A program made the position numbers and the translations under genes. The notes beneath the pieces were generated by a model. That model made no database searches and was not told the origin of the DNA. It saw only the letters and a program-made list of their open reading frames with translations. Shown piece by piece: positions 1 to 64,000 of a DNA stretch of 64,000 nucleotides. How positions within the stretch are numbered: position 1 is the first letter of the stretch; the number at the start of each line of letters is the position of its first letter. This DNA comes from an uncultured Gammaproteobacteria bacterium (GTDB lineage Bacteria; Patescibacteriota; Microgenomatia; JAMCZE01), in assembly GCA_964609775.1 (NCBI GenBank), contig CAZSSJ010000001.1, positions 22,858 to 86,857 on the forward strand. The letters are read 5' to 3'.

Positions 1-2
1 AA

Positions 3-581
3 AGGCAACTCGGGCGGGTGGGGGAGAAAGGCTGGGATGTGTTGCACTCGGCCATTAAGAAGTCGCAGGCGATGGTCGGGCAGGCGGAACTTGAGAGTCT
101 AGAGCAAAGAGCAAAGAGTGATTTGGAGATTAAGAAGTTTGAGGAAAAATACCAGGAGGAGATTCAATTGACGGCGAGTGAAGTCCAGCAGGCGTTTCTT
201 TCGGAAGTGGCGAAGGCGTCGGGGGTGTTTAAAGACTATTTAGGAGAGCTTAAGAAAACGTCAGAAGACGAAAGCAAGGCGCTTCGGGAAGAGATGGCGG
301 CGAGGGTGGCCAAGGTGAGTGCGGCGGTTGAGGAGCAGGTGAAATTGGAGTTAAAGACGGTGGAAGAACGGTCGGTGCTGGCGATGGAAGCGGAAGTGGG
401 GGCTATGAGAACGGCTGTTGAAGAGTATAGGAAGAAGCGTTTGGAACAAATCGACAGGGATATTGTGGAGGTGGTGGAAAAGGTGGCTAAGGAGTATTTG
501 CGCAGGGAAATTCCGGTGAAAAATCAGATGGAACTGGTTTATGAAAGCCTCGAGAGAGCTAAAGAGGAAAAGTTTTTTTAG
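3..581 (+). CDS. atpF: F-type ATP synthase subunit b, C-terminal part (5' end outside window)
   Basis: Frame is open from the window edge. Long E/K/A-rich coiled coil typical of the b stalk. Lies directly upstream of the delta-alpha-gamma-beta-epsilon genes. Confidence 0.55.
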   Translation, partial: RQLGRVGEKGWDVLHSAIKKSQAMVGQAELESLEQRAKSDLEIKKFEEKYQEEIQLTASEVQQAFLSEVAKASGVFKDYLGELKKTSEDESKALREEMAARVAKVSAAVEEQVKLELKTVEERSVLAMEAEVGAMRTAVEEYRKKRLEQIDRDIVEVVEKVAKEYLRREIPVKNQMELVYESLERAKEEKFF

Positions 582-592
582 AAAGGTGAGAT

Positions 593-1003
593 GTGACTGA
601 TATTGTTAGTTCCATTTTGAGGGATTGTTACACTCGGACCGAAGCCTTGGCGAAATTGCGGGAATTGCGGGAAGCGGCTATGGATGAGGGACGGGCGGAG
701 GCGAGGCGAAAAGACGGGGAAGGAAACATTGAGGAAGAGCTGGAAACGGCGAGAGAGGAAATTGAGAAACAGGATGTCCTGACAATTTACCTCCCGGTGG
801 AGCTGTCTTTTGCCCAGATAGAGGAGCTGGGCCAAAAGGTCCGGCAGATTGTTCAGGAGGACATCCTTTTAGATCTCAGGCGGGATGAAAGACTCATTGG
901 AGGGTGCGCGCTGGCATTTAGAGGAAAATACCGGGATTTTTCCTTACGGGTGCAATTTGAGCAAGGGAGAGAATTTCTGAGGGGATTAGTTTTGAAGGAG
1001 TGA
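593..1003 (+). CDS. atpH: ATP synthase delta (OSCP)-like subunit, short form
   Basis: Sits between b and alpha. C-terminal RLIGGCALAFRGKYRDFSLRVQFE resembles the OSCP C-terminus. GTG start. Confidence 0.5.
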   Translation: MTDIVSSILRDCYTRTEALAKLRELREAAMDEGRAEARRKDGEGNIEEELETAREEIEKQDVLTIYLPVELSFAQIEELGQKVRQIVQEDILLDLRRDERLIGGCALAFRGKYRDFSLRVQFEQGREFLRGLVLKE

Positions 1004-1015
1004 GGGGAGAAGACT

Positions 1016-2554
1016 ATGGCCGGAAGTAAAAAAAAAGTTAGTGGCGAGAGCGGGGAAATTGGCTTCGTTCGGGCGGCGAAGGGTTTTTTGATTCGACTCG
1101 ACGGGTTGCCCAGTGTCAAGATTAATGACGTGATTGTGGCGGAAAGTGGAGCTTTGGCGTATGTTTCTTCGATCCTGCCGAGCTTTGTGGAAGCCTTTGT
1201 TCTTGGGGGGCAAACGGTTTCTGTGGGCGAGGCGTTTCGGCCAACGGGGCGGAGTTTGGGCCTGGCCGTCGGAGACTTTCTTCTGGGTCGAGTGGTTGGG
1301 CCGATGGGGGAAGTGCTGGACGGCTTGGGGAAGATGGATGCGGCGGGGGCGAAGGAATTTCCCCTGGAGAAGCTGGCCGTCGGAGTGGCTTACCGGGAGT
1401 TTATTACCCGGCCCCTTCTGACAGGCATTACGGTTGTGGACACCCTGTTTCCGCTGGGGATGGGCCAGAGGGAACTGGTTATTGGGGATCCGCGGTCGGG
1501 GAAGAGTTCGTTTCTGATGGAGGTGATTTTAAACCAAGCAAAGAGTGGAGTGATTTGTGTTTATGGAGCGATCGGCCGGCCGGTGACTTTCGTGCGGGGG
1601 TTTATGGATTTGATTTTGGGAAGCGGAGAGACGGCGAAAAACACGGTTATGGTGGCGAGGTTTTCGACGGACAGTGCGCCACTTGTCTCTCTGACGCCAA
1701 AGGCGGCGATGGCCGTGGGGGAATATTTTTCGGGCATGGGAAAGGACGTCCTGGTGGTTTTGGATGACATGGGGACTCACGCCAAGGCCTATCGGGAAAT
1801 GGCCCTCCTTTCGGAACGGTTTCCCGGAAGGGAGGCCTATCCAGGAGACATTTTTCATGAGCAGGCGGCGATTTTGGAGCGGGCAGGAAACTTTAATGAC
1901 CAGGGGGGAGGAGGATCGATTACGGCCTTGCCAGTGATTGAGTTGCCGACCGATGACTTTGTCAATTATATTCCGACTAATCTCATGGGGATGACCGATG
2001 GACATCTGCTGTTTAATACCAGTTTACGGGCCCAGGGGCGGCGGCCGGCGATTGACGTTTCGCTGTCTGTGTCCCGGGTGGGGGCCCAGACGCAGAACCA
2101 GACGCAAAACCGGCTGGGAATCAAAGTCAAGGAAACCCTAGCCCGGGCGGATGAGTTGTCAACTCTTGTGGGTTTTGGCGGAGAACTGCCGCCGTCGACC
2201 CAGCTGGTTATTAACCAAGGGAGTTTACTGCGCGAGTTTTTTAGTCAGCCGGGAGGGGTCAGTTTGAGTGTGGCCGAACAGATCATCCTTTTGTCTTTGC
2301 CATTTATCAGATATCTGGGAGACAAGGACCGAACCTTTGTCGGGCGAAACAAGGCGATTTTGCTCCAGGCTTTTCGGGAAGACCCGGAGCTTGTGAAATT
2401 TAGCCAAGAGGTAACTAAGCTGGCTTTTGGTGACGTCCAGGCCGGTTTAGAGAAAATTTCCGGTCGGATCAAGGAGTGGGTGGAGAAACGGTCGGGGGTT
2501 GACAGGGAGAAAGTGGAAGTGGTCGATCGGGAGACGTGGTTACCTGACATCTAA
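1016..2554 (+). CDS. atpA: ATP synthase F1 alpha subunit
   Basis: 512 aa. Walker A GDPRSGKSS, alpha-type core (LVVLDDMGTHAKAYREMALL, EAYPGDIFHEQAAILERA), operon context. Confidence 0.95.
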   Translation: MAGSKKKVSGESGEIGFVRAAKGFLIRLDGLPSVKINDVIVAESGALAYVSSILPSFVEAFVLGGQTVSVGEAFRPTGRSLGLAVGDFLLGRVVGPMGEVLDGLGKMDAAGAKEFPLEKLAVGVAYREFITRPLLTGITVVDTLFPLGMGQRELVIGDPRSGKSSFLMEVILNQAKSGVICVYGAIGRPVTFVRGFMDLILGSGETAKNTVMVARFSTDSAPLVSLTPKAAMAVGEYFSGMGKDVLVVLDDMGTHAKAYREMALLSERFPGREAYPGDIFHEQAAILERAGNFNDQGGGGSITALPVIELPTDDFVNYIPTNLMGMTDGHLLFNTSLRAQGRRPAIDVSLSVSRVGAQTQNQTQNRLGIKVKETLARADELSTLVGFGGELPPSTQLVINQGSLLREFFSQPGGVSLSVAEQIILLSLPFIRYLGDKDRTFVGRNKAILLQAFREDPELVKFSQEVTKLAFGDVQAGLEKISGRIKEWVEKRSGVDREKVEVVDRETWLPDI

Positions 2555-2641
2555 TCATCAATCATCAATCATCAATGATCAATCATCAATCATCAATCAT
2601 CAATGATCAATCATCAATCATCAATCATCAATGATCAATCT
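2553..2641. repeat. Hierarchical heptamer tandem repeat (ATCATCA x3 + ATGATCA) x3, 28-bp super-period
   Basis: Read directly. The G variants at 2577, 2605 and 2633 are exactly 28 nt apart. Fills the atpA-atpG spacer starting at the atpA stop codon. Confidence 0.9.
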
Positions 2642-2703
2642 CAAGAGTAATTTTAGCGAGGGACTTAAGCAGTCTGGGGCGGGGATTGCTGAGGAAGTGA
2701 CAG

Positions 2704-4908
<2,205 letters not shown>

Positions 4909-4909
<1 letters not shown>

Positions 4910-5036
4910 TTTGAAATTTGAAATTTGAAATTTGAATTGAATTTTTAATTTTCTAATGGCTCAAGGTTTAAAGCATTGAAAATTGAATCATTTGATATTG
5001 ATTTCAAATTGAAAATTGTAAATTTCAAATTGAACA
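4909..5036. repeat. AT-rich spacer with TTTGAAA heptamer repeats and an inverted TTCAAAT arm (long imperfect hairpin)
   Basis: Left arm aatttgaaatttgaaatttgaaatttgaa; right arm gatttcaaattgaaaattgtaaatttcaaattgaa. A related element sits at 46182-46274. Confidence 0.8.
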
Positions 5037-5306
5037 GTGGATACTTTACAAGTTCGGATAGTCTCGCCGAAAGGTGAAGTTTTTAAGGGTGAGGCGACGG
5101 CGGTGTCGTCGAGAAATTCGGTGGGAAATTTTGACATTCTTCCCCAACATGCTAATTTTGTGACTTTGGTGAGGAGCGAGAAGATTGTGGTCAGGCTAAT
5201 TTCCGGAAAGGCAGTGGAATTTAAATATGACCTGGCAATTGTGCACGCGGGTTTGGGAAAGGTGGACATTTATACCGACGTTCCGGAGGAAATGACGGCG
5301 AAGTAG
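5037..5306 (+). CDS. atpC: ATP synthase F1 epsilon subunit, beta-sandwich domain only
   Basis: 89 aa. LQVRIVSPKGEVFKGEATAVSSRNSVGNFDILPQHANFVT matches the epsilon N-domain. No C-terminal helical hairpin is encoded. Confidence 0.8.
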   Translation: MDTLQVRIVSPKGEVFKGEATAVSSRNSVGNFDILPQHANFVTLVRSEKIVVRLISGKAVEFKYDLAIVHAGLGKVDIYTDVPEEMTAK

Positions 5307-5773
5307 GTTTTGACTTCAGACGGCAAAGAGACAAGATTTTGGCTACAGGCTTCTAGGGTGGCCGGGTGAGGAGAATTGGAGACGAGGCGAGATTCTTATG
5401 ACGAGATGAAAAGACGGTTCGAAAGGTAAGTTGGCTGATGCAAATTGAGATGGTTTGATAGATGTGATATGAGCGGTTAATTTACCTTTTGTTTGAGAAT
5501 TTGAAGATCAATCTTGGCAGGGGTTGGGGTTTAGGCAAAAGAGATTGGGAAAAAGTGGTAAGAGGTCAAAGGGCCTCATGTTTGGGCAAATTTTGGGCCA
5601 GAAAGAAGGTGTTTCTCCGAAGGATTTCTTCACTATAACTTATTCTCCAGGTTTAGGAGATGACATTAAAAATTGCCGAGGCCCGAGGGGTTTTGAGAAA
5701 AAAGGAAAGCGGATCGCATAAATTTTCATCAGTAAAGTTGGATAGGAAATGAGTTCTAAGTGAATCTAGTATC

Positions 5774-5803
5774 TTGACAAATCTGGGTAAATCTCTTTAT
5801 TCT
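5774..5803 (+). promoter_or_regulatory. Candidate sigma70-type promoter for the giant gene
   Basis: TTGACA at 5774-5779, a 17-18 nt spacer, then TTATTC/TATTCT. It would give a leader of about 135 nt. Confidence 0.3.
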
Positions 5804-5945
5804 GATTATGTGAAAAGTTTTATTAGTATGTGTCACGAATTAAATTATTTAATTTGCAGCCCCACGACGCTCATGTTTGCGCCATGCACTACGTGTATGC
5901 TCGCAAGCAATCGCTTTGCGGGGCAAGGCCTGAGAAACTGCCAGA

Positions 5946-8900
5946 GTGGATAGGAACAAAGCAAAGGGAAAGTACAAGAAGCTTTTAAAGATCGGCGAGG
6001 CTGCGGCTGTTCTTGGCGTTTCCATTGACACGCTGCGCCGGTGGGACCAGGAAGGCAAGTTGAGTTCAATTAAGACCCCCGGGGGGACGAGATATTACTC
6101 CCTGGGCGATTTGCGCAAGATTAACCCTGAAGTCGGGGAGATTATCAAAACAGAAAAGCAGGAAAGGGCGTTTGACCTGACAGCTCTTTCTGAGGAGGCG
6201 AGGCGGGAATATTTGGAAAGCCCGATTGGAAGCCGGGGTGGCCAGCTTGCTCGACCAGGTCAGTCAAAGCGCATCAGTGGGGTCAGTTACCCGAGTCAGG
6301 TGGCGAAAGAAGCAGAGGCTGGGCTTCGAGCGAGAAAGCTGGCCTTGGGGGCGGCTTTGGCTGCAGTTGTTATAGGGTTGGTAGCGACTGGGGTTGTGGC
6401 GCTTCGAGGGACAGGATTGTTTAGGGGGGATTTGGTGAAGACCGGGAGTGAGAGGGAAGGTGCGGGTGAGGTTCTAGCTATTACCGCAGGGAAGAGCTTT
6501 TTGGAGATCGGGGCGGAGACGGTGTTTAAGGATCGGGTCGACTTTGGCGGTTCGGCCGACGGCTTTTCCGTTTTTGGGGGAGACACGGTGTCGCGGCGGC
6601 TGACGGTGACGGGGGCGGATGTGGCCTTAGACCAATCTCTGACGGCATCGTCTTCGCCGACGTTTGCTTCTTTGAAGCTTAGCGGGACGAGTGATCAGAT
6701 TGTGGTTGGGGGAAACGGAACGCTGACTTGGACACCAACGGCGGCGCGGACGGTGACATTTCCCGACGCGACTGGAACGGTTGTTCTGGACACGGCCACT
6801 CAAACCCTGTCAAACAAGTCACTTTCCGGATCAAGTAACACCTTCACGAACATTCCGAATTCGGCGCTGTCGAACTCGAAGATTACCATCAATGCGGGAA
6901 CAAATCTGGGAGGCGGAGGGGATGTGTCCTTGGGATCGAGTGTAACCATTGACCTGGATGACGCTATTTCCCTGACGTCGGCGACTTTTTCCGGGACGCT
7001 GGGGGTCGGGGGAACGGCTTCGGTCGGCGGGCAGATCATTCTTGACGGAGCGACCGCGGAGATTAACGCCACGAATAACCGGCCGCTGGACTTGGGGTTT
7101 GAGAACACCGGGGCGGTGCGGTTTTTGAACTCGACCAACTATGTTGACAGCAATAATAACTTGTATATCAACGGAGTGTTGGTCGCGGGGCCGACGACAC
7201 AAGGTTATTGGCAGAGGAATTCCGGGGCTTTGGCCCCGACGAATATTACGGACTCTTTGGTCGTCGGGGGGACGGCGACGGCGTCGGGAAAGTTTCAAGT
7301 CTACGGACTGTCGGCTCTTAATCCGGTGGCGAGCATTTCGGGGAGTTCATCGAAGGCCGCGTTCATCGTAGATAACACTGTTGGGGATTTGTTTACCGCT
7401 TCCTCCTCCGGCCTCAACCGTTTTGTGATTACCCAGAATGGAAATGTGGGGATTGGGACAAGCGCTCCGGCCTATAAGCTCGATGTCAACGGGTCGACGA
7501 ATATTGCTAATGGGTTGACGATTGCGGCCGGGAACTTGACTTTGACCGGGTCGCAGTCAATTGACGCGACGGGGATTTTGTCCATCGGGACTTCTAACCA
7601 AACATCGCTTCTTATCGGCCGGGTTGGGGCGCCGACGACGATCTACGGCTCGTCGGTGACGATCAGCTCGAGCACGTTTAGCTCCAATGCGGCGACGATT
7701 TCCGGGACGCTCGGCGTCGGGGGCGAAGCTTCGTTTTCGGCCAAAATTATTCTGGATTCGCCAACCTCGGAGATTAATGCCACGAACAGGCGCTATTTGG
7801 ATCTGGGGTTCATGAACACCGGCGGCGTGCGCTTTCTTAATGACACAAACTACATCACTCCGAGCGGGGATCTGTATTTAGCCGGCAGTTTGATCAGTTC
7901 CGGGACACAGGCGGGCTTCTGGCAGCGGCCGGCGAGCACCGGAGCCCTGGCCCCGATAAATATTACTGACTCACTGCTGATCGGCGGCACGGCGACAAGT
8001 TCAGCAAAATTTCAAGTCTATGGTCTCTCAGCGTTAAATCCGGTGGCGTCAATTTCGGCTTCGTCGGCAGTCGCCGGGCTCATGGTGGACAACACCGTCG
8101 GGGATTTGTTTACGGCAAGCTCATCGGGCTTAAACCGGTTTGTGATTACCCAGAATGGAAATGTGGGGATTGGGACGACGGCTCCAGTTGGACTGCTTGA
8201 TGTCGCGGCAACGGCCCCCTTCGTTATCACTTCGGCGGGCCAGGTCGGCATCGGGACGACGAGCCCGGTGGGACTTCTTCATGTTCAGGGAGCGTGTGTC
8301 ACGGGAGACACGCTGATTCGAGTCCGGCGTAGGAAGAAGAAGAAAAATGGTGACTGGGAAGATGAATGGCTTGATTTGCCAATTAAGCAGCTTAAGGCGG
8401 GGGATGAAGTGATGACACTGGATGAAAGGACGGGGGAGTTTACTACCTCAGTGGTTCGGGAACTCATGGACAAAGGGATTAAAACGACCTTTAAACTGAT
8501 GACCGCTGACGGCAAATCCATCCGGACAACAGCGGAACATCCTTATTTGGTGCAGGAAAGTGGCAGCCCGGACAGTAATTTCCTCTCTGGACTGACTTTT
8601 GCTTCAGTGAAAAAGATCTCCCAAGATTACTATTTCACTGTCTTGTCGGGCCGGAAGGTGGCTGTTAAAGCATTGGACGGCGAGATTGTGCATTTCACTA
8701 GCGAAGGGTTCTCTCATATTACTCACGAGAAGAAGAGCGAATTTGAAATAATGACGAGACTTTTTGCTCTGTCTAAAGTTTTGACGGTTCTGGAAACAGG
8801 TGTCAAAGTTTCTCAGAAAGACAGAAAGATCGTTAACGGCAAAGTTAATGATTATTGGACTTTGGAGGAAGTTGTTGAGGGCGTTTTAACTAAAGTTGTT

Positions 8901-11900
8901 GTCAGGTCGATTGAGGACGGGCCGAAGCAATTTTTGTCAGTTGTTTGGAAGGATAAGACTCCGGAAGCCACAAAAAATGTGGGGGACGTTGCCTCTCGCA
9001 TATTGCAGCGACGTGGACGAATGGTTACGTCTCAACGTAGGGCCCACGAGAAGTTTTATACCACAATTCTGGCCGATTTGTCAAGAGGGGTCTGGGGATA
9101 TAGAGGGATTTCCTTAGCGCAAGACTTAGTTTCCAAAAAGAAATGGGTTAAAGTGCGGTTTTTGAAACCCGGCATGGAGATCGCTACTTTCGGGCCTGAT
9201 GGCCGAATTTCCTGGCAGAAGATTGAGTCCATTGAGAAAGTGGGAGAGGAGCAGGTTTATGACATCGAAGTGGAAAACACTCACAATTTTGTGGCCGGGC
9301 ACTATATAGACAACACCAACCAGAGGGCCCTAATTTCACAGGAAGGAGAGATTCTACTTCGTTATCTGTCTTTTGAACAAAAGGAAGCCGAGGAACAGGG
9401 CGATCATGACCAAAGCAAAACCAATTTGGAAACGATTGAAAAATTCTGTCAGGTCAATCATGATTTTTTGCTCCAACTGTCCAAAATAACCGCCGACAGT
9501 AGACAAATTGTAGCCGAACCAATATTGCCTGTCAACACCCAGGCGTCCTTAATGGCGAAAAGTCCCAAGAGCAGTCCGGCTGCCAAGTCGATAAATAAGG
9601 AAGAAAAAATCTTGAGAACGGAAACCCTCATCGAGGAGAGTATAGAAAAGGTGGAGAACCTTGTCAATCGTTACAGGAAAGGCGAAATTCGGTTCGGTGG
9701 CATTGTGGCGCATAACACGACGGGGAAGGCATTGGTGGATCTGAACTACACCGGGACGGATCAGGCAATTTTGACAGCTTCTGTTTCGGGGACCACGAAA
9801 TTTGTCATTAACAATTCCGGTCAAGTGGGAGTGGGAACCGGAGCAAACAACAATACTTTGCTGGCGGATGTGGATTTGCGGACGCTGACGAACACGGTTC
9901 CGGTGGCTTCAATTGCCGGAAGCACGGGAGTGGCAGCCTTGGTGGTGGACAACGTTTCCGGGGATTTATTTACAGCCAGTAGTTCGGGTTTGAGTCGTTT
10001 TGTGATAGATAGGGGAGGGAATGTGGGGATTTCCTCGACGGCGCCGTCACAGAAACTGGACGTGGTTGGGGCGGTGCGGTTGGGAGCTAACGGGGGGGCC
10101 AATGACATTTTGAACACGACGGTTGGGGGAAGTGCCCCGAGCGGGGTTTTGTATTGGGGAAACAGGACGCTGTGTGACACTTCCGGCAACTGTTCGGGAG
10201 TCGGGGGGATTGTGGCCGGGAGCGGAGTCCAATATTACATTAGCAAATGGACTGATGCTTCCGGCACGACAATCGGCGATTCACTGCTGTATGACCCGGG
10301 CACGTCGGTGGGACTCAACACCACCTCGCCGGCGGCGATTTTTGACATTCGGGGCACGCAGGGAACTTCGGCTCTCTCCGGGACTTTGCCGGTGGCCAGC
10401 ATTTCCGGGAAAACAAGTTTTGCGGCGGTGGTGGTGAACAACGATTCGACGGTCGGGGACCTCTTCACGGCTTCGGCGTCGGGGTTAAGCCGGTTTGTCA
10501 TCACCAATACGGGCAACGTGGGCATTGGCACGGCACTTCCGGCCCAGTTGCTCTCGGTCGCCGGGGCGATCCAGTTAGGGAGCGGTTTGGGAGCAAATGA
10601 TGTTCTGAATACTGCTGCTGCCGGGGGGGTGCCGTCGGGACTGCTCTATTGGGGCAGCCGGGAAGTCTGTGATGCTTCGGGCAACTGCGCCGGAGTGGGC
10701 GGGCAGGTCCAGGGGACGGGAACCCAAAACTATATTACCAAGTGGAACAATGCCGGGGGAACGGCGATCGGGGATTCGCTGCTGTATGATTCCGGCTCGG
10801 CGGTGGGTCTGGGAACAACCTCGCCTTTGGGGACACTCCATGTGGTTGGGCAGTGCGTCGTCTCTGGCACAAGGATTCGGCGGCGACGCCGTCGCCGAGG
10901 CTATGGCGCCCGAGGGGCGGAAGAGTGGGTTGAGGAGGAAGTGCCAATTGAGGAGATTGAGCCGGACGATGAAATTGTGTCATTGAACGTTGAGAAGGGG
11001 CGGTTTGAGTGGCACAAGGTGGAAAAGACCCTTAATAAGGGGCTGCTTGCCGGGATGGCCCTTTCGACTTCGACGGGGAAGAGAATCGTGACCACGGGCA
11101 AACATCCATACCTGATGATCGACAAACCGGAAATTACTCAAGGGACTTTTGAGGTTGACCAATCGATTAAAGTGGAAGATTTGGGCAAGGCGACAATTGT
11201 GGGCTTTGCTTTGGGAAAACTGGCCTTTGCGGTGAAACTTCGACAACAGGACAAAAAGTTGATCCGTAGTGGTTTTCAGAAAGCCGGTAAGGAAGATCTC
11301 TTTGCTCCTTTGACCTTTGCCAATGTAGTGGTTAATCTCTTCCGGGCGGCCCAGATCTATCCGGCTAGAATCGCGCTTGATGAAGAATACACCGGCTTTT
11401 TCGGGGAGATTAAAGATATTATTAAAAAGTCCTTCCCGGATGCAGAGGTTTTTGAGACTAATCTGAAAGATTCTTCAGCTGCTCATCAAAGGGTCTGGGC
11501 GGTCAACAAAGGGAGAGCGAAAGAGGATGTCCTCTTGGTTCTTGAGGGCGGAGAATTAAAAGAAAGGCCGGGAGTTAAATCAACTCTGAGCGGAAGACCT
11601 TTGCCCCTGAATGGTTACAGGGGGACCAGTCAACCCATCGGCCTTTACTATGGTGAATTCTATCACCGAGGGGCGAATTTGTCAACCCCTTCGACAAGCT
11701 CAGGGTTGATAGCGAGAAAGACCGAGCTATCAAGGGCTCGATGGGCCAAAGCTGGAGATATTAGGGTCGGTCAGTATGTGGCGACGGAGGATGGGTTTGA
11801 GAAAGTGACGGGGATTTCTGACGCCGGCCGGGTGCTGATGTACGACCTTTCCGTTGCTAACACCCACAACTTCCTCGCCAACGGGATTGTGGCCCATAAC

Positions 11901-14900
11901 ACCGGGACGATGGCGATCGCGACGGTTTCGGGGGCGACGTCTTTTGCGGCCCTCACCGTGGATAACTCCGGCGTCGGGGATTTGTTTACGGCCAGTTCGT
12001 CTGGCTTAAACAGGTTCGTGATTACCCAGAACGGCAACGTCGGCATCGGGACGACGGCTCCAGTTGGACTGCTTGATGTCGCGGCAACGGCCCCCTTCGT
12101 TATCACTTCGGCGGGCCAGGTCGGCATCGGGACGACCTCGCCGGTGGGACTGCTGCATGTCCAGGGGGCGTGTGTGACGGGGGACACATTGTTGAAACGA
12201 CGGCGTAAGAAATGGCGGACACGCAGGTCCGCCCCTACGGAAATGGGACCGGATCCAGAAGGGGATGCTGAATCCACCAAAAAATCCGCTTACGCGGACT
12301 TGGTAAACCAGATCGGCTTGCTAAATGGCTGGCTTGATACCCTTACGGGTAATATATCAGATGGTGATGAAATTGTCAAGGATCAGATGGGCATGGACCT
12401 GCCGGGAGTTGAACCCGGTAGGCTTGGGGTATCAAGCCAGCCTAGCAAACCTGCCAGGCCCATGCCAATGAATAGTATAGCAGACGATGGTGACTATTAC
12501 TGGGAAGATGTGCGGATTGATGAAATTGAGGCGGGGGATGAAGTGATGACCCTGGATGAAAAGAGCGGGGAGTTTGTAGCCAGCACGGTTAAACAATTGA
12601 TGGTGATGGGGAATAAAAAGATCATTAAACTGACAACCGAGAGTGGAAAGACCATTCGGACAACGGAAAAACACCCTTATCTGGTCAAGGTCAAAGGAGA
12701 AAATCAGAAAACAGCCTTCGCTTTCATTGATGAAACAGGAATTACACTTGATCCCGGCCAACACCATCTTGGGGTGGGGGCTCTTAATAAAAAGGAGGAT
12801 GGTGCCTTAAAAGACACGTTTTGTCAAGGGGGAGGGAAGGTGTTTTGGCGTCAAGTTTCAACTCTCAAACCGGGAATGTTGATCGCGACAGTTGATGGCT
12901 TTGAGAAGATTATCAGGATTGAGGAACTGCCCGAGGAGATGGTTTATGACATTGAAGTGGAAAACACCCACAATTTTGTGGCCGGGCACTATGTCGACCA
13001 GGCTTCACAGACGGCGTTAAAAGCGGAGGAGGAAAAGTTTCTCTGTCTTTATCAACAAAACACGTTAACGAGAGAGTTTTCTCTTTTCGACCTTACCGAA
13101 GAAAATCCAAGCCAGAAAAAGGGCAATAAGCCCCAATCCAACTCCTATCCAGGCAGCGATATAAAATTGATCCAAAGTGGTGATCATATGTTTTCAAATA
13201 GCCAGTCTTCTAATTTGATGGCTATCCAGCTACAGAGCGTAGCAAAGATGAGGTTTGCTGTCAAGGCCAAGATGGGGTTGGACGAAGCGAATGATGCAAA
13301 AGCACCAAATATGAACCCAGTGGATAGGTTTGAGAGTATAGATGAAACTACCTTGACTTGGCTAGGGCGAATATTAAAAGAAAACTCCATTAACTTGACT
13401 TTAGACGAAGCGCTTTGTCTTATCAATAAATATGAGTCTGGGGAAATTGTTTATGGGGGCATTGTGGCGCATAACACGACGGGGAAGGCCCTGGCGAATC
13501 TGAACTACACCGGAACCGATCAGGCAATCTTTACAGCTTCTCAGGGAGGAGTGTTGAAGTTTTCTCTTAATGGCATCGGAACAGAGCATACGGCTTCGGT
13601 GGCGGGGACAACGTCTAAGGCGGCTCTGATTGTGGACAACACAATCGGGGATTTGTTCACGGCCTCGTCATCGGGCTTGGCTCGCTTTGTGATAACACAA
13701 AGCGGCAATGTGGGGATTGGGTCCGCCGCTCCCAGCGTCGCTCTGGATGTCACCGGAGCGGGGAAGACGAGTGGGGCCTTTACGGTGGGGAATAATTTGA
13801 CGGTGACGGCCGGGGGCCTCACGGTGACGGCCGGGAACATTGCCCTGACGGGGTCGCAGACGATTGACGGGACCGGGACGCTGACAATTGGCGGCACTTC
13901 GCAGACGTCGCTGGCGTTGGGGAGGAGCGGGGCGCAGACGACGATTTCCGGCGGGCCGGTGGTCGTCAACGGCGCTTCCTTTGCCTCGGCAGGGACAACG
14001 ACATTCACCGGCGGGAATGTGGGGATCGGGACGACGACGGTGACGGATTTTGCTTTGGAGATGGGCGGGAGCATCGGGCCGGTGACGACCGATCAATATG
14101 ATTTGGGGTCGGCCGCTCTCGAATGGAATAATTTGTATGTCAAAAACATTATTTCAACGGGGACGACGGCCGGATTTTGGCAGCGGGCGTCGGGGGTGCT
14201 GGCTCCGCAGAACATTACAGACTCGCTGATTATTGGCGGGACGGCAACATCCTCCGGGAAATTCCAAGTTTACGGCCTATCGGCTCTTAATCCAGTGGCG
14301 AGCATTTCCGGGTCTTCGGCAGTGGCCGCGCTTATGGTCGATAACACAGTGGGAGATTTATTTACGGCCTCATCGTCGGGACTAAATCGGTTTGTGATTA
14401 CTCAAAATGGAAATGTGGGGATTGGGAGCACGGTTCCTGTATCACGGCTTGATACAGGAGGAGGAACAATTTCACTTAATGGTGGGTGGTTGTCGAATGA
14501 TGGTGGAGCTGAAGGTGTGTTTGTTAAAACAGACGGGAATGTGGGTATCGGGACAAGTGCACCAGCCTATAGGCTTGATGTCGTCCACACCACACCGACT
14601 GCGGCAAATGGCAGTGTGTCACCAGATCAAATAGGATTGAGGGTTAACAGGGCCCACTATGTTGGGACCCCTGGACCCTACCCTAATGCTGTTTATGGCG
14701 TTTTGGGTCAAGGCCAAGCAGGTCAGGGGAGTGCCAGTGTGTCTTATTCCAATACGGTGGGTGCTAGAGGTGTGGCTGGACAAGCAATTGTCAATGTTAC
14801 GGGTGGTGCCAGTGTTACGGGTGCAAGTTCATTGTATGCGTTGAATGCTACGATTACTGCTGGAACTTTATCTAATCAATATGGATTATATGTTGAGTCG

Positions 14901-17900
14901 TTATCCGGGGCCTCCAACAATTATGGAGTTTATGTTGCTGGTAATAATTCCTCGTATTTTGGCGGCAACGTCGGCATCGGGACGACGAGCCCGGTGGGAC
15001 TGCTGCATGTCCAGGGGGCGTGCGTGACGGGGGACACCTTGTTAAAAAGACGACGGAAGCGGAAGAGCAAATATGGTGATTGGGAGGAAGACTATTGGGA
15101 AGACATTAGAATTGATGAGATCGAGGCGGGAGACGAAATATTAACTTTTGACGAAACCACTGGCGGATTTACTGCTTCTCAGGTTAGGGAGCTTATGGAT
15201 ATGGGTAAAAAGACCACGTTTAAGTTGGTAACGGAGGGCGGAAAGGAAATTCGGACGACAGCGAACCATCCTTACTTGGTCAAGTCAGCCAATACGAGTA
15301 ATTTCTTCAATGAGACTTTTAAAGTTGTGGCAGAAATTGCCAGGGCCTATTACTTTGCCACTTTAACGTCCTGGGATCCGATTGCTCCGGCCCTGAATAA
15401 TGAGAGAATAAGTATTTCTGAGGAAGGATGGCATCATCTTCATCATAAAGCCAGAAGCAGGGGAGAAATGTTGACGAGGTATTTTGCACTTCCCAAAGCG
15501 GCCGCTCTTCTTGCCAGCAAAGAAGCTCGCGTGACTTATGAACCCGGTGGGGATGGGGTCTCCGAGTTTTGGTCCCTTTATGGAACAGTTGATGATGTTC
15601 AGGTTAAGGTGGTTGTCCGATCAGTCAATAAAGGTCCGAAGTACTTTTACTCTGTCATCTGGAAGAGCGAAGTTAAAGAAGACACTAAAAAAAGAGCTGC
15701 CTCCTGCTTGTATCCGCAGTGTGGGGGAGTGATTACCCCTCAGCTCTTTAATGAGAGGATTATAGACCAGATGAGTGACTTTGTCAAGAAACGAAAGAGA
15801 GACTACCAGCTGGGCTCGTATCTCTCTGGGGAAGATTCTACTACTAAGTGGGTGAAAGTCAAACAATTAAAGCCCGGGATGGAAATTGCCACGGTGGGCG
15901 GGGATGACCAGATTTCTTGGCAGAAGATCAAATCTATTGAAAAAATCGGGGAAGAACAAGTCTTCGACATCGAAGTGGAAAACACCCACAATTTTGTGGC
16001 CAATGGGATTGTGGCGCATAACACGACGGGGAAGGCCTTGGCGAATTTGAACTATACGGGGACGGATCAGGCGATTTTCACCGCTTCGCAGGGGGGAACG
16101 TTGAAGTTTGCTTTGAATGGGACGGGGACGGATTTTACCGCCAGCGTCGCCGGGACGACTTCGAAGGCGGCTCTCATTGTGGACAACACCGTCGGGGATT
16201 TGTTTACGGCCAGCTCCAGTGGCTTAAACAGATTCGTGATTACCCAGAATGGAAATGTGGGCATTGGAATGGCGACGCCTTCTGCTACATTGGAAGTTAG
16301 AAAAGGTCCAATTCCCTCAACATTTGATTCATCTCTTGCTCTCTATTCTGCTGGTCAGTTTGTCAACACGAACACTAACTGGTATGACACGGAATTAAAT
16401 TTACTTGATACTAGGGACCAAGCTGCAGGAGTTGGCGGAAGGCTTGCTTTCGGTGGCGTTTATAGACAAGTTGGGACTACCAATGTAACAACCTTTGCGG
16501 CGATTGGCGGTTATAAAGAGAATTCTACTAGTGGTGATTATGCTGGATATCTCTCGTTTGAAACCAGACCTAACGGTGGAATTTTTACTGAACAGATGAG
16601 AGTTTCTAGTGCTGGCAACGTCGGCATCGGGACGACGAGCCCGGTGGGACTGCTGCATGTTCAGGGGGCGTGCGTGACAGGGGATACTCTGATTCGAGTA
16701 AGACGGCGCAAGAAGAAGAAGAATGGCGAGTGGGAAGATGAATGGCTGGACGTTCCCATTAAAGATATTCAAGCTGGGGACGAAGTGGCCACTCTGGACG
16801 AAAAGACGGGAGAATTCATCGTCTCCAAGGTTAAACAATTAATGAACATGGGGAGAAAAGTGGTCTTTGAACTTTTGACTGAGTCAGGAAAAGTCGTTAA
16901 AACTACAGAAAATCATCCGTATTTGGTTGACCAATCAGGGAAACAAATGGTCTCTGATCTCAGTGCTATCCAGAAGGAAACTTATGAGTTTGCTGAGAAG
17001 TTAGGAAAGAAATACTATGTGAACAACTTGGCTGGCAGGAAGGTTAAGTCTAGGGCTTTGGGCGAATTTGTCGAGTTTAGTCATTCTGGCTGGAACCATT
17101 TTGTGGAGAAAAGCCATTCAATTAATGAACTTATTACTCGATTCTTTGCTTTGCCTCGGGTGGTTACAGTTATCAGATCTAGTCCCCATGTCACTTCATA
17201 TAACATAGTCGAGAAAAAAGACATGACGATTGAATATTGGGAGTTGCAGGAAATTATTGACCATGTTCTTGTTAAAGTTCTAGTCTGCGCTGTTGATGGT
17301 GGACCGAAGTTTTTCTTGACGTGCACTTGGCTCGGGACAAAAGAGAATGAAGGGGTCAAACCAACTAAAAAAGAGCTGTCTCTCTCGCCTAGATCCCGCG
17401 AAATGCAGGACCAGTTGGGTCGACGTCGGGAACTGGTTATCCCTCAGCTCTTTAGTAGGGTGATTATACCAAAGAAAGTCAAGTGGGTCAAGGTCAAGGA
17501 TTTGACTGTAGGTGTGACTATTGCTACCAAAGATGGCTGGGAGAAAGTAGTTTCCATTAAAAAATTGGATGAACAACAAGTTTATGACATTGAAGTGGAA
17601 AACACCCACAATTTCGTGGCCAATGGGATCGTGGCGCATAACACGACGGGCAAGGCCTTGGTGGATCTGAACACCACCGGAGATCAGGCGGTCTTTACGG
17701 CTTCAGTTTCTGGAACGACGAAATTTGTGATTAACAATTCGGGGCAGGTGGGAGTAGGGACGGGGGCAAACAACAATACCCTTTTGGCGGATGTGGATTT
17801 GCGGACGCTGACAAACACTGTACCGGTGGCTTCAATTTCCGGAAGCACCGGAGTGGCAGCATTGGTGGTGGACAATGTTTCCGGCGATGTGTTTACGGCG

Positions 17901-20900
17901 TCAACTTCGGGATTGAGCCGGTTTGTGATTGACAAGAACGGAAATGTGGGGATCGGGAGTTCGGCTCCAGGATACAAACTGGATGTTTCGGGAACGGCTC
18001 ATGTCACCGGAGCAGTCACTTTAGATACGGCCCTGACGGTGGCCAATGGGGGGACGGGAGCCCAGACATTCACAGACAACGGCGTGCTCTTTGGCAACCT
18101 GACGGCCGCCATTGGAGCGACGGCCGAAGGAGCGACCGGGCAGTGCCTCATCGGGAACACCGGGAGCGCGCCATCATGGTCAGCATGTACCACGGCCTCA
18201 GGGCAGTTGTGGCAGGAAGCTTTGGGAGTGGTCGCGCCGCTGAACATCACGGATTCCCTGATTATTGGGAAGATCGCGACACCCAGCGGGGCCATTACCT
18301 CGGGCAGCATGCAGATTTACGGGGTGAACAACCTGACCCCGGTCGCCTCTATTTCGGGGGTCAGTGCGGTGGCGGCGCTCATCGTGGACAACACCGGCGG
18401 GGATGTCTTCACGGCCAGCACTTCGGGACTGACCAGATTTGTGATTGACAAGAACGGCAACGTCGGGATTGGGACAACGAGCCCGGATTATCCACTTGTA
18501 GTAGTAGGGACAGCTTCTGACGGAACACGGACACTTGAGGTAAAAAATTCAGTTGCTGGTAGTATATCTAATTTCCAAGTAACAGGTGATGGTGTCAACG
18601 CTCGCCTTATGGCGTTGTCTAGTTCGTATTCATCATCCGGGGCTTATGCTGCTGATACAGTTGTCTTAGACGACGATCAGGGTTACGCTGCTGGCCTTAC
18701 ACTACTTGCCCGTAATTCAAGTGGGTATATCCGAATGTTTACAGGCGGTTTTGATGACGGAAATGAGCGTCTGAGAATTAACAGCACTGGCAACGTCGGC
18801 ATCGGGACGACGAGTCCGGTGGGACTGCTGCATGTTCAGGGACAATGCGTCATTGCCGGAACAAAAATTAAAAGAAGAAAGAAGAAAGAAAAAAGAAGAA
18901 AGCAAGACACTGCCGGAACGGGGCCGGATCCGGTCGGCGATTGGGACTATGAAGATGTTCCCATCGAACAGATCGAACCGGATGATGAGATTCTTTCCCT
19001 AAACCAGGAAAAGGGCCAGTTTGAGTGGCACAAGGTGGAACAAACCATGAATAAAGGACTCCTGCCGGCCTTGGCTCTGACAACTTCTACTGGAAAGAGA
19101 ATTGTCACGACGGCAAAACATCCATATTTGGCGATCGATCGGCCGGAAACTACTCAAGGGACTTTTGAGGTGGATCAATCAATCAAGATCGAGAATTTGG
19201 GGGCGGCAAGCATTATAGGGTTTGCCCTGGGGAAACTAGCTTTTGCCGTTAAGCTGCCGCAGAAGGATAAGAAGATTATTCTCGCTCGTTATCAGAAGAA
19301 GAACCAAAAAGATGTTTTTGCCCATGAGACTTTTGCCCGATGTGTGGTTGCCGCCTTTAAGATTGCCCGGATTTATCCAGCGAGAATTGCTCTCGATGAA
19401 GAATACACCAGTTACTTCCGAAGAATCGAGAGCGTTATTAAGGAAAGTTTCCCTGACAGCGAGATTTTTCAAACCAACCTTAAGGATGGTTCCGCCGCCC
19501 ACAAAAAGGTCTGGGCTGTTAATAGGGGAATTTTAAGAGAGGATGCTGTTCTAAGTTTGGAATCGGGAGAATTAAAAGAAAGGCCGGGGGTTAAATCAAC
19601 CTTCAGAATGCCTTTGCCCCTGGTTGGTTACAGGGGGACCAGTCATCCACACGGCCTTTACTATGGAGAATTCTACTCCACGGAGCGGGAATTGTCAAGA
19701 GCAAAGTGGGTTAAGGCCGCGGAGGTTAGGAAAGGGATGTGTGTGGCGACGGAGGATGGTTTTGAGAAGGTCACAGGGATTTCCGATGCGGGGCAGGTGG
19801 CGATGTATGATCTGCAAATTGCCAACACTCACAATTTTGTGGCCAATGGGATTGTGGCGCATAACACGACGGGGAAGGCCCTGGTGGATCTGAACACCAC
19901 CGGGGACCAGGCGGTGTTCACCGCCAGTGTTTCCGGAAACACCAAGTTTGTGATTAACAATTCAGGACAGGTGGGAGTGGGAACCGGAGCAAACAACAAC
20001 ACGCTGCTGGCCGATGTGGATTTGCGGACGCTGACAAACACGGTTCCGGTGGCTTCAATTGCCGGGAGCACGGGGGTGGCGGCTCTGGTTGTGGACAATA
20101 CAGCCGGGGATCTTTTCACCGCCTCGTCAAGTGGGCTATCAAGATTTGTGATTGACAAGAACGGGAATGTGGGGATTGGGACGGCGGCGCCGACGGCTCT
20201 GGTGTCTTTAGCTAACTCGAACTATACGACGCAAAACATGTTGAACGTGGCGGGGACGTCGACAGGGTTGACGACCGGGTCACTGGCGAGTTTTGACTGG
20301 AGTCCGACGGACTGGTCGACCTCGAGCGGGAATTTGGTGAATATTAATCTTGGCAGTTTGGCCGACACGACGGGAAACATCTTTAATATTTCCGATGACG
20401 GCAGCTCGATCTTCTCGGTTTCGCCGCAGCAGATTGTCAACTCGTTGCCAACGTCATTTAATGCCGCCGGAGATGTGGCGATTGCCTATGACATTAATTT
20501 CACCAATCCGACGGCATCATACATTAAATCTGCTGCACCCATGTATTTGCAGGCAGGGGAGCTATTTAATTCCTCGGATTTGACGTTGAAGACCTTTAAC
20601 AAAGGCTTGATTGTTCTGGATCCAGATGAAGCGGTCACAATTGATGGGGCGGCTTCTGTGTCGGGGCAGCTCATGGTCGGCAGTACGACAGCGGCGCCGG
20701 CGCAGTTTGGCAAGTTCTATGTGACGGACTCTAACACGGCCACTTCTTCAGCCTTCATTGAAAACACTAACACAGCTGCAGCAATTTCGGGTTTGGTCAT
20801 TAAGCTGGGGAGTACGACCCTGGACACCACCTCGCATTTTGTTAATTTTCTTGATTTGAACGGCAAGATGATTGGCAACATTCGGGCAGCTAACACGACA

Positions 20901-21923
20901 ACGGTTGCTTATCAGACAAGCGGAATTGCGGATTTTGGGGAATGGATGAAAGTTTCTTCGGATTTGACTAATTTGTCTAATTGGACCAATTTGGTTTCTC
21001 CGGGGACGATTGTTTGTCAAAGCGCGGATGGGGTGGAGCCCTGCGAGGCGAGTGAGTCGGCGAGGATGGCGGGGGTGACTTCTGACACGACGGCGTTTTT
21101 GGGAGGAGAGGAGAAAGACGGAAGCGTGGTTGTCGGAATGTTGGGACAAATTCGAGTGAAGATCGCAACGGACTCAGCGCAAATTGAGCCGGGTGACGCG
21201 ATTGGGGTGGCGATCGCCGGTTTGGGAAAGAAAATTACGTCACGGGGATATGTGGTCGGCCGGGCGATGGAATCATGGTCCTCCGGACAAGAGAAAGTCT
21301 TAGTTTATGTCAACCCCGGTTACTTTGAGGGCCCCGAGTCGCAGCTGGCGTCGAAACTCTCGGTGGATGAGATTCAGGAACAGGTGGCGTCGATCAGTGC
21401 AAATTTGACTAATTTGTCTAATTGGTCCAATTTGAACAGCGACGAATTTGCGACGGTTTCGGGAAACCTGAAAGTTTTGGGAATGACGGAGCTTTCCAAC
21501 ACGACGATTGGCGGGTCGCTCACTGTGGGACTGGTCCATGTTGATGATTTGCTGGGCGATGTTTCCGGTTTGAATGGGAGTTTGAGTTTGCAAAACGGGA
21601 TGCTGACAATTAGTCAAATTGGACAAATTGGTCAAATTGGGGTTAACGGCGATTTGACAGTTTCCGGGGAGTTGACGGCGAAGAAGATTAACGTGCCGAC
21701 GGGAGTGGCTGGGGCCTCGGCGGGCAAGGCGACGATTCTTGCTGGACAAAGCGAAATTGAGATTACGACCAGCGCGCTTAGTGCTAATTCCTTGATTTTT
21801 GCGACACCGGAAGACGTGCCGGTGGCCGTCTCGACGACCAAGACAGCGACAGACAAGTTTAAGATCAAACTGGACTCCCCTGCGGGGGCAAACATCAAAA
21901 TTAATTGGTGGATAATCAATTAG
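5946..21923 (+). CDS. Giant repetitive surface protein (5,325-aa precursor; 3,069 aa after removal of six inteins)
   Basis: Single uninterrupted ORF with a GTG start. Many ...DLFTASSSGLNRFVITQNGNVGIGT... repeats. C-terminal ...GMLGQIRVKIATDSAQIEPGDAIG... module. Confidence 0.9.
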   Translation: MDRNKAKGKYKKLLKIGEAAAVLGVSIDTLRRWDQEGKLSSIKTPGGTRYYSLGDLRKINPEVGEIIKTEKQERAFDLTALSEEARREYLESPIGSRGGQLARPGQSKRISGVSYPSQVAKEAEAGLRARKLALGAALAAVVIGLVATGVVALRGTGLFRGDLVKTGSEREGAGEVLAITAGKSFLEIGAETVFKDRVDFGGSADGFSVFGGDTVSRRLTVTGADVALDQSLTASSSPTFASLKLSGTSDQIVVGGNGTLTWTPTAARTVTFPDATGTVVLDTATQTLSNKSLSGSSNTFTNIPNSALSNSKITINAGTNLGGGGDVSLGSSVTIDLDDAISLTSATFSGTLGVGGTASVGGQIILDGATAEINATNNRPLDLGFENTGAVRFLNSTNYVDSNNNLYINGVLVAGPTTQGYWQRNSGALAPTNITDSLVVGGTATASGKFQVYGLSALNPVASISGSSSKAAFIVDNTVGDLFTASSSGLNRFVITQNGNVGIGTSAPAYKLDVNGSTNIANGLTIAAGNLTLTGSQSIDATGILSIGTSNQTSLLIGRVGAPTTIYGSSVTISSSTFSSNAATISGTLGVGGEASFSAKIILDSPTSEINATNRRYLDLGFMNTGGVRFLNDTNYITPSGDLYLAGSLISSGTQAGFWQRPASTGALAPINITDSLLIGGTATSSAKFQVYGLSALNPVASISASSAVAGLMVDNTVGDLFTASSSGLNRFVITQNGNVGIGTTAPVGLLDVAATAPFVITSAGQVGIGTTSPVGLLHVQGACVTGDTLIRVRRRKKKKNGDWEDEWLDLPIKQLKAGDEVMTLDERTGEFTTSVVRELMDKGIKTTFKLMTADGKSIRTTAEHPYLVQESGSPDSNFLSGLTFASVKKISQDYYFTVLSGRKVAVKALDGEIVHFTSEGFSHITHEKKSEFEIMTRLFALSKVLTVLETGVKVSQKDRKIVNGKVNDYWTLEEVVEGVLTKVVVRSIEDGPKQFLSVVWKDKTPEATKNVGDVASRILQRRGRMVTSQRRAHEKFYTTILADLSRGVWGYRGISLAQDLVSKKKWVKVRFLKPGMEIATFGPDGRISWQKIESIEKVGEEQVYDIEVENTHNFVAGHYIDNTNQRALISQEGEILLRYLSFEQKEAEEQGDHDQSKTNLETIEKFCQVNHDFLLQLSKITADSRQIVAEPILPVNTQASLMAKSPKSSPAAKSINKEEKILRTETLIEESIEKVENLVNRYRKGEIRFGGIVAHNTTGKALVDLNYTGTDQAILTASVSGTTKFVINNSGQVGVGTGANNNTLLADVDLRTLTNTVPVASIAGSTGVAALVVDNVSGDLFTASSSGLSRFVIDRGGNVGISSTAPSQKLDVVGAVRLGANGGANDILNTTVGGSAPSGVLYWGNRTLCDTSGNCSGVGGIVAGSGVQYYISKWTDASGTTIGDSLLYDPGTSVGLNTTSPAAIFDIRGTQGTSALSGTLPVASISGKTSFAAVVVNNDSTVGDLFTASASGLSRFVITNTGNVGIGTALPAQLLSVAGAIQLGSGLGANDVLNTAAAGGVPSGLLYWGSREVCDASGNCAGVGGQVQGTGTQNYITKWNNAGGTAIGDSLLYDSGSAVGLGTTSPLGTLHVVGQCVVSGTRIRRRRRRRGYGARGAEEWVEEEVPIEEIEPDDEIVSLNVEKGRFEWHKVEKTLNKGLLAGMALSTSTGKRIVTTGKHPYLMIDKPEITQGTFEVDQSIKVEDLGKATIVGFALGKLAFAVKLRQQDKKLIRSGFQKAGKEDLFAPLTFANVVVNLFRAAQIYPARIALDEEYTGFFGEIKDIIKKSFPDAEVFETNLKDSSAAHQRVWAVNKGRAKEDVLLVLEGGELKERPGVKSTLSGRPLPLNGYRGTSQPIGLYYGEFYHRGANLSTPSTSSGLIARKTELSRARWAKAGDIRVGQYVATEDGFEKVTGISDAGRVLMYDLSVANTHNFLANGIVAHNTGTMAIATVSGATSFAALTVDNSGVGDLFTASSSGLNRFVITQNGNVGIGTTAPVGLLDVAATAPFVITSAGQVGIGTTSPVGLLHVQGACVTGDTLLKRRRKKWRTRRSAPTEMGPDPEGDAESTKKSAYADLVNQIGLLNGWLDTLTGNISDGDEIVKDQMGMDLPGVEPGRLGVSSQPSKPARPMPMNSIADDGDYYWEDVRIDEIEAGDEVMTLDEKSGEFVASTVKQLMVMGNKKIIKLTTESGKTIRTTEKHPYLVKVKGENQKTAFAFIDETGITLDPGQHHLGVGALNKKEDGALKDTFCQGGGKVFWRQVSTLKPGMLIATVDGFEKIIRIEELPEEMVYDIEVENTHNFVAGHYVDQASQTALKAEEEKFLCLYQQNTLTREFSLFDLTEENPSQKKGNKPQSNSYPGSDIKLIQSGDHMFSNSQSSNLMAIQLQSVAKMRFAVKAKMGLDEANDAKAPNMNPVDRFESIDETTLTWLGRILKENSINLTLDEALCLINKYESGEIVYGGIVAHNTTGKALANLNYTGTDQAIFTASQGGVLKFSLNGIGTEHTASVAGTTSKAALIVDNTIGDLFTASSSGLARFVITQSGNVGIGSAAPSVALDVTGAGKTSGAFTVGNNLTVTAGGLTVTAGNIALTGSQTIDGTGTLTIGGTSQTSLALGRSGAQTTISGGPVVVNGASFASAGTTTFTGGNVGIGTTTVTDFALEMGGSIGPVTTDQYDLGSAALEWNNLYVKNIISTGTTAGFWQRASGVLAPQNITDSLIIGGTATSSGKFQVYGLSALNPVASISGSSAVAALMVDNTVGDLFTASSSGLNRFVITQNGNVGIGSTVPVSRLDTGGGTISLNGGWLSNDGGAEGVFVKTDGNVGIGTSAPAYRLDVVHTTPTAANGSVSPDQIGLRVNRAHYVGTPGPYPNAVYGVLGQGQAGQGSASVSYSNTVGARGVAGQAIVNVTGGASVTGASSLYALNATITAGTLSNQYGLYVESLSGASNNYGVYVAGNNSSYFGGNVGIGTTSPVGLLHVQGACVTGDTLLKRRRKRKSKYGDWEEDYWEDIRIDEIEAGDEILTFDETTGGFTASQVRELMDMGKKTTFKLVTEGGKEIRTTANHPYLVKSANTSNFFNETFKVVAEIARAYYFATLTSWDPIAPALNNERISISEEGWHHLHHKARSRGEMLTRYFALPKAAALLASKEARVTYEPGGDGVSEFWSLYGTVDDVQVKVVVRSVNKGPKYFYSVIWKSEVKEDTKKRAASCLYPQCGGVITPQLFNERIIDQMSDFVKKRKRDYQLGSYLSGEDSTTKWVKVKQLKPGMEIATVGGDDQISWQKIKSIEKIGEEQVFDIEVENTHNFVANGIVAHNTTGKALANLNYTGTDQAIFTASQGGTLKFALNGTGTDFTASVAGTTSKAALIVDNTVGDLFTASSSGLNRFVITQNGNVGIGMATPSATLEVRKGPIPSTFDSSLALYSAGQFVNTNTNWYDTELNLLDTRDQAAGVGGRLAFGGVYRQVGTTNVTTFAAIGGYKENSTSGDYAGYLSFETRPNGGIFTEQMRVSSAGNVGIGTTSPVGLLHVQGACVTGDTLIRVRRRKKKKNGEWEDEWLDVPIKDIQAGDEVATLDEKTGEFIVSKVKQLMNMGRKVVFELLTESGKVVKTTENHPYLVDQSGKQMVSDLSAIQKETYEFAEKLGKKYYVNNLAGRKVKSRALGEFVEFSHSGWNHFVEKSHSINELITRFFALPRVVTVIRSSPHVTSYNIVEKKDMTIEYWELQEIIDHVLVKVLVCAVDGGPKFFLTCTWLGTKENEGVKPTKKELSLSPRSREMQDQLGRRRELVIPQLFSRVIIPKKVKWVKVKDLTVGVTIATKDGWEKVVSIKKLDEQQVYDIEVENTHNFVANGIVAHNTTGKALVDLNTTGDQAVFTASVSGTTKFVINNSGQVGVGTGANNNTLLADVDLRTLTNTVPVASISGSTGVAALVVDNVSGDVFTASTSGLSRFVIDKNGNVGIGSSAPGYKLDVSGTAHVTGAVTLDTALTVANGGTGAQTFTDNGVLFGNLTAAIGATAEGATGQCLIGNTGSAPSWSACTTASGQLWQEALGVVAPLNITDSLIIGKIATPSGAITSGSMQIYGVNNLTPVASISGVSAVAALIVDNTGGDVFTASTSGLTRFVIDKNGNVGIGTTSPDYPLVVVGTASDGTRTLEVKNSVAGSISNFQVTGDGVNARLMALSSSYSSSGAYAADTVVLDDDQGYAAGLTLLARNSSGYIRMFTGGFDDGNERLRINSTGNVGIGTTSPVGLLHVQGQCVIAGTKIKRRKKKEKRRKQDTAGTGPDPVGDWDYEDVPIEQIEPDDEILSLNQEKGQFEWHKVEQTMNKGLLPALALTTSTGKRIVTTAKHPYLAIDRPETTQGTFEVDQSIKIENLGAASIIGFALGKLAFAVKLPQKDKKIILARYQKKNQKDVFAHETFARCVVAAFKIARIYPARIALDEEYTSYFRRIESVIKESFPDSEIFQTNLKDGSAAHKKVWAVNRGILREDAVLSLESGELKERPGVKSTFRMPLPLVGYRGTSHPHGLYYGEFYSTERELSRAKWVKAAEVRKGMCVATEDGFEKVTGISDAGQVAMYDLQIANTHNFVANGIVAHNTTGKALVDLNTTGDQAVFTASVSGNTKFVINNSGQVGVGTGANNNTLLADVDLRTLTNTVPVASIAGSTGVAALVVDNTAGDLFTASSSGLSRFVIDKNGNVGIGTAAPTALVSLANSNYTTQNMLNVAGTSTGLTTGSLASFDWSPTDWSTSSGNLVNINLGSLADTTGNIFNISDDGSSIFSVSPQQIVNSLPTSFNAAGDVAIAYDINFTNPTASYIKSAAPMYLQAGELFNSSDLTLKTFNKGLIVLDPDEAVTIDGAASVSGQLMVGSTTAAPAQFGKFYVTDSNTATSSAFIENTNTAAAISGLVIKLGSTTLDTTSHFVNFLDLNGKMIGNIRAANTTTVAYQTSGIADFGEWMKVSSDLTNLSNWTNLVSPGTIVCQSADGVEPCEASESARMAGVTSDTTAFLGGEEKDGSVVVGMLGQIRVKIATDSAQIEPGDAIGVAIAGLGKKITSRGYVVGRAMESWSSGQEKVLVYVNPGYFEGPESQLASKLSVDEIQEQVASISANLTNLSNWSNLNSDEFATVSGNLKVLGMTELSNTTIGGSLTVGLVHVDDLLGDVSGLNGSLSLQNGMLTISQIGQIGQIGVNGDLTVSGELTAKKINVPTGVAGASAGKATILAGQSEIEITTSALSANSLIFATPEDVPVAVSTTKTATDKFKIKLDSPAGANIKINWWIIN
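5982..6404 (+). other. N-terminal MerR/excisionase-type HTH (aa 13-58) plus a single TM helix (aa 132-153) of the giant protein
   Basis: LLKIGEAAAVLGVSIDTLRRWDQEGKLSSIKTPGGTRYY matches the HTH_17/MerR pattern. LALGAALAAVVIGLVATGVVAL is a hydrophobic span. Confidence 0.6.
8295..9716 (+). mobile_element. Intein 1 (474 aa): class-A insert plus a 133-aa insertion between blocks F and G
   Basis: Starts CVTGDTLI after LHVQGA. Block B TTAEHPYLV, block F VYDIEVENTHNFVAG, ends GGIVAHN followed by Thr. Confidence 0.85.
10854..11900 (+). mobile_element. Intein 2 (349 aa): class-B insert
   Basis: Starts CVVSGTRI after LHVVGQ. Block B TTGKHPYLM, block F MYDLSVANTHNFLA, ends NGIVAHN followed by Thr. Confidence 0.85.
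12171..13475 (+). mobile_element. Intein 3 (435 aa): about 100-aa insertion after block A and a 157-aa insertion between blocks F and G
   Basis: Starts CVTGDTLL. Block B TTEKHPYLV, block F VYDIEVENTHNFVAG, ends GGIVAHN followed by Thr. Confidence 0.85.
15021..16022 (+). mobile_element. Intein 4 (334 aa): class-A insert
   Basis: Starts CVTGDTLL. Block B TTANHPYLV, block F VFDIEVENTHNFVA, ends NGIVAHN followed by Thr. Confidence 0.85.
16671..17642 (+). mobile_element. Intein 5 (324 aa): class-A insert
   Basis: Starts CVTGDTLI. Block B TTENHPYLV, block F VYDIEVENTHNFVA, ends NGIVAHN followed by Thr. Confidence 0.85.
18846..19865 (+). mobile_element. Intein 6 (340 aa): class-B insert
   Basis: Starts CVIAGTKI after LHVQGQ. 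Block B TTAKHPYLA, block F MYDLQIANTHNFVA, ends NGIVAHN followed by Thr. Confidence 0.85.
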
Positions 21924-21971
21924 GCTGGCTTGCCCTGAGCTTGTCGAAGGGTGGATTGTGAATTAACGAAA

Positions 21972-24900
21972 ATGAAACAAATTAGACGGATTAGACTAAT
22001 TGGTCTAATTAGGCCAATTTGGGCAAAAAAATTAGGGATTTTTTTGCTCTCGGCGACGATTATCGTCGCCGGACTGCTCGTTTTCTGGGTGAACAGGAAC
22101 GGGGGGAAGGTCGAGGCGGCGTGGTTTGATGATTCCTGGGGCTACCGGCAGATTATAACTCTCACCAATAACGGGTCGACGCAGACGGATTATCAGGTGC
22201 AGGTGGTGGTGGGGACGGGCGATCTTATTGCCGCGGGGAAGATGCAATCTGACTGCAATGATTTGCGGTTTACGGATCTTTCCGGAAAGGTCCTTTCCTA
22301 TTGGACGGAATATTGCCGGTCAGGGGCGGGGAAAAATTCCTCGGTTTGGGTGACGATTCCCACCCTGACAACGACACCGGCACCTATATATATGTATTAC
22401 GGAAACCCGTCTGCGGCAACGGCGAGCACGTTTCGGTCTTTGCCGACGGGGATTAATTTGGGGGATGGGGCCGATGGGGCGGCGACTGTTTCGGGGACGG
22501 TGAACTTTAATTCGACGACGATTTCCGGACGGACGGAGGCTGATGGAGTCAATCCGGCGTCAACGGTGCTGACGGCGCTGGGGAGCACGACGATTACGGC
22601 GACGGCTGCGGCGGGGCTTTCCGTCGGGGATGAGGTTTTGATTATTAATCTTCAGGGGACGACTTCTGATTACGGAAATGTGGGAAAGTATGAAACGGCA
22701 AGGGTGACGGCGATTAATGGAGCTGTTTTAACTCTTAACCATCCTCTTGTTAATGCCTATGATGGGACGACACAAAAAATCATGGTCCAGCGGGTGCCGA
22801 ACTATTCGAGCGTGACGGTGTGCACGGGCAGCGCCGATCCGGTGGCCGGGTGTGCTTCGGCAGGAACGTTGAATCCTGCATCGTGGTCGAGCGGAAACGG
22901 GACAGGAGGGGTGGTCATGCTACGGGCCACGGGGACGGTGAATGTGGCGGCGTCGGGGAGCATTTCTGGAGCAGGTTTAGGTTATGCGGGAGGGGCGGGA
23001 GGCCCGGCGGGAGCAAAGGGCGGATATGGGGGAGACAGCTATGATGGGGATAATCCGCGAGGCGGATGTGCGGATTCAAGCTGTACGGCCGGGGTGGGTG
23101 GCGGGAAATCTGGGTCGGCGACCGGAGCTTCGCCAAATAGCGGTGGAACCCGCGGTGGAGGCGGCGGAGGGGGATCTGACGGGGCGACTAACGGGACTGG
23201 CGGCGGGGCGGCCGGAGGCGGCGGGGGTTATGGCGGAGGCGGAGGCGGAGGCGGAGCCAATGGTGATGGCTATGTGGCTCTTCCAAGCACTGCGAATGGA
23301 GGAACGGGCGGAAGTGGAGGCTCAACAGGAACTTCTGCGGGTGGTGGAGGAGGGGGTTGCCGGGACAATGATGGTGATAACACAGCCGGGGCCAACGGGG
23401 GAAATGCCGGCAGTGCCGGGTCAAATGGTAGTGCGAGCTGTTCGGGGACGGCAGGCACGGGGGGCGAAGTAGGGTCGGGAGCAACGAGCGGAAGCGGGGG
23501 CGGAGGGGCTGGAGGAGGTCTTGGTTCGGGCGGCGGGGGCGGAGGCGGAGGAACGTATGGCACGGCGGCTTTGACGACAATTTTTTTGGGAAGCGGCGGC
23601 GGGGGCGGTGGAGGGACAACAGCAGGAGTGGACTTTGCCGGAGCAGCCGGGGCGGCAGGCGGAGGAATCGTTTACATCAGTGCCGGGACAGTGACAGTCG
23701 CCGGGGCAGCTTCGGCCAACGGAGCCGATGGGACCACTCCTGACGCGCAAACTGGCAGTGGGGGGGCCGGGGCCGGAGGATCAGTTTTTATTTCAGGAGC
23801 CACAGTGACGCTGGGGAGCAGCTTAGTTTCAGCAACCGGAGGAGCTGCAGGTGCAGCTGATCAGGCAATCGCCGGATCCGGCGGAGGCGGAGTAGGACGG
23901 ATTGCGGTGAATTATTCAACGAGCACCGGTTCGACTAATCCTTCAGCTGGATCCACCTCCACATTGCCGGTCGCCGGGTCGCCATCGACGGAAGAAAAAG
24001 GCAACGGGCCGGTGGCTTTCTGGCACCTTGACGACGGCCAGGGAACAGTAGCCCAAGATTCAACGACGAATGGAAATGCTGGGACACTTTCGGGAACAAC
24101 TCTGCCCAGCTGGCAGACGGAGGACTTGTGCGTTTCGGGCAAGTGTCTCTATTTTAATGGGATTACTTCCAATGTGACGGCGGGGACAGTGAATGCGGTG
24201 CAAACCGTGTCTTTCTGGGTCAGGCCGGCGAGTGTTTCGGCCTCACTGGTGCAGTTGGCAAGCGGGGTCGATGTTAAAGCGGCTTCAGGAGTAGTCGGGA
24301 CTGACGGCTTTACTGCACCGACGATCTATGTCAACGGGGCCAAGGTGACAGGCAGCTCGGCGACGCCGTTTGCAGCCAGTCAATGGAATTTTGTGACGGT
24401 GACGACGGGGACAGGGATTACAGCAAATGCCATTACCTTGGGGAAAATGCAGACGGGAGTGTTAAACGGGTTTTTGGATGAAGTGAAACTCTATCACTAT
24501 GCCCGGAGTGCGGCGCAGGTGAAGGCAGATTATGCCAATTCGGGAATTAATAAAGGGACGGGAAGTGTTCTGGGGGCGGATCCGGATCAAGTGAATCGGA
24601 CGTTATCAAATGGGCTAGTTGGGTATTGGAAGATGGATGAAAGCGGGGCTGGTAGCTGCACAGGCGGAGCCAATGACAGCTGCGATTCATCCGGCAACGG
24701 CAATGACGGCAACTGGGTTAATCAAGCAGCGAACACGGGAGGAAAGTTCGGTAATGGAGTTATCTTTGACGGCGTCAATGACACGGTCGATGTGGCCCAA
24801 TCCAGCAGTCTTAATGGAGTAACCGATGACATTACCGTCTCGGCCTGGATCAAAACCACCGCTACAGGCGGGGGTCTGACCGACAATACATTTATCAGCA

Positions 24901-27900
24901 AAGAGACAGCGGGTTGCGGTTCAGGCTATAGCGACTGGTTTATCCATTTATTAAACGGCACCGTCAAGTTCTGGACATCCGGATCAGAGTGTACGGCCGT
25001 GGCATCCAATGCCACAGTCAATGACGGCAGTTGGCATCTCGTGACCGTGACACGAAAAAGATCAGACGGCAATCATATTATCTATATTGACGGGCAGTAT
25101 GATACTTCAAAAATCGGAAATACCGGTTCAATCGGCAACGCGGAAGATCTTTATTTCGGAACCATAAACGGAACGGCATCAGACTATACCGGTAGTCTCG
25201 ACGAAGTCCGGATCTATAACCGTGTCCTGTCTCCTGCCGAAGTCTCCATTCTTTACCAGTTTGCCGCCGGGCCGGTGGGGTATTGGAAGATGGAGGAAGG
25301 GGCGGGAACAACGGCCGCGGATTCCAGCGGCAATGGCTATACCACGGCGGCATTTACGGGAAACACCGCTTGGACAGCGGGGAAATTTGGCAAAGGGCTG
25401 ACCTTTGACGGAGACGGAGATTACGCCAGCATTACGGATGCTTCCGGAGTAAAGATTGATCTTGGGGCAACGACCGATTCATATACAGTCTCCGGGTGGG
25501 CAAAGACGTCGACCGATGGTTCGGGTAATGCCACGATCGTGGAGAAAAATGATGGATCTGGAGCCTATCCGTTTAGCTTGTATCTGAATTCTTCGGAACA
25601 TGCCTGTTTTCAGATTTCCGACGGGACCAATGCGCCTTCGGCCTGCGGATCGACGGCTTTGAGTGATGGCGCTTGGCATTATCTCACGGGCGTGCGGGAT
25701 GTTGGAGCAGACAAGGTCTATATTTATGTTGACGGGGTGCAGATCAATTCGGCGACGGATTCGACCACGGCCACAGCGGCCAATGGCGATGACACATCAA
25801 TCGGAAACGGCGGAACCTCTTATACAACGAATGATTTTACCGGACAAATTGACGAGGTGAGGATTTACAACTATTCGCGCAGCCCAAAACAAATTATAGA
25901 AGACTTAAATGTCGGGCACCCGACTGGGGGAAGTCCAATCGGCACAGCACATGGCTACTGGAAATTTGATGATGGGCGGGGAACGACAGCTTATGATTCC
26001 GGGGCCAGCCCGAATAATGGAGTTCTAACCAGTATGAACTTAGTGACCTCAGTTGGTATTTCCGGCTGGAACCCGAATGGGAAGTTTAATAAGGCATTAT
26101 CGTTTGACGGGAGCAATGATAACGTGGACTTCGGGGATCTTTCCTACACTGAAGGTGCTTCCAGTTTAAGCTGGAGTTTTTGGGTTAATCCGAATTCGGT
26201 CGCGGCGACGAAGTGTTTGTGGTGTAAATATAATAATGCGGCAACAGAGCGGTCGTGGGCGATTGAAAGCGGAACAACTAATGCTTCGGCGATTAGGGCC
26301 ACGCTGCCAACGAGCACGACGGAAGCGGATGGCACAACATACGGAGAAACACCGACCGGACAACTTAGTGTCGGAGTTTGGACCCACGTGGCAGTGGTCT
26401 ATGACGGAAATGCTTCAGGTAATTTGAACCGGCTGAAGATATATATTAATGGTGTTAAGCAGAATCTGGCTTTTGCCGGGACGATTCCGGCAACGACTCA
26501 GGCCACCACTTCCACGGCTAACGCTGGCGAAAGCTCCGATGGAGCCAGAAATTTTTCAGGCACACTTGATGAGATGAAGATCTACGGCGGGGCGCTGACA
26601 GAGGCTGAAGTGAAGTTGGATTATAACCGAGGGTCGGCAATTTCTTTGGGAGTTTTGGGAACTTCGACGGCCGACGGGAAGACCGCGTCAAGTTCGGCTG
26701 GGTCGGCTTATTGCCTGCCGGGAGATACCACAACGTGTAACCCGCCGGTGGCGGAGTGGCCTTATGAAGAAGGCCAGGGGACGAGCGTGGCTGACACGAG
26801 CGGAAACAACAACACGATGACTCTAAGCGCCGCCAGTCAATGGACGCATGGAGTCATCGGTCGCGGCATCACCTTCAACGGCACGAGCGACACGGCTGAT
26901 TACGGAGATGTGAATAATAAATTTGACAGCGTGACCAAGCTCACGGTGACGGCTTGGTTTAAGAAACCAAGCGTCGGGGGAAAAGTTTATATTGCCACGA
27001 AGGGCAGCGGCGCCAACGCGACACGTTTTGAACTGTCGGCTTTAACTGATGGTTTGATCTATTTTGTTGTCAGAAACGGGGTGTTATCGACAGCGTCCAC
27101 ATATAGCAATGACACGAATTGGCACCATGTGGCGCTGGTTTTTGATGGGACCCAAACGGGCAATGCCAATCGGTTGAAGGGGTTTATTGATGGCACGGCG
27201 CGCGCTCTGACTTTCTCAAACACTGTTCCGAGCTCGACGGGAAACTATGGCACCGCGAAGCTTTATTCCGGCTATCATGAATGGTTTAACCTGTATTCGG
27301 CCGGATATGTTGACCAGATGCGGGTTTTTGATTACCCCTTGACAGCGGCTCAAGTGGCCAACAACTATAACCGCGGCCTGCCTGCATCCTGGTGGAAGTT
27401 TGATGAGTGTCAGGGAACGGTAGCCAATGACTCAATCGCAACCATATCGGGTACGCTAAACGGTGGGACACCGGGAGACTGTAATACCGCAAGTACTGCC
27501 TGGGCCAATGGAAAAACAGGAAAGTTTAATTACTCATTAAAATTTGGCACTACACCCGATCTTACTACAGTGACTTCGACCAGTACGTATCCTTTTAGCC
27601 AAGTCAGCAGCCCTCCGGTATCATGGGGCGGATGGTTTTATCCGACTAGTTCGGTAAACAGTCAGGCATTTATCGATAAAAAGGATCAATTCCGGCTTTA
27701 CACCGACGGATCCGGAAATGCAATCTGCGGGGTGGCAACGGCTGCCGGATCCTACACCGATGCCTCATCGGTGACAGCTCCGATAACCTTAAATACCTGG
27801 AATCATGTACTTTGCACTTATGATGGTACCACTAGCTTGAAAACCTATGTAAATGGAATATTAAAAAATACTTCAACCATCTCTGTCGATATGTTTCTCA

Positions 27901-28067
27901 CGACAACCACATTGTATGTAGGCCAACTCAATGACGCTTCTAACCAGTTTACAGGCCAGGCAGATGATATAAAAATATGGGCATATTCTTTGACTGCTTA
28001 CCAGGTGCGGATGGAGTTTAACCAAAGCAGTGCTGTTAGGTTTGGGCCTAGTTCCGGGGCTCCCTGA
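21972..28067 (+). CDS. Large membrane-anchored DUF2341 / Gly-rich / multi-LamG (concanavalin-like) protein
   Basis: The ORF opens at 21951 (GTG), but the ATG at 21972 gives MKQIRR...LGIFLLSATIIVAGLLVFWV. DUF2341-like WGYRQIITL...DLRFTD...VWVTIP...IYMYYGN. Many LamG repeats ending ...DEVRIYNR.LS..EV. Confidence 0.85.
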   Translation: MKQIRRIRLIGLIRPIWAKKLGIFLLSATIIVAGLLVFWVNRNGGKVEAAWFDDSWGYRQIITLTNNGSTQTDYQVQVVVGTGDLIAAGKMQSDCNDLRFTDLSGKVLSYWTEYCRSGAGKNSSVWVTIPTLTTTPAPIYMYYGNPSAATASTFRSLPTGINLGDGADGAATVSGTVNFNSTTISGRTEADGVNPASTVLTALGSTTITATAAAGLSVGDEVLIINLQGTTSDYGNVGKYETARVTAINGAVLTLNHPLVNAYDGTTQKIMVQRVPNYSSVTVCTGSADPVAGCASAGTLNPASWSSGNGTGGVVMLRATGTVNVAASGSISGAGLGYAGGAGGPAGAKGGYGGDSYDGDNPRGGCADSSCTAGVGGGKSGSATGASPNSGGTRGGGGGGGSDGATNGTGGGAAGGGGGYGGGGGGGGANGDGYVALPSTANGGTGGSGGSTGTSAGGGGGGCRDNDGDNTAGANGGNAGSAGSNGSASCSGTAGTGGEVGSGATSGSGGGGAGGGLGSGGGGGGGGTYGTAALTTIFLGSGGGGGGGTTAGVDFAGAAGAAGGGIVYISAGTVTVAGAASANGADGTTPDAQTGSGGAGAGGSVFISGATVTLGSSLVSATGGAAGAADQAIAGSGGGGVGRIAVNYSTSTGSTNPSAGSTSTLPVAGSPSTEEKGNGPVAFWHLDDGQGTVAQDSTTNGNAGTLSGTTLPSWQTEDLCVSGKCLYFNGITSNVTAGTVNAVQTVSFWVRPASVSASLVQLASGVDVKAASGVVGTDGFTAPTIYVNGAKVTGSSATPFAASQWNFVTVTTGTGITANAITLGKMQTGVLNGFLDEVKLYHYARSAAQVKADYANSGINKGTGSVLGADPDQVNRTLSNGLVGYWKMDESGAGSCTGGANDSCDSSGNGNDGNWVNQAANTGGKFGNGVIFDGVNDTVDVAQSSSLNGVTDDITVSAWIKTTATGGGLTDNTFISKETAGCGSGYSDWFIHLLNGTVKFWTSGSECTAVASNATVNDGSWHLVTVTRKRSDGNHIIYIDGQYDTSKIGNTGSIGNAEDLYFGTINGTASDYTGSLDEVRIYNRVLSPAEVSILYQFAAGPVGYWKMEEGAGTTAADSSGNGYTTAAFTGNTAWTAGKFGKGLTFDGDGDYASITDASGVKIDLGATTDSYTVSGWAKTSTDGSGNATIVEKNDGSGAYPFSLYLNSSEHACFQISDGTNAPSACGSTALSDGAWHYLTGVRDVGADKVYIYVDGVQINSATDSTTATAANGDDTSIGNGGTSYTTNDFTGQIDEVRIYNYSRSPKQIIEDLNVGHPTGGSPIGTAHGYWKFDDGRGTTAYDSGASPNNGVLTSMNLVTSVGISGWNPNGKFNKALSFDGSNDNVDFGDLSYTEGASSLSWSFWVNPNSVAATKCLWCKYNNAATERSWAIESGTTNASAIRATLPTSTTEADGTTYGETPTGQLSVGVWTHVAVVYDGNASGNLNRLKIYINGVKQNLAFAGTIPATTQATTSTANAGESSDGARNFSGTLDEMKIYGGALTEAEVKLDYNRGSAISLGVLGTSTADGKTASSSAGSAYCLPGDTTTCNPPVAEWPYEEGQGTSVADTSGNNNTMTLSAASQWTHGVIGRGITFNGTSDTADYGDVNNKFDSVTKLTVTAWFKKPSVGGKVYIATKGSGANATRFELSALTDGLIYFVVRNGVLSTASTYSNDTNWHHVALVFDGTQTGNANRLKGFIDGTARALTFSNTVPSSTGNYGTAKLYSGYHEWFNLYSAGYVDQMRVFDYPLTAAQVANNYNRGLPASWWKFDECQGTVANDSIATISGTLNGGTPGDCNTASTAWANGKTGKFNYSLKFGTTPDLTTVTSTSTYPFSQVSSPPVSWGGWFYPTSSVNSQAFIDKKDQFRLYTDGSGNAICGVATAAGSYTDASSVTAPITLNTWNHVLCTYDGTTSLKTYVNGILKNTSTISVDMFLTTTTLYVGQLNDASNQFTGQADDIKIWAYSLTAYQVRMEFNQSSAVRFGPSSGAP

Positions 28068-28151
28068 CCATAGTGAAAGCGAGCTTTGGTTGCGGTCCTC
28101 GCACGCTCGACAGCTGAGGGTGAATGTTGTTTTCAGCTCGCGGCTGCGGGC

Positions 28152-28202
28152 CTAAACCAAGGAAGCGCAGTTAGATTTGGACCCAATACGGGGGCGCCTT
28201 AA
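28152..28202 (+). pseudogene. Orphan 3' remnant of a LamG-type gene (LNQGSAVRFGPNTGAP-stop)
   Basis: Translates to the same tail as the true C-terminus at 28020-28067 (FNQSSAVRFGPSSGAP), with mostly synonymous differences and a TAA stop. Confidence 0.6.
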
Positions 28203-29320
28203 GTTAGAAATTCAGAAAAGTTTTCTTTGGTGACCGGGGTCCAGGTGGAGTTAGGATAGGTTTGACGCCAGGTCACTGGAGGAGAGTTTCTGCTCTTTTG
28301 CCATTTGATTTCAAAGGCGTTAAGAGTTCCTTGGGATTCTTCAATATAGTCGATTTCTTGTTTAGACCAGGTTCTCCAGAAATAAGTGTTTGGGGTTAAA
28401 CCGAGATTGCCGTTTCTTTTGAATCTTTCGGTGATAAGGAAATTTTCCCAGAGGGCGCCAGTATCGGAGCGCAGTGCAAGAGGGTTAAAGTTGTTGATGA
28501 TTGCATTTCTGATGCCGGTGTCCCAGAAGTATATCTTCCGAGATTTGTTAATTTCTTTTCTTAGGTTCCTTGAGAGTGGAGGAAGACGGAATATCACAAA
28601 AGCCAACTCAAGAAGTCTCGTGTAGGAAGAGATAGTTTCCTTGTCTACCTCGAGAAGGTTGGCCAGCTCGGTGAAATGGACCTCGCTGCCAATTTGGAGA
28701 GCGAGGGCTTGCAGAAGCTTTTCTAAAAGCTCTGGTGCTTTTAGTTGACGGTATTCTAAGGAATCTTTATAAAGGTAGTTTTTGTAGATCGATTTGATGG
28801 TTTCCTCGGCGGACTGCCCTCCCAGGCTGACAATTTCCGGGTAGGAACCATAGATCATTCTTGTTTCTAGAAGTCTAGCTGTTTCGATTTGGTCAGGATA
28901 GATTTCGGCCAGTGAGAGCGGGCTGAGGATAAACTCATAAGTGCGGCCGGTTAAGGGCTCCTTAATTTTATTGGAAAGATCGAAAGAGCTGCTACCCGTG
29001 GCAATTACTTGCAGCTTGGGGGCGTTATCGACAAGGAGTTTGAGGGTTAGTCCGATGTTTAGCACTCTTTGGGCTTCGTCGATGATGACGAGTTTGTTTT
29101 TGCCGATTAAGCTTTTGAGTTCAGAGGAGGTTTTGTCCGTGAGAGCTCTTCTTACATCTGGTTCGTCACAGTTTAAATAAGAACTTTCTTCGGGGAATTT
29201 CTTCTTAATCTCTTGGACTAGAGTGGTTTTGCCCACCCGTCGCGGGCCGTAAATTATGATTACCTTTCCTCTAAAGAGGTGGTCTTCAATTCGTGGCTGG
29301 ATTGATCTCTTAAATAGCAT
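28199..29320 (-). CDS. AAA_14/DUF4143-family ATPase
   Basis: 373 aa. Walker A GPRRVGKTT, Walker B LVIIDEAQ, C-terminal DUF4143-like region. Confidence 0.75.
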   Translation of the reverse strand: MLFKRSIQPRIEDHLFRGKVIIIYGPRRVGKTTLVQEIKKKFPEESSYLNCDEPDVRRALTDKTSSELKSLIGKNKLVIIDEAQRVLNIGLTLKLLVDNAPKLQVIATGSSSFDLSNKIKEPLTGRTYEFILSPLSLAEIYPDQIETARLLETRMIYGSYPEIVSLGGQSAEETIKSIYKNYLYKDSLEYRQLKAPELLEKLLQALALQIGSEVHFTELANLLEVDKETISSYTRLLELAFVIFRLPPLSRNLRKEINKSRKIYFWDTGIRNAIINNFNPLALRSDTGALWENFLITERFKRNGNLGLTPNTYFWRTWSKQEIDYIEESQGTLNAFEIKWQKSRNSPPVTWRQTYPNSTWTPVTKENFSEFLT

Positions 29321-29343
29321 GATTTCGGTGGTTTTACTCTCCT

Positions 29344-29372
29344 AAATTACTATAATTTAGGCGGTTTGTCAA
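29344..29372 (-). promoter_or_regulatory. Candidate promoter of the ATPase gene
   Basis: Minus strand reads TTGACA-N17-TAATTT, followed by AGGAGAG and then the ATG at 29320. Confidence 0.4.
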
Positions 29373-29393
29373 GGACCAAGAAAGTCTCGCCTT

Positions 29394-29507
29394 GGTCCTG
29401 CTCCAGAGGTGAAGGTGTGGAACTATGCCTTGACCCCATATCAAGTGAGGACTGAATATAACCAATCGGGTGCAGTGAGATTTGGCCCAACAACTGGTGC
29501 TCCCTAG
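29394..29507 (+). pseudogene. Orphan 3' remnant of a LamG-type gene (GPAPEVKVWNYALTPYQVRTEYNQSGAVRFGPTTGAP-stop)
   Basis: Aligns with GQADDIKIWAYSLTAYQVRMEFNQSSAVRFGPSSGAP at the end of the 2,038-aa gene. TAG stop and no upstream gene body. Confidence 0.7.
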
Positions 29508-29521
29508 ATTGTTGGGATGCC

Positions 29522-29555
29522 TTTCCTGAGGGGTGGTCTCGGGAAGAAATTTTTC
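29522..29555 (+). terminator. Hairpin plus T-run downstream of the LamG remnant
   Basis: TTCCTGAG-gggtggt-CTCGGGAA stem-loop followed by gaaattttt. A homologous hairpin is at 49114-49140. Confidence 0.5.
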
Positions 29556-29618
29556 TCTCTTGACAGGGCTAGTTGGGCCTGTCATTCTTAATTAAATAAG
29601 CAGCCTGGAGTTGTTCTC

Positions 29619-32600
29619 TTGAAAAAACATCTAAGCTTAATCATCTTCTTTGTCTTCATCTTTTCAGGCTTTTTCGTGTTTGCGCCGGCGCCGCTTTGGG
29701 CTTCCGGGGCGACCTATTATGTGGCGACTTCCGGCAGTGACACTAATTCCGGCACGCAAAGTGCGCCCTGGGCCACGCTCCAAAAAGCCCTCGGGAGCAT
29801 TTCCTCCGGCGACATGGTCATCATCCGCGGAGGCATCTATCGTCAGCCCGGCAGCATGATTGGCTACCCCTACAAATCCTTCGGCCCAGCCGGAACGGCG
29901 GGCAATTTGACCACCTTCAAATCTTATCCCGGAGAACGAGTTATCATCACCGGTCCAAACAACGACCTTATCCAAATTGCCGTTGCCGACTATGTTCGGA
30001 TTGACAGCCTCTGGTTTGGCGGGGATTATGTCACCGGTATCAAAGGTCCGGTGTTTCAAATTTCCGGCGTCGGCAAAGAAATTGTCAACAACACCTTTTT
30101 CAATTGGCCCTCGGGCCCGCTGATGGGTTGGGGAGAAAACGTCCTTTTTCAAGGAAATCGGCTCGTCAACACCGGCCGGGATGTGCACACCGCGGGAACC
30201 TATTTCTCTTCGGGATATGCGACTGACGGAAAGTTGTCTAATCACATCATTGCTGACCACAACATCTACATTGGCAACAACATTTCCGCCGGTTATGGCT
30301 TCCAGTTTTGGCATGGCGGCAAGTCCATGATCGCGACCCGAAACTTTGTGGCCGGTCATTCCTGGGGGAGCGCCATAGACGGAGACAGCCAGCTGTGGGC
30401 TAATAATTTTTATTGGAAGCAAACCGGAAAAGATTCAGACATTGACACCGTCATTAATCCCTATGGTCCTCTGTCCGGTGGTTCTAATCAAAAGTATATC
30501 AATAATATCTTTGGGCCCTCCGCCTGGTTTTATTATGCTAACGCCTGGAAAGCCACTCAGGCAGAAATCGATACCAAACTATCTAATAATGCTTTCACTG
30601 ACGATCCCTCCTATCTGCCGGGATCCGGTGGTCCCACCTGTAAAAAGCCCTGCGGAGTAAGTCCATACGTCTTTCATCAAGGGCAAGAAAGTGCGGAAAT
30701 TGGTATCAGTGCGGCAGCTCTGGATAAGGCAGTTGGGACAATCAGTCAGGCTTTTCTAAACCCGCTGGACACTATCTATAGCGACACCACGGTTGAATCA
30801 AGTTTTCAACAGATTCGCTCGGCGCAAGTTCCAACCACGAGCCCCCTATACCGTAAAGGACTGCCTTGGTTCGGACAAGCCATCGACATTGGCTGGAACG
30901 TTCCGGCGCCAGCCTCCGTTTGCGACTATTGGGCCGCTTTCACCAAGCTTGGTCTCAAGCACTATGATAAATACGGTAGTGTTCTTCCTGACTATTCCTG
31001 CACTAGTCCTACACCACCTCCGCCGCCACCGCCACCACCGCCGCCGTCGACAGTGACGGGCGACGTTAATGGTGACGGCAAGGTTGATTTTGCCGACCTC
31101 CAAGCCCTGCTCTTAAACATCCTGGGGACAGTCACGGCGCAACTTGATCTCATTGTCGATGGCAAAATTAATTCGTTGGACTTTGCCGTTTCCTCGGGAG
31201 AAATCATTAATGCTAATCCGCCGCCGCCCGGCGACACTCAAGCTCCAGTCACTGTCATCACCGCGCCAGCTGGTGGTCAAACGGTCAGTGGGACTTTTTC
31301 CGTCGTGGCGAGCGCGACGGATAACGTCGGGGTGACAAAAGTGGAGTTCTATATTGACGGGGCGATTAAAAACACTGACACGGGTGTTCCCTACGGATTT
31401 AATCTGGACACGACCCAACTGACTAATGCCGCGCACACGGTTTATTCCAAGGCCTATGACGCTGCCGGCAACGTAGGGAGCTCATCAAGCATCACTTTCA
31501 CGGTCAGCAACACCGCCCCGCCGCCCCAAACCATGACTTTGAATTTGTCCTCGTATTTTGGCGGCTCGGGTGAAGACAGTGCTCGCGACGTGGTCACCGA
31601 TTCCCAAGGCAATGCCTACGTGGTGGGCGGCCTGGGATCAGCAACGATCCAGACAACCCAAACTTTTAAAAAAACCGGTACCTGCGCTGTTTCCTGGACG
31701 GGTAACGGCGGCAAGGACATGGACGCCTATGTCATGAAAATCAGCCCGACTAACCAGCTTGTCTGGTCAACCAGGATCGGCGGGCCGTGCTATGACCGGT
31801 CGTATGGCGTGGAGCTCGATTCCTCGGGAAACATCTACTTGACCGGCCGGGCCGGGCCGAATTTCCCCACGACCAGCGGGACTTTCCAGCCGGGTTTCTA
31901 CGGCTTTAATTCCGGCAGCGCCTATGGTGAGCAGAACGCTTTTGTGGCCAAAGTTTCCCCAACGGGAGCTCTTGTTTGGGCGAGCTACGTCGGCTCGACA
32001 GACGGCAACCGGGACATCGCCGTTGACGGCAGTGGGGATGTCTATATTGGCACCGGCTTTAATTCGGCGACGCAAAAGCCACTAAGCGGGCTTGCCTGGT
32101 TTAGCTCGGCCATTAGCAAGGCTTTTCAAGTGGTGAACAATCGCGGTTTTGAGGGCTTGATTGTCAAAATTAAGTCTGACGGGTCGCAGGTGGTGTGGGC
32201 CAGTTTCTACGGCGGCACGGGTAATGAGGGAGCCACGCCGTCAATCAGAGTGGATAGGAACGGCTACGTTTATTACCTCACCAACACAACTTCGACTAAT
32301 CTGCCCGTAAAAAACGCTTTCAAATCGACTCTCGGGGGGACGATCGACATGGCCCTCGTTAAATTCCATTTTGACTCGGGGGTGGGGAAACTGGTCACCG
32401 ACTATTCGACCTATTTTGGCGGCAGTGATGTCGAGTTTACCGAAACCCACGGTCTGGCCGTGGACGTATCGGGAAACGCCTATATAGCCGCGACCACCAA
32501 ATCTACGAACCTGACGACGACCACGGGGGCTTACCAACGAACCTATGGCGGCTCAGGGGGAAGCGGAAACTATCCGGGGGACGGCTTTGTGGCGAAATTT

Positions 32601-32993
32601 TCCCCCACGGGGACACTTCTTTCGGCCACCTATCTGGGGGGGTCCTCAGGGGAGGGCCTGGAGGGCACGGCCCTTGATTCTTCGGGTAATGTCTTTGTCT
32701 CGGGGGCGACCTATTCAACAAACTTCCCGACGAGTTCCGGAGCCTTTCAAACAAGTAATAAGGGCAGAGCTGACGTTTTTGCGGCGAAACTTTCGCCGGA
32801 TCTCAAAAGTCTTCTTTTCAGCACCTACCTGGGCGGCACGGGCGATGACCTGGGTCGGTCAGCAACGGTCGATTCTGCGGGCAACTTCCTGGTGGTGGGA
32901 CTCGAATATTCTTCCAATTTGCCGACGAAAAGTGCTTTCCAGATAACCTATGGGGGAGCCGGGGATGAGTTAATTTCTAAATTTGGTCCTTAA
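29619..32993 (+). CDS. Secreted multidomain protein: right-handed beta-helix, poly-Pro linker, dockerin-like module, Ig-like domain, SBBP beta-propeller repeats
   Basis: TTG start after GGAG, then a signal peptide. YYVATSGSDTNSGTQSAPWATLQKA is a beta-helix N-cap. DVNGDGKVDFAD and DLIVDGKINSLD are dockerin-like. Repeats of the DSSGN.Y..G....NFPT..GAFQ type. Confidence 0.75.
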   Translation: MKKHLSLIIFFVFIFSGFFVFAPAPLWASGATYYVATSGSDTNSGTQSAPWATLQKALGSISSGDMVIIRGGIYRQPGSMIGYPYKSFGPAGTAGNLTTFKSYPGERVIITGPNNDLIQIAVADYVRIDSLWFGGDYVTGIKGPVFQISGVGKEIVNNTFFNWPSGPLMGWGENVLFQGNRLVNTGRDVHTAGTYFSSGYATDGKLSNHIIADHNIYIGNNISAGYGFQFWHGGKSMIATRNFVAGHSWGSAIDGDSQLWANNFYWKQTGKDSDIDTVINPYGPLSGGSNQKYINNIFGPSAWFYYANAWKATQAEIDTKLSNNAFTDDPSYLPGSGGPTCKKPCGVSPYVFHQGQESAEIGISAAALDKAVGTISQAFLNPLDTIYSDTTVESSFQQIRSAQVPTTSPLYRKGLPWFGQAIDIGWNVPAPASVCDYWAAFTKLGLKHYDKYGSVLPDYSCTSPTPPPPPPPPPPPSTVTGDVNGDGKVDFADLQALLLNILGTVTAQLDLIVDGKINSLDFAVSSGEIINANPPPPGDTQAPVTVITAPAGGQTVSGTFSVVASATDNVGVTKVEFYIDGAIKNTDTGVPYGFNLDTTQLTNAAHTVYSKAYDAAGNVGSSSSITFTVSNTAPPPQTMTLNLSSYFGGSGEDSARDVVTDSQGNAYVVGGLGSATIQTTQTFKKTGTCAVSWTGNGGKDMDAYVMKISPTNQLVWSTRIGGPCYDRSYGVELDSSGNIYLTGRAGPNFPTTSGTFQPGFYGFNSGSAYGEQNAFVAKVSPTGALVWASYVGSTDGNRDIAVDGSGDVYIGTGFNSATQKPLSGLAWFSSAISKAFQVVNNRGFEGLIVKIKSDGSQVVWASFYGGTGNEGATPSIRVDRNGYVYYLTNTTSTNLPVKNAFKSTLGGTIDMALVKFHFDSGVGKLVTDYSTYFGGSDVEFTETHGLAVDVSGNAYIAATTKSTNLTTTTGAYQRTYGGSGGSGNYPGDGFVAKFSPTGTLLSATYLGGSSGEGLEGTALDSSGNVFVSGATYSTNFPTSSGAFQTSNKGRADVFAAKLSPDLKSLLFSTYLGGTGDDLGRSATVDSAGNFLVVGLEYSSNLPTKSAFQITYGGAGDELISKFGP

Positions 32994-32997
32994 ATCT

Positions 32998-34257
32998 ATG
33001 ATAAATTTAACTATGCCACAAATGCCAGAGCGCTTTTCCAGGTCCGGAGTTATTCCGATTAAACTTGTTATTCTCCTTTTATTGCTGGCGCTGCCGCTGC
33101 TGCTTCTGGCGTTGAACTCGAAGACGAATCTTTTAGGCCTGGCTGGAGCTTCGGCCAACCTGGCAGTCTATCCGGCCACCCAAGCTAATGTGGTCGTCGG
33201 GGACCCCGTCTCTTTCACTGTTTCGCTGACGACCGGTGGGGCCAGCGTCCGGGGAGCGGACGTGATCATTAACTACGACAAGACAAAGTTGGCTCTGGTG
33301 GACATTACGCCCAATGACGCTTCCTTTAAAACCTTTGGCCCGCAAACCGCCGGGGGAGTCTTCGATGCTTCTCGGGTTATCAGTGTGGCCAGTCAAAGCG
33401 GCCGGATTGAGTTTAGCTCTTTGGCCTTTGATCCGTCGCAATCAGGTAACGGTCAGCAAGGCTTGACGGCGCTTTTTAACGGCACGACGACGCTAGTCAA
33501 TCTCAAGTTCCTGGCGCTCTCCGCCGGCAGCAATATTCCCCTGACTTTTGGCTACACCGCCAGCAGCACGACCGATTCGAATGTGGCTCTGGACGGCGGC
33601 CAGGACGTCTTGGGCTCGGTCACAAACGCCGCGATTACGATTGTCAATCCCACGGTCCAAGATAGCCAGGCTCCAACAACAGCGGTGACGACGCCAACGG
33701 CCGACCAAACAGTGGCCGGGACGGTGATCCTTGCCGCCACAGCCACAGACAACGTGGGGGTGACAAAAGTGGAGTTTGTCCTGGACGGAGCGGTCAGGGG
33801 TTCGGACACCACTTCTCCCTACACTCTTTCCTGGGACTCAAAGACGGTTTCGGACGGCAGCCACTCCGTCCTGACCAAAGCCTATGACGCGGCCGGCAAT
33901 GTGGGCACTTCGCCAGCTATTAGCTTTAAAGTGGTTAACACGGTTGTGAGCAAGACGATGAGAGTGAGCCAGATTGTTTATGAAGTCCGCGGCCAAAAGC
34001 TTGATGATGGGGTTCTGGTTGTCGATGCGGCCGGCAAGGGGCTGGGCGGAGCCCTGGTTTCCCGAACGGTGACTAACGAGGCCCAGACTCTGACCTATAA
34101 ACTCTCTTCCAAAACGGCGACTAACGGTTGGACCGGCTCAACCATCACCAAAAAAGCCGCCCCGGGGTGCTATTCGGAGAAAATCACCGCCGTCACTCTC
34201 TCCGGCTACACCTTTGATGGTGTTACTCCGCAAAACCAATATTGCACCAAGAGGTAG
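32998..34257 (+). CDS. Secreted cohesin-like plus Ig-like domain protein
   Basis: The ORF opens at 32983; ATGs occur at 32998 and 33013. TM/signal IKLVILLLLLALPLLLLAL. VVVGDPVSFTVSL..GASVRGADVIINYDKTKLALVDI resembles a cohesin. The Ig-like DNVGVTKVEFVLDG is shared with neighbouring genes. Confidence 0.6.
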   Translation: MINLTMPQMPERFSRSGVIPIKLVILLLLLALPLLLLALNSKTNLLGLAGASANLAVYPATQANVVVGDPVSFTVSLTTGGASVRGADVIINYDKTKLALVDITPNDASFKTFGPQTAGGVFDASRVISVASQSGRIEFSSLAFDPSQSGNGQQGLTALFNGTTTLVNLKFLALSAGSNIPLTFGYTASSTTDSNVALDGGQDVLGSVTNAAITIVNPTVQDSQAPTTAVTTPTADQTVAGTVILAATATDNVGVTKVEFVLDGAVRGSDTTSPYTLSWDSKTVSDGSHSVLTKAYDAAGNVGTSPAISFKVVNTVVSKTMRVSQIVYEVRGQKLDDGVLVVDAAGKGLGGALVSRTVTNEAQTLTYKLSSKTATNGWTGSTITKKAAPGCYSEKITAVTLSGYTFDGVTPQNQYCTKR

Positions 34258-34273
34258 AAAGTTAGCCTATGAT

Positions 34274-36073
34274 ATGAGGCAAGAGAGAGCCTTTAGAAAG
34301 AGATTGTTTTGGAGGCGGGGTTTGACTTCAGTTCTGGCGCCGGTGGCTCTTTTTTTGGTTTTGATTCTGGGAGTGGTGGCGATTAATTTCGGGCTGAATT
34401 CATCAACGAGTCCGGAGCCACGAGCCGACGGAGGGACAAATGTCGTTGTGACCGGAACAGTGCAGCGGTCGCCATGGCTGCGGCTGCGGAAACCGGACTA
34501 TCGGCTGGTCAAGACGGATAATGGCAAGGACTACTATTTGACCACGACCAGCACGGGAATTAATCTCCGGACCTATGAGGGGAAAAAAGTCGTTGTGACA
34601 GGGACGGAGACAACGACGGCTAAGTGGGGGCTGACGCTGTTTGTCAAGGACATTAAGGTGTTTGTGGCCCCGCCGCCACCATATCCGGCGCAGAAGAAGG
34701 TGGACACCTCAAAGACGGTGATGTATCAAGTGTGGTTGAATTATTACGCCCAGAATGTCTCCGAGGATCAGCCGTCGATGGTGGTGTTTGAGAATGCGGC
34801 CCGGAGGTTGCCGGACCTGGCGAAGATGGGCGTGACCACAATTCAGCTTTCGCCGGTGCACCCGTTTTTGTCAGGGACGACCATTGGGTCGCCATATGGT
34901 TCACGGGACTACTATGACGTCAATCCGGGTTATGCCGGGTTCACAAATCCACAAACCGATCCGGGAACGAAAAGTGAGCGGATCGCCGCCTTTAAAAAAT
35001 ATGTTGAGGCGGCCCACGGTCAGGGGATGAAGGTGATCATGGACTGTGTCTATCACAGCACCGATGCCCGCAATGTTCTGGTGGCGGCGTATCCGGAATA
35101 TTACAAACATAATGCCGACGGCCGTTTTGTCCAGAATCAATACGGGTTTTATGTTTTGGACTACGCTCAATCCGAGCTTGTCGACTATATGATTTCGATG
35201 GTGAAATACTGGAAACAGACGGTGGGAGTGGACGGGTGTCGGGCGGACGTGGCGACGATGGTGCCGCTTGCTTTCTGGGCAGCCTTAAATAACGAGATGA
35301 AAAAGATTGATCCCGGGTGGCTCATGATTGCGGAAACGACAGCAAATCTGGTTTCGTATAGCGGGCCGTACAGCGGTCCGGGATATAAGGGGGAAACGTA
35401 TGACAAGATCTATGGTTTTGACGGGATATATGGGGTGACTTATATGCTGGCTTCACGGGCGATTCTTAACGGAAGTCGCATGGCTGATGTCCTGGAGACG
35501 GCCTGGGAGTTTCCGCAAAACGGCACGGCAGCGGTTCCGGGAGGAATTTTTTACCGGTCGGTGGACAATCATGATCAGCGGCCAAGAGCAACGCTTCTGG
35601 CTGGAGGGAATGCCGGGATGGTGGCTTCGGTGGCGGTCAACTTGACGCTTGACGGGATTCCGTTTATTTTTAATGGCCAGGAGATCGGGGATGTGGCGCC
35701 GACGAGCATTGCGGTTCAAAGATTTATTTCCTGGAGTCATCCGCTTGCACCCCAGAATGGAGAGGCTTTTGAGAAACTGATTTCACTTCGACGAAATCGT
35801 CCGGCTTTAAACAGCGGGACGACAGTTTGGCTTGATAATTCAAATCCGGCAGGAGTTGTGTCGTATGTCAGGCAGAGCGGGAGTGACCGGGTGTTGGTGG
35901 TGGCGAATCTTTCGGGGACAGACTGGAGCGGAACGGTGAGCGGAACAACGGGAGCAAGCCTTAGTGGCCAGGGAAAAGATCTCATCTCCGGTCTGAGCGT
36001 GTCTTCGGCGGTTAACAACGTGATGACGCTTTCACTCCCGGCCTATTCTTATGTTGTTATCCAAATTCAGTAG
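34274..36073 (+). CDS. Alpha-amylase family (GH13) glycosidase with N-terminal TM anchor
   Basis: GVDGCRADVATMVP (region II), IAETT, DNHDQ. The ORF opens at 34214, but the ATG at 34274 precedes the TM helix. Confidence 0.8.
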   Translation: MRQERAFRKRLFWRRGLTSVLAPVALFLVLILGVVAINFGLNSSTSPEPRADGGTNVVVTGTVQRSPWLRLRKPDYRLVKTDNGKDYYLTTTSTGINLRTYEGKKVVVTGTETTTAKWGLTLFVKDIKVFVAPPPPYPAQKKVDTSKTVMYQVWLNYYAQNVSEDQPSMVVFENAARRLPDLAKMGVTTIQLSPVHPFLSGTTIGSPYGSRDYYDVNPGYAGFTNPQTDPGTKSERIAAFKKYVEAAHGQGMKVIMDCVYHSTDARNVLVAAYPEYYKHNADGRFVQNQYGFYVLDYAQSELVDYMISMVKYWKQTVGVDGCRADVATMVPLAFWAALNNEMKKIDPGWLMIAETTANLVSYSGPYSGPGYKGETYDKIYGFDGIYGVTYMLASRAILNGSRMADVLETAWEFPQNGTAAVPGGIFYRSVDNHDQRPRATLLAGGNAGMVASVAVNLTLDGIPFIFNGQEIGDVAPTSIAVQRFISWSHPLAPQNGEAFEKLISLRRNRPALNSGTTVWLDNSNPAGVVSYVRQSGSDRVLVVANLSGTDWSGTVSGTTGASLSGQGKDLISGLSVSSAVNNVMTLSLPAYSYVVIQIQ

Positions 36074-36306
36074 AATTTTTCGGGTTCAGACGGGATGGCA
36101 AAAGTTGAATTTGAGTTTAAACAATTAAATTTCCTTTATTCTTCTGCCTCTGCTCCTTTAAGATATGTTTGGTTTTTTGATTCCTCTGCTGACGCTGCTG
36201 TTTGTTTTGACCGCACGTTCTGGGCGAGACGGACAGATTGTGAAGACGGTGACGCCGGCGGTGGTGATGATTTTTCTTTTGGCTTCGGGAGGTGAGAGCG
36301 GGAAAC

Positions 36307-36335
36307 TTGACTCCATCCAAATTTTTTGCTAATAT
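36307..36335 (+). promoter_or_regulatory. Candidate promoter of the second ATPase gene
   Basis: TTGACT-N17-TAATAT, then a 22-nt leader containing TTGACtgtgGTCAA before the ATG at 36358. Confidence 0.45.
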
Positions 36336-36357
36336 TCCTTGACTGTGGTCAAAACAG

Positions 36358-37566
36358 ATGCAAGCCTTAATTGAAACCTACCATCGTTTACTTTCGGAAA
36401 TAGTACCGTCCTACTGGCGCCGGTTCTATGACGAGTTTGTCATGGATAGCCGGATGGTCGGCATTGTTGGGGCAAGAGGGGTGGGAAAGACCACGTTTCT
36501 TGTTAGCTATCTGCGGGAACACTACGGCGGTTCGGACAGGTCACTCTACGTCTCGGCGGACAACCTCTATTTTGTGGAGCATACTTTGATTGAAGTGGCG
36601 GATCAATTTGTCAAGGACTTCGCCGGGGAGATTTTGTGCATTGACGAGATTCACCGCTATAGGAATTGGAATCAGGAACTGAAAAATATTTACGACTCCT
36701 ACCCTAAACTGTCAGTAATATTTTCAGGGAGTTCGAGTGTTGATCTGGTGAAAGGGAAGTATGATCTATCCCGCCGGGCTAACTTGAAAACGATGTATGG
36801 CTTTTCCTTCCGGGAATATCTGGAGGTTTGGGAGAAAGCTAAATACCCGATTCTGACGCTGGCGGAAATTCGCACTAATCACACGATGTATGCTCAGGAA
36901 TTAATGAAGACGCCAAAAATCCTTGGTTATCTGAAACAGTATCTTAAGGGAGGTTACTACCCGACGTTTTTGGAAATGGGGAGCTACGGCGCCTATCAAA
37001 GCAGCCTGCGGGGGATTATTGACAAGATTATCTTTGAAGATATCAGTAGTTTTTATTCTTTAAATACCTCTAATTTGGACACTCTTAAGAAGATAATTTA
37101 TTTCTTTGGGACTGCCCAGCCCGGGACTGTTAACATCAACCGCCTGGCCGGAAGTTTAAAGAAGGACTATACCACAATTGCGGAGTATGTGCAGATTTTA
37201 AGAGATACCGGACTTCTTCGTTTTCTCCGGCGGAACAAACAAGGCCATGCTTTAGTGCGGGATGCAGAAAAGATTTATCTGGACAATCCGAATCTCCTTT
37301 ACGCTGTTAATCAGGAGGTAGGGAAGGAGCCACTGGTTGGAGTTTCGCGGGAGCTCTTTGTGATTGGCAGTTTGGAAAACGCAGACTACCACGTGTTTTT
37401 TTCTGAGGCGGCGGACGTTGAATGCGACGGGCACCTTTTTGAGATTGGGGGGAAGAACAAAACCGCCTCGCAGTTGAAAGGGAAAGAAGGATATTTAATT
37501 AGTGATGATGTCCTTGTTGGCGACTCCAGAACCATTCCCCTTTATTTGTTTGGGTTTTTGTCTTAA
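36358..37566 (+). CDS. AAA_14/DUF4143-family ATPase (second copy)
   Basis: 402 aa. Walker A GARGVGKTT, Walker B ILCIDEIH, DUF4143-like C-terminus. Confidence 0.75.
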   Translation: MQALIETYHRLLSEIVPSYWRRFYDEFVMDSRMVGIVGARGVGKTTFLVSYLREHYGGSDRSLYVSADNLYFVEHTLIEVADQFVKDFAGEILCIDEIHRYRNWNQELKNIYDSYPKLSVIFSGSSSVDLVKGKYDLSRRANLKTMYGFSFREYLEVWEKAKYPILTLAEIRTNHTMYAQELMKTPKILGYLKQYLKGGYYPTFLEMGSYGAYQSSLRGIIDKIIFEDISSFYSLNTSNLDTLKKIIYFFGTAQPGTVNINRLAGSLKKDYTTIAEYVQILRDTGLLRFLRRNKQGHALVRDAEKIYLDNPNLLYAVNQEVGKEPLVGVSRELFVIGSLENADYHVFFSEAADVECDGHLFEIGGKNKTASQLKGKEGYLISDDVLVGDSRTIPLYLFGFLS

Positions 37567-37621
37567 TCGGTGGTTGATTTTTCAACTGGGGGTTTTTGTT
37601 TGGCCTCGAAAGATGAGGATT

Positions 37622-37670
37622 GGGAAATGAAAATGTTCCATGAGTTGCGATCGCGTTTTATGGAACAAAA
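37622..37670. repeat. Palindromic element copy 1 (GGGAAATG..ATGTTCCATG..GCGATCGC..TTATGGAACA)
   Basis: The 8-bp arms TGTTCCAT and ATGGAACA flank a central GCGATCGC. Lies between two convergent gene ends. Confidence 0.8.
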
Positions 37671-37736
37671 ATGCAAGATACAGAGTGGGGAAGTTGAGGA
37701 AAAAATTACCTTGTTGGCACTAGTGTGCAAGTTGGG

Positions 37737-38414
37737 TTATTTTAGGATTTGGGGTCTTAAGCTTCGGGCGAGGGATTCATAGAATTTCTCCATGGCTTTT
37801 TGGTCAAAGGGGACGAGCATTTTGGGAAGATTCGTTATTTCCGCGGCCTTGAGGAAGCTTTGGGCCGTTTTAATAGTGTCTGTGGTGACGACGAATTTTT
37901 GGTCAGCACTGGTGAGGAGATCGGCTGCTGTCCAGTTTGTTTCTTTGATAATTAAGTAGAGGTCGACGTAATCTCGTTCACGGGCTTTGGTGCGGATCGT
38001 GTGGATCTTGTTGACGGCAATGTCGTAGAGGCTATCAATTTCGAGGCCGCGCCACCTGATTCCCGGTTTTAGACGGTTGAAGGAGTAGTGGTTAAAGTCG
38101 ACCTTGAAACGGCTGTTGTCAGGGTAGCGGAAGAAATATGTGTAGAAACCAAGGTCGTCATCGACGCTAACGTGACGGTATTCGAGGATACTTTGATTCC
38201 TTTTGATCCATTCAGTAACACGGTCGCCATTAAAGGAGCGATCGGTGAAGAAATCCAAATCGTAGGATTCCCGGTGGTGGAGGTACCAGCTGGCCAGACC
38301 GGTGCCGCCGCTTAAGTAGAAGTTATCGAGGAGATATTTTTCCTGAAGTACCAGGTCCAGAAATTGCTTCTGTCGAAGGCTAAGTCCTTCTCCTTGCGCC
38401 AGGGTTTGTTCCAT
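37737..38414 (-). CDS. Nucleotidyltransferase AbiEii/AbiGii-toxin-like protein (copy 1)
   Basis: FYLSGGTGLASWYLHHRESYDLDFF NTase motif. Paralog of 39317-39991. Confidence 0.6.
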   Translation of the reverse strand: MEQTLAQGEGLSLRQKQFLDLVLQEKYLLDNFYLSGGTGLASWYLHHRESYDLDFFTDRSFNGDRVTEWIKRNQSILEYRHVSVDDDLGFYTYFFRYPDNSRFKVDFNHYSFNRLKPGIRWRGLEIDSLYDIAVNKIHTIRTKARERDYVDLYLIIKETNWTAADLLTSADQKFVVTTDTIKTAQSFLKAAEITNLPKMLVPFDQKAMEKFYESLARSLRPQILK

Positions 38415-38608
38415 AGGTAGAATTCTAGCACCTTTTTCTTGTCAGGATTGAGACGATCTTTGATTTTGAACCAGGCTTTCCGGAGCTCCTTTTCCTCGAT
38501 TTTTTCGCCCTCAAGGCCATAGTTTATACGCTGGACCAAGCGCCAGAGTTTATATTCTTTAGGATGGTTTTTTTTTAAGGCTTCCTCGTCAGTGTTCCAA
38601 TTGATCAT
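38312..38608 (-). CDS. Small partner protein of AbiEii-like copy 1 (possible antitoxin)
   Basis: MINWNTDEEALKK..YKLWRLVQRINYGLEGEK is a paralog of 39123-39389. Overlaps the NTase ORF by 103 nt. TATAAT-N7-ATG. Confidence 0.55.
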   Translation of the reverse strand: MINWNTDEEALKKNHPKEYKLWRLVQRINYGLEGEKIEEKELRKAWFKIKDRLNPDKKKVLEFYLWNKPWRKEKDLAFDRSNFWTWYFRKNISSITST

Positions 38609-38719
38609 TAAATAGATTATACCTCTTAAGGAAAAGCGGGGAGGGAGGGGCGGATTTGGCAGGAAGGTTGTCGCAGCAATCTGCCGTGTGGCAGTCTGTC
38701 GGCCCAGGGAAAGAGAGCT

Positions 38720-39004
38720 TCAGGTTGCTATGATGGTTGATTTGCGACCAAAGTCGTCTTGCCAGATTTTGAGTTTTTGCCCTTTCGGATAGTGTGTCGT
38801 CACATCATTTCTTGAGTCTGGATATAGTTGGCTGACATTAAATCCTTCGCCTGGTGCCAGGGAAATGATTTCAAGTGGACTTTGTGCATCGGAAGATAAT
38901 TCCCACTTTTTTTCTCCTTGAGACAGTTCCCGGGGAAAACGGAATTTGGGTAACAGGCCTCCTTCTGGATGCCAAAAATTGTCATACTCTATCTTACAGG
39001 TCAT
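38720..39004 (-). CDS. Small hypothetical protein A (94 aa) behind the shared promoter module
   Basis: ATG lies 6 nt after the GAGAAT of the module. No family recognised. Confidence 0.5.
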   Translation of the reverse strand: MTCKIEYDNFWHPEGGLLPKFRFPRELSQGEKKWELSSDAQSPLEIISLAPGEGFNVSQLYPDSRNDVTTHYPKGQKLKIWQDDFGRKSTIIAT

Positions 39005-39039
39005 AGCCTTATTCTCTCTCTCTCTGCTTAATTTGTCAA
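39005..39039 (-). promoter_or_regulatory. Shared promoter module, copy A: TTGACA-N17[(GA)n]-GAGAAT-N6-ATG
   Basis: Minus strand reads TTGACAAATTAAGCAGAGAGAGAGAGAATAAGGCTATG. Confidence 0.6.
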
Positions 39040-39122
39040 GCTACGCTTGACAAAACCAGCCCCGGCGTTTTTTGTCGAGTTTGGGAGGGGCGGGTGAGCC
39101 TGATTTATGGTAAAATATGCTT

Positions 39123-39389
39123 ATGCTTAACTGGTCCACTGACGAAAAAGCCTTCAAGAAAAAAGACCCTAAGGGCTACAAATTGTGGAGGTTAACTCAG
39201 CTCATAAACTTCGGTCTTGACGGGGAAAAACTGTCGGAAAAAGAAGTCAGAAAAGCCTGGCCGAAGATCAAGGACAGGCTCGATCCCTACAAGGGCCGTT
39301 TGCTGGAGTTTCTTATATGGGGAAAACAATACTCACTCCCAAACAATATCAGTTTCTGGAACTGGCCGCTGCCGACCCAAAAATCGTAG
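39123..39389 (+). CDS. Small partner protein of AbiEii-like copy 2
   Basis: MLNWSTDEKAFKK..YKLWRLTQLINFGLDGEK. TAAAAT (39111-39116)-N6-ATG at 39123; the track ORF starts at 39117. Confidence 0.55.
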   Translation: MLNWSTDEKAFKKKDPKGYKLWRLTQLINFGLDGEKLSEKEVRKAWPKIKDRLDPYKGRLLEFLIWGKQYSLPNNISFWNWPLPTQKS

Positions 39390-39991
39390 CGAATTTCTAT
39401 CTCACTGGCGGCACGGCTCTGTCAGAATTTTATCTCCACCACCGCCTCTCTGAAGACATCGATCTTTTTTGCCCGAAAGAAGAAGTCGATCAAAAATTCG
39501 TAGAAATTTTCCTCAAAAAAATCTCACCAAAGATGGCAATCCAATATCTCCGCCCGACCGTATTCTTGGGTCTTGTCAGTTACAAATTGGTCTTCACGGA
39601 CAAAACAGAATTGAAAGTAGATTTTAACTATTACCCTTTCCTCCAAATCGATAGTGGTACCAAATTTAATAATCTGAGTGTCGACAGCCTTTATGATATT
39701 GCGGCAAACAAACTGCACACTCTTTTTATGAGACCACGATCGCGCGATTACGTGGATCTTTATTTTATTCTCCAGCAAGAAAATTATCCGTTAGAAAAGC
39801 TGATAATCGACGCCAAAATCAAGTTCGACTGGCACATTGATAACACGACTCTCGCCAGTCAATTCTCAAGAGTGCAAGATTTAGTTTCAACCGATTTACC
39901 AAAAATGCTCGTTCCTTTTGATCAAGAAAAGATGGAAAAATTTTTTCTTGATCTGGCGAAATCGCTCAAAGGAAAGATATTTAAAGAGTGA
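39317..39991 (+). CDS. Nucleotidyltransferase AbiEii/AbiGii-toxin-like protein (copy 2)
   Basis: FYLTGGTALSEFYLHHRLSEDIDLF. Overlaps the partner ORF by 73 nt. Confidence 0.6.
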   Translation: MGKTILTPKQYQFLELAAADPKIVANFYLTGGTALSEFYLHHRLSEDIDLFCPKEEVDQKFVEIFLKKISPKMAIQYLRPTVFLGLVSYKLVFTDKTELKVDFNYYPFLQIDSGTKFNNLSVDSLYDIAANKLHTLFMRPRSRDYVDLYFILQQENYPLEKLIIDAKIKFDWHIDNTTLASQFSRVQDLVSTDLPKMLVPFDQEKMEKFFLDLAKSLKGKIFKE

Positions 39992-40045
39992 GCAGGGTTG
40001 GGGCAAATTGCTTCGGAAAGCAGGGGCAGGTGGCTGACAGACACC

Positions 40046-40291
40046 TTAATAATTATCAAGAATTTTTTTGGCCTTTATTTTTCGTTTTTCTGCTTCTGGA
40101 CTGATTTTTAATTTTTGGTCGAATGGCGCTTTTTGGTAGTAGGGATGGCTGTATTTTGGAGTTTTGCTAAATTTCTCTGGCACGTTCTTCCAGCCACATG
40201 TAAGAAGTACTCTCGTCGCTGGACGCGGTTTGATTGGTTTTATTAAGTGAAGAGATTGTTCAGACACCCCTTCAGACACCCCTTCAGACAC
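40046..40291 (-). CDS. Small hypothetical protein B (81 aa), GTG start, N-terminal (SEGV)n from a 12-bp tandem repeat
   Basis: GAGAAT-N6-GTG. An ATG 2 nt upstream opens only a 16-codon frame. No family recognised. Confidence 0.35.
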   Translation of the reverse strand: MSEGVSEGVSEQSLHLIKPIKPRPATRVLLTCGWKNVPEKFSKTPKYSHPYYQKAPFDQKLKISPEAEKRKIKAKKILDNY

Positions 40292-40336
40292 ATGTTTATT
40301 CTCTCTCTCTCTCTCTCTCTCTGCTTAATTTGTCAA
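40292..40336 (-). promoter_or_regulatory. Shared promoter module, copy B: spacer 27 nt, (TC)11 on the plus strand
   Basis: TTGACAAATTAAGC + long (AG)n + GAGAAT. Confidence 0.5.
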
Positions 40337-40375
40337 GTTGGGACTGGCTGGGAATCGGAGGAAGGAAATCGCATC

Positions 40376-40404
40376 TTGACATCATTGCATCTTGATGAGA
40401 AAAT
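40376..40404 (+). promoter_or_regulatory. vapBC promoter giving a leaderless mRNA
   Basis: TTGACA-N17-GAAAAT-N6-ATG(40411). Confidence 0.55.
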
Positions 40405-40410
40405 GTGGGT

Positions 40411-40665
40411 ATGAACACAGTCAGAACGACGATTTCGCTGGAGGCGGATTTACACCGGCAAGTTTTGGCACAGGCCAACAACCTGGGCTTGTCCATGAGC
40501 GAAGTTGTTAACAAGCGACTGATGAATCCTAACTTCGGGAAGAGCCGGGCCCAGATTGAGGAAAAAATTGCTGAGGACCGGCGCTTTTTCAGGCAGTTGT
40601 CTCACAAGGGAAGAAAAGTTGATTTAGTTAAGGCTTTGAGAGAGGACCGGGACCGTGACAGTTGA
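40411..40665 (+). CDS. vapB: RHH/CopG-type antitoxin
   Basis: MNTVRTTISLEADLHRQVLAQANNLGLSMSEVVNKRL. Directly precedes and overlaps a PIN gene. The track ORF starts at 40405. Confidence 0.7.
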   Translation: MNTVRTTISLEADLHRQVLAQANNLGLSMSEVVNKRLMNPNFGKSRAQIEEKIAEDRRFFRQLSHKGRKVDLVKALREDRDRDS

Positions 40666-41074
40666 CAGGTTTGTCATTGACGCCAGCGTGGTTTTGGAAT
40701 GGGTGGAAACGAAAGAGTCGCCTCAAAAACAGAGGGCGCTTGGTCTCTATGAGCGGCTGGTGAAAGGTGAGGTGGCTTTTTCGGCGCCTTCATTTCTTCT
40801 GGTTGAGGTCATTAATGTGCTTTATTGGAAGAAAAGAAACACGGTTGAGGAGATCAGAGACTTTGTTGACCGGGTCAAGACTTCGGGGATTAATTTTGTT
40901 GACGGCGCGTTTTCAGCTGACGCCAGTGATGAGCTTCTGGATGCAGTTGGAAAGCATGAGATTACAGCCTATGACGCACAGTATGTGATTCTGGCAAAGA
41001 AGCTGGGAGTGAAGCTCCTGACGTTTGATGAGAAGTTGTTGGGGATTAAAGAAGTGGGTGCGGGGGAATGGTAG
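40655..41074 (+). CDS. vapC: PIN-domain toxin
   Basis: FVIDASVVLEW ... ITAYDAQYVILAKKLGVKLLTFDEKL. Confidence 0.8.
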   Translation: MTVDRFVIDASVVLEWVETKESPQKQRALGLYERLVKGEVAFSAPSFLLVEVINVLYWKKRNTVEEIRDFVDRVKTSGINFVDGAFSADASDELLDAVGKHEITAYDAQYVILAKKLGVKLLTFDEKLLGIKEVGAGEW

Positions 41075-41080
41075 AGAGAC

Positions 41081-41473
41081 CTACCATATTTCCTGTGGTC
41101 CATATTCCTGGTCGAAATCTTTTTGAGCTAAGCGAACATATTTCTCTTCGGTAATCTGCCAAGAGGTGCCGTCTCCCTTTGGATCCCATTCGGTGCGTAA
41201 TAGAACAGTGTTTGGTGTGCGGGTTTTCCAGCGAGATTCGCGAATGTCCGGCCTTTTTGTTCGAACCGCTTCATCATATTCATCGTATTTTCGACCCGTT
41301 AGTCCTATTCTTTCTTGAGCTAATCGACGGCCTTCTTCAGTCCAAGGACGAAATTCAATTCTCCTTCCTTGTTGGCCAGGTCCAAAACCAAGATTTGGAT
41401 GGAGAAAATAATCAAGTTCTATTTTATCCTGCTCAAATAGAGCTTGTGTCTCCGGCGATTGATTTACGGACAT
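41081..41473 (-). CDS. Small hypothetical protein C (130 aa), intact paralog of G
   Basis: Shares EGRRLAQERIGLTGRKY and TPNTVLLRTEWDPKGD with 48494-48877. Its stop is 6 nt from the vapC stop. Confidence 0.6.
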   Translation of the reverse strand: MSVNQSPETQALFEQDKIELDYFLHPNLGFGPGQQGRRIEFRPWTEEGRRLAQERIGLTGRKYDEYDEAVRTKRPDIRESRWKTRTPNTVLLRTEWDPKGDGTSWQITEEKYVRLAQKDFDQEYGPQEIW

Positions 41474-41508
41474 GGCCTTATTCTCTCTCTCTCTTCCTAA
41501 AAAGTCAA
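41474..41508 (-). promoter_or_regulatory. Shared promoter module, copy C (TTGACT variant): spacer 17, N6, ATG
   Basis: TTGACTTTTTAGGAAGAGAGAGAGAGAATAAGGCCATG. Confidence 0.6.
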
Positions 41509-41597
41509 ATTTGGTTGGGCCGGAAAAGTGGTCGTGTCTTATTTATGCGATCGCATTTTTAAGAAGTCAGTTGGTTGATAAGAGAAGATAGGATAAA

Positions 41598-41626
41598 TTG
41601 ACATTATTAATTGATTCGACTATAAT
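41598..41626 (+). promoter_or_regulatory. Consensus promoter of the wHTH/NTase pair
   Basis: TTGACA-N17-TATAAT, then a leader with AAGAGG before the ATG at 41647. Confidence 0.6.
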
Positions 41627-41646
41627 CGAAAAGAGGCATAAAACAT

Positions 41647-42234
41647 ATGAAGAAAATCGAACTCATTTGGCGGGAGATTCTAGAGAACGGACAGAAAGAT
41701 CCCGTTTTTGAACAGAAGGAGCTGGCGTCAAGACTGGGATTGTCCACGAGCACGGTTTTTGCGGCGCTTGAGCCATTGAGAGCAATTGGAGCGGTAACGG
41801 TTGGCGGCCGGGGGTTTCGGTTGACTAATTTTTCCAAAGTGCTCTTCTTTTGGGCGACGCATCGAAATTTGGCCAAAGATATCGTTTACAAAACGAGGGT
41901 TGATCTGCCAATGGTCGAAATTGAGGGCCTGGTTGACAACGAAACGATTTACGGGGCATATAGTGCCGGCCGCAGGCTTCTGGGGCAGGCTCCGGCTGAC
42001 TATGACAAAGTCTATCTTTATGCCTCAAAAACAGACAATTTGATCAGGAGATTTCCGAGGGCGGGGGGGGCAGCCAACGTTTTTGTCCTGCAGGCTGATC
42101 CGGGCTTGCCGGCTTTTGGCAAAATGACCCCGGTGTCGCAGACGTTTGTTGATTTGTGGAATTTGCCGGACTGGTTTGCGCAGGATTTTTTGGAGGCTTT
42201 AAAGGAGAAATTTTATGGCGGATTATTATCATGA
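41647..42234 (+). CDS. Winged-HTH protein (AbiEi/MarR-like; candidate antitoxin or regulator)
   Basis: QKELASRLGLSTSTVFAALEPLRAIGAV HTH. Overlaps the downstream NTase-fold gene by 20 nt. Confidence 0.5.
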   Translation: MKKIELIWREILENGQKDPVFEQKELASRLGLSTSTVFAALEPLRAIGAVTVGGRGFRLTNFSKVLFFWATHRNLAKDIVYKTRVDLPMVEIEGLVDNETIYGAYSAGRRLLGQAPADYDKVYLYASKTDNLIRRFPRAGGAANVFVLQADPGLPAFGKMTPVSQTFVDLWNLPDWFAQDFLEALKEKFYGGLLS

Positions 42235-42826
42235 TTTAGTGACTGACAAGAGTTGGAAGACTTTGCAGGAACTTAAGAGCCAGGTGGATTTTGTGCTCAT
42301 CGGCGGGTGGGCGGTTTATTTATATACAAAAGCTTTGAAGTCGAAAGACATTGACATTATTGTCAATTTTGACCAACTGGACAGATTAAGGAGTCAATTT
42401 GAGGTCGTCAAAAATGAGCGGTTGAAGAAATATGAAGCGAGGCGCGAGGAAGTCCAGATTGATGTCTATTTGCCGCACTTCAGCGAAATTGGAGTGCCCA
42501 TTGAGGAGGTTGTCAAAAGGGTCGTTTCCCGGGAGACGTTTGTGGTTCCGGTGCCGGAGGCGCTTCTCATTTTGAAGCAGTTTATTTTGGGGCAGAGGGG
42601 GCTGTCGGCCAAGGGCCAAAAAGACCGACTGGACATCTTGTCGATCCTCCTTTCGGTTGAGGTGAACTTTAGGGAATATCGCAAATTAACGCAGGCGTGG
42701 GGCTTGACTTCTTTTCCTTCGGAGCTGGCGGAACTTGTTTCGACAACGGTCAGAATTCCGGAGCTATCGGTTGATGAGTATCAATGGTCGAAGGTGAAAA
42801 AGAAGGTTTTGAACTTGGTGGCTTAG
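42215..42826 (+). CDS. Nucleotidyltransferase-fold protein (candidate toxin partner)
   Basis: LIGGWAVYLY...SKDIDIIV matches the G[GS]-x-D.D minimal NTase motif. Confidence 0.5.
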   Translation: MADYYHDLVTDKSWKTLQELKSQVDFVLIGGWAVYLYTKALKSKDIDIIVNFDQLDRLRSQFEVVKNERLKKYEARREEVQIDVYLPHFSEIGVPIEEVVKRVVSRETFVVPVPEALLILKQFILGQRGLSAKGQKDRLDILSILLSVEVNFREYRKLTQAWGLTSFPSELAELVSTTVRIPELSVDEYQWSKVKKKVLNLVA

Positions 42827-42888
42827 CGTCGGGTTTTTAGTTGTCTCCCGTGTTTAGATTTGTGGTCCGAGAGCTTGAGAATATGACA

Positions 42889-43344
42889 TTAGTTTTGAGG
42901 TTGGAGCATTTTGATGAGACTGCCTAGTCTTGCTGCTTGATCTTCGCCGATCGTTGATGCAGTCTGGGCTGCACCGAGGAATTCTTCACGTAGAAATTGT
43001 CTTTCAGGGTTCCTTCCTAGGGCTACTGCGTCCTTTCCCTCTGCTGAGGCCGCGCTTTCGAGCCATTTTGCCTGGTCTATTTTCAGATAATTTATTGCTT
43101 TTTGCCTGGCAGCCGGGTCGTTGTTTTTTAATCCCGTGGCAATCTGTTCGATTACTGCGCGGCCAGCTTCGTACATGGCCCGGATTTCCCCTTGATCATC
43201 GCCCCAACCCTCGCCTGCTTTTTCAGCCGCCTCAAGCTCATGCTCAAAGTAGGTTATCGGATTAGCGTAGATTTCGTTCGATTCGGCTTCGTACCAATGA
43301 GGGAATCTGCCAGTTTGAGTTGTTTTTTCTGTTCTGTCAGCCAT
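42889..43344 (-). CDS. Small hypothetical protein D (151 aa from the ATG at 43344)
   Basis: GGAGGT lies 7 nt upstream of the ATG. The track ORF starts at a TTG at 43359. No family recognised. Confidence 0.5.
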   Translation of the reverse strand: MADRTEKTTQTGRFPHWYEAESNEIYANPITYFEHELEAAEKAGEGWGDDQGEIRAMYEAGRAVIEQIATGLKNNDPAARQKAINYLKIDQAKWLESAASAEGKDAVALGRNPERQFLREEFLGAAQTASTIGEDQAARLGSLIKMLQPQN

Positions 43345-43395
43345 TTGAATTACCTCCAAGGTCTATTGTCTCTCTCTCTCTTCCTAAAAAGTCAA
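43345..43395 (-). promoter_or_regulatory. Shared promoter module, copy D (TTGACT variant): spacer 19, -10 GACAAT, SD-containing leader
   Basis: TTGACTTTTTAGGAAGAGAGAGAGAGACAATAGACCTTGGAGGTAATTCAAATG. Confidence 0.55.
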
Positions 43396-43440
43396 ATTTT
43401 GGCTTTGCGTTTTGGCTACGAAGTTGATATACTCTGAGAA

Positions 43441-43716
43441 ATGCAAACTACGCTTCTTAACTACCGAATCATTGTTGAGCCCGACAGCCAAACTGGAACA
43501 GGCAAGCTTGGATACACAGCCTATGCACCCACCTTGGGAGTGGCTGATGATGGAAAGACAATTGAAGAGGCAATTAAAAATGTTCGGGGCGCAATTGAAG
43601 CATTTGTGGAAAGTTTGATCGTTGATGGGCAACCAGTGCCAACAGACCGAGTGGAGCAAGATCTTGTGGCGACGGCACAAATTTCGGTTAACGGCCCGGT
43701 TCAATTCGCTTTTTAA
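43441..43716 (+). CDS. hicB: HicB-family antitoxin
   Basis: YRIIVEPDSQTGTGKLGYTAYAPTLGVADDGKTIEEAIKNVRGAIEAFVESL. TATACT-N7-ATG. Confidence 0.75.
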   Translation: MQTTLLNYRIIVEPDSQTGTGKLGYTAYAPTLGVADDGKTIEEAIKNVRGAIEAFVESLIVDGQPVPTDRVEQDLVATAQISVNGPVQFAF

Positions 43717-43937
43717 TGCCTGAGATTCCTCAAATTAAACCTCGGAATGTGGAAAAAGTGCTACTGAAAAGAGGTTTTGTCGGCCGGACAACAAAAAGCA
43801 GTCATGTTGTTTTTGTTCATAAGGATGGCAGGCGCACAGTTGTTCCGGTTCACAATAAACCGGTGAGCACAGGAACTCTTCGGGCAATCCTTCGCCAGGC
43901 AAAGATTTCCGTGGAGGAGTTTTTGGAGGAAGTTTAA
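43716..43937 (+). CDS. hicA: HicA-family mRNA interferase toxin
   Basis: KPRNVEKVLLKRGFVGRTTKSSHVVFVHKDGRRTVVPVHNKPVSTGTLRAILRQAKI. Confidence 0.8.
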   Translation: MPEIPQIKPRNVEKVLLKRGFVGRTTKSSHVVFVHKDGRRTVVPVHNKPVSTGTLRAILRQAKISVEEFLEEV

Positions 43938-44374
43938 TTGGGAGATGGGGTTTCTGGTGGACTTGAGAACTTTTCTAGTTGTTTTGCTAGAGCCCTGAAA
44001 CCTGACAAAAACCATGTCTCGCCTTCATCCTCACTTTTTTTTGGTTCGAGACCGTACTCTTCAGACATTGCGTTGACAACTCCTGAGAAGTCGTTCAGGG
44101 TCTGAGCAGTTCTGAGGGCGTCTTGCCACAACTGTATACCTTGTTCCGCTGCCGCATACATTGCTGGGTCGTCTTGTGGATCTACACGGTTCCTGATTAT
44201 TAGCTCATTATTGAGTCTTGTTTGGGCGAGCAGAATTGCATCCTGCCGAGCTTTTCGGTCGGATACCGATTTTCCAACATATCTGTTTCTAAACTCAGCT
44301 GGTAGTCTGTTTTCCAGAACTGCCCAAGCTTTCCTGGGATTAAAGTTCTCTTCAACATTATTTTTTTCTGACAT
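43934..44374 (-). CDS. Small hypothetical protein E (146 aa)
   Basis: The ATG follows GAGAAT-N7. Its 3' end overlaps the hicA stop by 4 nt. No family recognised. Confidence 0.5.
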   Translation of the reverse strand: MSEKNNVEENFNPRKAWAVLENRLPAEFRNRYVGKSVSDRKARQDAILLAQTRLNNELIIRNRVDPQDDPAMYAAAEQGIQLWQDALRTAQTLNDFSGVVNAMSEEYGLEPKKSEDEGETWFLSGFRALAKQLEKFSSPPETPSPN

Positions 44375-44420
44375 TTGTTTTATTCTCTCTCTCTCTCTCT
44401 CTCTCTGCTTAATTTGTCAA
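44375..44420 (-). promoter_or_regulatory. Shared promoter module, copy E: spacer 27 nt, (TC)11
   Basis: TTGACAAATTAAGC + (AG)n + GAGAATAAAACAAATG. Confidence 0.5.
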
Positions 44421-44455
44421 GCTTGGACAATCCAGAATGGCCCAGGAGAATTTTA

Positions 44456-44496
44456 GGGAAAATGTTCGATGTTTTGTGATCGCGTTTTATGGAACA
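44456..44496. repeat. Palindromic element copy 2 (left arm and core each degenerate by one base)
   Basis: GGGAAAATGTTCGATGTTTTGTGATCGCGTTTTATGGAACA. Sits between the ruvB stop and module E. Confidence 0.75.
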
Positions 44497-44577
44497 AAAT
44501 GTTGGGTGGGAGAACGGCGTGGATTTTGTGTCAATCTGGACGAGAGGTTTCTTGGGGCAGTAGCAGTGGTGGGGATG

Positions 44578-45612
44578 TCAGAGAAGTTTTTCCTGGCCGG
44601 CACTGACTGGCGGGGTTTTGCCGAGGTGGAAATAGGCAGCCGGAGTGGTCATCCGGCCGCGGGGGGTACGTTTGACAAAACCGATCTGCATCAGATAGGG
44701 TTCGACAACTTCTTGAAGGGTGCCGATGTCTTCAGAAAGAGTGGCGGCAAGGGTTTCCAGGCCAACCGGGCCGCCACCGAATTTGTCGATGATGGCCAGG
44801 AGAAAGCGGCGGTCGGAGTCGTCGAGGCCCAGAGGATCAACTTCCAGAATGTCCAAAGCCCTGGTGAGCATTTCGGAGGTGACGGTGCCGGTGCCATGGA
44901 CTTGAGAATAGTCGCGGACCCGTTTCAGGAGCTTGAGGGCAATTCGGGGAGTGCCCCGGGCGCGCTTGGCCAGCTCCAGAGCAGCCCCTTGGGCAATGGG
45001 CAGATCAAGCTTCACCGCGGCTTTCTTAGCAATTTCCGTCAAGTCTTCCGGACTATAAAAAGAGAGCCGGTGGGTGATGCCGAAACGGTCGCGAAGAGGG
45101 GCGGAGATTAAGCCAATGCGGGTCGTGGCGCCGACGATGGTGATGTGGGGAAGTTCCAGGCGAAGGGTTCGGGCGGAGGGACCCTTACCCACGACAATGT
45201 CGAGGGCGAAGTCCTCCATGGCCGGATAGAGCGTCTCTTCAACAACTTTGCTCAGGCGGTGAATTTCGTCAATGAAAAGAATGTCGCCCGGTTCGAGATT
45301 GGTGAGGATTGAGGCCAGATCACCGGCCCGTTCGATGGCCGGTCCGGAGGTGACGCGAATGTTGGTGCCCATTTCCCGGGCAATTAAATGGGAAAGGGTG
45401 GTTTTTCCCAAGCCCGGAGGTCCGTAGAGCAGAGTGTGCTCCATGGGTTCGGAGCGTTTTTTGGCGGCGGAAAGGCCGATTTGAAGAGATTGCTTGACTT
45501 TCTCCTGGCCGATGAATTCATCCCAGGCGGCAGCCCGAAGGGAGTTGAAAAGTTTTTCCTCGTCGGGACTTTTTTCGCTGAGGTCTTTAGATCCTGGATC
45601 GGCTTTTTTCAT
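44578..45612 (-). CDS. ruvB: Holliday junction branch-migration ATPase RuvB
   Basis: [23 protein letters not shown], full-length RuvB-like sequence. Confidence 0.95.
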
Positions 45613-46181
45613 TTGAGTTTAGAGAGAGATTTTAAAGCAAAACGGATCTGGTCTTCAATGGCGATTGTTTCCGGGGGAAGGTTTTTGGTTGCTTGCCGGG
45701 CTTCGGAAGGTGAATAGCCCATGGATTCTAAAGCGTCGAGAAGTTCGGAAGTGGCGGAACCGCCCGTGAGATCGAGGTCGGAAAGGCTGCCCAGTTTGGA
45801 TTTTAATTCAATGATGATTTTCTGAGCGTTTTTTTTGCCCAGGCGGGGGACAAGGGTGAAGAAAGTCTCATCGGCTTTAATGATGGCCTGTTTAACCGGA
45901 TCAACACCTTTGTCCAGGACAAGGAGAGCGGTCCGTGGGCCAATCCCGGAGACACTAAGAAGCATTTTAAAGAGGTTTAAACCTTCGGTGTTTGGGAAGC
46001 CAAAGAGGTCAAGGGCGTCTTCGCGGACGTGGGTGTGAATGTGCAGGTCAAGCGGCTCGCCAAGGGAAAGCCTTGAGAGAATTGAGGAGGGAAGAAAGAC
46101 ATGATAGCCCACGCCGCCAACCAGAAGAGTGACAGAATCAAAGTTTTTTTGTTTAACCGAGCCTTGAAGAAAACTGATCAT
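45609..46181 (-). CDS. ruvA: Holliday junction DNA helicase subunit RuvA
   Basis: MISFLQGSV...GVGYHVF...[10 protein letters not shown]. Overlaps ruvB by 4 nt. Confidence 0.9.
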
Positions 46182-46274
46182 TGATTAATTTGAAATTTGA
46201 AATTTTAAATTTGAAATCAATTTTCAATTTAAAATGTTTCAATTTCAAAACCAGACATTTTTAAAACCCGTACA
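46182..46274. repeat. AT-rich TTTGAAA/TTCAAAT palindromic spacer (same family as 4909-5036)
   Basis: aatttgaaatttgaaattttaaatttgaaat faces attttcaatttaaaatgtttcaatttcaaaa. Confidence 0.8.
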
Positions 46275-46763
46275 TTATTTTTGAGCGAGGCGCATTTTGT
46301 AACTAAATGAATGAGTGATGGCGACGGCCAGAGCGTCGGCGGCGTCGTCGGGCCTCGGAACGGTCTTTAAATTCAGAACTGATTTTACCATCATTTGGAT
46401 CTGATATTTATCGGCCCGGCCGTAGCCTGTCAGAGCCTGTTTAATTTGAAGAGGGGTGTAGGAATGGAGAGACAGACTTTTGAGTTGGGCGCAGAGGAGA
46501 ACAATGCCGCGAGACTGGCCGACAGCCAGAGCGGTTTTGGCGTTGGCGGCAAAAAATAGCTCCTCGACAGCCAGGGTGTGGGGGTGATGGGTGGTGATGA
46601 GTTTTTCCAGAAAGCGAAAAATGATTTCCAGACGCTCCTCTTCGGGGAGGTGGGCGGCGGTTTCCTGACAGCCGAAATCGATGAGATCAAGCCTGCCTTG
46701 ATCATCTTTAATGAGCCCCCAACCGAGGCGGGCAAAACCGGGATCAATGCCCAAAATTTTCAT
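46275..46763 (-). CDS. ruvC: Crossover junction endodeoxyribonuclease RuvC
   Basis: MKILGIDPGFARLGWGLI..., RuvC length and motifs. Confidence 0.9.
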   Translation of the reverse strand: MKILGIDPGFARLGWGLIKDDQGRLDLIDFGCQETAAHLPEEERLEIIFRFLEKLITTHHPHTLAVEELFFAANAKTALAVGQSRGIVLLCAQLKSLSLHSYTPLQIKQALTGYGRADKYQIQMMVKSVLNLKTVPRPDDAADALAVAITHSFSYKMRLAQK

Positions 46764-46775
46764 AGGGCTATTATA
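46764..46775 (-). promoter_or_regulatory. Perfect -10 box placing the ruvC ATG at the predicted transcription start (leaderless)
   Basis: Minus strand reads TATAAT-agccct-ATG. No SD is possible in 6 nt. Confidence 0.45.
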
Positions 46776-46825
46776 TGTCAGTTTGCAGGAAAGACCGGGC
46801 GACGGGATGAAGCAGAAGAAGTGGC

Positions 46826-47104
46826 TTAAGTTTTTAAGCAGTTGGCGTTTTGCTGGAGGGTCCTCTCACTTATTCTTGAGATTGAAGATAGGCTAGCTCC
46901 CCCTTCCGTGCTGCCGAATCCCCCACAAGAGATTGCTTCAGGACTGGTTTCCTTAAATAGGGGGCAGCTTAGGCAGTATCTTCGGAACAGCTCTGACGGA
47001 CCGAAGAATTCAGGGTCTTCATAGGACACTATTAGCAGAAAGCCGGCATAGTCACTGGTCGGGGAGTATCGTATTGTTGCTTCAGGCTGCTCGACTTCTA
47101 ACAT
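46826..47104 (-). CDS. Small hypothetical protein F (92 aa)
   Basis: The ATG follows GAGAAT-N7 of the module. No family recognised. Confidence 0.45.
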   Translation of the reverse strand: MLEVEQPEATIRYSPTSDYAGFLLIVSYEDPEFFGPSELFRRYCLSCPLFKETSPEAISCGGFGSTEGGASLSSISRISERTLQQNANCLKT

Positions 47105-47140
47105 GGCCTTTATTCTCTCTCTCTCTGCTTAATTTGTCAA
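47105..47140 (-). promoter_or_regulatory. Shared promoter module, copy F: spacer 17, N7, ATG
   Basis: TTGACAAATTAAGCAGAGAGAGAGAGAATAAAGGCCATG. Confidence 0.6.
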
Positions 47141-47164
47141 GTTGGGACAGTTCAATGAGTCTTT

Positions 47165-47205
47165 GGGGAAATGTTCCATGGAATGCGATCGCGTTTTATG
47201 GAACA
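47165..47205. repeat. Palindromic element copy 3 (best-preserved)
   Basis: GGGGAAATGTTCCATGGAATGCGATCGCGTTTTATGGAACA, in the divergent region between gene F and fic. Confidence 0.8.
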
Positions 47206-47291
47206 GGGGGTTGATTTTTGACGGCAGTCAAAATTTGTATTGGGAACAAAATCTTATATAATCTAATATAGTCGCTATATGAGATTTAACT

Positions 47292-48365
47292 ATGGCTGAT
47301 ATTAATCGATTTGACCAGCGGCTGGAGAATTTGCCGTCAGGAATTTGGGCTAGGGTTGCCCGGATTGATGAGCTGAAGGGGAGGTTTGTGGCGGGAGCAG
47401 AGCTTGGGCCGCAAGCTTTAAAGGGGCTCCGAAGATCGGTTCTGGTGACTTCTTCCGGAGCCTCGACCCGGATTGAGGGAGCCAAACTTTCTGATGAGGA
47501 CGTGGAGAAAATGATGCGGGGCATTGATATTGTGAAGTTTGCTAACCGGGACAAACAAGAGGTCCAAGGCTACTTTGAGCTGTTACAAAATGTGTTTGCT
47601 TCCTGGGAGGATTTGAGTCTTTCAGAAGGAACGATCAAACATTTTCACCAAGAGCTTCTGAAGTACGTGGAGAAGGACAAGTTACATCGGGGAGAGTATA
47701 AGCACGACGAGAACAAAGTGGAAATGATCAACGAGGCAGGGGAGTCGGTTGGATTGTTGTTTGATACGACTCCAGCTTACCTTACACCAAAAGAAATGCT
47801 CGAGCTCGTGGAGTGGACACAAGGGGCACTTGAAGAGAAAAGATTCCACACCCTGCTCATTATTGGAAATTTCCTGGTGGAGTTTCTCAATATTCACCCG
47901 TTTACTGACGGAAACGGCCGTTTGTCACGGATCTTAACCAATGTGCTTCTTGTTAAGGCAGGCTACGCATTTATGCCTTATGTTTCACACGAGAAGCTTG
48001 TTGAGGGCAATAAGCCAGATTACTATCTGGCCTTAAGAAGTAGCCAGCGAACTTTTAAGGCACCCGGGGAGACGGTTGTTCCTTGGCTGGATTTCTTTCT
48101 CGCAGTTCTTCTTAAACAGGCGCAGACGGCAGTCGATTTACTCTCGGCGGCCACTATTGAACGGACGCTGTCAACAAAACAAATAGTTGTTTGGCAATAC
48201 CTTCAATCGAAGGAGGAGGCTACTCCGGGAGAGGTTGCCAGTCAAACGGGAGTGCCCCGGCCAACAGTTAATCAGGCCTTGGGTAAACTGGTGCGGCTCA
48301 AAATGGTTGAAAAGATTGGTTTGGGCCGGGCGACGAGATACCGGAAGCAAAGGCGAGAAATATAA
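47292..48365 (+). CDS. fic: Fic/DOC family protein with C-terminal wHTH
   Basis: Fic motif HPFTDGNGRLSR. C-terminal ...EVASQTGVPRPTVNQALGKLV. Confidence 0.85.
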   Translation: MADINRFDQRLENLPSGIWARVARIDELKGRFVAGAELGPQALKGLRRSVLVTSSGASTRIEGAKLSDEDVEKMMRGIDIVKFANRDKQEVQGYFELLQNVFASWEDLSLSEGTIKHFHQELLKYVEKDKLHRGEYKHDENKVEMINEAGESVGLLFDTTPAYLTPKEMLELVEWTQGALEEKRFHTLLIIGNFLVEFLNIHPFTDGNGRLSRILTNVLLVKAGYAFMPYVSHEKLVEGNKPDYYLALRSSQRTFKAPGETVVPWLDFFLAVLLKQAQTAVDLLSAATIERTLSTKQIVVWQYLQSKEEATPGEVASQTGVPRPTVNQALGKLVRLKMVEKIGLGRATRYRKQRREI

Positions 48366-48493
48366 TCCCCTCGTGTTAGACTGATTGGGGTTCGAGTTTT
48401 GAATGAAAGCTTGGGGTGAGGCTTCTGATTTTTGATGAGAAGTTGTTGGGGATTAGGGATGTGACTGTGGAGAAGCTCCCGGATTGATCAGAG

Positions 48494-48877
48494 CTATTTA
48501 GGTTCGTGGCGGGAATATTCTTCCTCGAAGTCTTCAGGTGGGAGCCGGACATATCTTTCTTCTTTCGTCGGCCAAGTGTCGTCTCCTTTTGGATCCCATT
48601 CTGTCCGTCGCAGGACCACGTTTGGGGTGCAGGTTTCCAGAACAGACTTGCGGGCGAGGCCAAATTCTTGGTCAAAAGTTACTTCCTGGTATTTTCGGCC
48701 GGTTAGACCTATTCTTTCTTGGGCAAGTTGACGCCCTTCCGAAGTGTGAGGAGTAAAGTCCACCCACTTGCCTGCTTGGGTAGGTCCAAGTCCTAGCTCG
48801 GCGGTTAGGAACTATTCCAGGCGACCTTTGTCGTCTTTAATTTGTTGTTCATTTCTTTCTTGAGAGATTGCAGACAT
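48494..48877 (-). pseudogene. Small gene G, paralog of C, interrupted by an in-frame TAG at 48812-48814
   Basis: From the ATG at 48877: MSAISQERNEQQIKDDKGRLE-stop-FLTAELGLGPTQAGKWVDFTPHTSEGRQLAQERIGLTGRKY... The stop aligns with the Tyr of ...IELDYFLHPNLGFGP in C. Confidence 0.6.
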
Positions 48878-48912
48878 GGCTTTATTCTCTCCCTCTCTTC
48901 CTAAAAAGTCAA
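48878..48912 (-). promoter_or_regulatory. Shared promoter module, copy G (TTGACT variant, interrupted GA tract): spacer 17, N6
   Basis: TTGACTTTTTAGGAAGAGAGGGAGAGAATAAAGCCATG. Confidence 0.55.
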
Positions 48913-48936
48913 ATTTGGACAGTCCGGGAGGGTTCT

Positions 48937-48976
48937 GGGGAAATGTTCAATGAAACGCGATCGCGAGTGTGGAACG
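48937..48976. repeat. Palindromic element copy 4 (degenerate)
   Basis: GGGGAAATGTTCAATGAAACGCGATCGCGAGTGTGGAACG. Confidence 0.7.
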
Positions 48977-49044
48977 ACTGTCGAACTTGGGTGGAGAGAT
49001 GAGAAAAGTGACACAAATTGCGCTAGTGTGAATTTTGTGTCAAT

Positions 49045-49140
49045 TTGGAGTGAGTTAATTTAACCGTATTGGGGTACGGATCTGGAGGGCCATCAGGTAG
49101 GTTGCTGCGACGACCTTCCTGAGGAGTGGTCTCAGGAGGG
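49045..49140 (+). pseudogene. Decayed LamG 3' remnant plus conserved hairpin
   Basis: About 80% identity by eye between 49098-49140 and 29505-29546, including tag-(a/g)ttg.tg...TTCCTGAGG.GTGGTCTC.GGA. The upstream gagttaatttaacc resembles gagtttaacc of the true gene end. Confidence 0.45.
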
Positions 49141-49194
49141 CTGCTGGTACTGGCAGTTGGGTTTGCAAGGCGAGGGTGTAGAGTCTCTGTTTTA

Positions 49195-50262
49195 TTATTT
49201 GAGAAGACTCTCTTGATAGAGAGGGCTTTCTACAACCTGCTTCCAGGCGGCAACAGCGTTTGGTGATGATTGGAGACGATAATCGCGGCCGGAACCATCC
49301 CTTGAGTTAAACCAGACAGCTACTTTAACCTTCGGGAGCTTTTCAGGGATCGTTGTGAGAAATCCCTGTTTTATCCAATTCGCCTGAGCCATCGGATCAT
49401 CGGGATTTGCCATTGCACCAACTTCCCAAAGAATCATCGGACGAGAAGAAAAGCCAGTAACAAAGTCATAGGTGGATTTGAACTCATCTTCGAGCGACCG
49501 CCAATTATTTTGAGCATTGCTGTAGCCGTCTAAGGCGACCCAGTCAACATAGTTGTCGCCGGGATAGAGCTCTTTAAAGATGCCTCCATACGTATTCAAG
49601 TTGTCATCGCTAAGGACACTGGCGCACCAAACAAACTGGACATTAGTGGCTTTTTCCCGGCGAAAAATGTCGACAATGTGCTTCCAGGCGGCGACAAAAT
49701 CTGCCGGATTGGTGTTGCCATTGACACTATAGCCCCACGGATACCAAGTGCCATCCATTTCGTGGAGAAAACGAAGAATGAAGGGATAATGGTAGGCGGC
49801 CGCGTCTTTGGCAAATTGAGTAATATATTGGTCATGTCGGCCGGAGGCAATTGCCTTCCAAGAATAATCTGTTTGGTTAATGGCTTGTTGCCGATCTGGA
49901 TAGGCCTCTATTGACCCTTTTGACGGACTCCAGGTTATTCCGGGCATAATACCCCGGGTTCGGAATTCATCGAGCATCGGAGGGTAAAATGGAATGTAGC
50001 TTCCGTCTAAGCGTTTCCACGTGGTTGGCTGCCAGGCAAAAGCGGGTTTTCTGCCAGCCTCTTTAATGTACCTGTCGATATTATCTCCCGAAGTATCTTT
50101 TTGGGGTTGATAGATTCCTAGGGCTATCCCCGAGGAAGGAATGATCGGAGACTGATCATTACGAAGTTCCGACAAATTGGGGGAGCGAAAAAGCCTCGGC
50201 AGCTGTGAAAGGACCAGAATACCGGCGACCGTGATTATGGCAACCAATAAGTATTTGTGCAT
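49195..50262 (-). CDS. Secreted GH26-like glycoside hydrolase
   Basis: N-terminal TM/signal. YPFILRFLHEMDGTWYPWGY, YPGDNYVDWVALDGYS, ILWEVGA. Confidence 0.6.
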   Translation of the reverse strand: MHKYLLVAIITVAGILVLSQLPRLFRSPNLSELRNDQSPIIPSSGIALGIYQPQKDTSGDNIDRYIKEAGRKPAFAWQPTTWKRLDGSYIPFYPPMLDEFRTRGIMPGITWSPSKGSIEAYPDRQQAINQTDYSWKAIASGRHDQYITQFAKDAAAYHYPFILRFLHEMDGTWYPWGYSVNGNTNPADFVAAWKHIVDIFRREKATNVQFVWCASVLSDDNLNTYGGIFKELYPGDNYVDWVALDGYSNAQNNWRSLEDEFKSTYDFVTGFSSRPMILWEVGAMANPDDPMAQANWIKQGFLTTIPEKLPKVKVAVWFNSRDGSGRDYRLQSSPNAVAAWKQVVESPLYQESLLK

Positions 50263-50299
50263 GTTTTAGTTATTGAGTGTTTATATTAAAATAATTGGT

Positions 50300-53257
50300 T
50301 TAATTGACAAAGACGGTGATGGAGTTGGTGGCAGATTTACCTGAGGAGTCAGTGACCTTGGCGGTGACGAGGTATTGGCCGCTCGGGACGGATGAGCCGA
50401 GAGTGACAGAACAGGAGTAGGGAAAAGTGGTGTCGGTGCATTTCAGACTATCTTTAACATAGAACTCAACTTTGGTCACAGGAAGGCTGCTTTCAACCTG
50501 GGTAGTGGCAGTGGTGTTTTTCTTGACGAGACTGCCGTTTGTGGGCGAGTTGATCTTGATGGTCAGGATCGAAGCGGTCGGGTCGAGTGAGGTGGCGGGA
50601 CTTCTGGTTGGGCTTTCGGATGGAGGAGTTGGTGCGGGGTTTGATGAGAGCGCCACAACGGGAGTGGGAGCCGAGGCGGTGGGGGCGAGGGAGTTAAAAA
50701 GATTTCCTTGATAGAGAGGGCTGGCGACCACCTGTTTCCAGGCGTTAAGAGAATTTTGGGAAGAATCAACTGCATAGTTCACTGTTTTTCTGTCATTAAT
50801 GGAGTTGAACCAGTTGACCATCTTAACATCGGGAAATAGTTGCGGAATAGTAGTTAAAAATCCCTGGGTAATCCAGTTGGCTTTAGCCATCGAGTCTTTG
50901 GGATCTTCCGACGCTCCAACTTCATAAAAAGCCATCCGCCGGTGGGTAAAAGTTTTTAAGAATTGGTAAGCAGGTTGAAAGTCATCCTGAAGAGAACGCT
51001 TGGTCGATGCCGGATTGCTATAACCATCCAGAGCGATCCAATCAACATAGTCGTCTCCGGGATAAAGTTGCTTAAGAACGTCTTTGTATTGATCAATCCG
51101 GCTGGGAGTCAGGACACTGGCAGCCCAGCACCAGGCAAACTGGACATTAGTGGCTCCTTCTTTCCTGAAGATATCTACGACGTGTTTCCAGGCGGCAACA
51201 AAATCAGCGGGATTTGTGTTTCCATTGACTGAATATCCCCACGGGTACCAATTGCCATCCATTTCCGCAAACACTCGTACAATAAAAGGATAGTGATAGG
51301 CGGCAGCATCTTTGGCAACCTGGGTGATATACGCATCATGCATCCCTGAGTTGATTGCTTGCCAAGAAAAATCCGGCTGATTTTCATTCAGTGCCGATCC
51401 CTTTGATGCATCCCAGTTTAAGCCGGGCATAATTCCCCTTGTCCGGAACTGGTCCAGGAGACGAGGATCAAATTGCTGATAGGCGCCGGTATTGGGGTTC
51501 TGCCATTTAACCGAAAACCAGGCAAAAGCAGGCTTCCTGCCAACCTCTTTAGTGTATTGGTCTACGGCAGTGCCGTGACCGAAGGGGTCTGCGGCCGGTT
51601 GATAGACACCGAGGGATATGCCATTGGAGCCGGTTGGAGAGGGGCGGCACCAGCCTTCGGCTGGTTCGGGCAGAAGACAGGCGGGCTTGGAATCAAGGCA
51701 AGCGGGGCGGGGTTTACAAGTTGTTGGAGGTGGTGGGAGGGGATTTGTCTGTTGAGGTTCGACAAAGACGGGTGATTTGGTCAGTTGGATAGTATTGGTG
51801 CTGATAGTGCTTTCTTTGCCGGTCACATCGGTGACTTGGGCACCGGTGAAGGGCAGGGTGACGGTGGCATTATCGCTTTCAGACCAGAGAATGTAGATGT
51901 CCTTGCCATGATTAGAGAATTCATAGGCCCGGACATTGCTTCCCAAAGAAAGTTTTTGCTGGAAAGAACCGTCCGTGAGCTTATCTGAGATGACTTTAAA
52001 GGCGGCGGCGGCGGGGCGGGGGGTGCCGGAATTGTCAATTAAGCCGACGTGGGCTTCACTGATGGCGAAATCGGTCATGGTCCAGTAGACAAACCGGTCA
52101 ACTTTTCCAGCAAAGCCAATGACCATTTTCCGGACCAGTTCCCGGGCGTGCTCGTCTGGGTCGTAGCCCTTTCCCGGGGCGCCGCGCCAGCCGTACCAGG
52201 CTTCCCACCAGGAAATCGGCTTGTCGTCGCCGACGCCTTTAAGGCTGGTGTGCAGATATTCCAGGACTTTTTCCAGGTTCTGCCAGGGAGCGCCGTTGTG
52301 GATTTGGAGCTTGTCAATATATTTATGATTGGCAAAAATGTTGTTTTCCCAGGCAATGGTGTCCTGAACACCCGGGGCAGCGAGGGTTTGTTTAAGCTCG
52401 TCGATGGTATTAAAGTGAACTGTTTGGCCGGCTTTCTCCTGATGAGCGGTATAGGAGTTGGCGAAGTCGAGGGCTTCCTGGTTGCGGCCTTCGTTCACAA
52501 GCCAGTTGGCCGTTAAATAGCCCAGACCTTCATAGGACATGCCGGCGTCGGTGACGACGGCGTTGGGGTCGGCGGCGTGGACAGCTTTGGAGGCATTTTG
52601 CAACAGTTTGGTATAGTCTTCCCGGCTGGCGCCCCAATTGCCTGGCCAGTGAGCCTCGTTTTCGACGGAATAGTGGGTGATTTTGCCTTTATAGTGTTTG
52701 GTCACTTCGTAGACAAATTTATAGTAGTCGTCCCAGTTTTTTGGGGGCATGGAGTGATTGCCGGAGAGCTTGATGTCCGGCGGGAAGGGCTGAGTGGCCC
52801 AGGAGGCATTGGAAACAAGGTGGACCATGATTTCCTGGCCGCAACTTTCGTAGCTGTCGACCCAATTGTCAAACTGTTTCCAGACCCACTGATTACGGTT
52901 AACGGGTTGAATGCGGGCCCAGGAGAGGACGAGCCAGTTGACAGTCGAACCGTTGGTTGTGAGAGTTTCACAAAATTTGTCTTTTTGACTGCCGAGGGCT
53001 TGATCGATGGGGGCTCCAGTGCCTATCAGGAGGCCGGTCCTTGGCGGCTGGCTTTTGCCCACTCCGGGTTTAGTCGGAAAGATAGAGTTAGATCTAATAG
53101 CTTCCTCAACGTTTGAGGCGAGGTTTTTAGCTGCTTGGGTTATTTTAGTGACTTCCTGGCGGATCTGGGGACTTTGTTTGTAGGCAGTGAGACCCAGCAG
53201 GGTGGTGGCGGCAAGGATTATTGGTATGAAGATGAAGGCGAAGCCAGATTGTTTCAT
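50300..53257 (-). CDS. Secreted multidomain glycosidase: TIM-barrel GH (GH5/39-like), GH26-like domain, Pro/Ser linker, Ig-like domain
   Basis: HYSVENEAHWPGNW is a NE acid/base-like motif. The second half is a paralog of 49195-50262 (YPFIVRVFAEMDGNWYPWGY). C-terminal VEFYVKD...VTAKVTDSSGKSATNSITVFV. Confidence 0.65.
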   Translation of the reverse strand: MKQSGFAFIFIPIILAATTLLGLTAYKQSPQIRQEVTKITQAAKNLASNVEEAIRSNSIFPTKPGVGKSQPPRTGLLIGTGAPIDQALGSQKDKFCETLTTNGSTVNWLVLSWARIQPVNRNQWVWKQFDNWVDSYESCGQEIMVHLVSNASWATQPFPPDIKLSGNHSMPPKNWDDYYKFVYEVTKHYKGKITHYSVENEAHWPGNWGASREDYTKLLQNASKAVHAADPNAVVTDAGMSYEGLGYLTANWLVNEGRNQEALDFANSYTAHQEKAGQTVHFNTIDELKQTLAAPGVQDTIAWENNIFANHKYIDKLQIHNGAPWQNLEKVLEYLHTSLKGVGDDKPISWWEAWYGWRGAPGKGYDPDEHARELVRKMVIGFAGKVDRFVYWTMTDFAISEAHVGLIDNSGTPRPAAAAFKVISDKLTDGSFQQKLSLGSNVRAYEFSNHGKDIYILWSESDNATVTLPFTGAQVTDVTGKESTISTNTIQLTKSPVFVEPQQTNPLPPPPTTCKPRPACLDSKPACLLPEPAEGWCRPSPTGSNGISLGVYQPAADPFGHGTAVDQYTKEVGRKPAFAWFSVKWQNPNTGAYQQFDPRLLDQFRTRGIMPGLNWDASKGSALNENQPDFSWQAINSGMHDAYITQVAKDAAAYHYPFIVRVFAEMDGNWYPWGYSVNGNTNPADFVAAWKHVVDIFRKEGATNVQFAWCWAASVLTPSRIDQYKDVLKQLYPGDDYVDWIALDGYSNPASTKRSLQDDFQPAYQFLKTFTHRRMAFYEVGASEDPKDSMAKANWITQGFLTTIPQLFPDVKMVNWFNSINDRKTVNYAVDSSQNSLNAWKQVVASPLYQGNLFNSLAPTASAPTPVVALSSNPAPTPPSESPTRSPATSLDPTASILTIKINSPTNGSLVKKNTTATTQVESSLPVTKVEFYVKDSLKCTDTTFPYSCSVTLGSSVPSGQYLVTAKVTDSSGKSATNSITVFVN

Positions 53258-53301
53258 TGGGGATTAATGTCAGTCGAGTTTAAGGCAGAAAGCCTTGGTT
53301 G

Positions 53302-54333
53302 TCAATCTAAGATTTCTTCATCCGGTTCGTTAGCCTGTTTTTGGAGTAGAGGGAAATCGACAGTGGTGACGGCGTTTTTCGTGATGGGAAAGAGACCGGG
53401 ACTCACAGCAATGAAACCCTTGGGGGCCGAGGGGGACCACTTCTTCAAAAGTAGCTGCTTCCCACTTTTGCAGTAGAAATAGTTATTGCCAGTGGGGATT
53501 TTGACCGGGCGGTTGATGCCGGCACAGGTCTCAAATTTAAAGCCTGCCGGGATGAGCGGTTTTTTAATTTTATAGTCGCCGGTAGGAATTTCCCCAAAAG
53601 AGTAGTTTTCTTTGCCGGTGTTTTTTCCGGAATCAAGGATGGCGACTAGTGTGTTTGCGCCAGAGTCGACTTTAGTCAGAGTTAAACTGGCTTTTTTGAC
53701 CGAGGGTTCGACGGACTCGGCGTTTTTTCTGGCGTTGTGGTCGGTTTCGTCGTCATGCCAGATGTAGCCTGTCAGGGGGCCTTTGTCCGAGGCGGTTTGG
53801 ATTTTTTCGACCTGGATTTCGCAGGTGGAGTTGTTTTGAGCGGAGGGGTACCAGAGACTCGCGTTAGTGCCGCAGGTAGTTTTAGAGACCTTCCAATTCG
53901 AGGGAAGGTTAGTGCTGCCGGTTTCAGGGCAACTCGTACAAAGAGTGATTTGGTAGCCGGCGCCAGTTGTTGAGTCAGACCAGGTGGCACAGCCGGCGCC
54001 GTTGCAGGCGGAAGGACTGTAGGTTTGGACACGGCCTTTTTGGCAGACCGGGTCGGAGCAGGAGGCGTTGCAGCCGGTTGGACAAGCGGACATGAAGGTG
54101 GCGCGGACACTCACTTGGCTGGGGTATTTCTGGCCAGTGGCCCGGTCTTTTATTTTAATCGTCAGCGGGTTTCCGAAGGGTGGTGGCGGGGGGGGCGGGG
54201 GGGGGGGGGGGGGGCGGGCTTTGCTCGTAGCCGGAACAAAGCAAGGGAGCCGTGTTGCTGCAGTAGGAGTTGTAGTCCGAATAGGCAGGCTTGATGAGTC
54301 CGGAAGTGAGGCAAGTTTTGACGTCCGGAACAC
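53302..54333 (-). CDS. Cys-rich / SdrD-B (CnaB-like) domain region; probably the C-terminal part of the upstream M64-like gene
   Basis: Its first 40 residues are low-complexity and read the alternate frame of 54155-55594. Real-looking sequence starts after the shared poly-Pro (FGNPLTIKIKDRATG...). GYIWHDDETDHN...YSFGEIPTGDYKIK. Confidence 0.5.
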   Translation of the reverse strand: MFRTSKLASLPDSSSLPIRTTTPTAATRLPCFVPATSKARPPPPPPPPPPPPFGNPLTIKIKDRATGQKYPSQVSVRATFMSACPTGCNASCSDPVCQKGRVQTYSPSACNGAGCATWSDSTTGAGYQITLCTSCPETGSTNLPSNWKVSKTTCGTNASLWYPSAQNNSTCEIQVEKIQTASDKGPLTGYIWHDDETDHNARKNAESVEPSVKKASLTLTKVDSGANTLVAILDSGKNTGKENYSFGEIPTGDYKIKKPLIPAGFKFETCAGINRPVKIPTGNNYFYCKSGKQLLLKKWSPSAPKGFIAVSPGLFPITKNAVTTVDFPLLQKQANEPDEEILD

Positions 54334-55594
54334 ACCAGTTGGTGGTCCAGACGTAAGAGGAATCTCCGATCATGGGAGTCCCCGAGGGAATTGGGGCGAA
54401 GAGATTGATGGCGCCACGCATGGCGGGCTCGTCAACGGGGTCAAGGTGATAACCGGATTCTGACCAGAGTGTCTCCATAATGCAGCTGCCAGAGGTGGAT
54501 TTGTAACGGTTGGTGTAGGTGCAGATGGTGTAGCAGTTTGTTCCGGGGATTCCTGACCATTTGCCACAAGCAGAAGAGGTATCACAGTTTGCGTGAATGT
54601 TTCGGTTGGGGTTGGTTTCAATTTTGTTGTAATCATATTCATCATTTAAGTTTCCGATGCCATGACCTAATTCATGATAGAGGGTAAGTCCGGGAAAAGG
54701 CAGATTTGATTGTGATCGTGACATGAGGGCATACTTGATTGGCGGATAATAGGACCAGCCAATCTTGTCGTCGATGCCTTCAAGAATAACAATGAAGTCG
54801 TAGTTGGTTTGGGAAGCGATGTTGTAGATTAAAGCACTGTCGCAATCAAGATTTTCAGCGTTATTAAAACTGTTACACAAGATTTGATCGTTGTGGATTT
54901 TCGCGAATCTGATTTTTGATCGATATTCGTTCCAAGGTGACTGAGCCAGGAGGAAGTTAGTCATACTGCTAACGTCCGCATCAAATAGGTCAAAGTCGGA
55001 ATAGCGGTCGCTTATAAAGGTAAGGTCAAGGTAACCGTCAGAGGAAAGACCCGACTGGGGAGCCGGAGTGTTAGATGACTTGACAACATAACTTTTTTTA
55101 AGGATTGCCGATTGAATCTTTAGGCTGTCTAAGACTTGGGTCTTTTTTGGCTGGCTATGGCGAATTTGGATTGTAGCGCCCGTTTGGTAAGGGAAAGAGA
55201 TTACCACTCGGGGCTCGGAAAAAATCTTATCCTGTCTATTGATTTGTTTTTTTTCAGAAGCGAAAGTTTCGATGGCGAGACTGTCAGTAAATTTAATGCT
55301 TGCTTTCCAGGTGGTTTTTCCGTTTAAAACTTGTTCGATTTCATCAGTTTCACTGTCAGTTTTTTGGTTTGGCAAGTAGGGGGTATAGCCATTGTTGGCG
55401 AGGGCTTTTTGAATGGAGATTTTGCCGGTGGTGGGGTTTTTGGTTAAGACGAGGATGAGGTTGGTGTCTGCTTTGAGGCCAGTAGCTTTGTCTTGGAGAC
55501 GGGTTTGTTGGGTGACAATAAATAGAGTTGCACCTAGGAGGGGGAGGAGGAGAAGGACGAGAGTGAGGCTGAGGGTGGCGGCACCTTTTTTCAT
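54155..55594 (-). CDS. Secreted M64 (IgA-peptidase-like) zinc metalloprotease, truncated by a frame change in the poly-C tract
   Basis: Signal peptide. HELGHGIGNLNDEYDY matches the M64-type HExxHxxxxLxDEY. Ends 15 codons after the poly-Pro. Confidence 0.65.
   Translation of the reverse strand: MKKGAATLSLTLVLLLLPLLGATLFIVTQQTRLQDKATGLKADTNLILVLTKNPTTGKISIQKALANNGYTPYLPNQKTDSETDEIEQVLNGKTTWKASIKFTDSLAIETFASEKKQINRQDKIFSEPRVVISFPYQTGATIQIRHSQPKKTQVLDSLKIQSAILKKSYVVKSSNTPAPQSGLSSDGYLDLTFISDRYSDFDLFDADVSSMTNFLLAQSPWNEYRSKIRFAKIHNDQILCNSFNNAENLDCDSALIYNIASQTNYDFIVILEGIDDKIGWSYYPPIKYALMSRSQSNLPFPGLTLYHELGHGIGNLNDEYDYNKIETNPNRNIHANCDTSSACGKWSGIPGTNCYTICTYTNRYKSTSGSCIMETLWSESGYHLDPVDEPAMRGAINLFAPIPSGTPMIGDSSYVWTTNWCVPDVKTCLTSGLIKPAYSDYNSYCSNTAPLLCSGYEQSPPPPPPPAPPATTLRKPADD
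54188..54218. repeat. G8-C-G18-C-G3 homopolymer tract (poly-Pro codons on the minus strand)
   Basis: Read directly: G run 54188-54195 and G run 54197-54214. Confidence 0.95.
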
Positions 55595-55651
55595 GGGTAT
55601 AGTTATAGTATTTAGATTATTACTCCCACAAGGCCTGTCAAGGGTTCAGGA

Positions 55652-55794
55652 TTGACAGTAAGATGGCCGACTAGTAAGATTAGACCGTATGAATGGTCGT
55701 GTTTTGCTTTTGGCTCTCCTTCAAAGCTCGCAATAGCGGGGAAGGTTTGTTGGCAAAACACATCTTAATCCCGCAAAAGGCGGGATTTTTTGTT
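55652..55794 (+). promoter_or_regulatory. Promoter plus structured ~110-nt transcript ending in an intrinsic terminator (cis-leader of the 4HB-leuS operon, or a small RNA)
   Basis: TTGACA(55652)-N17-TAAGAT(55675). 9-bp stem GTGTTTTGC(55699)/GCAAAACAC(55753). Inner CTCGC-aata-GCGGG hairpin. No plus-strand gene lies upstream. Confidence 0.45.
55767..55794 (+). terminator. Rho-independent terminator
   Basis: AATCCCGC-aaaag-GCGGGATT followed by TTTTGTT, 12 nt before the ATG at 55806. Confidence 0.7.
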
Positions 55795-55805
55795 AGGATT
55801 AGCCT

Positions 55806-56408
55806 ATGGATCAGGAAAATTGGGGGAATCAGGGAGATCAGTTTAAGAAAGCGGGCTACCAGTATCTGTTGGCTTGGAAAATAACTGTTCCCATTTATGA
55901 TTACACTGTCATTTTTTGCAGGAAGTATCGCAGATTGCTCTCTTCTGAGCGGACTTATGACCAGATGGTGCAGGCGGCCAGAAGCGGGACACAAAATGTT
56001 CCGGAGGGAAATCAACAGGCAAGTCTTGAAGGCTACATCAAATTGACTGGTGTTAACAAAGCCTCATTGGAGGAACTATTGAGGGATTTCCTGGCGTTTG
56101 CCAGACAGAATCAGATTCCAATTTGGTCAAAGGAAAGGTGTGTCAGGGAAATTAGGGAAATTGGGGAGATCTGGGGGATTCTTAAAAATAATAAAACGCT
56201 CCCTGACGATCCCAATTTCCCGAATTTCCCTGACAAATTGGAGATCGGCGTCAATTTAATGATAACATTGGTCCATCAAGCAATTTTTCTTCAAGGGAAA
56301 TTAAAGGAGTCTTTGGAGAAAAAGTTCATCGAGGAAGGTGGTTTTAGAGAGAACTTGTTTAGAAAGAGAATGGACTGGCGAAGGAGGCAGAATGGACAGG
56401 AAGTATGA
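55806..56408 (+). CDS. Four-helix-bundle protein (23S rRNA IVS / Avd-like family) with C-terminal suffix domain
   Basis: YQYLLAWKITVPIYDYTVIFCRKY...TYDQMVQAARSGTQNVPEG...ASLEELLRDF matches the family pattern from memory. Confidence 0.55.
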   Translation: MDQENWGNQGDQFKKAGYQYLLAWKITVPIYDYTVIFCRKYRRLLSSERTYDQMVQAARSGTQNVPEGNQQASLEGYIKLTGVNKASLEELLRDFLAFARQNQIPIWSKERCVREIREIGEIWGILKNNKTLPDDPNFPNFPDKLEIGVNLMITLVHQAIFLQGKLKESLEKKFIEEGGFRENLFRKRMDWRRRQNGQEV

Positions 56409-58977
56409 ACCGGCAGAGATAGAGAAGAAGTGGCCCTCCTTCGCCAAGGCTTCGGACGGGCAAGCAGGACGTTATAACCATCGGGAGATTGAGCATAAGT
56501 GGCAGGAGGTGTGGGAAAAAGAGAAACTATATCTAACTCCAAAACCTGATGCCGAGCATCCGAAGAGATACATTTTGGATATGTTTCCCTACCCGTCGGG
56601 GGCGGGACTTCATGTTGGGCATATGGAAGGCTACGTGGCCACGGATGTTATTGTCAGATACCTGCGGATGAAGGGGCTTTCGGTTCTTCACCCGATGGGC
56701 TGGGACGCGTTTGGCCTGCCGGCCGAGAATTATGCGATTAAAGAAGGAATTGCCCCTGATAAGTCGACGCACGAGAATATCAAGAATTTTAAGTATCAGC
56801 TTCAACTTTTGGGACTGTCTTATGATTGGTCCAAAGAAATAGATACATCTAGCCCGAAGTATTACAAATGGACACAGTGGTTGTTTACGCTGCTGTTTAA
56901 AAAGGGCTTAGCCTATAAAAAGAAAGCGCCGGCGAATTGGTGCCCCAAGGACGAAACGGTGCTGGCCAACGAGCAGGTGGTTGATGGGAAATGCGAACGG
57001 TGCGGGACGGCGGTAGTGCAAAAGGAATTGGAGCAGTGGTTTTTTAAGATTACGGATTATGCGGATAAGCTGATTTCCGGTCTGGACAAAGTCGATTGGC
57101 CGGAATCGACCAAGACGCAGCAGGTTAACTGGATTGGGAAGAAAGAGGGCATCGAAATTACTTATGAGGTGGTAGGTGTTCCTGACGAAATTACTGTTTT
57201 TACGACTGCTCCGGTTAACTTTGGGATGACCTTTTTGGTTTTAGGACCAGAACACCATTTCGTCCAGAAAATTATTTCTGGTGAAATTAAGATTTCTTCT
57301 GAGACTCAAAAAGAAGTTAAGGATTATGTTGAGGCGGCGGGTAAAAAGACAGAACTGGAGAGGATCGCTGCGGGTAGGGAGAAGACAGGGGTGTTTACCA
57401 CTTTATATGCAATTAACTCCATTAATGGTAAAAAAGTGCCGATTTATGTGACTGATTTTGTTTTAGGGCATGTGGGTACTGGTGCGGTTCAAGGTTGCCC
57501 GGCGCATGATCTTAAAGACTTTCAGTTTGCAAAGAAGTTTAACTTGCCGATCGTTAGAGTTGTTGAGGGTCCCGATGGTGATGCTGGACCGGTAGAGAGA
57601 GAAGATCAGATTATTGAAAAGGGAATGCGGGGTACATTTATTAATTCAGAGTTTTTGAACGGCTTGAGTTTTGAGGGAGGACTGCAAAAGACGATGGACT
57701 ATTTTGTTGAAAAAGGCGTTGGTAGGAGGGTGGTGACCTATCACATTCGGGATTGGCTGATTTCGAGGCAGAGATATTGGGGGTGCCCGATCCCGATGGT
57801 GTTTTGCGAAAAAGACAGCTGGCAGCCTGTTCCTGATTCAGAACTACCTATTTTGTTACCAACTGATATAGATTTTCGACCGACCGGGGAATCACCGATT
57901 GCCAGATCAGGGTCTTTCCAAAAAGGGGTAAGGTGCCCGGTTTGCGGGGAGGCAGCCAAGCGGGAGGTAGACACCATGGACACTTACGTCGACTCCTCAT
58001 GGTATTTTTACCGCTTTGTAGATCCGGATAATAACAAAAAATTCGCTTCGAAGAAGGCTCTCGAAACATGGATGCCGGTGGACATTTATGTTGGCGGCGG
58101 GCATGTGGTCCAGCACCTGCTGTTTGCCCGATTCTTCCACAAAGTTCTCGTCGATGCAGGATATATTAAGGGTGATGGCGCTGGTGAGCCTTTCCTAAAG
58201 CTTAGAGCGCCGGGATGGATTTTGGGCCCGGACTCTCGCAAGATGAGCAAGCGCTGGGCGAACGTTATCACTCCGGAGGAAGTGGTTGCCAAACATGGAG
58301 CGGACACGATGCGGATGTATGAGATGTTTATGGCGCCGTTTGAAGTCGATAAACCGTGGAATGTCAACTCGGTGGCTGGGGTGCAGCGCTTTTTGAGCCG
58401 AATTTACGGTTTGTTTGAAAGATCTTATCAGTTGAAGGACGCAGTTGCTGGCGAAGCAATGGCTCGTGAGATTAATAAATTGGTTTTTAAGGTCGGCAAA
58501 GATATTGAGGGTTTCAAGTTCAATACGGCAGTGGCTGCCATGATGGAGTTTGTGAATCAGGTACAGGCAGGATTGAAGACGAAGGAGCAGGGTGAAGGAA
58601 GCTACACCTGGAGAGTGGTTTGGGAGAAGTTTCTGACCGTTTTGGCGCCGTTTGCGCCGCATTTGGCGGAGGAGCTGTGGTCCCACTTCGCCAAGGCTTC
58701 GCGGGACAAGCATGGATATGTTTCTGTCCATCAGCAGTCGTGGCCGGAGGTTGATGAGAAATATCTGGGCCAGGAAAGCAGGACGATCGTGGTGTCGATT
58801 AATGGCAAGGCGAGAGCGACATTGAAAATGAGCAATGGGCAATCCTCAATGAGCAATAGCCAGGAGGAGGTTGAGAAGTTGGCGAGAGGAGATCAGAATG
58901 TGGCGAAGTGGCTGGAAGGGAAAGAGGTTAAGAAAGTGGTCTACGTACCAGGCAAGATTGTCAACTTCGTCGTTTAA
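56392..58977 (+). CDS. leuS: Leucine--tRNA ligase
   Basis: FPYPSGAGLHVGHMEGY (HIGH region), KMSKRW (KMSKS). ATG at 56392 after GAAGGAGG; the track ORF opens at 56338. Confidence 0.95.
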   Translation: MDRKYEPAEIEKKWPSFAKASDGQAGRYNHREIEHKWQEVWEKEKLYLTPKPDAEHPKRYILDMFPYPSGAGLHVGHMEGYVATDVIVRYLRMKGLSVLHPMGWDAFGLPAENYAIKEGIAPDKSTHENIKNFKYQLQLLGLSYDWSKEIDTSSPKYYKWTQWLFTLLFKKGLAYKKKAPANWCPKDETVLANEQVVDGKCERCGTAVVQKELEQWFFKITDYADKLISGLDKVDWPESTKTQQVNWIGKKEGIEITYEVVGVPDEITVFTTAPVNFGMTFLVLGPEHHFVQKIISGEIKISSETQKEVKDYVEAAGKKTELERIAAGREKTGVFTTLYAINSINGKKVPIYVTDFVLGHVGTGAVQGCPAHDLKDFQFAKKFNLPIVRVVEGPDGDAGPVEREDQIIEKGMRGTFINSEFLNGLSFEGGLQKTMDYFVEKGVGRRVVTYHIRDWLISRQRYWGCPIPMVFCEKDSWQPVPDSELPILLPTDIDFRPTGESPIARSGSFQKGVRCPVCGEAAKREVDTMDTYVDSSWYFYRFVDPDNNKKFASKKALETWMPVDIYVGGGHVVQHLLFARFFHKVLVDAGYIKGDGAGEPFLKLRAPGWILGPDSRKMSKRWANVITPEEVVAKHGADTMRMYEMFMAPFEVDKPWNVNSVAGVQRFLSRIYGLFERSYQLKDAVAGEAMAREINKLVFKVGKDIEGFKFNTAVAAMMEFVNQVQAGLKTKEQGEGSYTWRVVWEKFLTVLAPFAPHLAEELWSHFAKASRDKHGYVSVHQQSWPEVDEKYLGQESRTIVVSINGKARATLKMSNGQSSMSNSQEEVEKLARGDQNVAKWLEGKEVKKVVYVPGKIVNFVV

Positions 58978-59026
58978 CCGTTTTTATCTGTGTAAAATGA
59001 ATTCAGAAGATAATGAGTTAAGATCT

Positions 59027-59344
59027 TTATCCCTTAGGTTTTATTTTGGGCTTCAGATTTGTATCTAAGTTGAGCTTTGAGAGAATTTCGTTTATGCCTT
59101 CGTCTCCTGGATGAAAATGTTTCCAACCATCATCTCGAGTGTATCCTCTCTCAGACCCGGTTCCGCGGCTTGCGAGTCTGATATAGAATACCGTTTCACT
59201 GTTGTCGTATAAAGTTAAACTGCCAGACCAGATTCCATCGCCACCGGCAAAAGCACGACTAGGATCAAGAGCAATCATATCTGCGTGGTTTAAAGAAACA
59301 GTTCTCACGATAGTTGGACGATCTTTTTGGTCTGGATCTTTCAT
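59027..59344 (-). CDS. Small hypothetical protein H (105 aa)
   Basis: The ATG follows GAGAAT-N7 of the module. Divergent from phd-relE. No family recognised. Confidence 0.5.
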   Translation of the reverse strand: MKDPDQKDRPTIVRTVSLNHADMIALDPSRAFAGGDGIWSGSLTLYDNSETVFYIRLASRGTGSERGYTRDDGWKHFHPGDEGINEILSKLNLDTNLKPKIKPKG

Positions 59345-59378
59345 TTCGCCTATTCTCTCTCTCTGCTTCTTTTGTCAA
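59345..59378 (-). promoter_or_regulatory. Shared promoter module, copy H: spacer 15, N7, ATG
   Basis: TTGACAAAAGAAGCAGAGAGAGAGAATAGGCGAAATG. Like copy A, it is followed upstream by the palindrome TTGTCAAGC-nnn-GCTTGACAA. Confidence 0.55.
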
Positions 59379-59468
59379 GCCCAGCTTGACAAAACTAGCC
59401 CTGGCGTTATTTGTCAAGTCCGGGCGGGCTGGAGATGGAGTGGCTGGAGATGGAGAGTAAATGCAATA

Positions 59469-59497
59469 TTGACAAAGCGTACGGTTTGACGTACGAT
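59469..59497 (+). promoter_or_regulatory. phd-relE promoter giving a leaderless mRNA
   Basis: TTGACA-N17-TACGAT-N6-ATG(59504). Confidence 0.55.
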
Positions 59498-59503
59498 TGT
59501 GGT

Positions 59504-59788
59504 ATGAATACGACGACTTTACCCCAAAATTTGACCGTGAGTCAGGCTCGTGCGAATCTTTATGATTTGATTGAAGAAGTGGGTTCGAAGTTGCGTCGAT
59601 TTGTCATTTCTCACAAGGGAAGGCCGACGGCGGTGGTGATGCCTGTGGAGGATTTGGAAAGTTGGGACGAAACGTTGGAGATTATGGCGAACAAGAAGTT
59701 GATGAGGTCTATTAAAAAGGCTCAAAGGGAATATGGGCGCGGTGAGGCAATTAGTTTTGAGGAAGTCAAGAAAAAATTGGGTATATGA
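59504..59788 (+). CDS. phd: Phd/YefM-family antitoxin
   Basis: LTVSQARANLYDLIEEVGSKLRRFVISHKGRPTAVVMPVEDLESWDETLEI. The track ORF opens at 59411. Confidence 0.8.
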   Translation: MNTTTLPQNLTVSQARANLYDLIEEVGSKLRRFVISHKGRPTAVVMPVEDLESWDETLEIMANKKLMRSIKKAQREYGRGEAISFEEVKKKLGI

Positions 59789-60036
59789 GACTTCAGTTTT
59801 CAAAAGATGCCCTAAAACAACTGGAAAAGATATCCCGAAACGAGGCTAAAAAGATTACCAGGAAACTGGAACAACTCGAAACTGAGCCCCTCGTTGGCAA
59901 GAAACTGGCTGGGGAGCTAGCCGATCAGTTTTCACTGCGAGCCTGGCCTTACAGAATCATTTATCAGGTTTATCCGAAAGCACAGACTGTGTTGATAATA
60001 CACATTGAGCATCGGCAGGGAGTTTACAAAAATTGA
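59785..60036 (+). CDS. relE: RelE/ParE-family toxin
   Basis: 83 aa. ...LRAWPYRIIYQVYPKAQTVLIIHIEHRQGVY. 4-nt overlap with phd. Confidence 0.8.
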   Translation: MRLQFSKDALKQLEKISRNEAKKITRKLEQLETEPLVGKKLAGELADQFSLRAWPYRIIYQVYPKAQTVLIIHIEHRQGVYKN

Positions 60037-60796
60037 GCTGTTTTGCGATCTTGTGAGGGGGTTGATTTTCTTACATCGGGGTGTTACTTCTAATTTGGTG
60101 ACTAATCCACAAGATGTTCACAAGTCCGGGGATGCGGGAAATGTTTCGCCCTTGCAATTTACGACGCAGTTGCCGCGGTTAATGCCGCTTGGAGTGGCGG
60201 CTCTGGGAATTTTGCTGATCGGCGTAGGGATTTTTTGGGAATACTTCAAAACGCATCAGAATCCATCAAGTAAAAATAGCAGTCAAAAGTTAGTTGTTGG
60301 GGAGGAAGGAATGGTGGCAAGTGTGGCGGGAGTGAAAAACCAAGTGAAAGGAAGAACAATCTTTGTTGATGTCTCTGGGGCTGTGGAAAAACCTCAAGTT
60401 GTGGAAGTGCCATATGATTCCCGCGTAAAGGATGTGCTTATTGCCGCAGGTGGTTTGACCCCGAAAGCTGACCGAAATTATGTATCTAAGTCAATCAATT
60501 TAGCTCAGAAGGTTCAAGATGGCACGAAGATCTATGTTCCGGCTCAGGGCGAGATGGTCTCTGTTTCAGCGCCTCAAGTCTCAGGGAATTCAGGGCAATT
60601 AGGGATACAGGGAAATTTAATAAACATTAATGAAGCAAGTGAGTCAGAACTCGATTCATTGCCGGGAGTGGGGCCGGTGACGGCGCAGAAGATAATTTCA
60701 GGCAGGCCCTATCAGGAGGTGTCGGAACTGGTGAGTAAGAAGATTGTTAATCAGTCGGTTTTTGACAAAATCAGGGATAAGGTCGCAGCCTATTAG
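60005..60796 (+). CDS. comEA: ComEA-like DNA-binding competence protein (TM, SLBB-like domain, tandem HhH)
   Basis: INEASESELDSLPGVGPVTAQKIISGRPYQEVSELV. The start is uncertain: the track ORF overlaps relE, and internal GTG/ATG candidates lie at 60099-60182. Confidence 0.75.
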   Translation: MSIGREFTKIELFCDLVRGLIFLHRGVTSNLVTNPQDVHKSGDAGNVSPLQFTTQLPRLMPLGVAALGILLIGVGIFWEYFKTHQNPSSKNSSQKLVVGEEGMVASVAGVKNQVKGRTIFVDVSGAVEKPQVVEVPYDSRVKDVLIAAGGLTPKADRNYVSKSINLAQKVQDGTKIYVPAQGEMVSVSAPQVSGNSGQLGIQGNLININEASESELDSLPGVGPVTAQKIISGRPYQEVSELVSKKIVNQSVFDKIRDKVAAY

Positions 60797-60801
60797 CTTT
60801 C

Positions 60802-62037
60802 ATGAATATTAAGAAGACTTGGATAGGACTTCTTCTCGTTCTCGGGCTGCGGTTTGGCCAGTATTATTATCAGCTGCCGGAAAGGGTCGGCGGGGAAGTA
60901 GTGACGATCCGAGGAGTGTTAGGAAGTGAGCCGGCCCAGGCGAATGGGCGGCAAACCTTGAGCCTGGATGGGCTGTATGTTTCCGTGCGGACGCCGCCGG
61001 AATTTCATTATGGTGACGAGGTGATGGTCGAAGGCAAACTGTTGTGTTACGATACCTTCAGATGTATTAGAGGACGGATTGAGCGAGCAAGAGTGAGTTT
61101 AGTGGCACAAGATCAAGGCGGGCTTTTGGGGAGGTGGGGCTACCTGGCGAGGATGAAGTTTCAGGACGTCTACTTTGGCTCTTTGAAAAGAGAAGAAGCC
61201 AATCTTTTATCCGGGGTCCTTGTGGGGAGCATCGGTTTAGACAGGACCTTTAAAGAGAAGCTGGCGAATGTGGGTTTGACTCACGTCGTGGCGGCCTCAG
61301 GAATGAATTTGACATTGTTTGTAGGGTTTTTGATCGGTTTTTTCAAGTATTTTCACTGGAGTAGACCTTTGTCGGCGGTATTTTCGATCGGAGCTGTTGT
61401 CTTGTATGCGATAATTGCCGGATTTGCTCCGGCGATTGTCCGAGCCGGACTGATGGTGGGAGGGGTTTTGATCGGGTTGAGTCTGGGGAGAAAAGGAGGG
61501 GGTTGGTGGGGGTTGGTAATGGCTGGGTATTTAATGCTATGGGTTGATCCGAGACTAATAGTCGACTTCAGTTTTTTGTTGTCCTTTGCCTCAATGATGG
61601 GCCAGATTGTTCTTAGCACTTGGAAGATTCATTTGCCAAATGTTTTTAAGTGGCTGGCTGAGAATATTTTGCAAAGTGTTATGGCGATTGTGTTCACTCT
61701 GCCGATAATCATCATCGGGTTTGCCCGATTTTCACTCATTTCCATGATTTCGAACCTCCTGGTTTTGTGGACAATTGAACCACTGATGATTCTGGGGGGT
61801 CTGGCTGGAATCGTTGGTCTGGTTTTGCCGGAACTTGCTAAACTCATTTTAATTCCCGCAGGAGTTCTTCTTGATTACTTCCTTTCTGTCGTAAAAATTC
61901 TCGGAACGGGTGAAAATTTCCTTTTAAGGGTCTCCGGGTTCAACGGGCTTATGGCCGTCGGTTACTATTTAATCCTTGCTGGTGTGTATTACTACTTAAT
62001 GTACTATAAAACCCCAAAGCATACCAATAAGGTGTAA
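60802..62037 (+). CDS. comEC: ComEC/Rec2-family competence channel (membrane domain only)
   Basis: Polytopic membrane protein. GLTHVVAASGMNLTLF motif. Confidence 0.8.
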   Translation: MNIKKTWIGLLLVLGLRFGQYYYQLPERVGGEVVTIRGVLGSEPAQANGRQTLSLDGLYVSVRTPPEFHYGDEVMVEGKLLCYDTFRCIRGRIERARVSLVAQDQGGLLGRWGYLARMKFQDVYFGSLKREEANLLSGVLVGSIGLDRTFKEKLANVGLTHVVAASGMNLTLFVGFLIGFFKYFHWSRPLSAVFSIGAVVLYAIIAGFAPAIVRAGLMVGGVLIGLSLGRKGGGWWGLVMAGYLMLWVDPRLIVDFSFLLSFASMMGQIVLSTWKIHLPNVFKWLAENILQSVMAIVFTLPIIIIGFARFSLISMISNLLVLWTIEPLMILGGLAGIVGLVLPELAKLILIPAGVLLDYFLSVVKILGTGENFLLRVSGFNGLMAVGYYLILAGVYYYLMYYKTPKHTNKV

Positions 62038-62134
62038 TGTTCTATCCTTGGCGTCGGAACAGGAGTCTGGCGCTGCCGAGAGAAATCCCCGGCACTTGGG
62101 CAGGAAGTCATGTAAAAAGGCACTGCTGGTCAGG

Positions 62135-62163
62135 TTGGATTAGAGAGAAAGGAGTTATATAAT
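62135..62163 (+). promoter_or_regulatory. Candidate promoter upstream of the YerC-like gene
   Basis: TTGGAT-N17-TATAAT. 7 nt downstream is an ATG opening a 6-codon mini-ORF (MNKVQV). Confidence 0.45.
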
Positions 62164-62249
62164 CGAAACGATGAACAAAGTTCAAGTTTAAGGCCAGCTC
62201 GTCGAGCCGCATGATTAAAGTTGCGAAGTAGTGTGTTACACTTATAGAT

Positions 62250-62265
62250 GATGAATCGATTGATC
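62250..62265. promoter_or_regulatory. Operator-like palindrome, copy 1 (one mismatch)
   Basis: GATGAATCGATTGATC, 24 nt upstream of the TTG at 62289. Confidence 0.45.
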
Positions 62266-62288
62266 GTCGGTTTCTGTATCACTAGCAT

Positions 62289-62753
62289 TTGAAAAGTATG
62301 CCCCAGGTTAGCAGAAGGTTGATTTCGAATTTATTACAGCAAAAGATGAATCAGGTTTTGTGGAACGGCCTGACGAAACTTGACAGCAAGGATTTTGTAG
62401 CTGAGTTTTTGAATGACATTTTGACTTCGACTGAAAGGGTCATGATGACTAAGAGGCTGGCAATGGCGGTGCTTTTGCTTCGAGGTTGGGACCAGGAGGC
62501 GATTAGCTCATATCTTAAAGTTTCAACCTCGACGGTGAGGGGAGTCAAGAAGGTTTTGAAACACGGTGGTGATGGTTACCGGAAGATTGTAGCCAGAATT
62601 GAGAGAGATAAGGAGTGGGAGAAGATAAAATTGGACCTTGGTCAGGCACTGGAGGAAATCGTTGCCGGAAGGGTTGGGGCTAATTGGAAAACGAGTAAAT
62701 CAGCAGTGGCTCGCAAGTATCGGGAACTGAGGGAAAAGAAGAAAGTTTTGTAG
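62289..62753 (+). CDS. TrpR-like YerC/YecD-family regulator
   Basis: FLNDILTSTERVMMTKRLAMAVLLLRGWDQEAISSYLKVSTSTVRGV. TTG start, or the ATG at 62298. Confidence 0.6.
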   Translation: MKSMPQVSRRLISNLLQQKMNQVLWNGLTKLDSKDFVAEFLNDILTSTERVMMTKRLAMAVLLLRGWDQEAISSYLKVSTSTVRGVKKVLKHGGDGYRKIVARIERDKEWEKIKLDLGQALEEIVAGRVGANWKTSKSAVARKYRELREKKKVL

Positions 62754-62780
62754 GTGATTCTTTTTGATCTACATAACGCT

Positions 62781-62796
62781 GATGAATCGATTCATC
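62781..62796. promoter_or_regulatory. Operator-like perfect 16-bp palindrome, copy 2
   Basis: GATGAATCGATTCATC, 9 nt upstream of the cupin ATG at 62805. Confidence 0.5.
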
Positions 62797-62804
62797 ATTC
62801 ATTA

Positions 62805-63140
62805 ATGTATCAGATTACATCTGTGAAGCAAGTAAAAAGATCGGAAGCTAAGGTGAGTAAAGTTACTGATGCTTGTTTTGCCGTTGAGTATCCGTTGATG
62901 GATAAGCCAATCCATGGGGCGGTAATTGAGATTTCGGGACGATATCCTGACATTGGATTCAGCCGGAATGAGGTGTGTATTGAGCTGGCTTACGTCATTT
63001 CCGGTAGGGGAAAACTGGGTTGACGTGGCGGGGCAATTGAGTTTAACGCGGGAGACCAACTGGTGATTGAGCCGGGGGAGGACTTTAAAGAACCCGTCGA
63101 TCGAAATATTTTTGTGATGATTATATGGCAGAAATGGTAA
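62805..63140 (+). pseudogene. Cupin-fold protein gene with an in-frame TGA at 63021-63023
   Basis: ...IELAYVISGRGKLG-TGA-RGGAIEFNAGDQLVIEPGEDF... The same frame continues 38 codons to the TAA at 63138. Confidence 0.5.
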
Positions 63141-64000
63141 AAAAGATAGAAGTTTCTTATCACTTGAAAGAGGAGATTGCTAAGGCGGCGAATGGTTTAT
63201 TTGAGGGCCTGAACCTCACTCCTGAGCAGGTTTTTTTGGAGCATCCCGGGAGCGAAGACCACGGTGACTATTCAACAAATGTGGCGTTGCAGCTGGCTAA
63301 AACGATAGGGGCTAGGGGCGAGGGGCTAGCAGCTAGTCGTTTTTCATCGAGGGAGATGGCGGAGAAAATTGTCGGGGTTTTCAAACAAAGTGTATCAGAG
63401 AGTGCATCAAAGGATGTCAAAAAAGAAGGAGAGCCCCACTCTGCTAAAGCTTCGTTAGGGGCGCTCTTTGAGCGATTTGAGGTTGCAGGACCTGGGTTTA
63501 TTAATTTTTGGTTGACGAAAGAGTTTTTGGTTGGGGAAGTTGGGGAGATCCATGAGAAAAATGAGGGATATGGGGGAAATGAGGAATATGGGGGGAAGCG
63601 GATTATGGTCGAGTTTGCCCACCCGAACACGCATAAGGAAATGCACATTGGCCACATGCGGACACTCATTACTGGTGAAGCATTGTCGAGAATTCTTCAG
63701 GCGTCGGGTGCCAAAATCTTTCGGGCGAACTATCAAGGAGACATTGGTCCGCACGTAGCTAAGGCAATCTGGGGAACAAAGCTCGTTTTGGCTGAAAGGA
63801 AGATGAACTTCGATCAGGCTGAAAAACTGTCTCTTAAAGAAAAGGCTCATCTTCTGGGTCAGGGGTATGTTCGGGGCAATCAGGAGTACGAAACCCATAA
63901 GGAAGAAATTGATCAGTTAAACAGCAAAATCTATCATAAGGATCCTGAAATCGTGCCAGTTTATGAAAGAACAAGAAAATGGAGTTTAGACTATTATAAG
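63125..64000 (+). CDS. argS: Arginine--tRNA ligase, N-terminal 292 codons (continues past the window)
   Basis: My own translation of frame 2; absent from the track because no stop is reached. ...FEVAGPGFINFWL...MVEFAHPNTHKEMHIGHMRTLITGEAL...ANYQGDIGPHVAKAIWG. Confidence 0.85.
   Translation, partial: MAEMVKKIEVSYHLKEEIAKAANGLFEGLNLTPEQVFLEHPGSEDHGDYSTNVALQLAKTIGARGEGLAASRFSSREMAEKIVGVFKQSVSESASKDVKKEGEPHSAKASLGALFERFEVAGPGFINFWLTKEFLVGEVGEIHEKNEGYGGNEEYGGKRIMVEFAHPNTHKEMHIGHMRTLITGEALSRILQASGAKIFRANYQGDIGPHVAKAIWGTKLVLAERKMNFDQAEKLSLKEKAHLLGQGYVRGNQEYETHKEEIDQLNSKIYHKDPEIVPVYERTRKWSLDYYK

Follow-up and report, generated by a model that had tools for sequence, protein, structure and literature searches.

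An antisense two-gene cassette predicted in the last hairpin of two inteins from a Patescibacteria bacterium

The window analysed here is a stretch of 64,000 nucleotides from an uncultured bacterium placed by GTDB in the Patescibacteriota (GenBank assembly GCA_964609775.1). It contains a very long ORF in which six inteins are lodged (Table 1), each with a cysteine as first residue, (G)IVAHN as last residues and a threonine immediately after. All of the inteins tested match the Pfam Intein_splicing family together with the TIGR intein N- and C-terminal models. Inteins 1 and 3, with which this article is concerned, carry the marks of class 1 inteins: both match TIGR01445 and PF14890, both begin with CVTGDT, their block B reads RTTAEHPYL or RTTEKHPYL, and the Asp and His of block F, the terminal His-Asn of block G and Thr+1 are all in place (VYDIEVENTHNFVAG ... 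GIVAHN, then T). In inteins 2, 4, 5 and 6, which are free of inserts, the C-terminal end reads NTHNF(V/L)ANGIVAHN.

Table 1. Host gene, inteins and cassette features, with positions counted from the first letter of the window
Feature	Positions	Strand	Description
Host gene	5946-21923	+	ORF, 5325 aa; repeat-rich surface-type protein, HTH-like segment at N-terminus
Intein 1	8295-9716	+	474 aa, Cys1 to GIVAHN, then Thr+1
Block F of intein 1	9255-9299	+	VYDIEVENTHNFVAG
F-G insert of intein 1	9300-9698	+	133 aa, open in intein frame; NTHNFVAG-insert-GIVAHN
orfB, cassette 1	9354-9461	-	35 aa, MIDLTEFFNRFQIGFALVMIALFLGFLLFKRQITK; one membrane helix, basic tail; ATG overlaps orfA TGA (ATGA)
orfA, cassette 1	9458-9631	-	57 aa, ATG...TGA, MRVSVLKIFSSLFIDLAAGLLLGLFAIKDAWVLTGNIGSATICLLSAVILDSWSKKS; two predicted membrane helices
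Promoter-like site, cassette 1	9639-9667	-	TTGACA-17 nt-TATACT, 11/12; -10 box ends 7 nt before orfA ATG
Block G of intein 1	9699-9716	+	GIVAHN; Thr+1 at 9717-9719
Intein 2	10854-11900	+	
Intein 3	12171-13475	+	435 aa; mini-type core, N-terminal insert and F-G insert
F-G insert of intein 3	12987-13457	+	157 aa, open in intein frame; NTHNFVAG-insert-GIVAHN
orfB, cassette 3	13065-13187	-	40 aa, MITTLDQFYIAAWIGVGLGLIALFLAWIFFGKVEKRKLSR; ATGA overlap with orfA
orfA, cassette 3	13184-13390	-	68 aa from conserved ATG, MEFSFNIRPSQVKVVSSILSNLSTGF...AIKLEDWLFENI
Promoter-like site, cassette 3	13398-13426	-	TTGATA-17 nt-TAAAGT; -10 box ends 7 nt before orfA ATG
Intein 4	15021-16022	+	
Intein 5	16671-17642	+	
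Intein 6	18846-19865	+	

A previous sequence-only reading had pointed to large insertions between blocks F and G of inteins 1 and 3. These insertions are real and lie exactly between NTHNFVA(G) and GIVAHN; in intein 1, the TIGR01443 match covers model positions 2-17 of 24 and stops at residue 337, where the insert is met. The same reading had described shared ends and differing interiors. The ends are indeed alike, but the interiors are nonetheless homologous, since BLASTP aligns the two inserts along their whole length (25% identity, E=7e-7). The HYxD... and ...GEIxFG ends are parts of a lengthened last beta-hairpin: in intein 1, the hairpin extension proper to the intein takes up the first ~18 aa (HYIDNTNQRALISQEGEI) and the last ~10 aa (RYRKGEIRFG) of the insert, and what lies between them is the shadow frame of an antisense cassette. 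The site had been called unusual, with the reservation that a common loop might exist there. It is unusual among solved inteins, blocks F and G being contiguous in NpuDnaB (4o1r), Spl DnaX (7cfv) and Ssp DnaB (1mi8), and the alignments of these closest structures end at the insert; the loop is common, however, among related Patescibacteria (CPR) inteins, which share the lengthened F-G hairpin with inserts ranging from 14 to ~215 aa. When the inserts were sought elsewhere, as had been proposed, independent metagenome contigs proved to carry homologues in the same place, which rules out an assembly artefact.

Could an intein interrupted so close to its end still function? Inactivation had been suggested, but we find nothing in its favour, and on regulation of splicing, the other effect proposed, the evidence points neither way. 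The ORF runs uninterrupted through both inserts, and none of Cys1, TxxH, the block F Asp/His, HN and Thr+1 is missing. Structure modelling, another of the checks proposed, gave an AF2 model of intein 1 with its insert in which the HINT core is confident and normal, F and G forming one lengthened hairpin (strands E331-339 and E465-473). This core has the HINT horseshoe fold, with a TM of 0.83 over the target against the NpuDnaB intein 4o1r, and it also matches Hedgehog 1at0. With every catalytic residue in place and a normal core in the model, splicing of inteins 1 and 3 is probably retained. Within the insert, the model places long helices at residues 348-368 and 435-461 (pLDDT ~75-88), which are weak evidence because very few insert homologues entered the AF2 alignment. 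Continuity of the chain at the F-G loop is in any case not required, since splicing is seen in engineered S11 split inteins whose C-fragment has 6 aa (PMC3620165).

Read in the sense frame, neither insert matches Pfam or NCBIfam at E<=1, a word-indexed search with both returns no homologue, and an exhaustive search matches only other intein inserts and shadow ORFs. No in-frame nuclease domain, LAGLIDADG, HNH or other, is matched in the inserts, and Rfam finds no structured RNA in them at E<=1. The nested element that had been suspected is there, in a form that had not been foreseen: the content is neither a nested intein, an endonuclease nor a sense-strand domain, but a two-gene operon with a predicted promoter on the opposite strand. 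The interior of both inserts has the layout of a minus-strand transcription unit (9354-9667 in intein 1, 13065-13426 in intein 3), the cassette being ~310-360 bp long. A promoter-like site is followed by a first gene, orfA, whose TGA overlaps the ATG of a second, orfB. In the embedded copies this site reads TTGACA-17-TATAnT and stands 7 nt ahead of the orfA ATG, the intein 3 version being weaker (TTGATA-17-TAAAGT); it is called as a match to a sigma-70-like consensus, CPR promoters being poorly characterised. The scan of the intein 1 region returned 4 promoter-like sites where shuffles predict 0.3. With the -10 box ending 7 nt before the start codon, a leaderless orfAB mRNA would be implied. 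No convincing or conserved intrinsic terminator was found 3' of orfB among the embedded copies. As for terminal repeats or target-site duplications around the cassettes, there are just short two-copy matches, none common to both inserts; an 11-nt direct repeat flanks cassette 3 (13049-13059 and 13420-13430), has no counterpart at cassette 1 and is probably due to chance. Gene callers overlook orfAB within inteins, and it is the shadow frame of free-standing copies that they call as a “protein” (P0052, P0053, P0059).

The same orfAB pair stands alone amid housekeeping genes in other CPR genomes. There, orfA homologues are annotated as stand-alone proteins of 60-72 aa, which an orfA profile retrieves at E=2e-15 to 1e-8. 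The orfA family spans 57-72 aa, with two hydrophobic segments and the motifs ..NLAAGW.. and ..VLTGN.., and by profile and hydropathy the genes of the window belong to it: cassette 1 orfA is 63% identical to that of free-standing locus L010 (P0060), and in cassette 3 the motifs are degenerate (NLSTGF, ALTAN). The orfB of the family, 35-48 aa long, follows directly. Eight copies were examined first, two from the window and six from elsewhere; in all of them the minus strand carries an orfA with an ATG start and a TGA overlapping the orfB ATG by 4 nt, orfB itself ending in TAA or TAG; L018 and L019-L021 have the same orfA-orfB structure. In the wider set, the ATGA junction is kept in most loci, the exceptions being L009 (11-nt overlap), L031 (GTGA) and L032-35 (TTAA).

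Within inteins, the cassette lies antisense at the F-G site in inteins 1 and 3 of the window and in L005, L006b, L018 and L021, and at the canonical mid (endonuclease) site in L006a, L019, L020/L021 and L028; its shadow peptide marks it at the mid site in ~6 more proteins. An orfA-guided metagenome scan placed at least 3 of 16 loci within inteins. One relative, L022, appears to sit inside a non-intein ORF. In the F-G copy of L021, orfA is internally deleted, showing that decay does occur, and in L018 an intact cassette lies next to a disrupted intein N-terminal part. Neither orfA nor orfB belongs to a family in Pfam, NCBIfam, PHROG, PADLOC or PDB (profile search), where matches are at noise level. 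A PHROG holin match for one orfB (E=0.007) and a PDC-M18B match for one orfA (E=8e-5) were set aside, both being absent from other family members. With a phage origin in mind, no cassette relative was found in IMG/VR, and no gene neighbourhood that might hint at function is common to the free-standing copies. Literature searches yielded no report of antisense genes in inteins, and neither CPR/Patescibacteria inteins as such nor NYN-domain inteins turned up in them.

Which of the two strands is under selection? Cassette 1 and free-standing L010 share 68% DNA identity, limited to the orfA-orfB coding sequence. Read in the minus frame, their orfB genes differ by 18 synonymous and 7 non-synonymous changes (pS 0.99, pN 0.11), whereas these bases read in the intein-sense frame give pS 0.17 and pN 0.30, with 3 stops in L010. 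orfB thus shows purifying selection on the antisense frame, one feature expected of a dual-coding pair; in the orfA region the wobble positions of both strands coincide, so the test there cannot separate them. Mismatches by codon position follow the order 3>1>2 in the minus frame, an order that persists if only embedded copies are compared or if the plus frame guides the alignment, and amino-acid identity is 0.23 in the sense frame against 0.34 in the minus frame. Wherever the strands can be distinguished, the intein-sense frame of the cassette is not conserved. The minus-frame signature could be partly the history of the genes before capture. Opposite a coding strand, no more than one phase can be free of stops; copies within inteins have it in the intein register, and none of the embedded copies has a stop in its sense frame. 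After synonymous recoding, the probability that the shadow phase is open is 0.05-0.44 per copy, and ~2.5e-4 jointly for five embedded copies. Universal dual coding, with a shadow frame that is always open, is rejected, stops being present in free-standing L009, L010, L012 and L014.

We therefore favour, with a probability of a little under 0.8, a self-contained antisense orfAB cassette captured as cargo at the tip of a lengthened F-G hairpin. Inteins 1 and 3 would be members of a clade of CPR inteins marked by a lengthened last beta-hairpin, made up of the block F strand, a turn and the block G strand, and the cassette would have been inserted, antisense, into the tip of this extension. Its own sigma-70-like promoter would drive the leaderless transcript, in which orfA, with two membrane helices, would be coupled through the ATGA overlap to orfB, with one membrane helix and a basic tail. 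Because other CPR genomes have the operon as a free-standing unit, the cassette is to be seen as cargo and not as splicing machinery. Since its open phase is in register with the intein, host protein and intein would still be translated across it; the resulting read-through polypeptide, hydrophilic and helical or disordered, would project from the hairpin tip and leave with the intein at splicing. We infer that the cassette is transcribed and translated in situ, that the inteins bearing it still splice, and that the intein acts as a refuge or vehicle for cargo that leaves the host gene unharmed. Our best guess is that orfAB encodes a membrane-protein pair that is holin-like, toxin-like or has some other role making loss of the intein DNA costly.

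A bolder version, which we put forward as tentative, would make of orfAB a new selfish or mobile cassette colonising self-excising protein elements, and occasionally other long ORFs, antisense and in the one register that spares the frame. Endonuclease-free inteins would then persist through their cargo (an addiction module or a useful membrane function), with the F-G hairpin as a dedicated second cargo site and the host-gene mRNA possibly acting as an antisense regulator; PF05635 genes in the F-G hairpin of relatives would split those inteins naturally and leave very short C-fragments.

Among the other explanations, a functional variant has orfAB as an addiction module with a small membrane toxin, repressed in type I toxin-antitoxin style by the complementary host sense mRNA, and cell survival would be tied to retention or transcription of the intein-bearing gene. 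In its length (35-45 aa), single membrane helix and basic tail, orfB does resemble many type I toxins, the cassette is strongly associated with selfish elements, and every embedded copy is antisense. A sense orientation would break the host ORF anyway, however, so survivorship alone explains that bias; the free-standing copies amid housekeeping genes have no evident antisense partner, there is no match to a known toxin family and there are no viral copies. The likeness to type I systems, known here from sequence, is confined to size, hydrophobicity and convergent arrangement, and we consider the proposal unlikely. Somewhat less likely again is a recently captured or decaying passenger, no longer expressed, a neutral filler whose shadow frame is fortuitously open. 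The deleted orfA of L021, the want of a clear terminator and an open permitted phase that is not rare (5-44% per copy) would agree with it, but embedded copies at 30-45% identity keep their ORFs, start codons, ATGA junction and near-consensus promoters, the 3>1>2 pattern holds among them alone, and in L018 it is the cassette that is intact beside the disrupted intein N-terminal part.

That the insert is instead a sense-strand accessory domain, such as a helical stalk that would bind DNA, dimerise or control splicing, with the minus-strand ORFs a by-product of hydrophilic sense sequence, seems to us very improbable. It would account for the modelled helices and for a sense frame open in every embedded copy, and homing-endonuclease inteins are known to carry accessory domains (PMC8966425). 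Against it, the sense frame is unconserved in both substitution rates and identity, its equivalent in free-standing homologues contains stops, and the insert matches no protein family; a by-product would also leave unexplained a conserved ATG, the ATGA overlap and a promoter 7 nt upstream in all copies. Finally, it is hardly credible that the insert marks a broken or split intein, its C-terminal junction lying elsewhere or inteins 1 and 3 being inactive or trans-splicing: a PF05635 gene with a stop does interrupt the same loop in relatives L001 and L019, where the intein resumes in another frame and its two parts lie in separate ORFs, and some database gene calls begin within the insert, but in the window the reading frame of both inteins 1 and 3 runs unbroken from Cys1 through GIVAHN+T, TTGKAL opens the returning extein just as it does behind inteins that lack an insert, and in the one such call checked in the DNA (P0051, L018) the upstream frame is open.

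Taken as captured antisense cargo, orfAB can be set beside several known systems. As in inteins with homing endonucleases or accessory domains (PI-SceI, PI-PfuI, TliVMA), a HINT domain takes extra genetic material out of the host protein, and nested gene and intein travel as one DNA unit. Those nested genes share the strand and reading frame of the intein and form one of its domains, lodged at the pseudo-two-fold axis between blocks B and F (PMC8966425). In contrast, orfAB lies at the tip of the F-G hairpin on the opposite strand, has a predicted promoter and start codons of its own, and specifies small membrane proteins distinct from the intein, which simply reads through the cassette. The position just before the last beta-strand is the one at which engineered S11 split inteins (6-aa C-intein) tolerate interruption of the chain (PMC3620165), although the breaks there are artificial and here a continuous chain gains 133-157 residues. 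A break of the S11 type occurs naturally in L001 and L019, with the PF05635 gene at the F-G loop. We know of no description of a natural split intein with a C-fragment that short.

Rickettsia palindromic elements are non-coding palindromic repeats of ~100-150 bp. Ogata et al. reportedly described them in 2000 as selfish DNA lying in frame within protein-coding genes. The cassette resembles them as short, mobile-looking DNA that keeps the frame of an ORF and is translated as a tolerated surface peptide; it differs in its length of ~310-360 bp, its two minus-strand proteins and the fact that no terminal repeats were found. Antisense dual-coding cases in bacteria are mostly single ORFs that arose by overprinting in an older gene, and many of them are disputed. 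Here too both strands are open and at least one frame is under purifying selection, but the antisense partner is an operon of two genes that existed beforehand, has free-standing homologues and came to lie within a protein element that excises itself. Genes of PF05635, the family of 23S rRNA intervening-sequence proteins, offer a last parallel, being likewise cargo in a segment that the mature product no longer contains, although removal from rRNA takes place at the RNA level, by rRNA processing. This family occupies the same F-G loop in related inteins; the genes of our cassettes are not PF05635 but an unrelated membrane-protein pair.

To our knowledge, inteins have been thought to carry only in-frame, sense-strand passengers such as homing endonucleases and accessory domains, at one canonical site. 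The two inteins described here reveal a second permissive site in the last hairpin, which carries an independent operon on the opposite strand with its own predicted promoter, and they place ~300 bp under two overlapping coding requirements. If expressed, orfAB would rank among the clearest examples in bacteria of dual coding on opposite strands, since its antisense genes have free-standing homologues and a measurable signature of selection. For intein engineering, the F-G loop would be a natural insertion-tolerant site, and the related loci may include natural split inteins with very short C-fragments. Annotators should be warned that orfAB goes uncalled in inteins and that the shadow frames of its free-standing copies are miscalled. 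Expression of the cassette would also suggest that endonuclease-free inteins could persist by holding cargo, and that inteins, as rRNA intervening sequences do, offer small genes a safe haven in reduced CPR genomes.

The stretches between splicing blocks F and G of inteins 1 and 3 do hold a nested unit, one of the possibilities that the sequence-only reading had raised. There is good support for its being an antisense transcription unit, orfAB, made of two genes for small predicted membrane proteins and seated within a clade-specific hairpin extension of the intein. All six inteins of the host protein start with a Cys after ...LHV(Q/V)G(A/Q), end in (G)IVAHN followed by Thr, and are matched by Pfam Intein_splicing as well as by the TIGR N- and C-terminal intein models. 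They share, within one gene, the insertion motif ..GIGT(T/S)SP.G.LHV.G(A/Q) | intein | T(T)GKAL.., and in 6/6 a polybasic run (e.g. RVRRRKKKK) directly follows block A. No recognisable homing endonuclease was found in any of them (8295-19865). At the mid site, where an endonuclease usually sits, inteins 1, 4 and 5 have one domain in common (a weak LPD3 match, E=0.003) and inteins 2 and 6 another, also seen in the related proteins P0004, P0023 and P0030. NYN domains occupy this site in many related inteins. A second very large ORF directly follows the host gene.

Coordinates of the host gene, the inserts and the elements within them
Feature	Position	Strand	Remarks
Host ORF	5946-21923	+	15,978 nt, 5325 aa; repeat-rich protein, six inteins
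F-G insert, intein 1	9300-9698	+	133 aa, exactly between NTHNFVA(G) and GIVAHN
Whole cassette 1	9354-9667	-	promoter to orfB stop
orfA, cassette 1	9631 to 9458	-	57 aa
orfB, cassette 1	9461 to 9354	-	35 aa
tRNA-like element	12390-12466	-	N-terminal insert of intein 3
THNFV codons, block F	12968-12981		palindrome
F-G insert, intein 3	12987-13457	+	157 aa, exactly between NTHNFVA(G) and GIVAHN
Whole cassette 3	13065-13426	-	promoter to orfB stop
orfA, cassette 3	13390 to 13184	-	68 aa
orfB, cassette 3	13187 to 13065	-	40 aa
Second very large ORF	21951-28067	+	2038 aa

Both large insertions are confirmed at the exact F-G site, where inteins 2, 4, 5 and 6 read NTHNF(V/L)ANGIVAHN, and matches to the intein family models end where the insert begins. 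The HYxD and GEIxFG ends described earlier are present, but the interiors, then thought to differ, are homologous too, the two inserts aligning from end to end (25% identity, E=7e-7). Their G+C content (~42-44%) is like that of the inteins (~45%) and unlike that of the exteins (55-63%). In NpuDnaB, Spl DnaX and Ssp DnaB, the nearest inteins of solved structure, blocks F and G are indeed contiguous, with no loop between them, but several relatives do have one. Intein 1 has as its closest relatives only inteins from surface-repeat proteins of Patescibacteria (CPR), and between HNFVAG and GGI(V/I)AHN several of these carry 14 (P0046), 46 (P0037), about 55 (P0011), about 88 (P0054), about 150 (P0048) or about 215 (P0049) extra residues, starting with H(Y/L/M)... 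and ending with ...(F/Y)GG. Modelled with AlphaFold2 from a 19-sequence alignment (mean pLDDT 76.7), intein 1 has a confident HINT core matching NpuDnaB (TM 0.83). The model places NFVAGHYID and EIRFGGIVAHN in a single lengthened hairpin, so the two insert ends are the intein's own hairpin extension, which flanks the cassette with about 18 aa N-terminally and 10 aa C-terminally. The insert itself, modelled from very few homologues, has helices at 348-368, 377-406 and 435-461 and disorder at 404-433. In P0054, the same ~50-aa sequence (IDLINLIDLISK...LEQLEIRNS) stands in the insert after block A (residues ~175-230) and in the F-G insert (~485-540) of one intein, hinting that these loops are close together or exchange sequence.

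The insert sequences were sought elsewhere with profiles of both, in an exhaustive search whose matches were inserts of other inteins and three small 'proteins' (P0052, P0053, P0059) that match the insert middle only. The locus of P0053 (L004) is an intergenic region whose opposite strand has two small hydrophobic ORFs, and both window inserts have the same pair on their minus strand. In the eight copies first examined, orfA always starts with ATG, its TGA overlaps the orfB ATG (ATGA), and orfB ends in TAA or TAG. Two hydrophobic segments are predicted in orfA, and one followed by a basic tail in orfB; no family matched either gene. By consensus match, a promoter-like site ends 7 nt before the orfA ATG in cassette 1 (TTGACA-17 nt-TATACT, 11/12) and likewise in cassette 3 (TTGATA-17-TAAAGT), with the same geometry at related loci L005, L006a, L006b, L008, L014 and L018; this spacing would imply a leaderless orfA mRNA. 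L(V/I)N(R/K)Y, a motif of the sense frame close to the insert end, simply reflects the -35 box read from the complementary strand. The THNFV codons of block F, in intein 3 and equivalently in the other inteins, form a palindrome (CCACAAAATTGTGG). A scan flagged it, immediately past the cassette on the minus strand, as resembling a terminator, perhaps a coincidence arising from the conserved motif.

Does selection act on the plus or the minus strand? Cassette 1 and the free-standing copy L010 share 68% DNA identity, limited to the orfA-orfB coding sequence. The strands can be distinguished in the orfB region, since their codons are exactly complementary there, and not in orfA, where their third codon positions coincide. 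Over 27 orfB codons of this one pair, the minus frame shows 18 synonymous and 7 non-synonymous differences (pS 0.99, pN 0.11), versus pS 0.17, pN 0.30 and three stops in L010 when the same bases are read in the intein-sense, or shadow, frame. In agreement, minus-frame mismatches across 5-8 copies follow the coding pattern 3>1>2, which persists in the five intein-embedded copies alone and under plus-frame-guided alignment; amino-acid identity across copies is 0.34 in the minus frame versus 0.23 in the plus frame.

The orfA profile also finds 60-72-aa proteins annotated elsewhere as stand-alone genes, and in L009 and L010 orfB comes next, with housekeeping genes around. Scanning the GTDB species genomes added six more free-standing copies, from Collier-, Davies-, Gottesman- and Curtissbacteria, Saccharibacteria and one bin labelled Gammaproteobacteria. 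No cassette relatives were found in IMG/VR, and no gene neighbourhood common to the free-standing copies. Stops interrupt the shadow frame in several of these. At L004, L007 and L008 (P0053, P0059, P0052), the public gene calls are on the wrong strand and represent the open shadow frame, at L007 as a fusion with the beginning of a surface protein encoded downstream. The cassette adjoins an NYN-domain gene at L007 and L008, and at L008 (42-1300) three copies of the downstream gene's N-terminal segment (..KNQRGEIATVLTLIS..GLVVGNVAV..) bracket both, in what looks like a duplication made on insertion.

Inside inteins, DNA evidence places the cassette at the F-G site in both window inteins, L005 (P0048), L006b (P0049), L018 (P0051) and L021, and directly behind block B, at the canonical mid site, in L006a, L019, L020/L021 and L028; the shadow peptide occurs at the mid site of P0058, P0054, P0017, P0024, P0047 and P0028. 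An orfA-guided metagenome scan, blind to the shadow frame, put at least 3/16 loci inside inteins. Every embedded copy is antisense, a bias to be expected because the sense orientation would disrupt the host ORF through two stops and a shift of frame. Even antisense, a single phase can ever be open; under synonymous recoding, its probability of being open is 0.05-0.44 per copy and jointly ~2.5e-4 for five embedded copies. Embedded orfA copies usually have a free-standing copy as nearest relative (cassette 1 is closest to L010, 63% identity), which tentatively suggests, from short sequences, several captures or escapes. One L021 intein (1180-2200) has a full mid-site cassette and a second at the F-G site, with an internal deletion in orfA (MSFSFVGAMLFLSLAFKIERFLDKL) and orfB intact; L006 (P0049) likewise has two in one intein. 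At L022 (metagenome contig Ga0209102_1000129, ~2400-2900), orfAB lies antisense and in frame within a long ORF lacking intein motifs, its shadow peptide (...TEPNQPAAKFVNNPDNVL...) forming part of a translation that runs for at least 800 aa without a stop, so the cassette may nest in ordinary genes too.

In relatives L001 (9300-9600, P0015) and L019 (1380-2000, P0057), the same F-G loop holds a complete sense PF05635 gene, for a four-helix-bundle protein of 23S rRNA intervening sequences, with its own stop. The intein ORF is split there, continuing in another ORF or frame (...KDIEFGGIVAHN or ...EDIMFGGIVAHN), and the L001 intein also lacks block A; such loci may be either dead inteins or naturally split ones whose C-fragment is very short. 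The tRNA-like element in intein 3 combines a 7-bp acceptor-like stem (GGCAUGG/CCAUGCC) with a T-arm (CCGGGUUCAACUCCCGG). Its score against Rfam mascRNA-menRNA, 28.6 bits (E=4.6e-4), falls short of the gathering score, and no tRNA was called at its position by ARAGORN. Its sense peptide, LPGVEPGRLG, resembles AGVEPARP and GGIEPPG of related inteins P0014 and P0015, so antisense tRNA-like sequences may be another recurrent passenger. The nearest analogies to orfAB are in-frame selfish DNA in Rickettsia genes, antisense dual-coding gene pairs, and PF05635 genes in rRNA intervening sequences. The passengers known from inteins are nuclease or accessory domains, encoded in frame on the sense strand between the two symmetric HINT halves (PMC8966425), whereas orfAB is an antisense unit in the F-G hairpin. 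Literature searches turned up no account of antisense genes in inteins and none of CPR inteins.

The frame of inteins 1 and 3 is uninterrupted, and neither has lost Cys1, TxxH, the block F Asp/His, His-Asn or Thr+1. Among engineered S11 split inteins, in which the cut leaves a C-fragment of 6 aa, 4/14 tested could splice (PMC3620165); backbone continuity at the F-G loop is therefore not required. The read-through peptide is presumably a tolerated protrusion and splicing retained, although it may be slower or regulated. The intein would then offer an insertion site that spares the host protein, since the segment is spliced out, with orfAB expressed in place, and the cargo would travel with the intein or stabilise it.

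What the first reader, a model, noticed from the sequence alone, without database searches (positions are those of the whole stretch)
11685..11732. 48-nt in-frame mini-insertion in intein 2 sharing a 19-mer, in inverted orientation, with the intergenic region after the giant gene
Paralogous inteins 2 and 6 align as FY..(E/N)LS-RA(R/K)W, except that intein 2 carries 16 extra codons (TPSTSSGLIARKTELS, 11685-11732) flanked by a short ..LS duplication. Inside it, cccttcgacaagctcaggg (11687-11705) is the exact reverse complement of 21933-21951, which lies between the two giant genes. The extended intergenic copy (cccttcgacaagctcagggcaagccagcc) also resembles the leuS insert ccttcgccaaggcttcggacgggcaagcagg. 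This looks like a family of short GC-rich elements that land in coding DNA without breaking the frame.
Basis: seen in the sequence. Interest (0 to 1): 0.55.

Follow-up and report, generated by a model that had tools for sequence, protein, structure and literature searches.

The report
Pan-bacterial hairpin repeat inside an intein
The 16 extra codons in one intein of a giant gene carry a copy of a tiny hairpin-forming DNA repeat that turns up, letter for letter, in bacteria of more than twenty phyla, often slipped into protein-coding genes without breaking the reading frame.

Summary
The 19-mer occurs exactly twice in the window, in opposite orientations (0.01 expected). Intein 2 differs from its paralogue intein 6 by one 48-nt, in-frame gap. 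More distant relatives of these inteins also lack the 16 codons, so they are a derived insertion.

The 19-mer is not private to this Candidatus Gottesmanbacteria (CPR) genome. It is the consensus core of a short hairpin repeat, here called F1: three covarying base pairs closing an invariant 13-nt loop, TGAGCTTGTCGAA.
- It gave at least 120 exact hits in species-representative genomes of 20 or more phyla, against about 4 expected.
- It is open in 5 of 6 reading frames.
- It sits in frame inside conserved enzymes of other phyla (M17 aminopeptidase, AlaRS).
- In Moraxella plasmids an F1-bearing 119-nt element shows a clean presence/absence polymorphism flanked by TA.

The leuS insert belongs to a sister family, F2, with three copies in the window, all inside genes.

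Best reading: a REP/MITE-like, non-autonomous selfish element tolerated in a dispensable intein linker. How it moves is inferred, not shown. In-frame palindromic elements are known (Rickettsia RPEs, intragenic REPs). I found no description of this cross-phylum family, apart from one Rfam sRNA entry that contains it.

The parts
10854..11900 (+). Intein 2 of the giant ORF (Cys1 to His-Asn), host of the insertion
   Evidence: Pfam Intein_splicing 57.5 bits against a cutoff of 35.8; boundaries.
11661..11732 (+). Zone holding the 48 extra nucleotides (16 codons) of intein 2. The register is ambiguous, from HRGANLSTPSTSSGLI (11661-11708) to TPSTSSGLIARKTELS (11685-11732).
   Evidence: Single 48-nt gap against intein 6. 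Absent from outgroup inteins L248, L250 and L252. Corresponds to residues 271-290, in the low-confidence linker just before the confident C-terminal Hint subdomain of the AF2 model.
11687..11705 (-). F1 core copy. It reads CCCTGAGCTTGTCGAAGGG on the minus strand; the mRNA carries the complement, which encodes PSTSSG.
   Evidence: Exact match. Identical to the family consensus.
11682..11709 (.). Perfect 7-bp inverted repeat TCAACCC/GGGTTGA around a 14-nt loop; TGTC lies at 11680-11683.
   Evidence: Read directly from the sequence. The DNA fold of the minus strand recovers it.
11706..11733 (.). Second, overlapping 8-bp inverted repeat TTGATAGC/GCTATCAA with a 12-nt spacer, inside the extra segment.
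   Evidence: Sequence; recovered in the RNA and DNA folds. Origin unexplained.
18846..19865 (+). Intein 6, the paralogue with the empty site (GEFYSTERELSRAKW starts at 19665).
21923..21951 (+). Intergenic F1 copy. A degenerate 5' half-unit (TA)GGCTGGCTTG is followed by the core CCCTGAGCTTGTCGAAGGG. It lies in the 48-nt spacer between the two giant ORFs, in sense orientation.
   Evidence: The GCYTG-type 5' flank is shared with other family members. No terminator- or promoter-like site on the + strand.
56438..56468 (+). F2 copy in the leuS N-terminus (PSFAKASDGQAG), flanked by an imperfect 30-nt duplication encoding YEPAEIEKKW / YNHREIEHKW.
   Evidence: The alignment to T. thermophilus LeuS starts only after the insert. 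Orthologue P0002 (76% identical) lacks it; P0001, P0054 and P0059 carry it.
58685..58712 (+). F2 copy in the leuS C-terminal domain (HFAKASRDKH), an 8-residue insertion relative to solved LeuS.
639..654 (-). F2 core copy (TTCGCCAAGGCTTCGG on the minus strand) inside the 136-aa OSCP-like atpH gene (593-1003); it encodes ...TEALAKL...
   Evidence: 16-nt exact inverted match to 56440-56455. Gene call and weak OSCP hit.

Best explanation
The extra 48 nt of intein 2 are a derived in-frame insertion. Its recognisable part is one unit of a very widespread, non-autonomous, REP/MITE-like hairpin repeat, here called F1. F1 is a short stem whose inner three base pairs covary, closing an invariant 13-nt loop TGAGCTTGTCGAA. 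A second unit lies between the two giant genes.

Such units spread within and between genomes as selfish DNA. No transposase is encoded next to them, so whatever moves them acts in trans.

Copies that land in genes survive only under three conditions: the added length is a multiple of three, the reading frame is one of the five without a stop, and the site tolerates extra residues. The intein 2 copy meets all three. It reads PSTSSG and sits in the poorly structured linker just before the C-terminal splicing subdomain. The intein is excised from the mature protein anyway, so the copy is most likely a neutral passenger. In this gene-dense CPR genome most copies (4 of 5 in the window) end up inside genes.

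Shown: derived state, family membership, covariation, frame openness, in-frame copies elsewhere, and mobility of a relative.

Inferred: that the intein copy arrived by transposition, by what enzyme, and that it is neutral.
For: - Derived insertion: a single 48-nt gap against intein 6, and outgroup inteins L248, L250 and L252 have the short form.
The hits include isolates and at least 20 phylum-level groups, among them five CPR lineages.
- Other collections: the 15-mer gave at least 120 viral contigs. Plasmids of Moraxella, Sphingobium, Comamonas and Polaromonas hold up to 12 copies per record. As a control, an unrelated 16-mer gave 14 hits with unrelated flanks.
- Covariation of the two pairs next to the closing C-G: CG59/GC23/AU10/UA5 and CG41/UA27/GC13. 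The score is 0.428 against 0.192 in shuffles (0 of 500 reach it) and 0.11-0.17 for slid partners.
- REP-like habits: most copies occur as inverted doublets or clusters (166 copies have another core within 200 nt). Convergent gene contexts outnumber divergent ones 14 to 5. There is no strand bias (15 sense, 10 antisense).
- No recurrent neighbouring gene among 240 loci, and no transposase among the called genes of the window.
- Reading frames: 5 of 6 are open.
- In-frame insertions relative to solved homologues: a 9-10 aa insert in a Saccharibacteria M17 aminopeptidase and a 16-aa doublet in Ottowia AlaRS.
- Mobility of a relative: in M. osloensis a 119-nt element with an F1 doublet core, terminal inverted repeats TAGT(C/G)AA and TA on both sides sits in umuC of pNP7-5. 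It is absent from the 98.7%-identical locus of pYHS3. It occurs 98-99% identical at other sites in at least 5 plasmids.
- Position in the protein: the insert lies outside the confidently modelled Hint core.
Against: - Only 19 nt of the 48 are identifiably F1. The rest includes a second local inverted repeat (11706-11733) that no family member shares.
- There is no clean target-site duplication; only TCAA is repeated. There are no terminal inverted repeats like those of the Moraxella element.
- Every population variant recovered (99.9% or more identical) carries the insert, so no empty site exists for this very locus.
- F1 is low-copy in the reachable part of this genome: 2 copies in about 76 kb.
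- No mobilising enzyme is identified anywhere.
- An invariant 13-nt loop across phyla is unusual for REPs, which are normally lineage-specific. It could instead point to a conserved function or a conserved host factor.
- The genome scan was truncated at 120 rows, and many hits are MAGs.
Confidence: 0.6

Rival explanations
1. F1 is a functional nucleic-acid motif kept by selection. It could be an RNA hairpin (closing stem, tandem sheared G.A/A.G pairs, CUUGU loop) acting in mRNA stabilisation or processing, or a DNA or RNA site bound by a conserved host protein. On this reading the intergenic copy between the giant genes is the working one, and the intein copy is a by-product or an antisense-acting copy.
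For: - The 13-nt loop is invariant across phyla while the closing stem covaries.
- The intergenic copy is in sense orientation in an intercistronic spacer with no terminator.
- An F1-like doublet forms the 5' half of Rfam RF02901, an sRNA detected by RNA-seq in Aggregatibacter.
- The sister family F2 would form a CUUG tetraloop with flanking G.A pairs (structure inferred).
Against: - Single copies show no strand bias relative to transcription: 15 sense, 10 antisense.
- Copies sit in all five open frames and both orientations inside unrelated proteins.
- There is presence/absence polymorphism, and one copy disrupts a gene in Moraxella.
- The family is absent from 5,426 E. coli genomes.
- The window copies do not fold better than shuffles.
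- The intein copy presents the complementary strand in the mRNA.
Confidence: 0.2
2. The insertion has a local mutational origin. The 48 nt would have arisen by replication template switching or ectopic gene conversion that copied the 19-mer from the intergenic copy 10 kb downstream on the opposite strand and created the adjoining palindromes. No element would have transposed.
For: - The identity to the intergenic copy is perfect and ends exactly at the 19-mer.
- The insert contains two overlapping perfect inverted repeats that share TTGA/TCAA with the flank. Template switching is known to make such hairpins in one step (PMC10710096).
Against: - The 19-mer is also the exact consensus of the family worldwide, so the identity is expected without local copying.
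- There is no shared flank at all between the two copies.
- The same kind of in-frame insert occurs in unrelated genes and phyla.
- A 10-kb inter-locus template switch is not the usual short-range event.
Confidence: 0.12
3. The finding is chance or ancestral sequence. The 16 codons would be ordinary, ancestral intein sequence lost in intein 6, and the 19-mer match a coincidence.
For: The flanking NLS/ELS codons make the alignment register ambiguous.
Against: - 0.01 matches are expected in the window.
- Four outgroup inteins lack the segment.
- The 19-mer is far over-represented in public genomes.
Confidence: 0.02

Closest known systems
CGTC/TGTC-tagged REP superfamily (Di Nocera et al. 2013, PMC3733652)
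   Same: Short palindromic repeats found in several phyla, mostly as head-to-head dimers downstream of genes. They have no dedicated transposase and have documented intragenic, in-frame copies in known proteins. About 16% of F1 copies carry TGTC, CCTC or CGTC just 5' of the stem, and the intein copy has TGTC at 11680-11683.
   Different: The described CGTC families have 8-9-bp stems that start with A-T, loops of 4-5 nt and a CCA tail. F1 has a 3-bp covarying stem around an invariant 13-nt loop. Its commonest 5' flank is CCGTTCG (42 of 134 copies). The F1 and F2 DNA and peptide strings are absent from that paper and its supplements.
Rickettsia palindromic elements (RPE; Ogata et al. 2000, cited from memory and via PMC3733652)
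   Same: Selfish palindromic repeats inserted in frame into functional protein-coding genes and tolerated as extra surface peptides.
   Different: RPEs are about 100-150 bp and confined to Rickettsia. F1 is a roughly 19-33-nt unit found across phyla. Here the host is an intein, not the mature protein.
REP/REPIN-RAYT systems
   Same: Hairpin units, often as inverted doublets, that are non-autonomous and extragenic downstream of genes.
   Different: REPINs are lineage-specific, vertically inherited and tied to a single-copy RAYT gene that is flanked by them. No RAYT or any recurrent neighbour was seen near F1, and the same loop occurs in 20 or more phyla.
Rfam RF02901 AaHKsRNA41 (Aggregatibacter sRNA 41)
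   Same: The 5' half of the model consensus is an F1-like inverted doublet...G-CUGAgCUUGcCGAAG-CAU...AUG-gUUCGgCAAGcUCAg-C... A Sphingobium F1 doublet matches it with E 4e-7.
   Different: The score of 36.6 bits is far below the gathering score of 97. The entry describes one sRNA locus of one species, and its source paper does not mention repeats. The window copies give no hit at E <= 10.
Correia-type MITEs (TA duplication, TATAGT... ends; from memory)
   Same: The Moraxella F1-bearing 119-nt element has TA on both sides and ends TA|TAGTCAA...TTCACTA|TA.
   Different: This applies to a relative only. The window copies have no such terminal repeats or TA flanks.

Membership tests
F1 hairpin repeat family (defined here) | Core NNN-TGAGCTTGTCGAA-N'N'N' with complementary triplets | tested here: met
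   Both window copies match the 19-mer consensus 19 of 19.
F1 hairpin repeat family (defined here) | Conserved outer stem CCGTTCG/CGAACGG, or occurrence as an inverted doublet | tested here: not met
   The intein copy has TCAACCC/GGGTTGA instead. The intergenic copy has only the GGCTGGCTTG half-unit. Both are singlets.
REP, GTAG/CGTC-tagged superfamilies | 20-40-bp imperfect palindrome | tested here: met
   11682-11709 is a 7-bp stem plus a 14-nt loop. The family stem covaries.
REP, GTAG/CGTC-tagged superfamilies | Terminal GTAG or CGTC (TGTC/CCTC) tag; 8-9-bp stem starting with A-T; 4-5-nt loop; CCA tail | tested here: inconclusive
   TGTC is present at 11680-11683, and 22 of 134 family copies carry TGTC, CCTC or CGTC. 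The stem, loop and tail geometry does not fit the description.
REP/REPIN | High copy number in the genome and a cognate RAYT (Y1 transposase) gene | not testable with these tools
   Only about 76 kb of the genome is reachable, with 2 F1 copies. No transposase is among the called genes, and there is no recurrent neighbour in 240 loci.
Rickettsia palindromic elements | 100-150-bp element of Rickettsia inserted in frame | tested here: not met
   The in-frame property is met, but the size (48 nt, 19-nt core) and the host (Gottesmanbacteria) do not fit.
MITE | Terminal inverted repeats plus a target-site duplication; 70-300 bp | tested here: not met
   The window insert is 48 nt, and only TCAA is repeated. 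These features are met by the Moraxella relative.
Rfam RF02901 AaHKsRNA41 | Covariance-model score at or above the gathering score of 97 bits | tested here: not met
   No hit at E <= 10 in 11600-22050 and none at gathering score in the window.
Intein (host of the insertion) | Hint/Intein_splicing domain, N-terminal Cys, C-terminal His-Asn followed by Thr | tested here: met
   Pfam PF14890 for all six; C...HN|T boundaries.

The most novel reading that the evidence does not exclude
F1, and its sister F2, would be a so far undescribed class of 'nano' mobile element or universal nucleic-acid motif. Each is a roughly 19-33-nt hairpin with an invariant loop, shared letter for letter by bacteria from CPR to Proteobacteria, Actinobacteria and Cyanobacteria, and present on plasmids and viral contigs. 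It would be moved in trans by an unknown, very widespread factor and would be built to be translatable (5 or 6 open frames). That would let it colonise essential genes, and even inteins, in gene-dense genomes. If so, it contradicts the view that REP-like repeats are lineage-specific.
Probability: 0.35. Interest if true: 0.8.

Novelty: new variant of a known kind. Interest (0 to 1): 0.6.

Why it matters
Small palindromic repeats that insert in frame into genes are known, but only as lineage-restricted curiosities (Rickettsia RPEs, some REPs). Here the same 19-nt hairpin core occurs across most bacterial phyla. In a streamlined CPR genome it sits mostly inside genes, including nested within another selfish element, an intein.

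If the family is as general as the truncated scans suggest, three things follow:
- It is a widespread source of short insertions in conserved proteins such as LeuRS, AlaRS, aminopeptidase and MetH.
- It is a recurrent cause of spurious 'hypothetical protein' calls and of confusing indels in alignments.
- It is a tractable system for asking what universal factor recognises a 13-nt loop.

For this locus in particular, the 16 codons are explained as passenger DNA rather than as an intein feature.

Tried and rejected
- Homologue search with intein 2 in the 5.8-billion-protein index: nothing at E <= 1e-5. Relatives were found only through the metagenome pattern scan.
- Population variants of the locus (L121-L127, L375, L376): all are 99.9% or more identical and carry the insert, so there is no empty site.
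- Rfam: no hit at gathering score in the window and none at E <= 1 in six canonical loci. Only the sub-threshold RF02901 match appeared, in a Sphingobium doublet.
- Literature string searches for the DNA core and the encoded peptides (FDKLRAN, RQAHHER, PELVEG, LSLSKG, FAKASE and others), plus four concept searches: no description found. Quentin et al. 2018 has no matching strings.
- Thermodynamic test of a CCCT...AGGG hairpin in the window copies: not significant.
- Search for an associated gene by clustering all ORFs of 240 loci: only phage structural genes recur.
- Strand-bias test for an RNA function: none.
- Generic regex for more diverged units in the window: my pattern was too narrow. 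It missed F1 itself and found only one F2 copy, so the result is uninformative. The 2-mismatch scan found nothing convincing beyond the five copies.
- The Sphingobium htpG-downstream copy as an empty/filled pair: the indel is not clean.
- The intein-3 inverted-repeat arm as a further family: 14 viral hits with unrelated flanks, which is chance level.
- E. coli and GenBank phages: no canonical unit, though the test is insensitive to bare 19-mers.
Full report
**1. Context**

The window is 99.9% or more identical to contigs of a groundwater Candidatus Gottesmanbacteria (Microgenomates, CPR) population. These include NCBI GCA_001780905.1 contig MFJK01000007.1.

ORF 5946-21923 encodes a 5,325-aa repetitive protein interrupted by six inteins. 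All six start with Cys, end with His-Asn before Thr, and pass Pfam Intein_splicing. A second giant ORF follows after a 48-nt spacer.

**2. The observation**

- The 19-mer CCCTTCGACAAGCTCAGGG is at 11687-11705, and its exact reverse complement is at 21933-21951. No other site matches even with 3 mismatches; 0.01 matches are expected.
- Inteins 2 and 6 are 82% identical in DNA. At this site they differ by one 48-nt gap, which is 16 codons.
- The identity between the two 19-mers stops exactly at their ends. The flanks are unrelated.

**3. The 16 codons are derived**

A pattern scan of metagenome contigs with the intein 2/6 alignment found five more distant inteins of the same type. At the homologous position they read as follows:

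| Sequence | Residues at the site | Length relative to intein 6 |
|---|---|---|
| Intein 6 | EFYSTERELSRAKWVK | reference |
| L248 | SSYYKDKELSRAKWIK | same |
| L250 | FGSTINSISQSKWIK | same |
| L252 | SQNTNLFSIKWIK | same |
| L249 | not quoted | shorter |

The short form is therefore ancestral, and intein 2 gained 48 nt. ELSRA(K/R)W is conserved, so the right-hand ELS is probably the original. The inserted block is then most likely 11661-11708, but the register cannot be fixed.

An AlphaFold model of intein 2 has a shallow alignment and a mean pLDDT of 55. It models the N-terminal (residues 1-90) and C-terminal (291-349) Hint parts with confidence and the middle poorly. The insert (residues 271-290) lies at the end of the poorly modelled middle, directly before the C-terminal splicing subdomain.

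**4. What the 19-mer is**

*Abundance.*
- The organisms span Bacteroidota, Cyanobacteria, alpha-, beta- and gamma-Proteobacteria, Campylobacterota, Actinobacteria, Nitrospirota, Myxococcota, NC10, Planctomycetota, Verrucomicrobiota/Lentisphaerae, Acidobacteriota, Armatimonadota, Chloroflexota, Eremiobacterota, Binatia, Zixibacteria, Ignavibacteria, Calditrichota, Deferribacteres and Spirochaetes.
- Five CPR groups are also hit: Staskawicz-, Peregrini-, Peri-, Parcu- and Saccharibacteria.
- Several isolates are among the hits (Microbacterium mangrovi, Microlunatus endophyticus, Sphingopyxis, Porphyrobacter, Moraxella caviae).
- The inner 15-mer gave at least 120 viral contigs.
- A canonical doublet found 140 places in 34 plasmids, up to 12 per Sphingobium megaplasmid, all unannotated.
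- As a control, an unrelated 16-mer from the window gave 14 viral hits with unrelated flanks.
- No canonical unit is present in 5,426 complete E. coli genomes.

*Anatomy.*
- The invariant part is TGAGCTTGTCGAA, closed by three complementary bases. The commonest triplets are CCC/GGG; GTG/CAC, GTC/GAC, GCG/CGC and TGG/CCA also occur.
- The commonest outer flank is CCGTTCG...CGAACGG (42 of 134 copies). Other subfamilies have TGTCA, TCGGT or GCYTG on the 5' side.
- Most copies are inverted doublets or clusters; 166 copies have another core within 200 nt.
- Nested or tandem half-unit arrays also occur, of the form [CCCTGAGCYTG]n...[TCGAAGGG]n (L149, L180, L238). The GGCTGGCTTG in front of the window's intergenic copy reads as such a degenerate half-unit.

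*Covariation.* On 122 distinct 15-mer contexts, the two pairs next to the fixed C-G show CG59/GC23/AU10/UA5 and CG41/UA27/GC13. The covariation score is 0.428 against 0.192 in shuffles (0 of 500 reach it) and 0.11-0.17 with slid partners. Pairs further out are near chance.

**5. The sister family F2**

TTCGCCAAGGCTTCGG occurs at 56440 (+), 58687 (+) and 639 (-) in the window. In viral contigs it gave 101 loci, about 7 times the control.

Its flanks show CCNCC-TTCGCCAAGGCTTC-GGN'GG followed by RCARG, with N covarying (51% Watson-Crick against 27% shuffled; GC20, TA16, CG4, AT4). Read on the other strand, F1 is CCC-T-GAGC-TTG-TCGAA-GGG and F2 is CC-GAAGC-CTTG-GCGAA-GG.

**6. In-frame life style**

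The F1 core is open in five of six frames, giving PELVEG, LSLSK(G), PFDKLR, PSTSSG and LRQAQ(G); only CCC-TGA stops. F2 is open in all six.

*In the window, four of the five copies are inside genes.*
- Intein 2.
- The leuS N-terminus. The insert PSFAKASDGQAGR is flanked by a diverged 30-nt duplication encoding YEPAEIEKKW / YNHREIEHKW. The alignment to T. thermophilus LeuS begins only after it. Orthologue P0002, 76% identical, lacks it, while P0001, P0054 and P0059 carry homologous inserts with the same duplication.
- The leuS C-terminal domain, with 8 extra residues against the solved structure.
- atpH.

*Elsewhere.* Of 134 genome copies, 26 lie in frames open for at least 100 codons on both sides. 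This is an upper bound in high-GC genomes. Clear cases in real proteins are:

| Locus | Organism | Protein | Encoded peptide | Insert against solved structure |
|---|---|---|---|---|
| L145 | Saccharibacteria | M17 aminopeptidase | SPSTSSGQ | 9-10 residues against 3jru |
| L240 | Ottowia | AlaRS | RPELVEGQSSQASTSSVRT (doublet) | 16 residues against 2ztg |
| L181 | Ulvibacter | MetH | HPELVEGQ | not compared |
| L200 | Sphingobacteriales | HsdR | HPELVEGY | not compared |
| L235 | Saccharibacteria | PolX-PHP | ALRQAQGKP | not compared |
| L236 | Gordonia | M13 peptidase | TLRQAQGA | not compared |
| L169 | Lentisphaerales | FAD oxidoreductase | DPSTSSGQ | not compared |

**7. Evidence on mechanism**

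- No gene recurs next to F1 in 240 loci, and no transposase is called in the window. The elements are therefore non-autonomous.
- Single copies show no orientation bias relative to transcription (15 sense, 10 antisense). They favour convergent over divergent intergenic regions, 14 to 5. This is REP-like and argues against a strand-specific RNA role.
- Direct mobility is shown for a relative in Moraxella osloensis plasmids:
  - A 119-nt element with an F1 doublet at its centre interrupts umuC in pNP7-5. Its terminal inverted repeats are TAGT(C/G)AA and TA flanks both sides.
  - It is absent from the 98.7%-identical umuDC locus of pYHS3 and three other plasmids, where the empty site reads TTATC-CA-ATAAC.
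  - It is present 98-99% identical in different contexts in at least five further plasmids.
- The window's intein insert has neither such ends nor TA flanks. It consists of a 7-bp perfect inverted repeat around the loop (11682-11709), preceded by TGTC, plus a second, overlapping 8-bp inverted repeat (11706-11733). Only TCAA is repeated at its borders. How this particular copy arrived is therefore inferred. Template switching (PMC10710096) remains a possible contributor to the second palindrome.

**8. Comparison with what is known**

- In-frame palindromic repeats are established: Rickettsia RPEs, and intragenic GTAG/CGTC REPs in several species, many as dimers encoding 20-30 residues. CGTC REPs have no dedicated transposase (PMC3733652).
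- F1 shares the habits and, in about 16% of copies, a TGTC/CCTC/CGTC tag. It does not share the described stem, loop and tail geometry, and its strings are not in that paper or its supplements.
- Rfam has no family for it, with one indirect exception. The model RF02901 (Aggregatibacter sRNA 41) contains an F1-like doublet in its consensus. A Sphingobium doublet matches it at 36.6 bits against a gathering score of 97. The source paper does not discuss repeats.
- I found no description of a cross-phylum family with this loop. This search covers open-access text only. From memory, the peptides these repeats encode are familiar from 'hypothetical proteins' in many phyla, so annotators have certainly seen them.

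**9. Verdict**

The finding is correct and its interpretation is essentially right. The insert is a derived, in-frame copy of a REP/MITE-like hairpin repeat, most likely neutral in a dispensable intein linker (confidence about 0.6).

The kind of thing is known. The breadth and invariance of this particular family, its sister F2, and its nesting in an intein of a CPR giant gene are not, as far as I could establish.

Main caveats:
- The collection scans were truncated.
- No whole-genome census was possible.
- No empty site exists for this exact locus.
- The mobilising factor is unknown.

Noticed in passing
window 12171-12540 (intein 3), especially 12327-12342 / 12427-12442 and 12390-12464 minus strand: Intein 3 has about 84 extra in-frame residues near its N-terminus compared with inteins 1, 4 and 5. 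The segment contains a perfect 16-bp inverted repeat, GGCTGGCTTGATACCC. On the minus strand it has a tRNA-like fold with a perfect T-arm (CCGGG-TTCAACT-CCCGG). Rfam mascRNA-menRNA scores 28.6 bits (gathering 42.5, E 0.018), the fold z-score is -2.67, and ARAGORN calls no tRNA. The 12-mer TAGGCTGGCTTG there is shared with the 5' flank of the intergenic F1 copy (21923-21934). The repeat arm itself is not a widespread family (14 chance-level viral hits).
   Followed up: partly
window 56392-56510 (leuS start): The F2 insert in LeuS comes with a 10-residue duplication of the N-terminal motif (YEPAEIEKKW ... YNHREIEHKW). The same insert-plus-duplication is found in three other CPR LeuS proteins 58-70% identical to the window's (P0001, P0054, P0059), but not in the closest one (P0002, 76%). 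This means either an old insertion with losses or a recurrent event at one site.
   Followed up: partly
window 54193-54218: A G-rich tract (GGGC followed by about 22 G) differs in length by 10-22 nt between otherwise identical assemblies of this population. It is either a slippage-prone homopolymer or an assembly artefact.
   Followed up: no
L369 468-598 (Moraxella osloensis pNP7-5, NZ_CP024448.1), with L371, L372 and L373: A 119-nt TA-flanked MITE with an F1 doublet core interrupts umuC after codon ...VVLS. It is absent from near-identical plasmids and present at other sites in at least 5 plasmids. Its ends (TA|TAGTCAA...TTCACTA|TA) recall Neisseria Correia elements (from memory).
   Followed up: yes
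L370 495-654 (Sphingobium plasmid AP027312.1): Rfam RF02901 (AaHKsRNA41, an Aggregatibacter sRNA) contains an F1-like inverted doublet in its consensus. An F1-type repeat is therefore transcribed in at least one gammaproteobacterium and sits unrecognised in Rfam as a species-specific sRNA.
   Followed up: partly
window 8295-19865: The six inteins fall into types. Inteins 2 and 6 (69% identical) share a roughly 190-residue central region with no Pfam match. Inteins 1, 4 and 5 share another central region (weak LPD3 hit in intein 1). No recognisable homing-endonuclease domain was detected in any of them.
   Followed up: no
P0059 (LeuS of another CPR bacterium), residues about 50-62: This protein has a further short GC-rich-looking insert (DPRAGSGQAQNPK) downstream of the F2 insert. 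More peptide-coding repeat families of this kind may exist in CPR genomes.
   Followed up: no
L149, L180, L238, L184 (genome loci): F1 half-units occur as nested or tandem arrays, with several CCCTGAGCYTG left halves followed by several TCGAAGGG right halves. In L184 one unit sits inside the loop of another. This suggests self-targeted insertion or slippage.
   Followed up: no

What the first reader, a model, noticed from the sequence alone, without database searches (positions are those of the whole stretch)
28020..29507. Three LamG-gene C-terminal tails in a row that differ mostly at synonymous sites and use three different stop codons
The tails are NQSSAVRFGPSSGAP-TGA (real gene end, 28020-28067), NQGSAVRFGPNTGAP-TAA (28155-28202) and NQSGAVRFGPTTGAP-TAG (29460-29507, extending upstream to ...VKVWNYALTPYQVRTEY). 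Codon-by-codon differences are mainly third-position (GCT/GCA/GCA, AGG/AGA/AGA, GGG/GGA/GGC, CCT/CCC/CCA). So the orphan tails derive from distinct paralogs that evolved under protein-level selection, not from a recent duplication. An AAA ATPase gene sits between the second and third tails. A fourth decayed tail with the same downstream hairpin is at 49045-49140. LamG gene 3' ends therefore look like recurrent recombination or insertion junctions, or silent cassettes.
Basis: seen in the sequence. Interest (0 to 1): 0.5.

Follow-up and report, generated by a model that had tools for sequence, protein, structure and literature searches.

The report
Displaced gene tails from nested insertions
Two short orphan copies of the end of a giant surface-protein gene are most likely the gene's former ends, pushed downstream when selfish DNA inserted at that conserved end and brought its own replacement end; the same pattern recurs in related uncultured bacteria.

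Summary
The three tails (NQxxAVRFGPxxGAP plus TGA, TAA and TAG) are real, sit at the stated coordinates, and are identical in 8 independent assemblies of this Gottesmanbacteria population. They differ mostly at third codon positions (pS 0.69-0.79, pN 0.10-0.18), so they derive from long-separated functional LamG gene ends. The "fourth decayed tail" near 49.1 kb is not supported; only the roughly 40-nt segment after the stop codon, including the hairpin, recurs there.

A tail-pattern scan of public genomes and metagenomes shows that this peptide is the conserved C-terminus of large LamG proteins in Microgenomates. It also shows that the DNA just after it is a hot spot for small selfish genes: a minimal GIY-YIG nuclease, an IS200-like/RAYT transposase, toxin-antitoxin pairs, and an NYN gene. 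Orphan-tail arrays occur in at least six other distinct contigs.

The clearest evidence for mobility is a 315-nt unit made of a tail, a GIY-YIG gene and the start of a second tail. It is 315/315 identical in two LamG genes whose flanks are only 64-72% identical or unrelated.

Best reading: nested insertions that each bring a replacement tail. T3 plus its terminator is the ancestral end, T2 and T1 arrived later, and the AAA_14/DUF4143 gene is cargo. The closest analogue is homing-endonuclease insertion with C-terminal duplication in fungal mitochondria. The "silent cassettes" idea is rejected.

The parts
21951..28067 (+). Intact 2038-aa surface-protein gene with DUF2341 and six Laminin_G_3 domains. 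It is the host gene whose 3' end is the insertion site.
   Evidence: ORF list, translation, Pfam.
28020..28067 (+). T1, the tail currently in use (NQSSAVRFGPSSGAP, stop TGA). It is followed by in-frame TAG and TGA, so read-through is excluded. Inferred to be the most recent arrival.
   Evidence: tail HMM 64.6 bits.
28068..28154 (.). 87-nt spacer between T1 and T2, of unknown origin. Its right end plus the first 8 nt of T2 (CTGCGGGCCTA|AACCAAGG, 28144-28162) is 19/19 identical to the same junction in an unrelated contig (L034) that also has the order real tail, short spacer, orphan tail. Inferred to be the body or remnant of a small inserted element.
   Evidence: Folding is not significant (z = -0.9).
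28155..28202 (+). T2, an orphan tail (NQGSAVRFGPNTGAP, stop TAA) that starts exactly at the N-Q codons. Inferred to be a former gene end displaced by the T1-plus-spacer insertion.
   Evidence: HMM positions 19-34, 33.2 bits.
28199..29320 (-). AAA_14 + DUF4143 ATPase gene (373 aa), antisense to the LamG gene. Its stop codon overlaps T2's stop within the palindrome CTTAAG. It is cargo, not the agent of insertion.
   Evidence: Pfam. More than 7990 homologues at 58-72% identity. Homologues sit in unrelated contexts without tails or flanking duplications.
29321..29393 (.). Upstream region of the ATPase gene with two perfect 9-bp hairpins (29341-29361 and 29372-29399). The 3' arm of the second hairpin is already LamG-remnant sequence (codons L-G-P).
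   Evidence: DNA fold z = -3.9, with 0 of 200 shuffles folding as well.
29382..29507 (+). T3, an orphan made of the last LamG strand plus the tail (..LGPAPEVKVWNYALTPYQVRTEYNQSGAVRFGPTTGAP, stop TAG). Inferred to be the ancestral 3' end of the gene.
   Evidence: 68% nucleotide identity to 27984-28065. HMM positions 2-34, 70.6 bits. pS 0.81 against pN 0.22 versus the live gene end.
29522..29546 (+). Terminator-like hairpin followed by a T-run. It is the only plus-strand terminator-like site downstream of the LamG gene that lies outside coding sequence. Inferred to be the ancestral LamG terminator.
49116..49138 (+). Second copy of the same hairpin, between convergent genes. It is not preceded by a tail.

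Best explanation
T2 and T3 are former 3' ends of the LamG gene. They were left behind by at least two nested insertion events at the conserved tail-coding sequence.

In this clade the last 34 codons of large LamG genes (..DDVxIYNYxLT....YNQGSAVRFGPxxGxP-stop) are highly conserved and occur in several copies per genome. Small selfish DNA segments land there. Each segment carries its own copy of the part of the tail that lies downstream of its insertion point. The host gene therefore stays intact, and the resident tail is pushed downstream as an orphan.

Proposed order in the window:
1. The ancestral gene ended in T3 followed by the terminator hairpin.
2. An incoming segment supplied the present ..IKIWAYSLTAYQVRMEF plus T2 end. 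The antisense AAA_14/DUF4143 gene either came with it or was inserted later.
3. A small element supplying T1 plus the 87-nt spacer then landed at the N-Q boundary of T2.

Because each incoming tail had been evolving as the working end of a different LamG gene (a paralog or a gene in another genome), the copies differ mainly at synonymous sites.

What is shown: the anatomy, the selection signature, the recurrence elsewhere, and the recent mobility of one tail-plus-GIY-YIG unit.

What is inferred: the order of events; that cleavage of the tail by the minimal GIY-YIG nuclease, followed by repair copied from an occupied LamG gene (homing with co-conversion), drives the spread; and that the other genes (ATPase, NYN, toxin-antitoxin pairs) hitch-hike as cargo.
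For: Selection signature and stability
- pS is 0.69-0.79 against pN 0.10-0.18, and differences are concentrated at codon position 3.
- The arrangement is fixed and identical in 8 assemblies.
- T3 alone is followed by a terminator-like hairpin.

The tail is a conserved C-terminus
- The tail pattern found 24 genome loci and 44 metagenome loci, almost all Patescibacteria/Microgenomates, giving 52 distinct gene-end peptides.
- Internal LamG repeats match only profile positions 1 to about 28, never the AVRFGPxxGxP end.

Orphan-tail arrays elsewhere
- L014: tail, RAYT, tail, toxin-antitoxin pair, tail.
- L020: tail, toxin-antitoxin pair, tail, GIY-YIG, GIY relic ending in a tail.
- L034: tail, spacer, tail.
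- L036: tail, GIY-YIG, NYN, long tail.
- L044: four tails with a toxin-antitoxin pair and a RAYT.

Association with selfish genes
- All 8 hits to the 94-aa GIY-YIG lie within 100 nt after a tail stop codon.
- About 11 RAYT genes lie within 210 nt after one.
- In 5 loci the GIY-YIG ORF ends in frame in a displaced 'FGPxxGxP-stop'.

Recent mobility
- L057 and L075 share a 315/315-nt identical unit (AACCAAGG..tail..TAG, ATG..GIY-YIG..GGGCTTTGGCCC). Their left flanks are 18/30, 43/60 and 54/84 identical, and their right flanks are unrelated (20/60).
- L035, from the same metagenome as L057, has L057's left flank (57/60) but a different tail end and no GIY-YIG.

Non-random boundaries
- Orphan left edges cluster at three points: profile positions 1-4 (DDV), 19-20 (YNQ) and 27 (FGP).
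- L044 T1 and T3 are 81% identical upstream of the FGP codons and about 98% identical after them.
- The junction CTGCGGGCCTA|AACCAAGG is shared by the window and L034.
- The same NYN cassette end is joined to tail remnants at different positions in L036 and L059.

Host machinery
- The window has ruvABC and comEA/comEC, but no integrase, recombinase or reverse transcriptase.
Against: - No GIY-YIG or RAYT gene lies in the window, so the agent for this particular array is not identified.
- The window's three tails share no identical block that would mark a crossover.
- No empty-site relative of this locus was found.
- The 94-aa GIY-YIG is a bare catalytic domain. Its closest solved relative is UPF0213/BH0048, and its match to the group-I-intron endonuclease model is below threshold. 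It has no recognisable DNA-binding domain, so site-specific cleavage is unproven.
- A published survey judged GIY-YIG genes in CPR rRNA insertions not to behave as homing elements (PMC11270868).
- Many selfish genes sit after the stop codon with no orphan tail. Part of the pattern may therefore be simple intergenic accumulation.
- Tandem LamG paralogs exist (L011, L027, L052, L058), so relics of deleted paralogs cannot be excluded for T3.
Confidence: 0.62

Rival explanations
1. The orphans are relics of deleted paralogs. The locus once held two or three tandem LamG genes. The bodies of the downstream copies were deleted or overwritten (for example by the ATPase gene), leaving only their last 16-40 codons.
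For: Tandem LamG genes that each end in a tail occur in other contigs (L011/L067, L027, L052). The tails are as diverged as paralogs would be.
Against: Across loci the orphans never keep more than about 34 codons. Their left edges cluster at three discrete positions, which random deletion does not predict. The T1-spacer-T2 junction is 19/19 identical in an unrelated contig. A tail-plus-GIY-YIG unit is demonstrably mobile. Recombination between conserved paralog ends would fuse the tails rather than leave orphans.
Confidence: 0.2
2. The orphans are silent cassettes for programmed switching of the protein's C-terminus, in the manner of a shufflon or of orphan toxin modules.
For: Only the arrangement itself: several alternative ends lying downstream of one large surface-protein gene.
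Against: The three peptides are nearly the same (11-12 of 15 residues), so switching gives no diversity. The copies are direct repeats, not inverted ones. The window has no recombinase, invertase or reverse transcriptase. Eight assemblies from different samples are identical. Pairwise nucleotide identity of only 69-73% is too low for efficient homologous exchange.
Confidence: 0.03
3. The tails are kept because the DNA or RNA itself is functional, for example as a recombination site like an integron attC, as a terminator, or as a small-peptide gene.
For: AACCAAAGC...GCTTTGGTT brackets T1. The orphans retain intact stop codons.
Against: Conservation has a period of three nucleotides, which is codon-like rather than structure-like. 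Folds of the T1 and T2 regions are no better than shuffles (z = -1.3 and +0.7). There is no Rfam hit. No start codon or upstream sequence is conserved between the window and L034 beyond the junction.
Confidence: 0.05
4. The array is an assembly or binning artefact, in which reads from several LamG genes collapsed or were chained together.
For: Conserved repeats are a classic cause of misassembly.
Against: The 1.9-kb region is 100% identical, with the same flanks, in 8 contigs assembled independently by different projects and from different samples.
Confidence: 0.01

Closest known systems
Free-standing homing-endonuclease genes inserted at the 3' end of fungal mitochondrial genes, with duplication of the C-terminal coding segment. 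Examples are atp6 and cob in Endoconidiophora resinifera (PMC6279837). From my own knowledge, the Allomyces macrogynus atp6 hybrid gene (Paquin, Laforest and Lang, PNAS 1994) is another case.
   Same: A nuclease ORF sits next to a conserved gene end. The incoming segment supplies a replacement C-terminus, and the resident C-terminal segment survives downstream as a partial duplicate. Nuclease ORFs then decay and nest within one another.
   Different: The setting here is a bacterial chromosome, and the target is a multi-copy family of giant surface-protein genes rather than a single-copy respiratory gene. The nuclease is a 94-aa bare GIY-YIG domain that takes its own last 8 codons and stop codon from the displaced tail. 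Unrelated cargo (RAYT, toxin-antitoxin pairs, NYN, AAA_14/DUF4143) shares the same site. Arrays reach up to four tails. Nuclease activity has not been tested.
Intron-less homing of free-standing endonuclease genes in T-even phages (seg and mob genes; for example mobE, PMC2790892, listed).
   Same: A nuclease gene lies between or beside conserved genes and spreads by cleavage of the unoccupied allele, followed by repair that co-converts the flanking DNA. The sharp identity block with diverged flanks in L057 and L075 looks like such a conversion tract.
   Different: Phage homing does not duplicate the target's coding end. In addition, no cleavage data exist for the case here.
Integrative elements that insert into the 3' end of tRNA or protein genes and carry a replacement 3' end in their attP site (established knowledge).
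   Same: The target gene stays intact. The displaced 3' end remains at the far junction, and tandem insertions build arrays of displaced ends.
   Different: The inserts here have no integrase. They are single genes of 0.1-1.2 kb. The repeats are diverged at synonymous sites instead of sharing an identical core.
Orphan C-terminal modules downstream of rhs and cdiA toxin genes (established knowledge).
   Same: Fragments of the 3' part of a giant surface-protein gene accumulate downstream of it.
   Different: In those systems the orphans carry different toxin domains plus immunity genes, behind a conserved junction motif. Here the orphans are the conserved motif itself and carry no variable payload.

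Membership tests
Homing endonuclease element with duplication of the target's 3' end | A nuclease gene lies immediately beside the conserved target sequence. | tested here: inconclusive
   Met in related loci: all 8 GIY-YIG hits lie within 100 nt of a tail stop codon. Not met in the window itself, which has no GIY-YIG.
Homing endonuclease element with duplication of the target's 3' end | An identical element is present in different target copies whose flanks are diverged, with a related unoccupied allele also present. | tested here: met
   L057 and L075 share a 315/315-nt unit. Their left flanks are 64-72% identical and their right flanks are unrelated. L035 shares L057's left flank (57/60) but lacks the unit. 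L035's tail end is not identical to the displaced one in L057, so it is a close relative rather than the exact empty site.
Homing endonuclease element with duplication of the target's 3' end | The encoded enzyme cuts the unoccupied target site specifically. | not testable with these tools
   This needs biochemistry. The protein is a bare GIY-YIG domain (Pfam). Its nearest solved relative is UPF0213 BH0048. Its score of 20.7 bits is below the 56-bit threshold of the group-I-intron endonuclease model.
Homing endonuclease element with duplication of the target's 3' end | A partial copy of the target gene's C-terminal coding segment lies downstream of the insert. | tested here: met
   Window T2 and T3, and loci L014, L020, L034, L036, L044, L018, L057, L070 and L075.
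Diversity-generating retroelement (template and variable repeats at a gene's 3' end) | A reverse transcriptase lies nearby, and the repeat differences are confined to adenines of the template. | tested here: not met
   No reverse transcriptase was found among the ORFs scanned across the window. The differences fall at third codon positions and involve all four bases.
Integron cassette array (attC sites) | An integron integrase is present, and imperfect palindromic attC sites separate the cassettes. | tested here: not met
   There is no integrase. The tails fold no better than shuffles. Their conservation is codon-periodic.
Shufflon or invertible C-terminal cassettes | Inverted repeats are present with a site-specific invertase, and variant arrangements exist in the population. 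| tested here: not met
   The tails are direct repeats. There is no invertase. The 8 assemblies are identical.
REP-associated tyrosine transposase (RAYT) and REP elements | A Y1 transposase gene is flanked by short palindromic REP sequences. | tested here: inconclusive
   In related loci the protein matches Pfam Y1_Tnp (40 bits against a cut-off of 23) and is flanked by the palindrome GCAAGGCGACGCCTTGC. However, it scores only 28.7 bits against the NCBIfam RAYT cut-off of 80. None is present in the window.
Laminin_G_3 (LamG) surface proteins | A Pfam PF13385 match above threshold. | tested here: met
   367 bits across six stretches. A model of the last domain gives a beta-sandwich with pLDDT 70-89, and the last 11 residues of the tail are below 50.

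The most novel reading that the evidence does not exclude
Microgenomates (CPR bacteria) may harbour a previously undescribed class of chromosomal homing cassettes. Their target would be the DNA encoding the conserved C-terminal peptide (NQGSAVRFGPxxGxP) of giant LamG surface proteins. The minimal version would be a roughly 315-nt unit made of a replacement tail plus a 94-aa GIY-YIG domain with no DNA-binding domain, which borrows its own last codons and stop codon from the displaced host tail. Other selfish genes (RAYT, toxin-antitoxin pairs, NYN, AAA_14/DUF4143) would ride along between tail copies. The orphan-tail arrays would then be a readable stratigraphy of successive invasions.
Probability: 0.4. 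Interest if true: 0.65.

Novelty: new variant of a known kind. Interest (0 to 1): 0.5.

Why it matters
If this reading is right, it extends a strategy known from fungal mitochondria and phages into bacterial chromosomes of the Candidate Phyla Radiation. In that strategy a selfish nuclease gene invades a conserved gene end and carries a spare end with it.

It also identifies the 3' end of giant LamG surface-protein genes as a specific landing pad where defence-type and selfish genes accumulate. That could explain why some CPR contigs break at these sites. It marks the 15-residue tail as functionally important, because every invader has to restore it. It offers a very small GIY-YIG protein with a defined candidate target for biochemical testing.

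For annotation, it warns that short tail-ending ORFs downstream of LamG genes are relics, not genes.

Tried and rejected
1. Empty-site search. Homologues of the downstream 1124-aa gene include no close orthologue outside the same population, so no pre-insertion allele of this locus could be found.
2. The ATPase as the agent. Its close homologues (58-72% identity) lie in unrelated contexts, with no tails and no flanking duplications. I treat it as cargo.
3. The fourth decayed tail at 49045-49097. It is rejected by alignment against shuffles and by the tail HMM.
4. attC-like or other hairpin structure in the tails. Folds are not better than shuffles. There are no Rfam families and no tRNA genes in the window.
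5. Stop-codon read-through from T1 into T2. It is excluded by the in-frame TAG and TGA directly after the TGA.
6. A phage vector. No viral contig carries the tail pattern.
7. A remnant of the GIY-YIG or RAYT gene in the 87-nt spacer or elsewhere in the window. There is no tblastn hit.
8. The 89% match of T2 to the L059 tail. By my own rough estimate, this is within what multiple testing would produce for a constrained 38-nt segment, so I did not use it.
9. Structure prediction of the last LamG domain plus tail. The alignment had only 3 sequences (mean pLDDT 63). The tail was low-confidence, so no conclusion about its role beyond 'probably an exposed extension' is justified.


Full report
**1. 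The observation**

The window comes from the chromosome of Candidatus Gottesmanbacteria bacterium RIFCSPHIGHO2_01_FULL_47_48, in the Microgenomates group of the CPR. It carries ATP synthase, leuS, ruvABC and comEA/comEC genes.

The ORF at 21951-28067 is intact. It encodes 2038 aa with DUF2341 and six Laminin_G_3 domains, and ends ..ADDIKIWAYSLTAYQVRMEFNQSSAVRFGPSSGAP-TGA.
- T2: 87 nt downstream of that stop, in the same frame but behind in-frame TAG and TGA stops, lies NQGSAVRFGPNTGAP-TAA (28155-28202). Nothing LamG-like precedes it.
- T3: after an antisense AAA_14/DUF4143 gene (28199-29320) lies ..LGPAPEVKVWNYALTPYQVRTEYNQSGAVRFGPTTGAP-TAG (about 29382-29507).

A six-frame motif scan finds only these three tails in 64 kb. 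I built a profile HMM from 52 genuine LamG gene ends collected elsewhere. It scores T1 at 64.6 bits, T2 at 33.2 bits (profile positions 19-34) and T3 at 70.6 bits (positions 2-34). Internal LamG repeats match only profile positions 1 to about 28, never the C-terminal AVRFGPxxGxP part.

The 27800-29700 region is 100% identical in eight contigs assembled by different projects and from different samples. The array is therefore real and fixed in this population.

**2. Selection signature**

Pairwise nucleotide identity of the three 45-nt tails is 31-33 of 45. Differences by codon position are [2,1,9], [3,2,9] and [2,2,10]. By the Nei-Gojobori method pS is 0.69-0.79, which is saturated, and pN is 0.10-0.18. 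For the 96-nt overlap of the live gene end with T3, pS is 0.81 and pN is 0.22.

The orphans are not recent duplicates of T1. Each spent most of its history as the working end of a LamG gene.

**3. The fourth tail**

The sequence upstream of the TAG at 49098 aligns to the tails no better than shuffled sequence does (461 of 1000 shuffles score at least as well; 36% of other window segments also do). It gets no HMM hit.

Only the roughly 40-nt post-stop segment with the hairpin TTCCTGAGGnGTGGTCTCrGGA recurs (29505-29544 vs 49098-49137, 80% identity; two pattern matches against 0 expected). The copy after T3 is followed by a T-run. It is the only plus-strand terminator-like site downstream of the LamG gene that lies outside coding sequence.

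**4. What the tail is elsewhere**

I scanned public genomes and metagenomes with a degenerate DNA pattern for NQxxAVRFGPxxGxP-stop. The scan returned 24 and 44 loci respectively, almost all from Levy-, Roizman-, Woese- and other Patescibacteria. No viral contig matched.

In nearly all of these loci the motif is the C-terminus of a LamG ORF of 700 to more than 2000 codons. It is therefore a clade-wide conserved C-terminus. In a shallow AlphaFold model the last LamG domain forms a beta-sandwich (pLDDT 70-89). The last 11 residues are low-confidence, which suggests an exposed extension. This is weak evidence.

**5. The same arrays occur elsewhere, with selfish genes between the tails**

- L014 (Levyibacteriota): gene end; an IS200-like/RAYT-like gene flanked by GCAAGGCGACGCCTTGC palindromes; a tail starting at AVRFGP; a Gp49/HTH toxin-antitoxin pair; then a third tail.
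- L020: gene end; the same type of toxin-antitoxin pair; an orphan tail; a GIY-YIG gene; then a relic of a second GIY-YIG that ends ..LLLTEFGPAMGSP-stop.
- L034: gene end; a 66-nt spacer; then an orphan tail. The junction CTGCGGGCCTA|AACCAAGG is 19/19 identical to window 28144-28162.
- L036: gene end; GIY-YIG; an antisense NYN gene; then a long orphan tail.
- L044/L049: four tails with a toxin-antitoxin pair and a RAYT.

Across roughly 50 distinct gene ends:
- All 8 tblastn hits to the 94-aa GIY-YIG lie within 100 nt after a tail stop codon.
- About 11 RAYT-like genes lie within 210 nt after one.
- Several toxin-antitoxin pairs start within 30 nt.

**6. Direct evidence of mobility**

In five loci the GIY-YIG ORF starts 1-95 nt after the LamG stop codon and itself ends in frame in 'TGFGPxxGxP-stop'. 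In other words, it ends in a displaced tail that begins at the FGP codons.

L057 and L075 carry a unit that is 315/315 nt identical: AACCAAGGCGCGGCAGTGAGATTCGGCCCGTCCCAAGGGCTCCCTTAG-T-ATG..GIY-YIG..GGGCTTTGGCCC.
- The LamG sequence to the left of the unit is only 18/30, 43/60 and 54/84 identical between the two loci.
- The sequence to the right is unrelated (20/60).
- L035, from the same metagenome as L057, shares L057's left flank (30/30, 57/60). It has a different tail end, followed by palindromes and a RAYT-like gene, and no GIY-YIG.

A unit of tail plus GIY-YIG has therefore moved recently between different LamG genes. The exchange boundaries lie at the N-Q codons and the F-G-P codons.

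Other boundaries agree with this:
- The same two positions, plus the DDV motif about 20 codons upstream, are where orphan tails begin across loci (profile positions 1-4, 19-20 and 27).
- In L044 the two long copies are 81% identical before the FGP codons and about 98% identical for roughly 85 nt after them.
- The NYN cassette of L036 and L059 has the same end joined to tail remnants at two different positions.

**7. Explanation for the window**

The most economical reading is nested insertion in which each incoming segment brings a replacement tail.
- T3 plus its terminator is the ancestral gene end.
- An incoming segment supplied the present ..IKIWAYSLTAYQVRMEF-T2 end. The antisense AAA_14/DUF4143 gene either came with it or was inserted later.
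- A small element supplying T1 plus the 87-nt spacer then landed at the N-Q boundary of T2, as in L034.

The ATPase gene is cargo. It has more than 7990 close homologues. These sit in unrelated contexts with no tails and no flanking duplications. DUF4143 is catalogued as a PD-(D/E)XK nuclease-like domain (PMC3424549).

The window holds no integrase, recombinase, reverse transcriptase or transposase. It does hold ruvABC and comEA/comEC. Spread would therefore depend on host recombination, on DNA uptake, and possibly on a nuclease encoded elsewhere.

What is shown: the anatomy, the selection signature, the recurrence, the non-random boundaries, and the mobility of one unit.

What is inferred: the order of events, and that GIY-YIG cleavage followed by copy-repair (homing with co-conversion) is the driving force. 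The 94-aa protein is a bare catalytic domain. Its nearest solved relative is UPF0213 BH0048, and it scores below threshold against the group-I-intron endonuclease model. Its specificity is therefore unproven.

**8. Rival explanations**

- Relics of deleted tandem paralogs remain possible for T3, because tandem LamG genes exist. This does not explain the clustered boundaries, the shared junction or the mobile unit.
- Programmed C-terminal switching is rejected. The peptides are nearly identical, the repeats are direct, there is no recombinase, and no variants occur among 8 assemblies.
- A structural DNA or RNA role is not supported.
- An assembly artefact is excluded.

**9. Comparison with known systems**

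The closest precedent is free-standing homing-endonuclease ORFs at the 3' ends of fungal mitochondrial genes, which come with partial C-terminal duplications of atp6 and cob (PMC6279837). From my own knowledge, the Allomyces atp6 hybrid gene of Paquin et al. 1994 is another example.

Intron-less homing in T-even phages, and integrative elements that carry a replacement gene 3' end, work in similar ways.

CPR genomes are already known to carry GIY-YIG and LAGLIDADG genes in rRNA insertions (PMC11270868). My literature searches found no report of LamG gene ends as a target. Those searches cover open-access text only.

I therefore rate this as a new variant of a known kind. The window's copy is a fossil array, not an active element.

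Noticed in passing
window 5946-21923 (+): A 5325-aa ORF lies directly upstream of the LamG gene, with a 27-nt gap. It starts with a MerR-type HTH domain and gives at least six Intein_splicing matches plus weaker, below-threshold Hint and PT-HINT matches. It could be a multi-intein or Hint-repeat giant protein.
   Followed up: partly
window 38988-39040, 40276-40330, 43355-43400, 44380-44435, 47087-47195, 48860-48965: A repeated intergenic motif. Read on the minus strand it is TTGACAAATTAAGCAGAGAGAGAGAGAATAA(AGG)..ATG, which is a shared promoter/leader-like sequence in front of several small genes in the toxin-antitoxin-rich region.
   Followed up: partly
window 48407-48918 vs 41000-41514: These two stretches are 66% identical over about 520 nt. 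The first stretch is a diverged, apparently decayed second copy of the 130-aa minus-strand ORF at 41081-41473, which has no Pfam family.
   Followed up: no
window 36358-49200: There is a dense cluster of toxin-antitoxin and defence-type genes: two AbiEii, PIN, HicB-like, DUF6036 nucleotidyltransferase, Fic-HTH, and a second AAA_14 ATPase at 36358-37566. They are interleaved with the core ruvC-ruvA-ruvB genes.
   Followed up: partly
window 29372-29399: A perfect 9-bp hairpin (AGGACCAAG-N10-CTTGGTCCT) sits exactly at the left edge of the T3 remnant. Its 3' arm is LamG-remnant coding sequence, so its 5' arm is an inverted copy of it. This may be a footprint of how the junction was formed.
   Followed up: no
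window 28144-28162 and L034 94-112 (-): A 19/19 identical junction (CTGCGGGCCTA|AACCAAGG) precedes an orphan tail in two otherwise unrelated contigs. The upstream codons (E/D-C-C-..-A-A-G-L) can also be aligned. This hints at a second family of tail-targeting mini-element, or at a lost ORF once fused to the displaced tail.
   Followed up: partly
L020 909-1348: A second, unrelated type of GIY-YIG gene (104 aa) sits where the N-terminal part of the tail-fused GIY-YIG should be. Only the C-terminal relic of the latter survives (..KRFLLLTEFGPAMGSP-stop). One selfish nuclease gene appears to have replaced another.
   Followed up: partly
L060 686-741 (-): An orphan tail (TESNQNAAVRFGPITGTP-stop) lies on a short contig whose other ORFs look high-GC and unlike Patescibacteria. 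This could be a chimeric assembly or a transfer; it is unexplained.
   Followed up: no
window 60005-62037 (+): comEA-like (SLBB + HhH) and comEC (Competence) genes are present. The organism therefore has DNA-uptake machinery that could feed recombination-based spread of the cassettes.
   Followed up: no
L013, L016, L019, L023, L024, L029, L032: Several contigs whose LamG genes end in the Patescibacteria-type tail are labelled 'uncultured Gammaproteobacteria' or 'Pseudomonadales' in their records. These are probably mis-binned or mislabelled MAG contigs.
   Followed up: no
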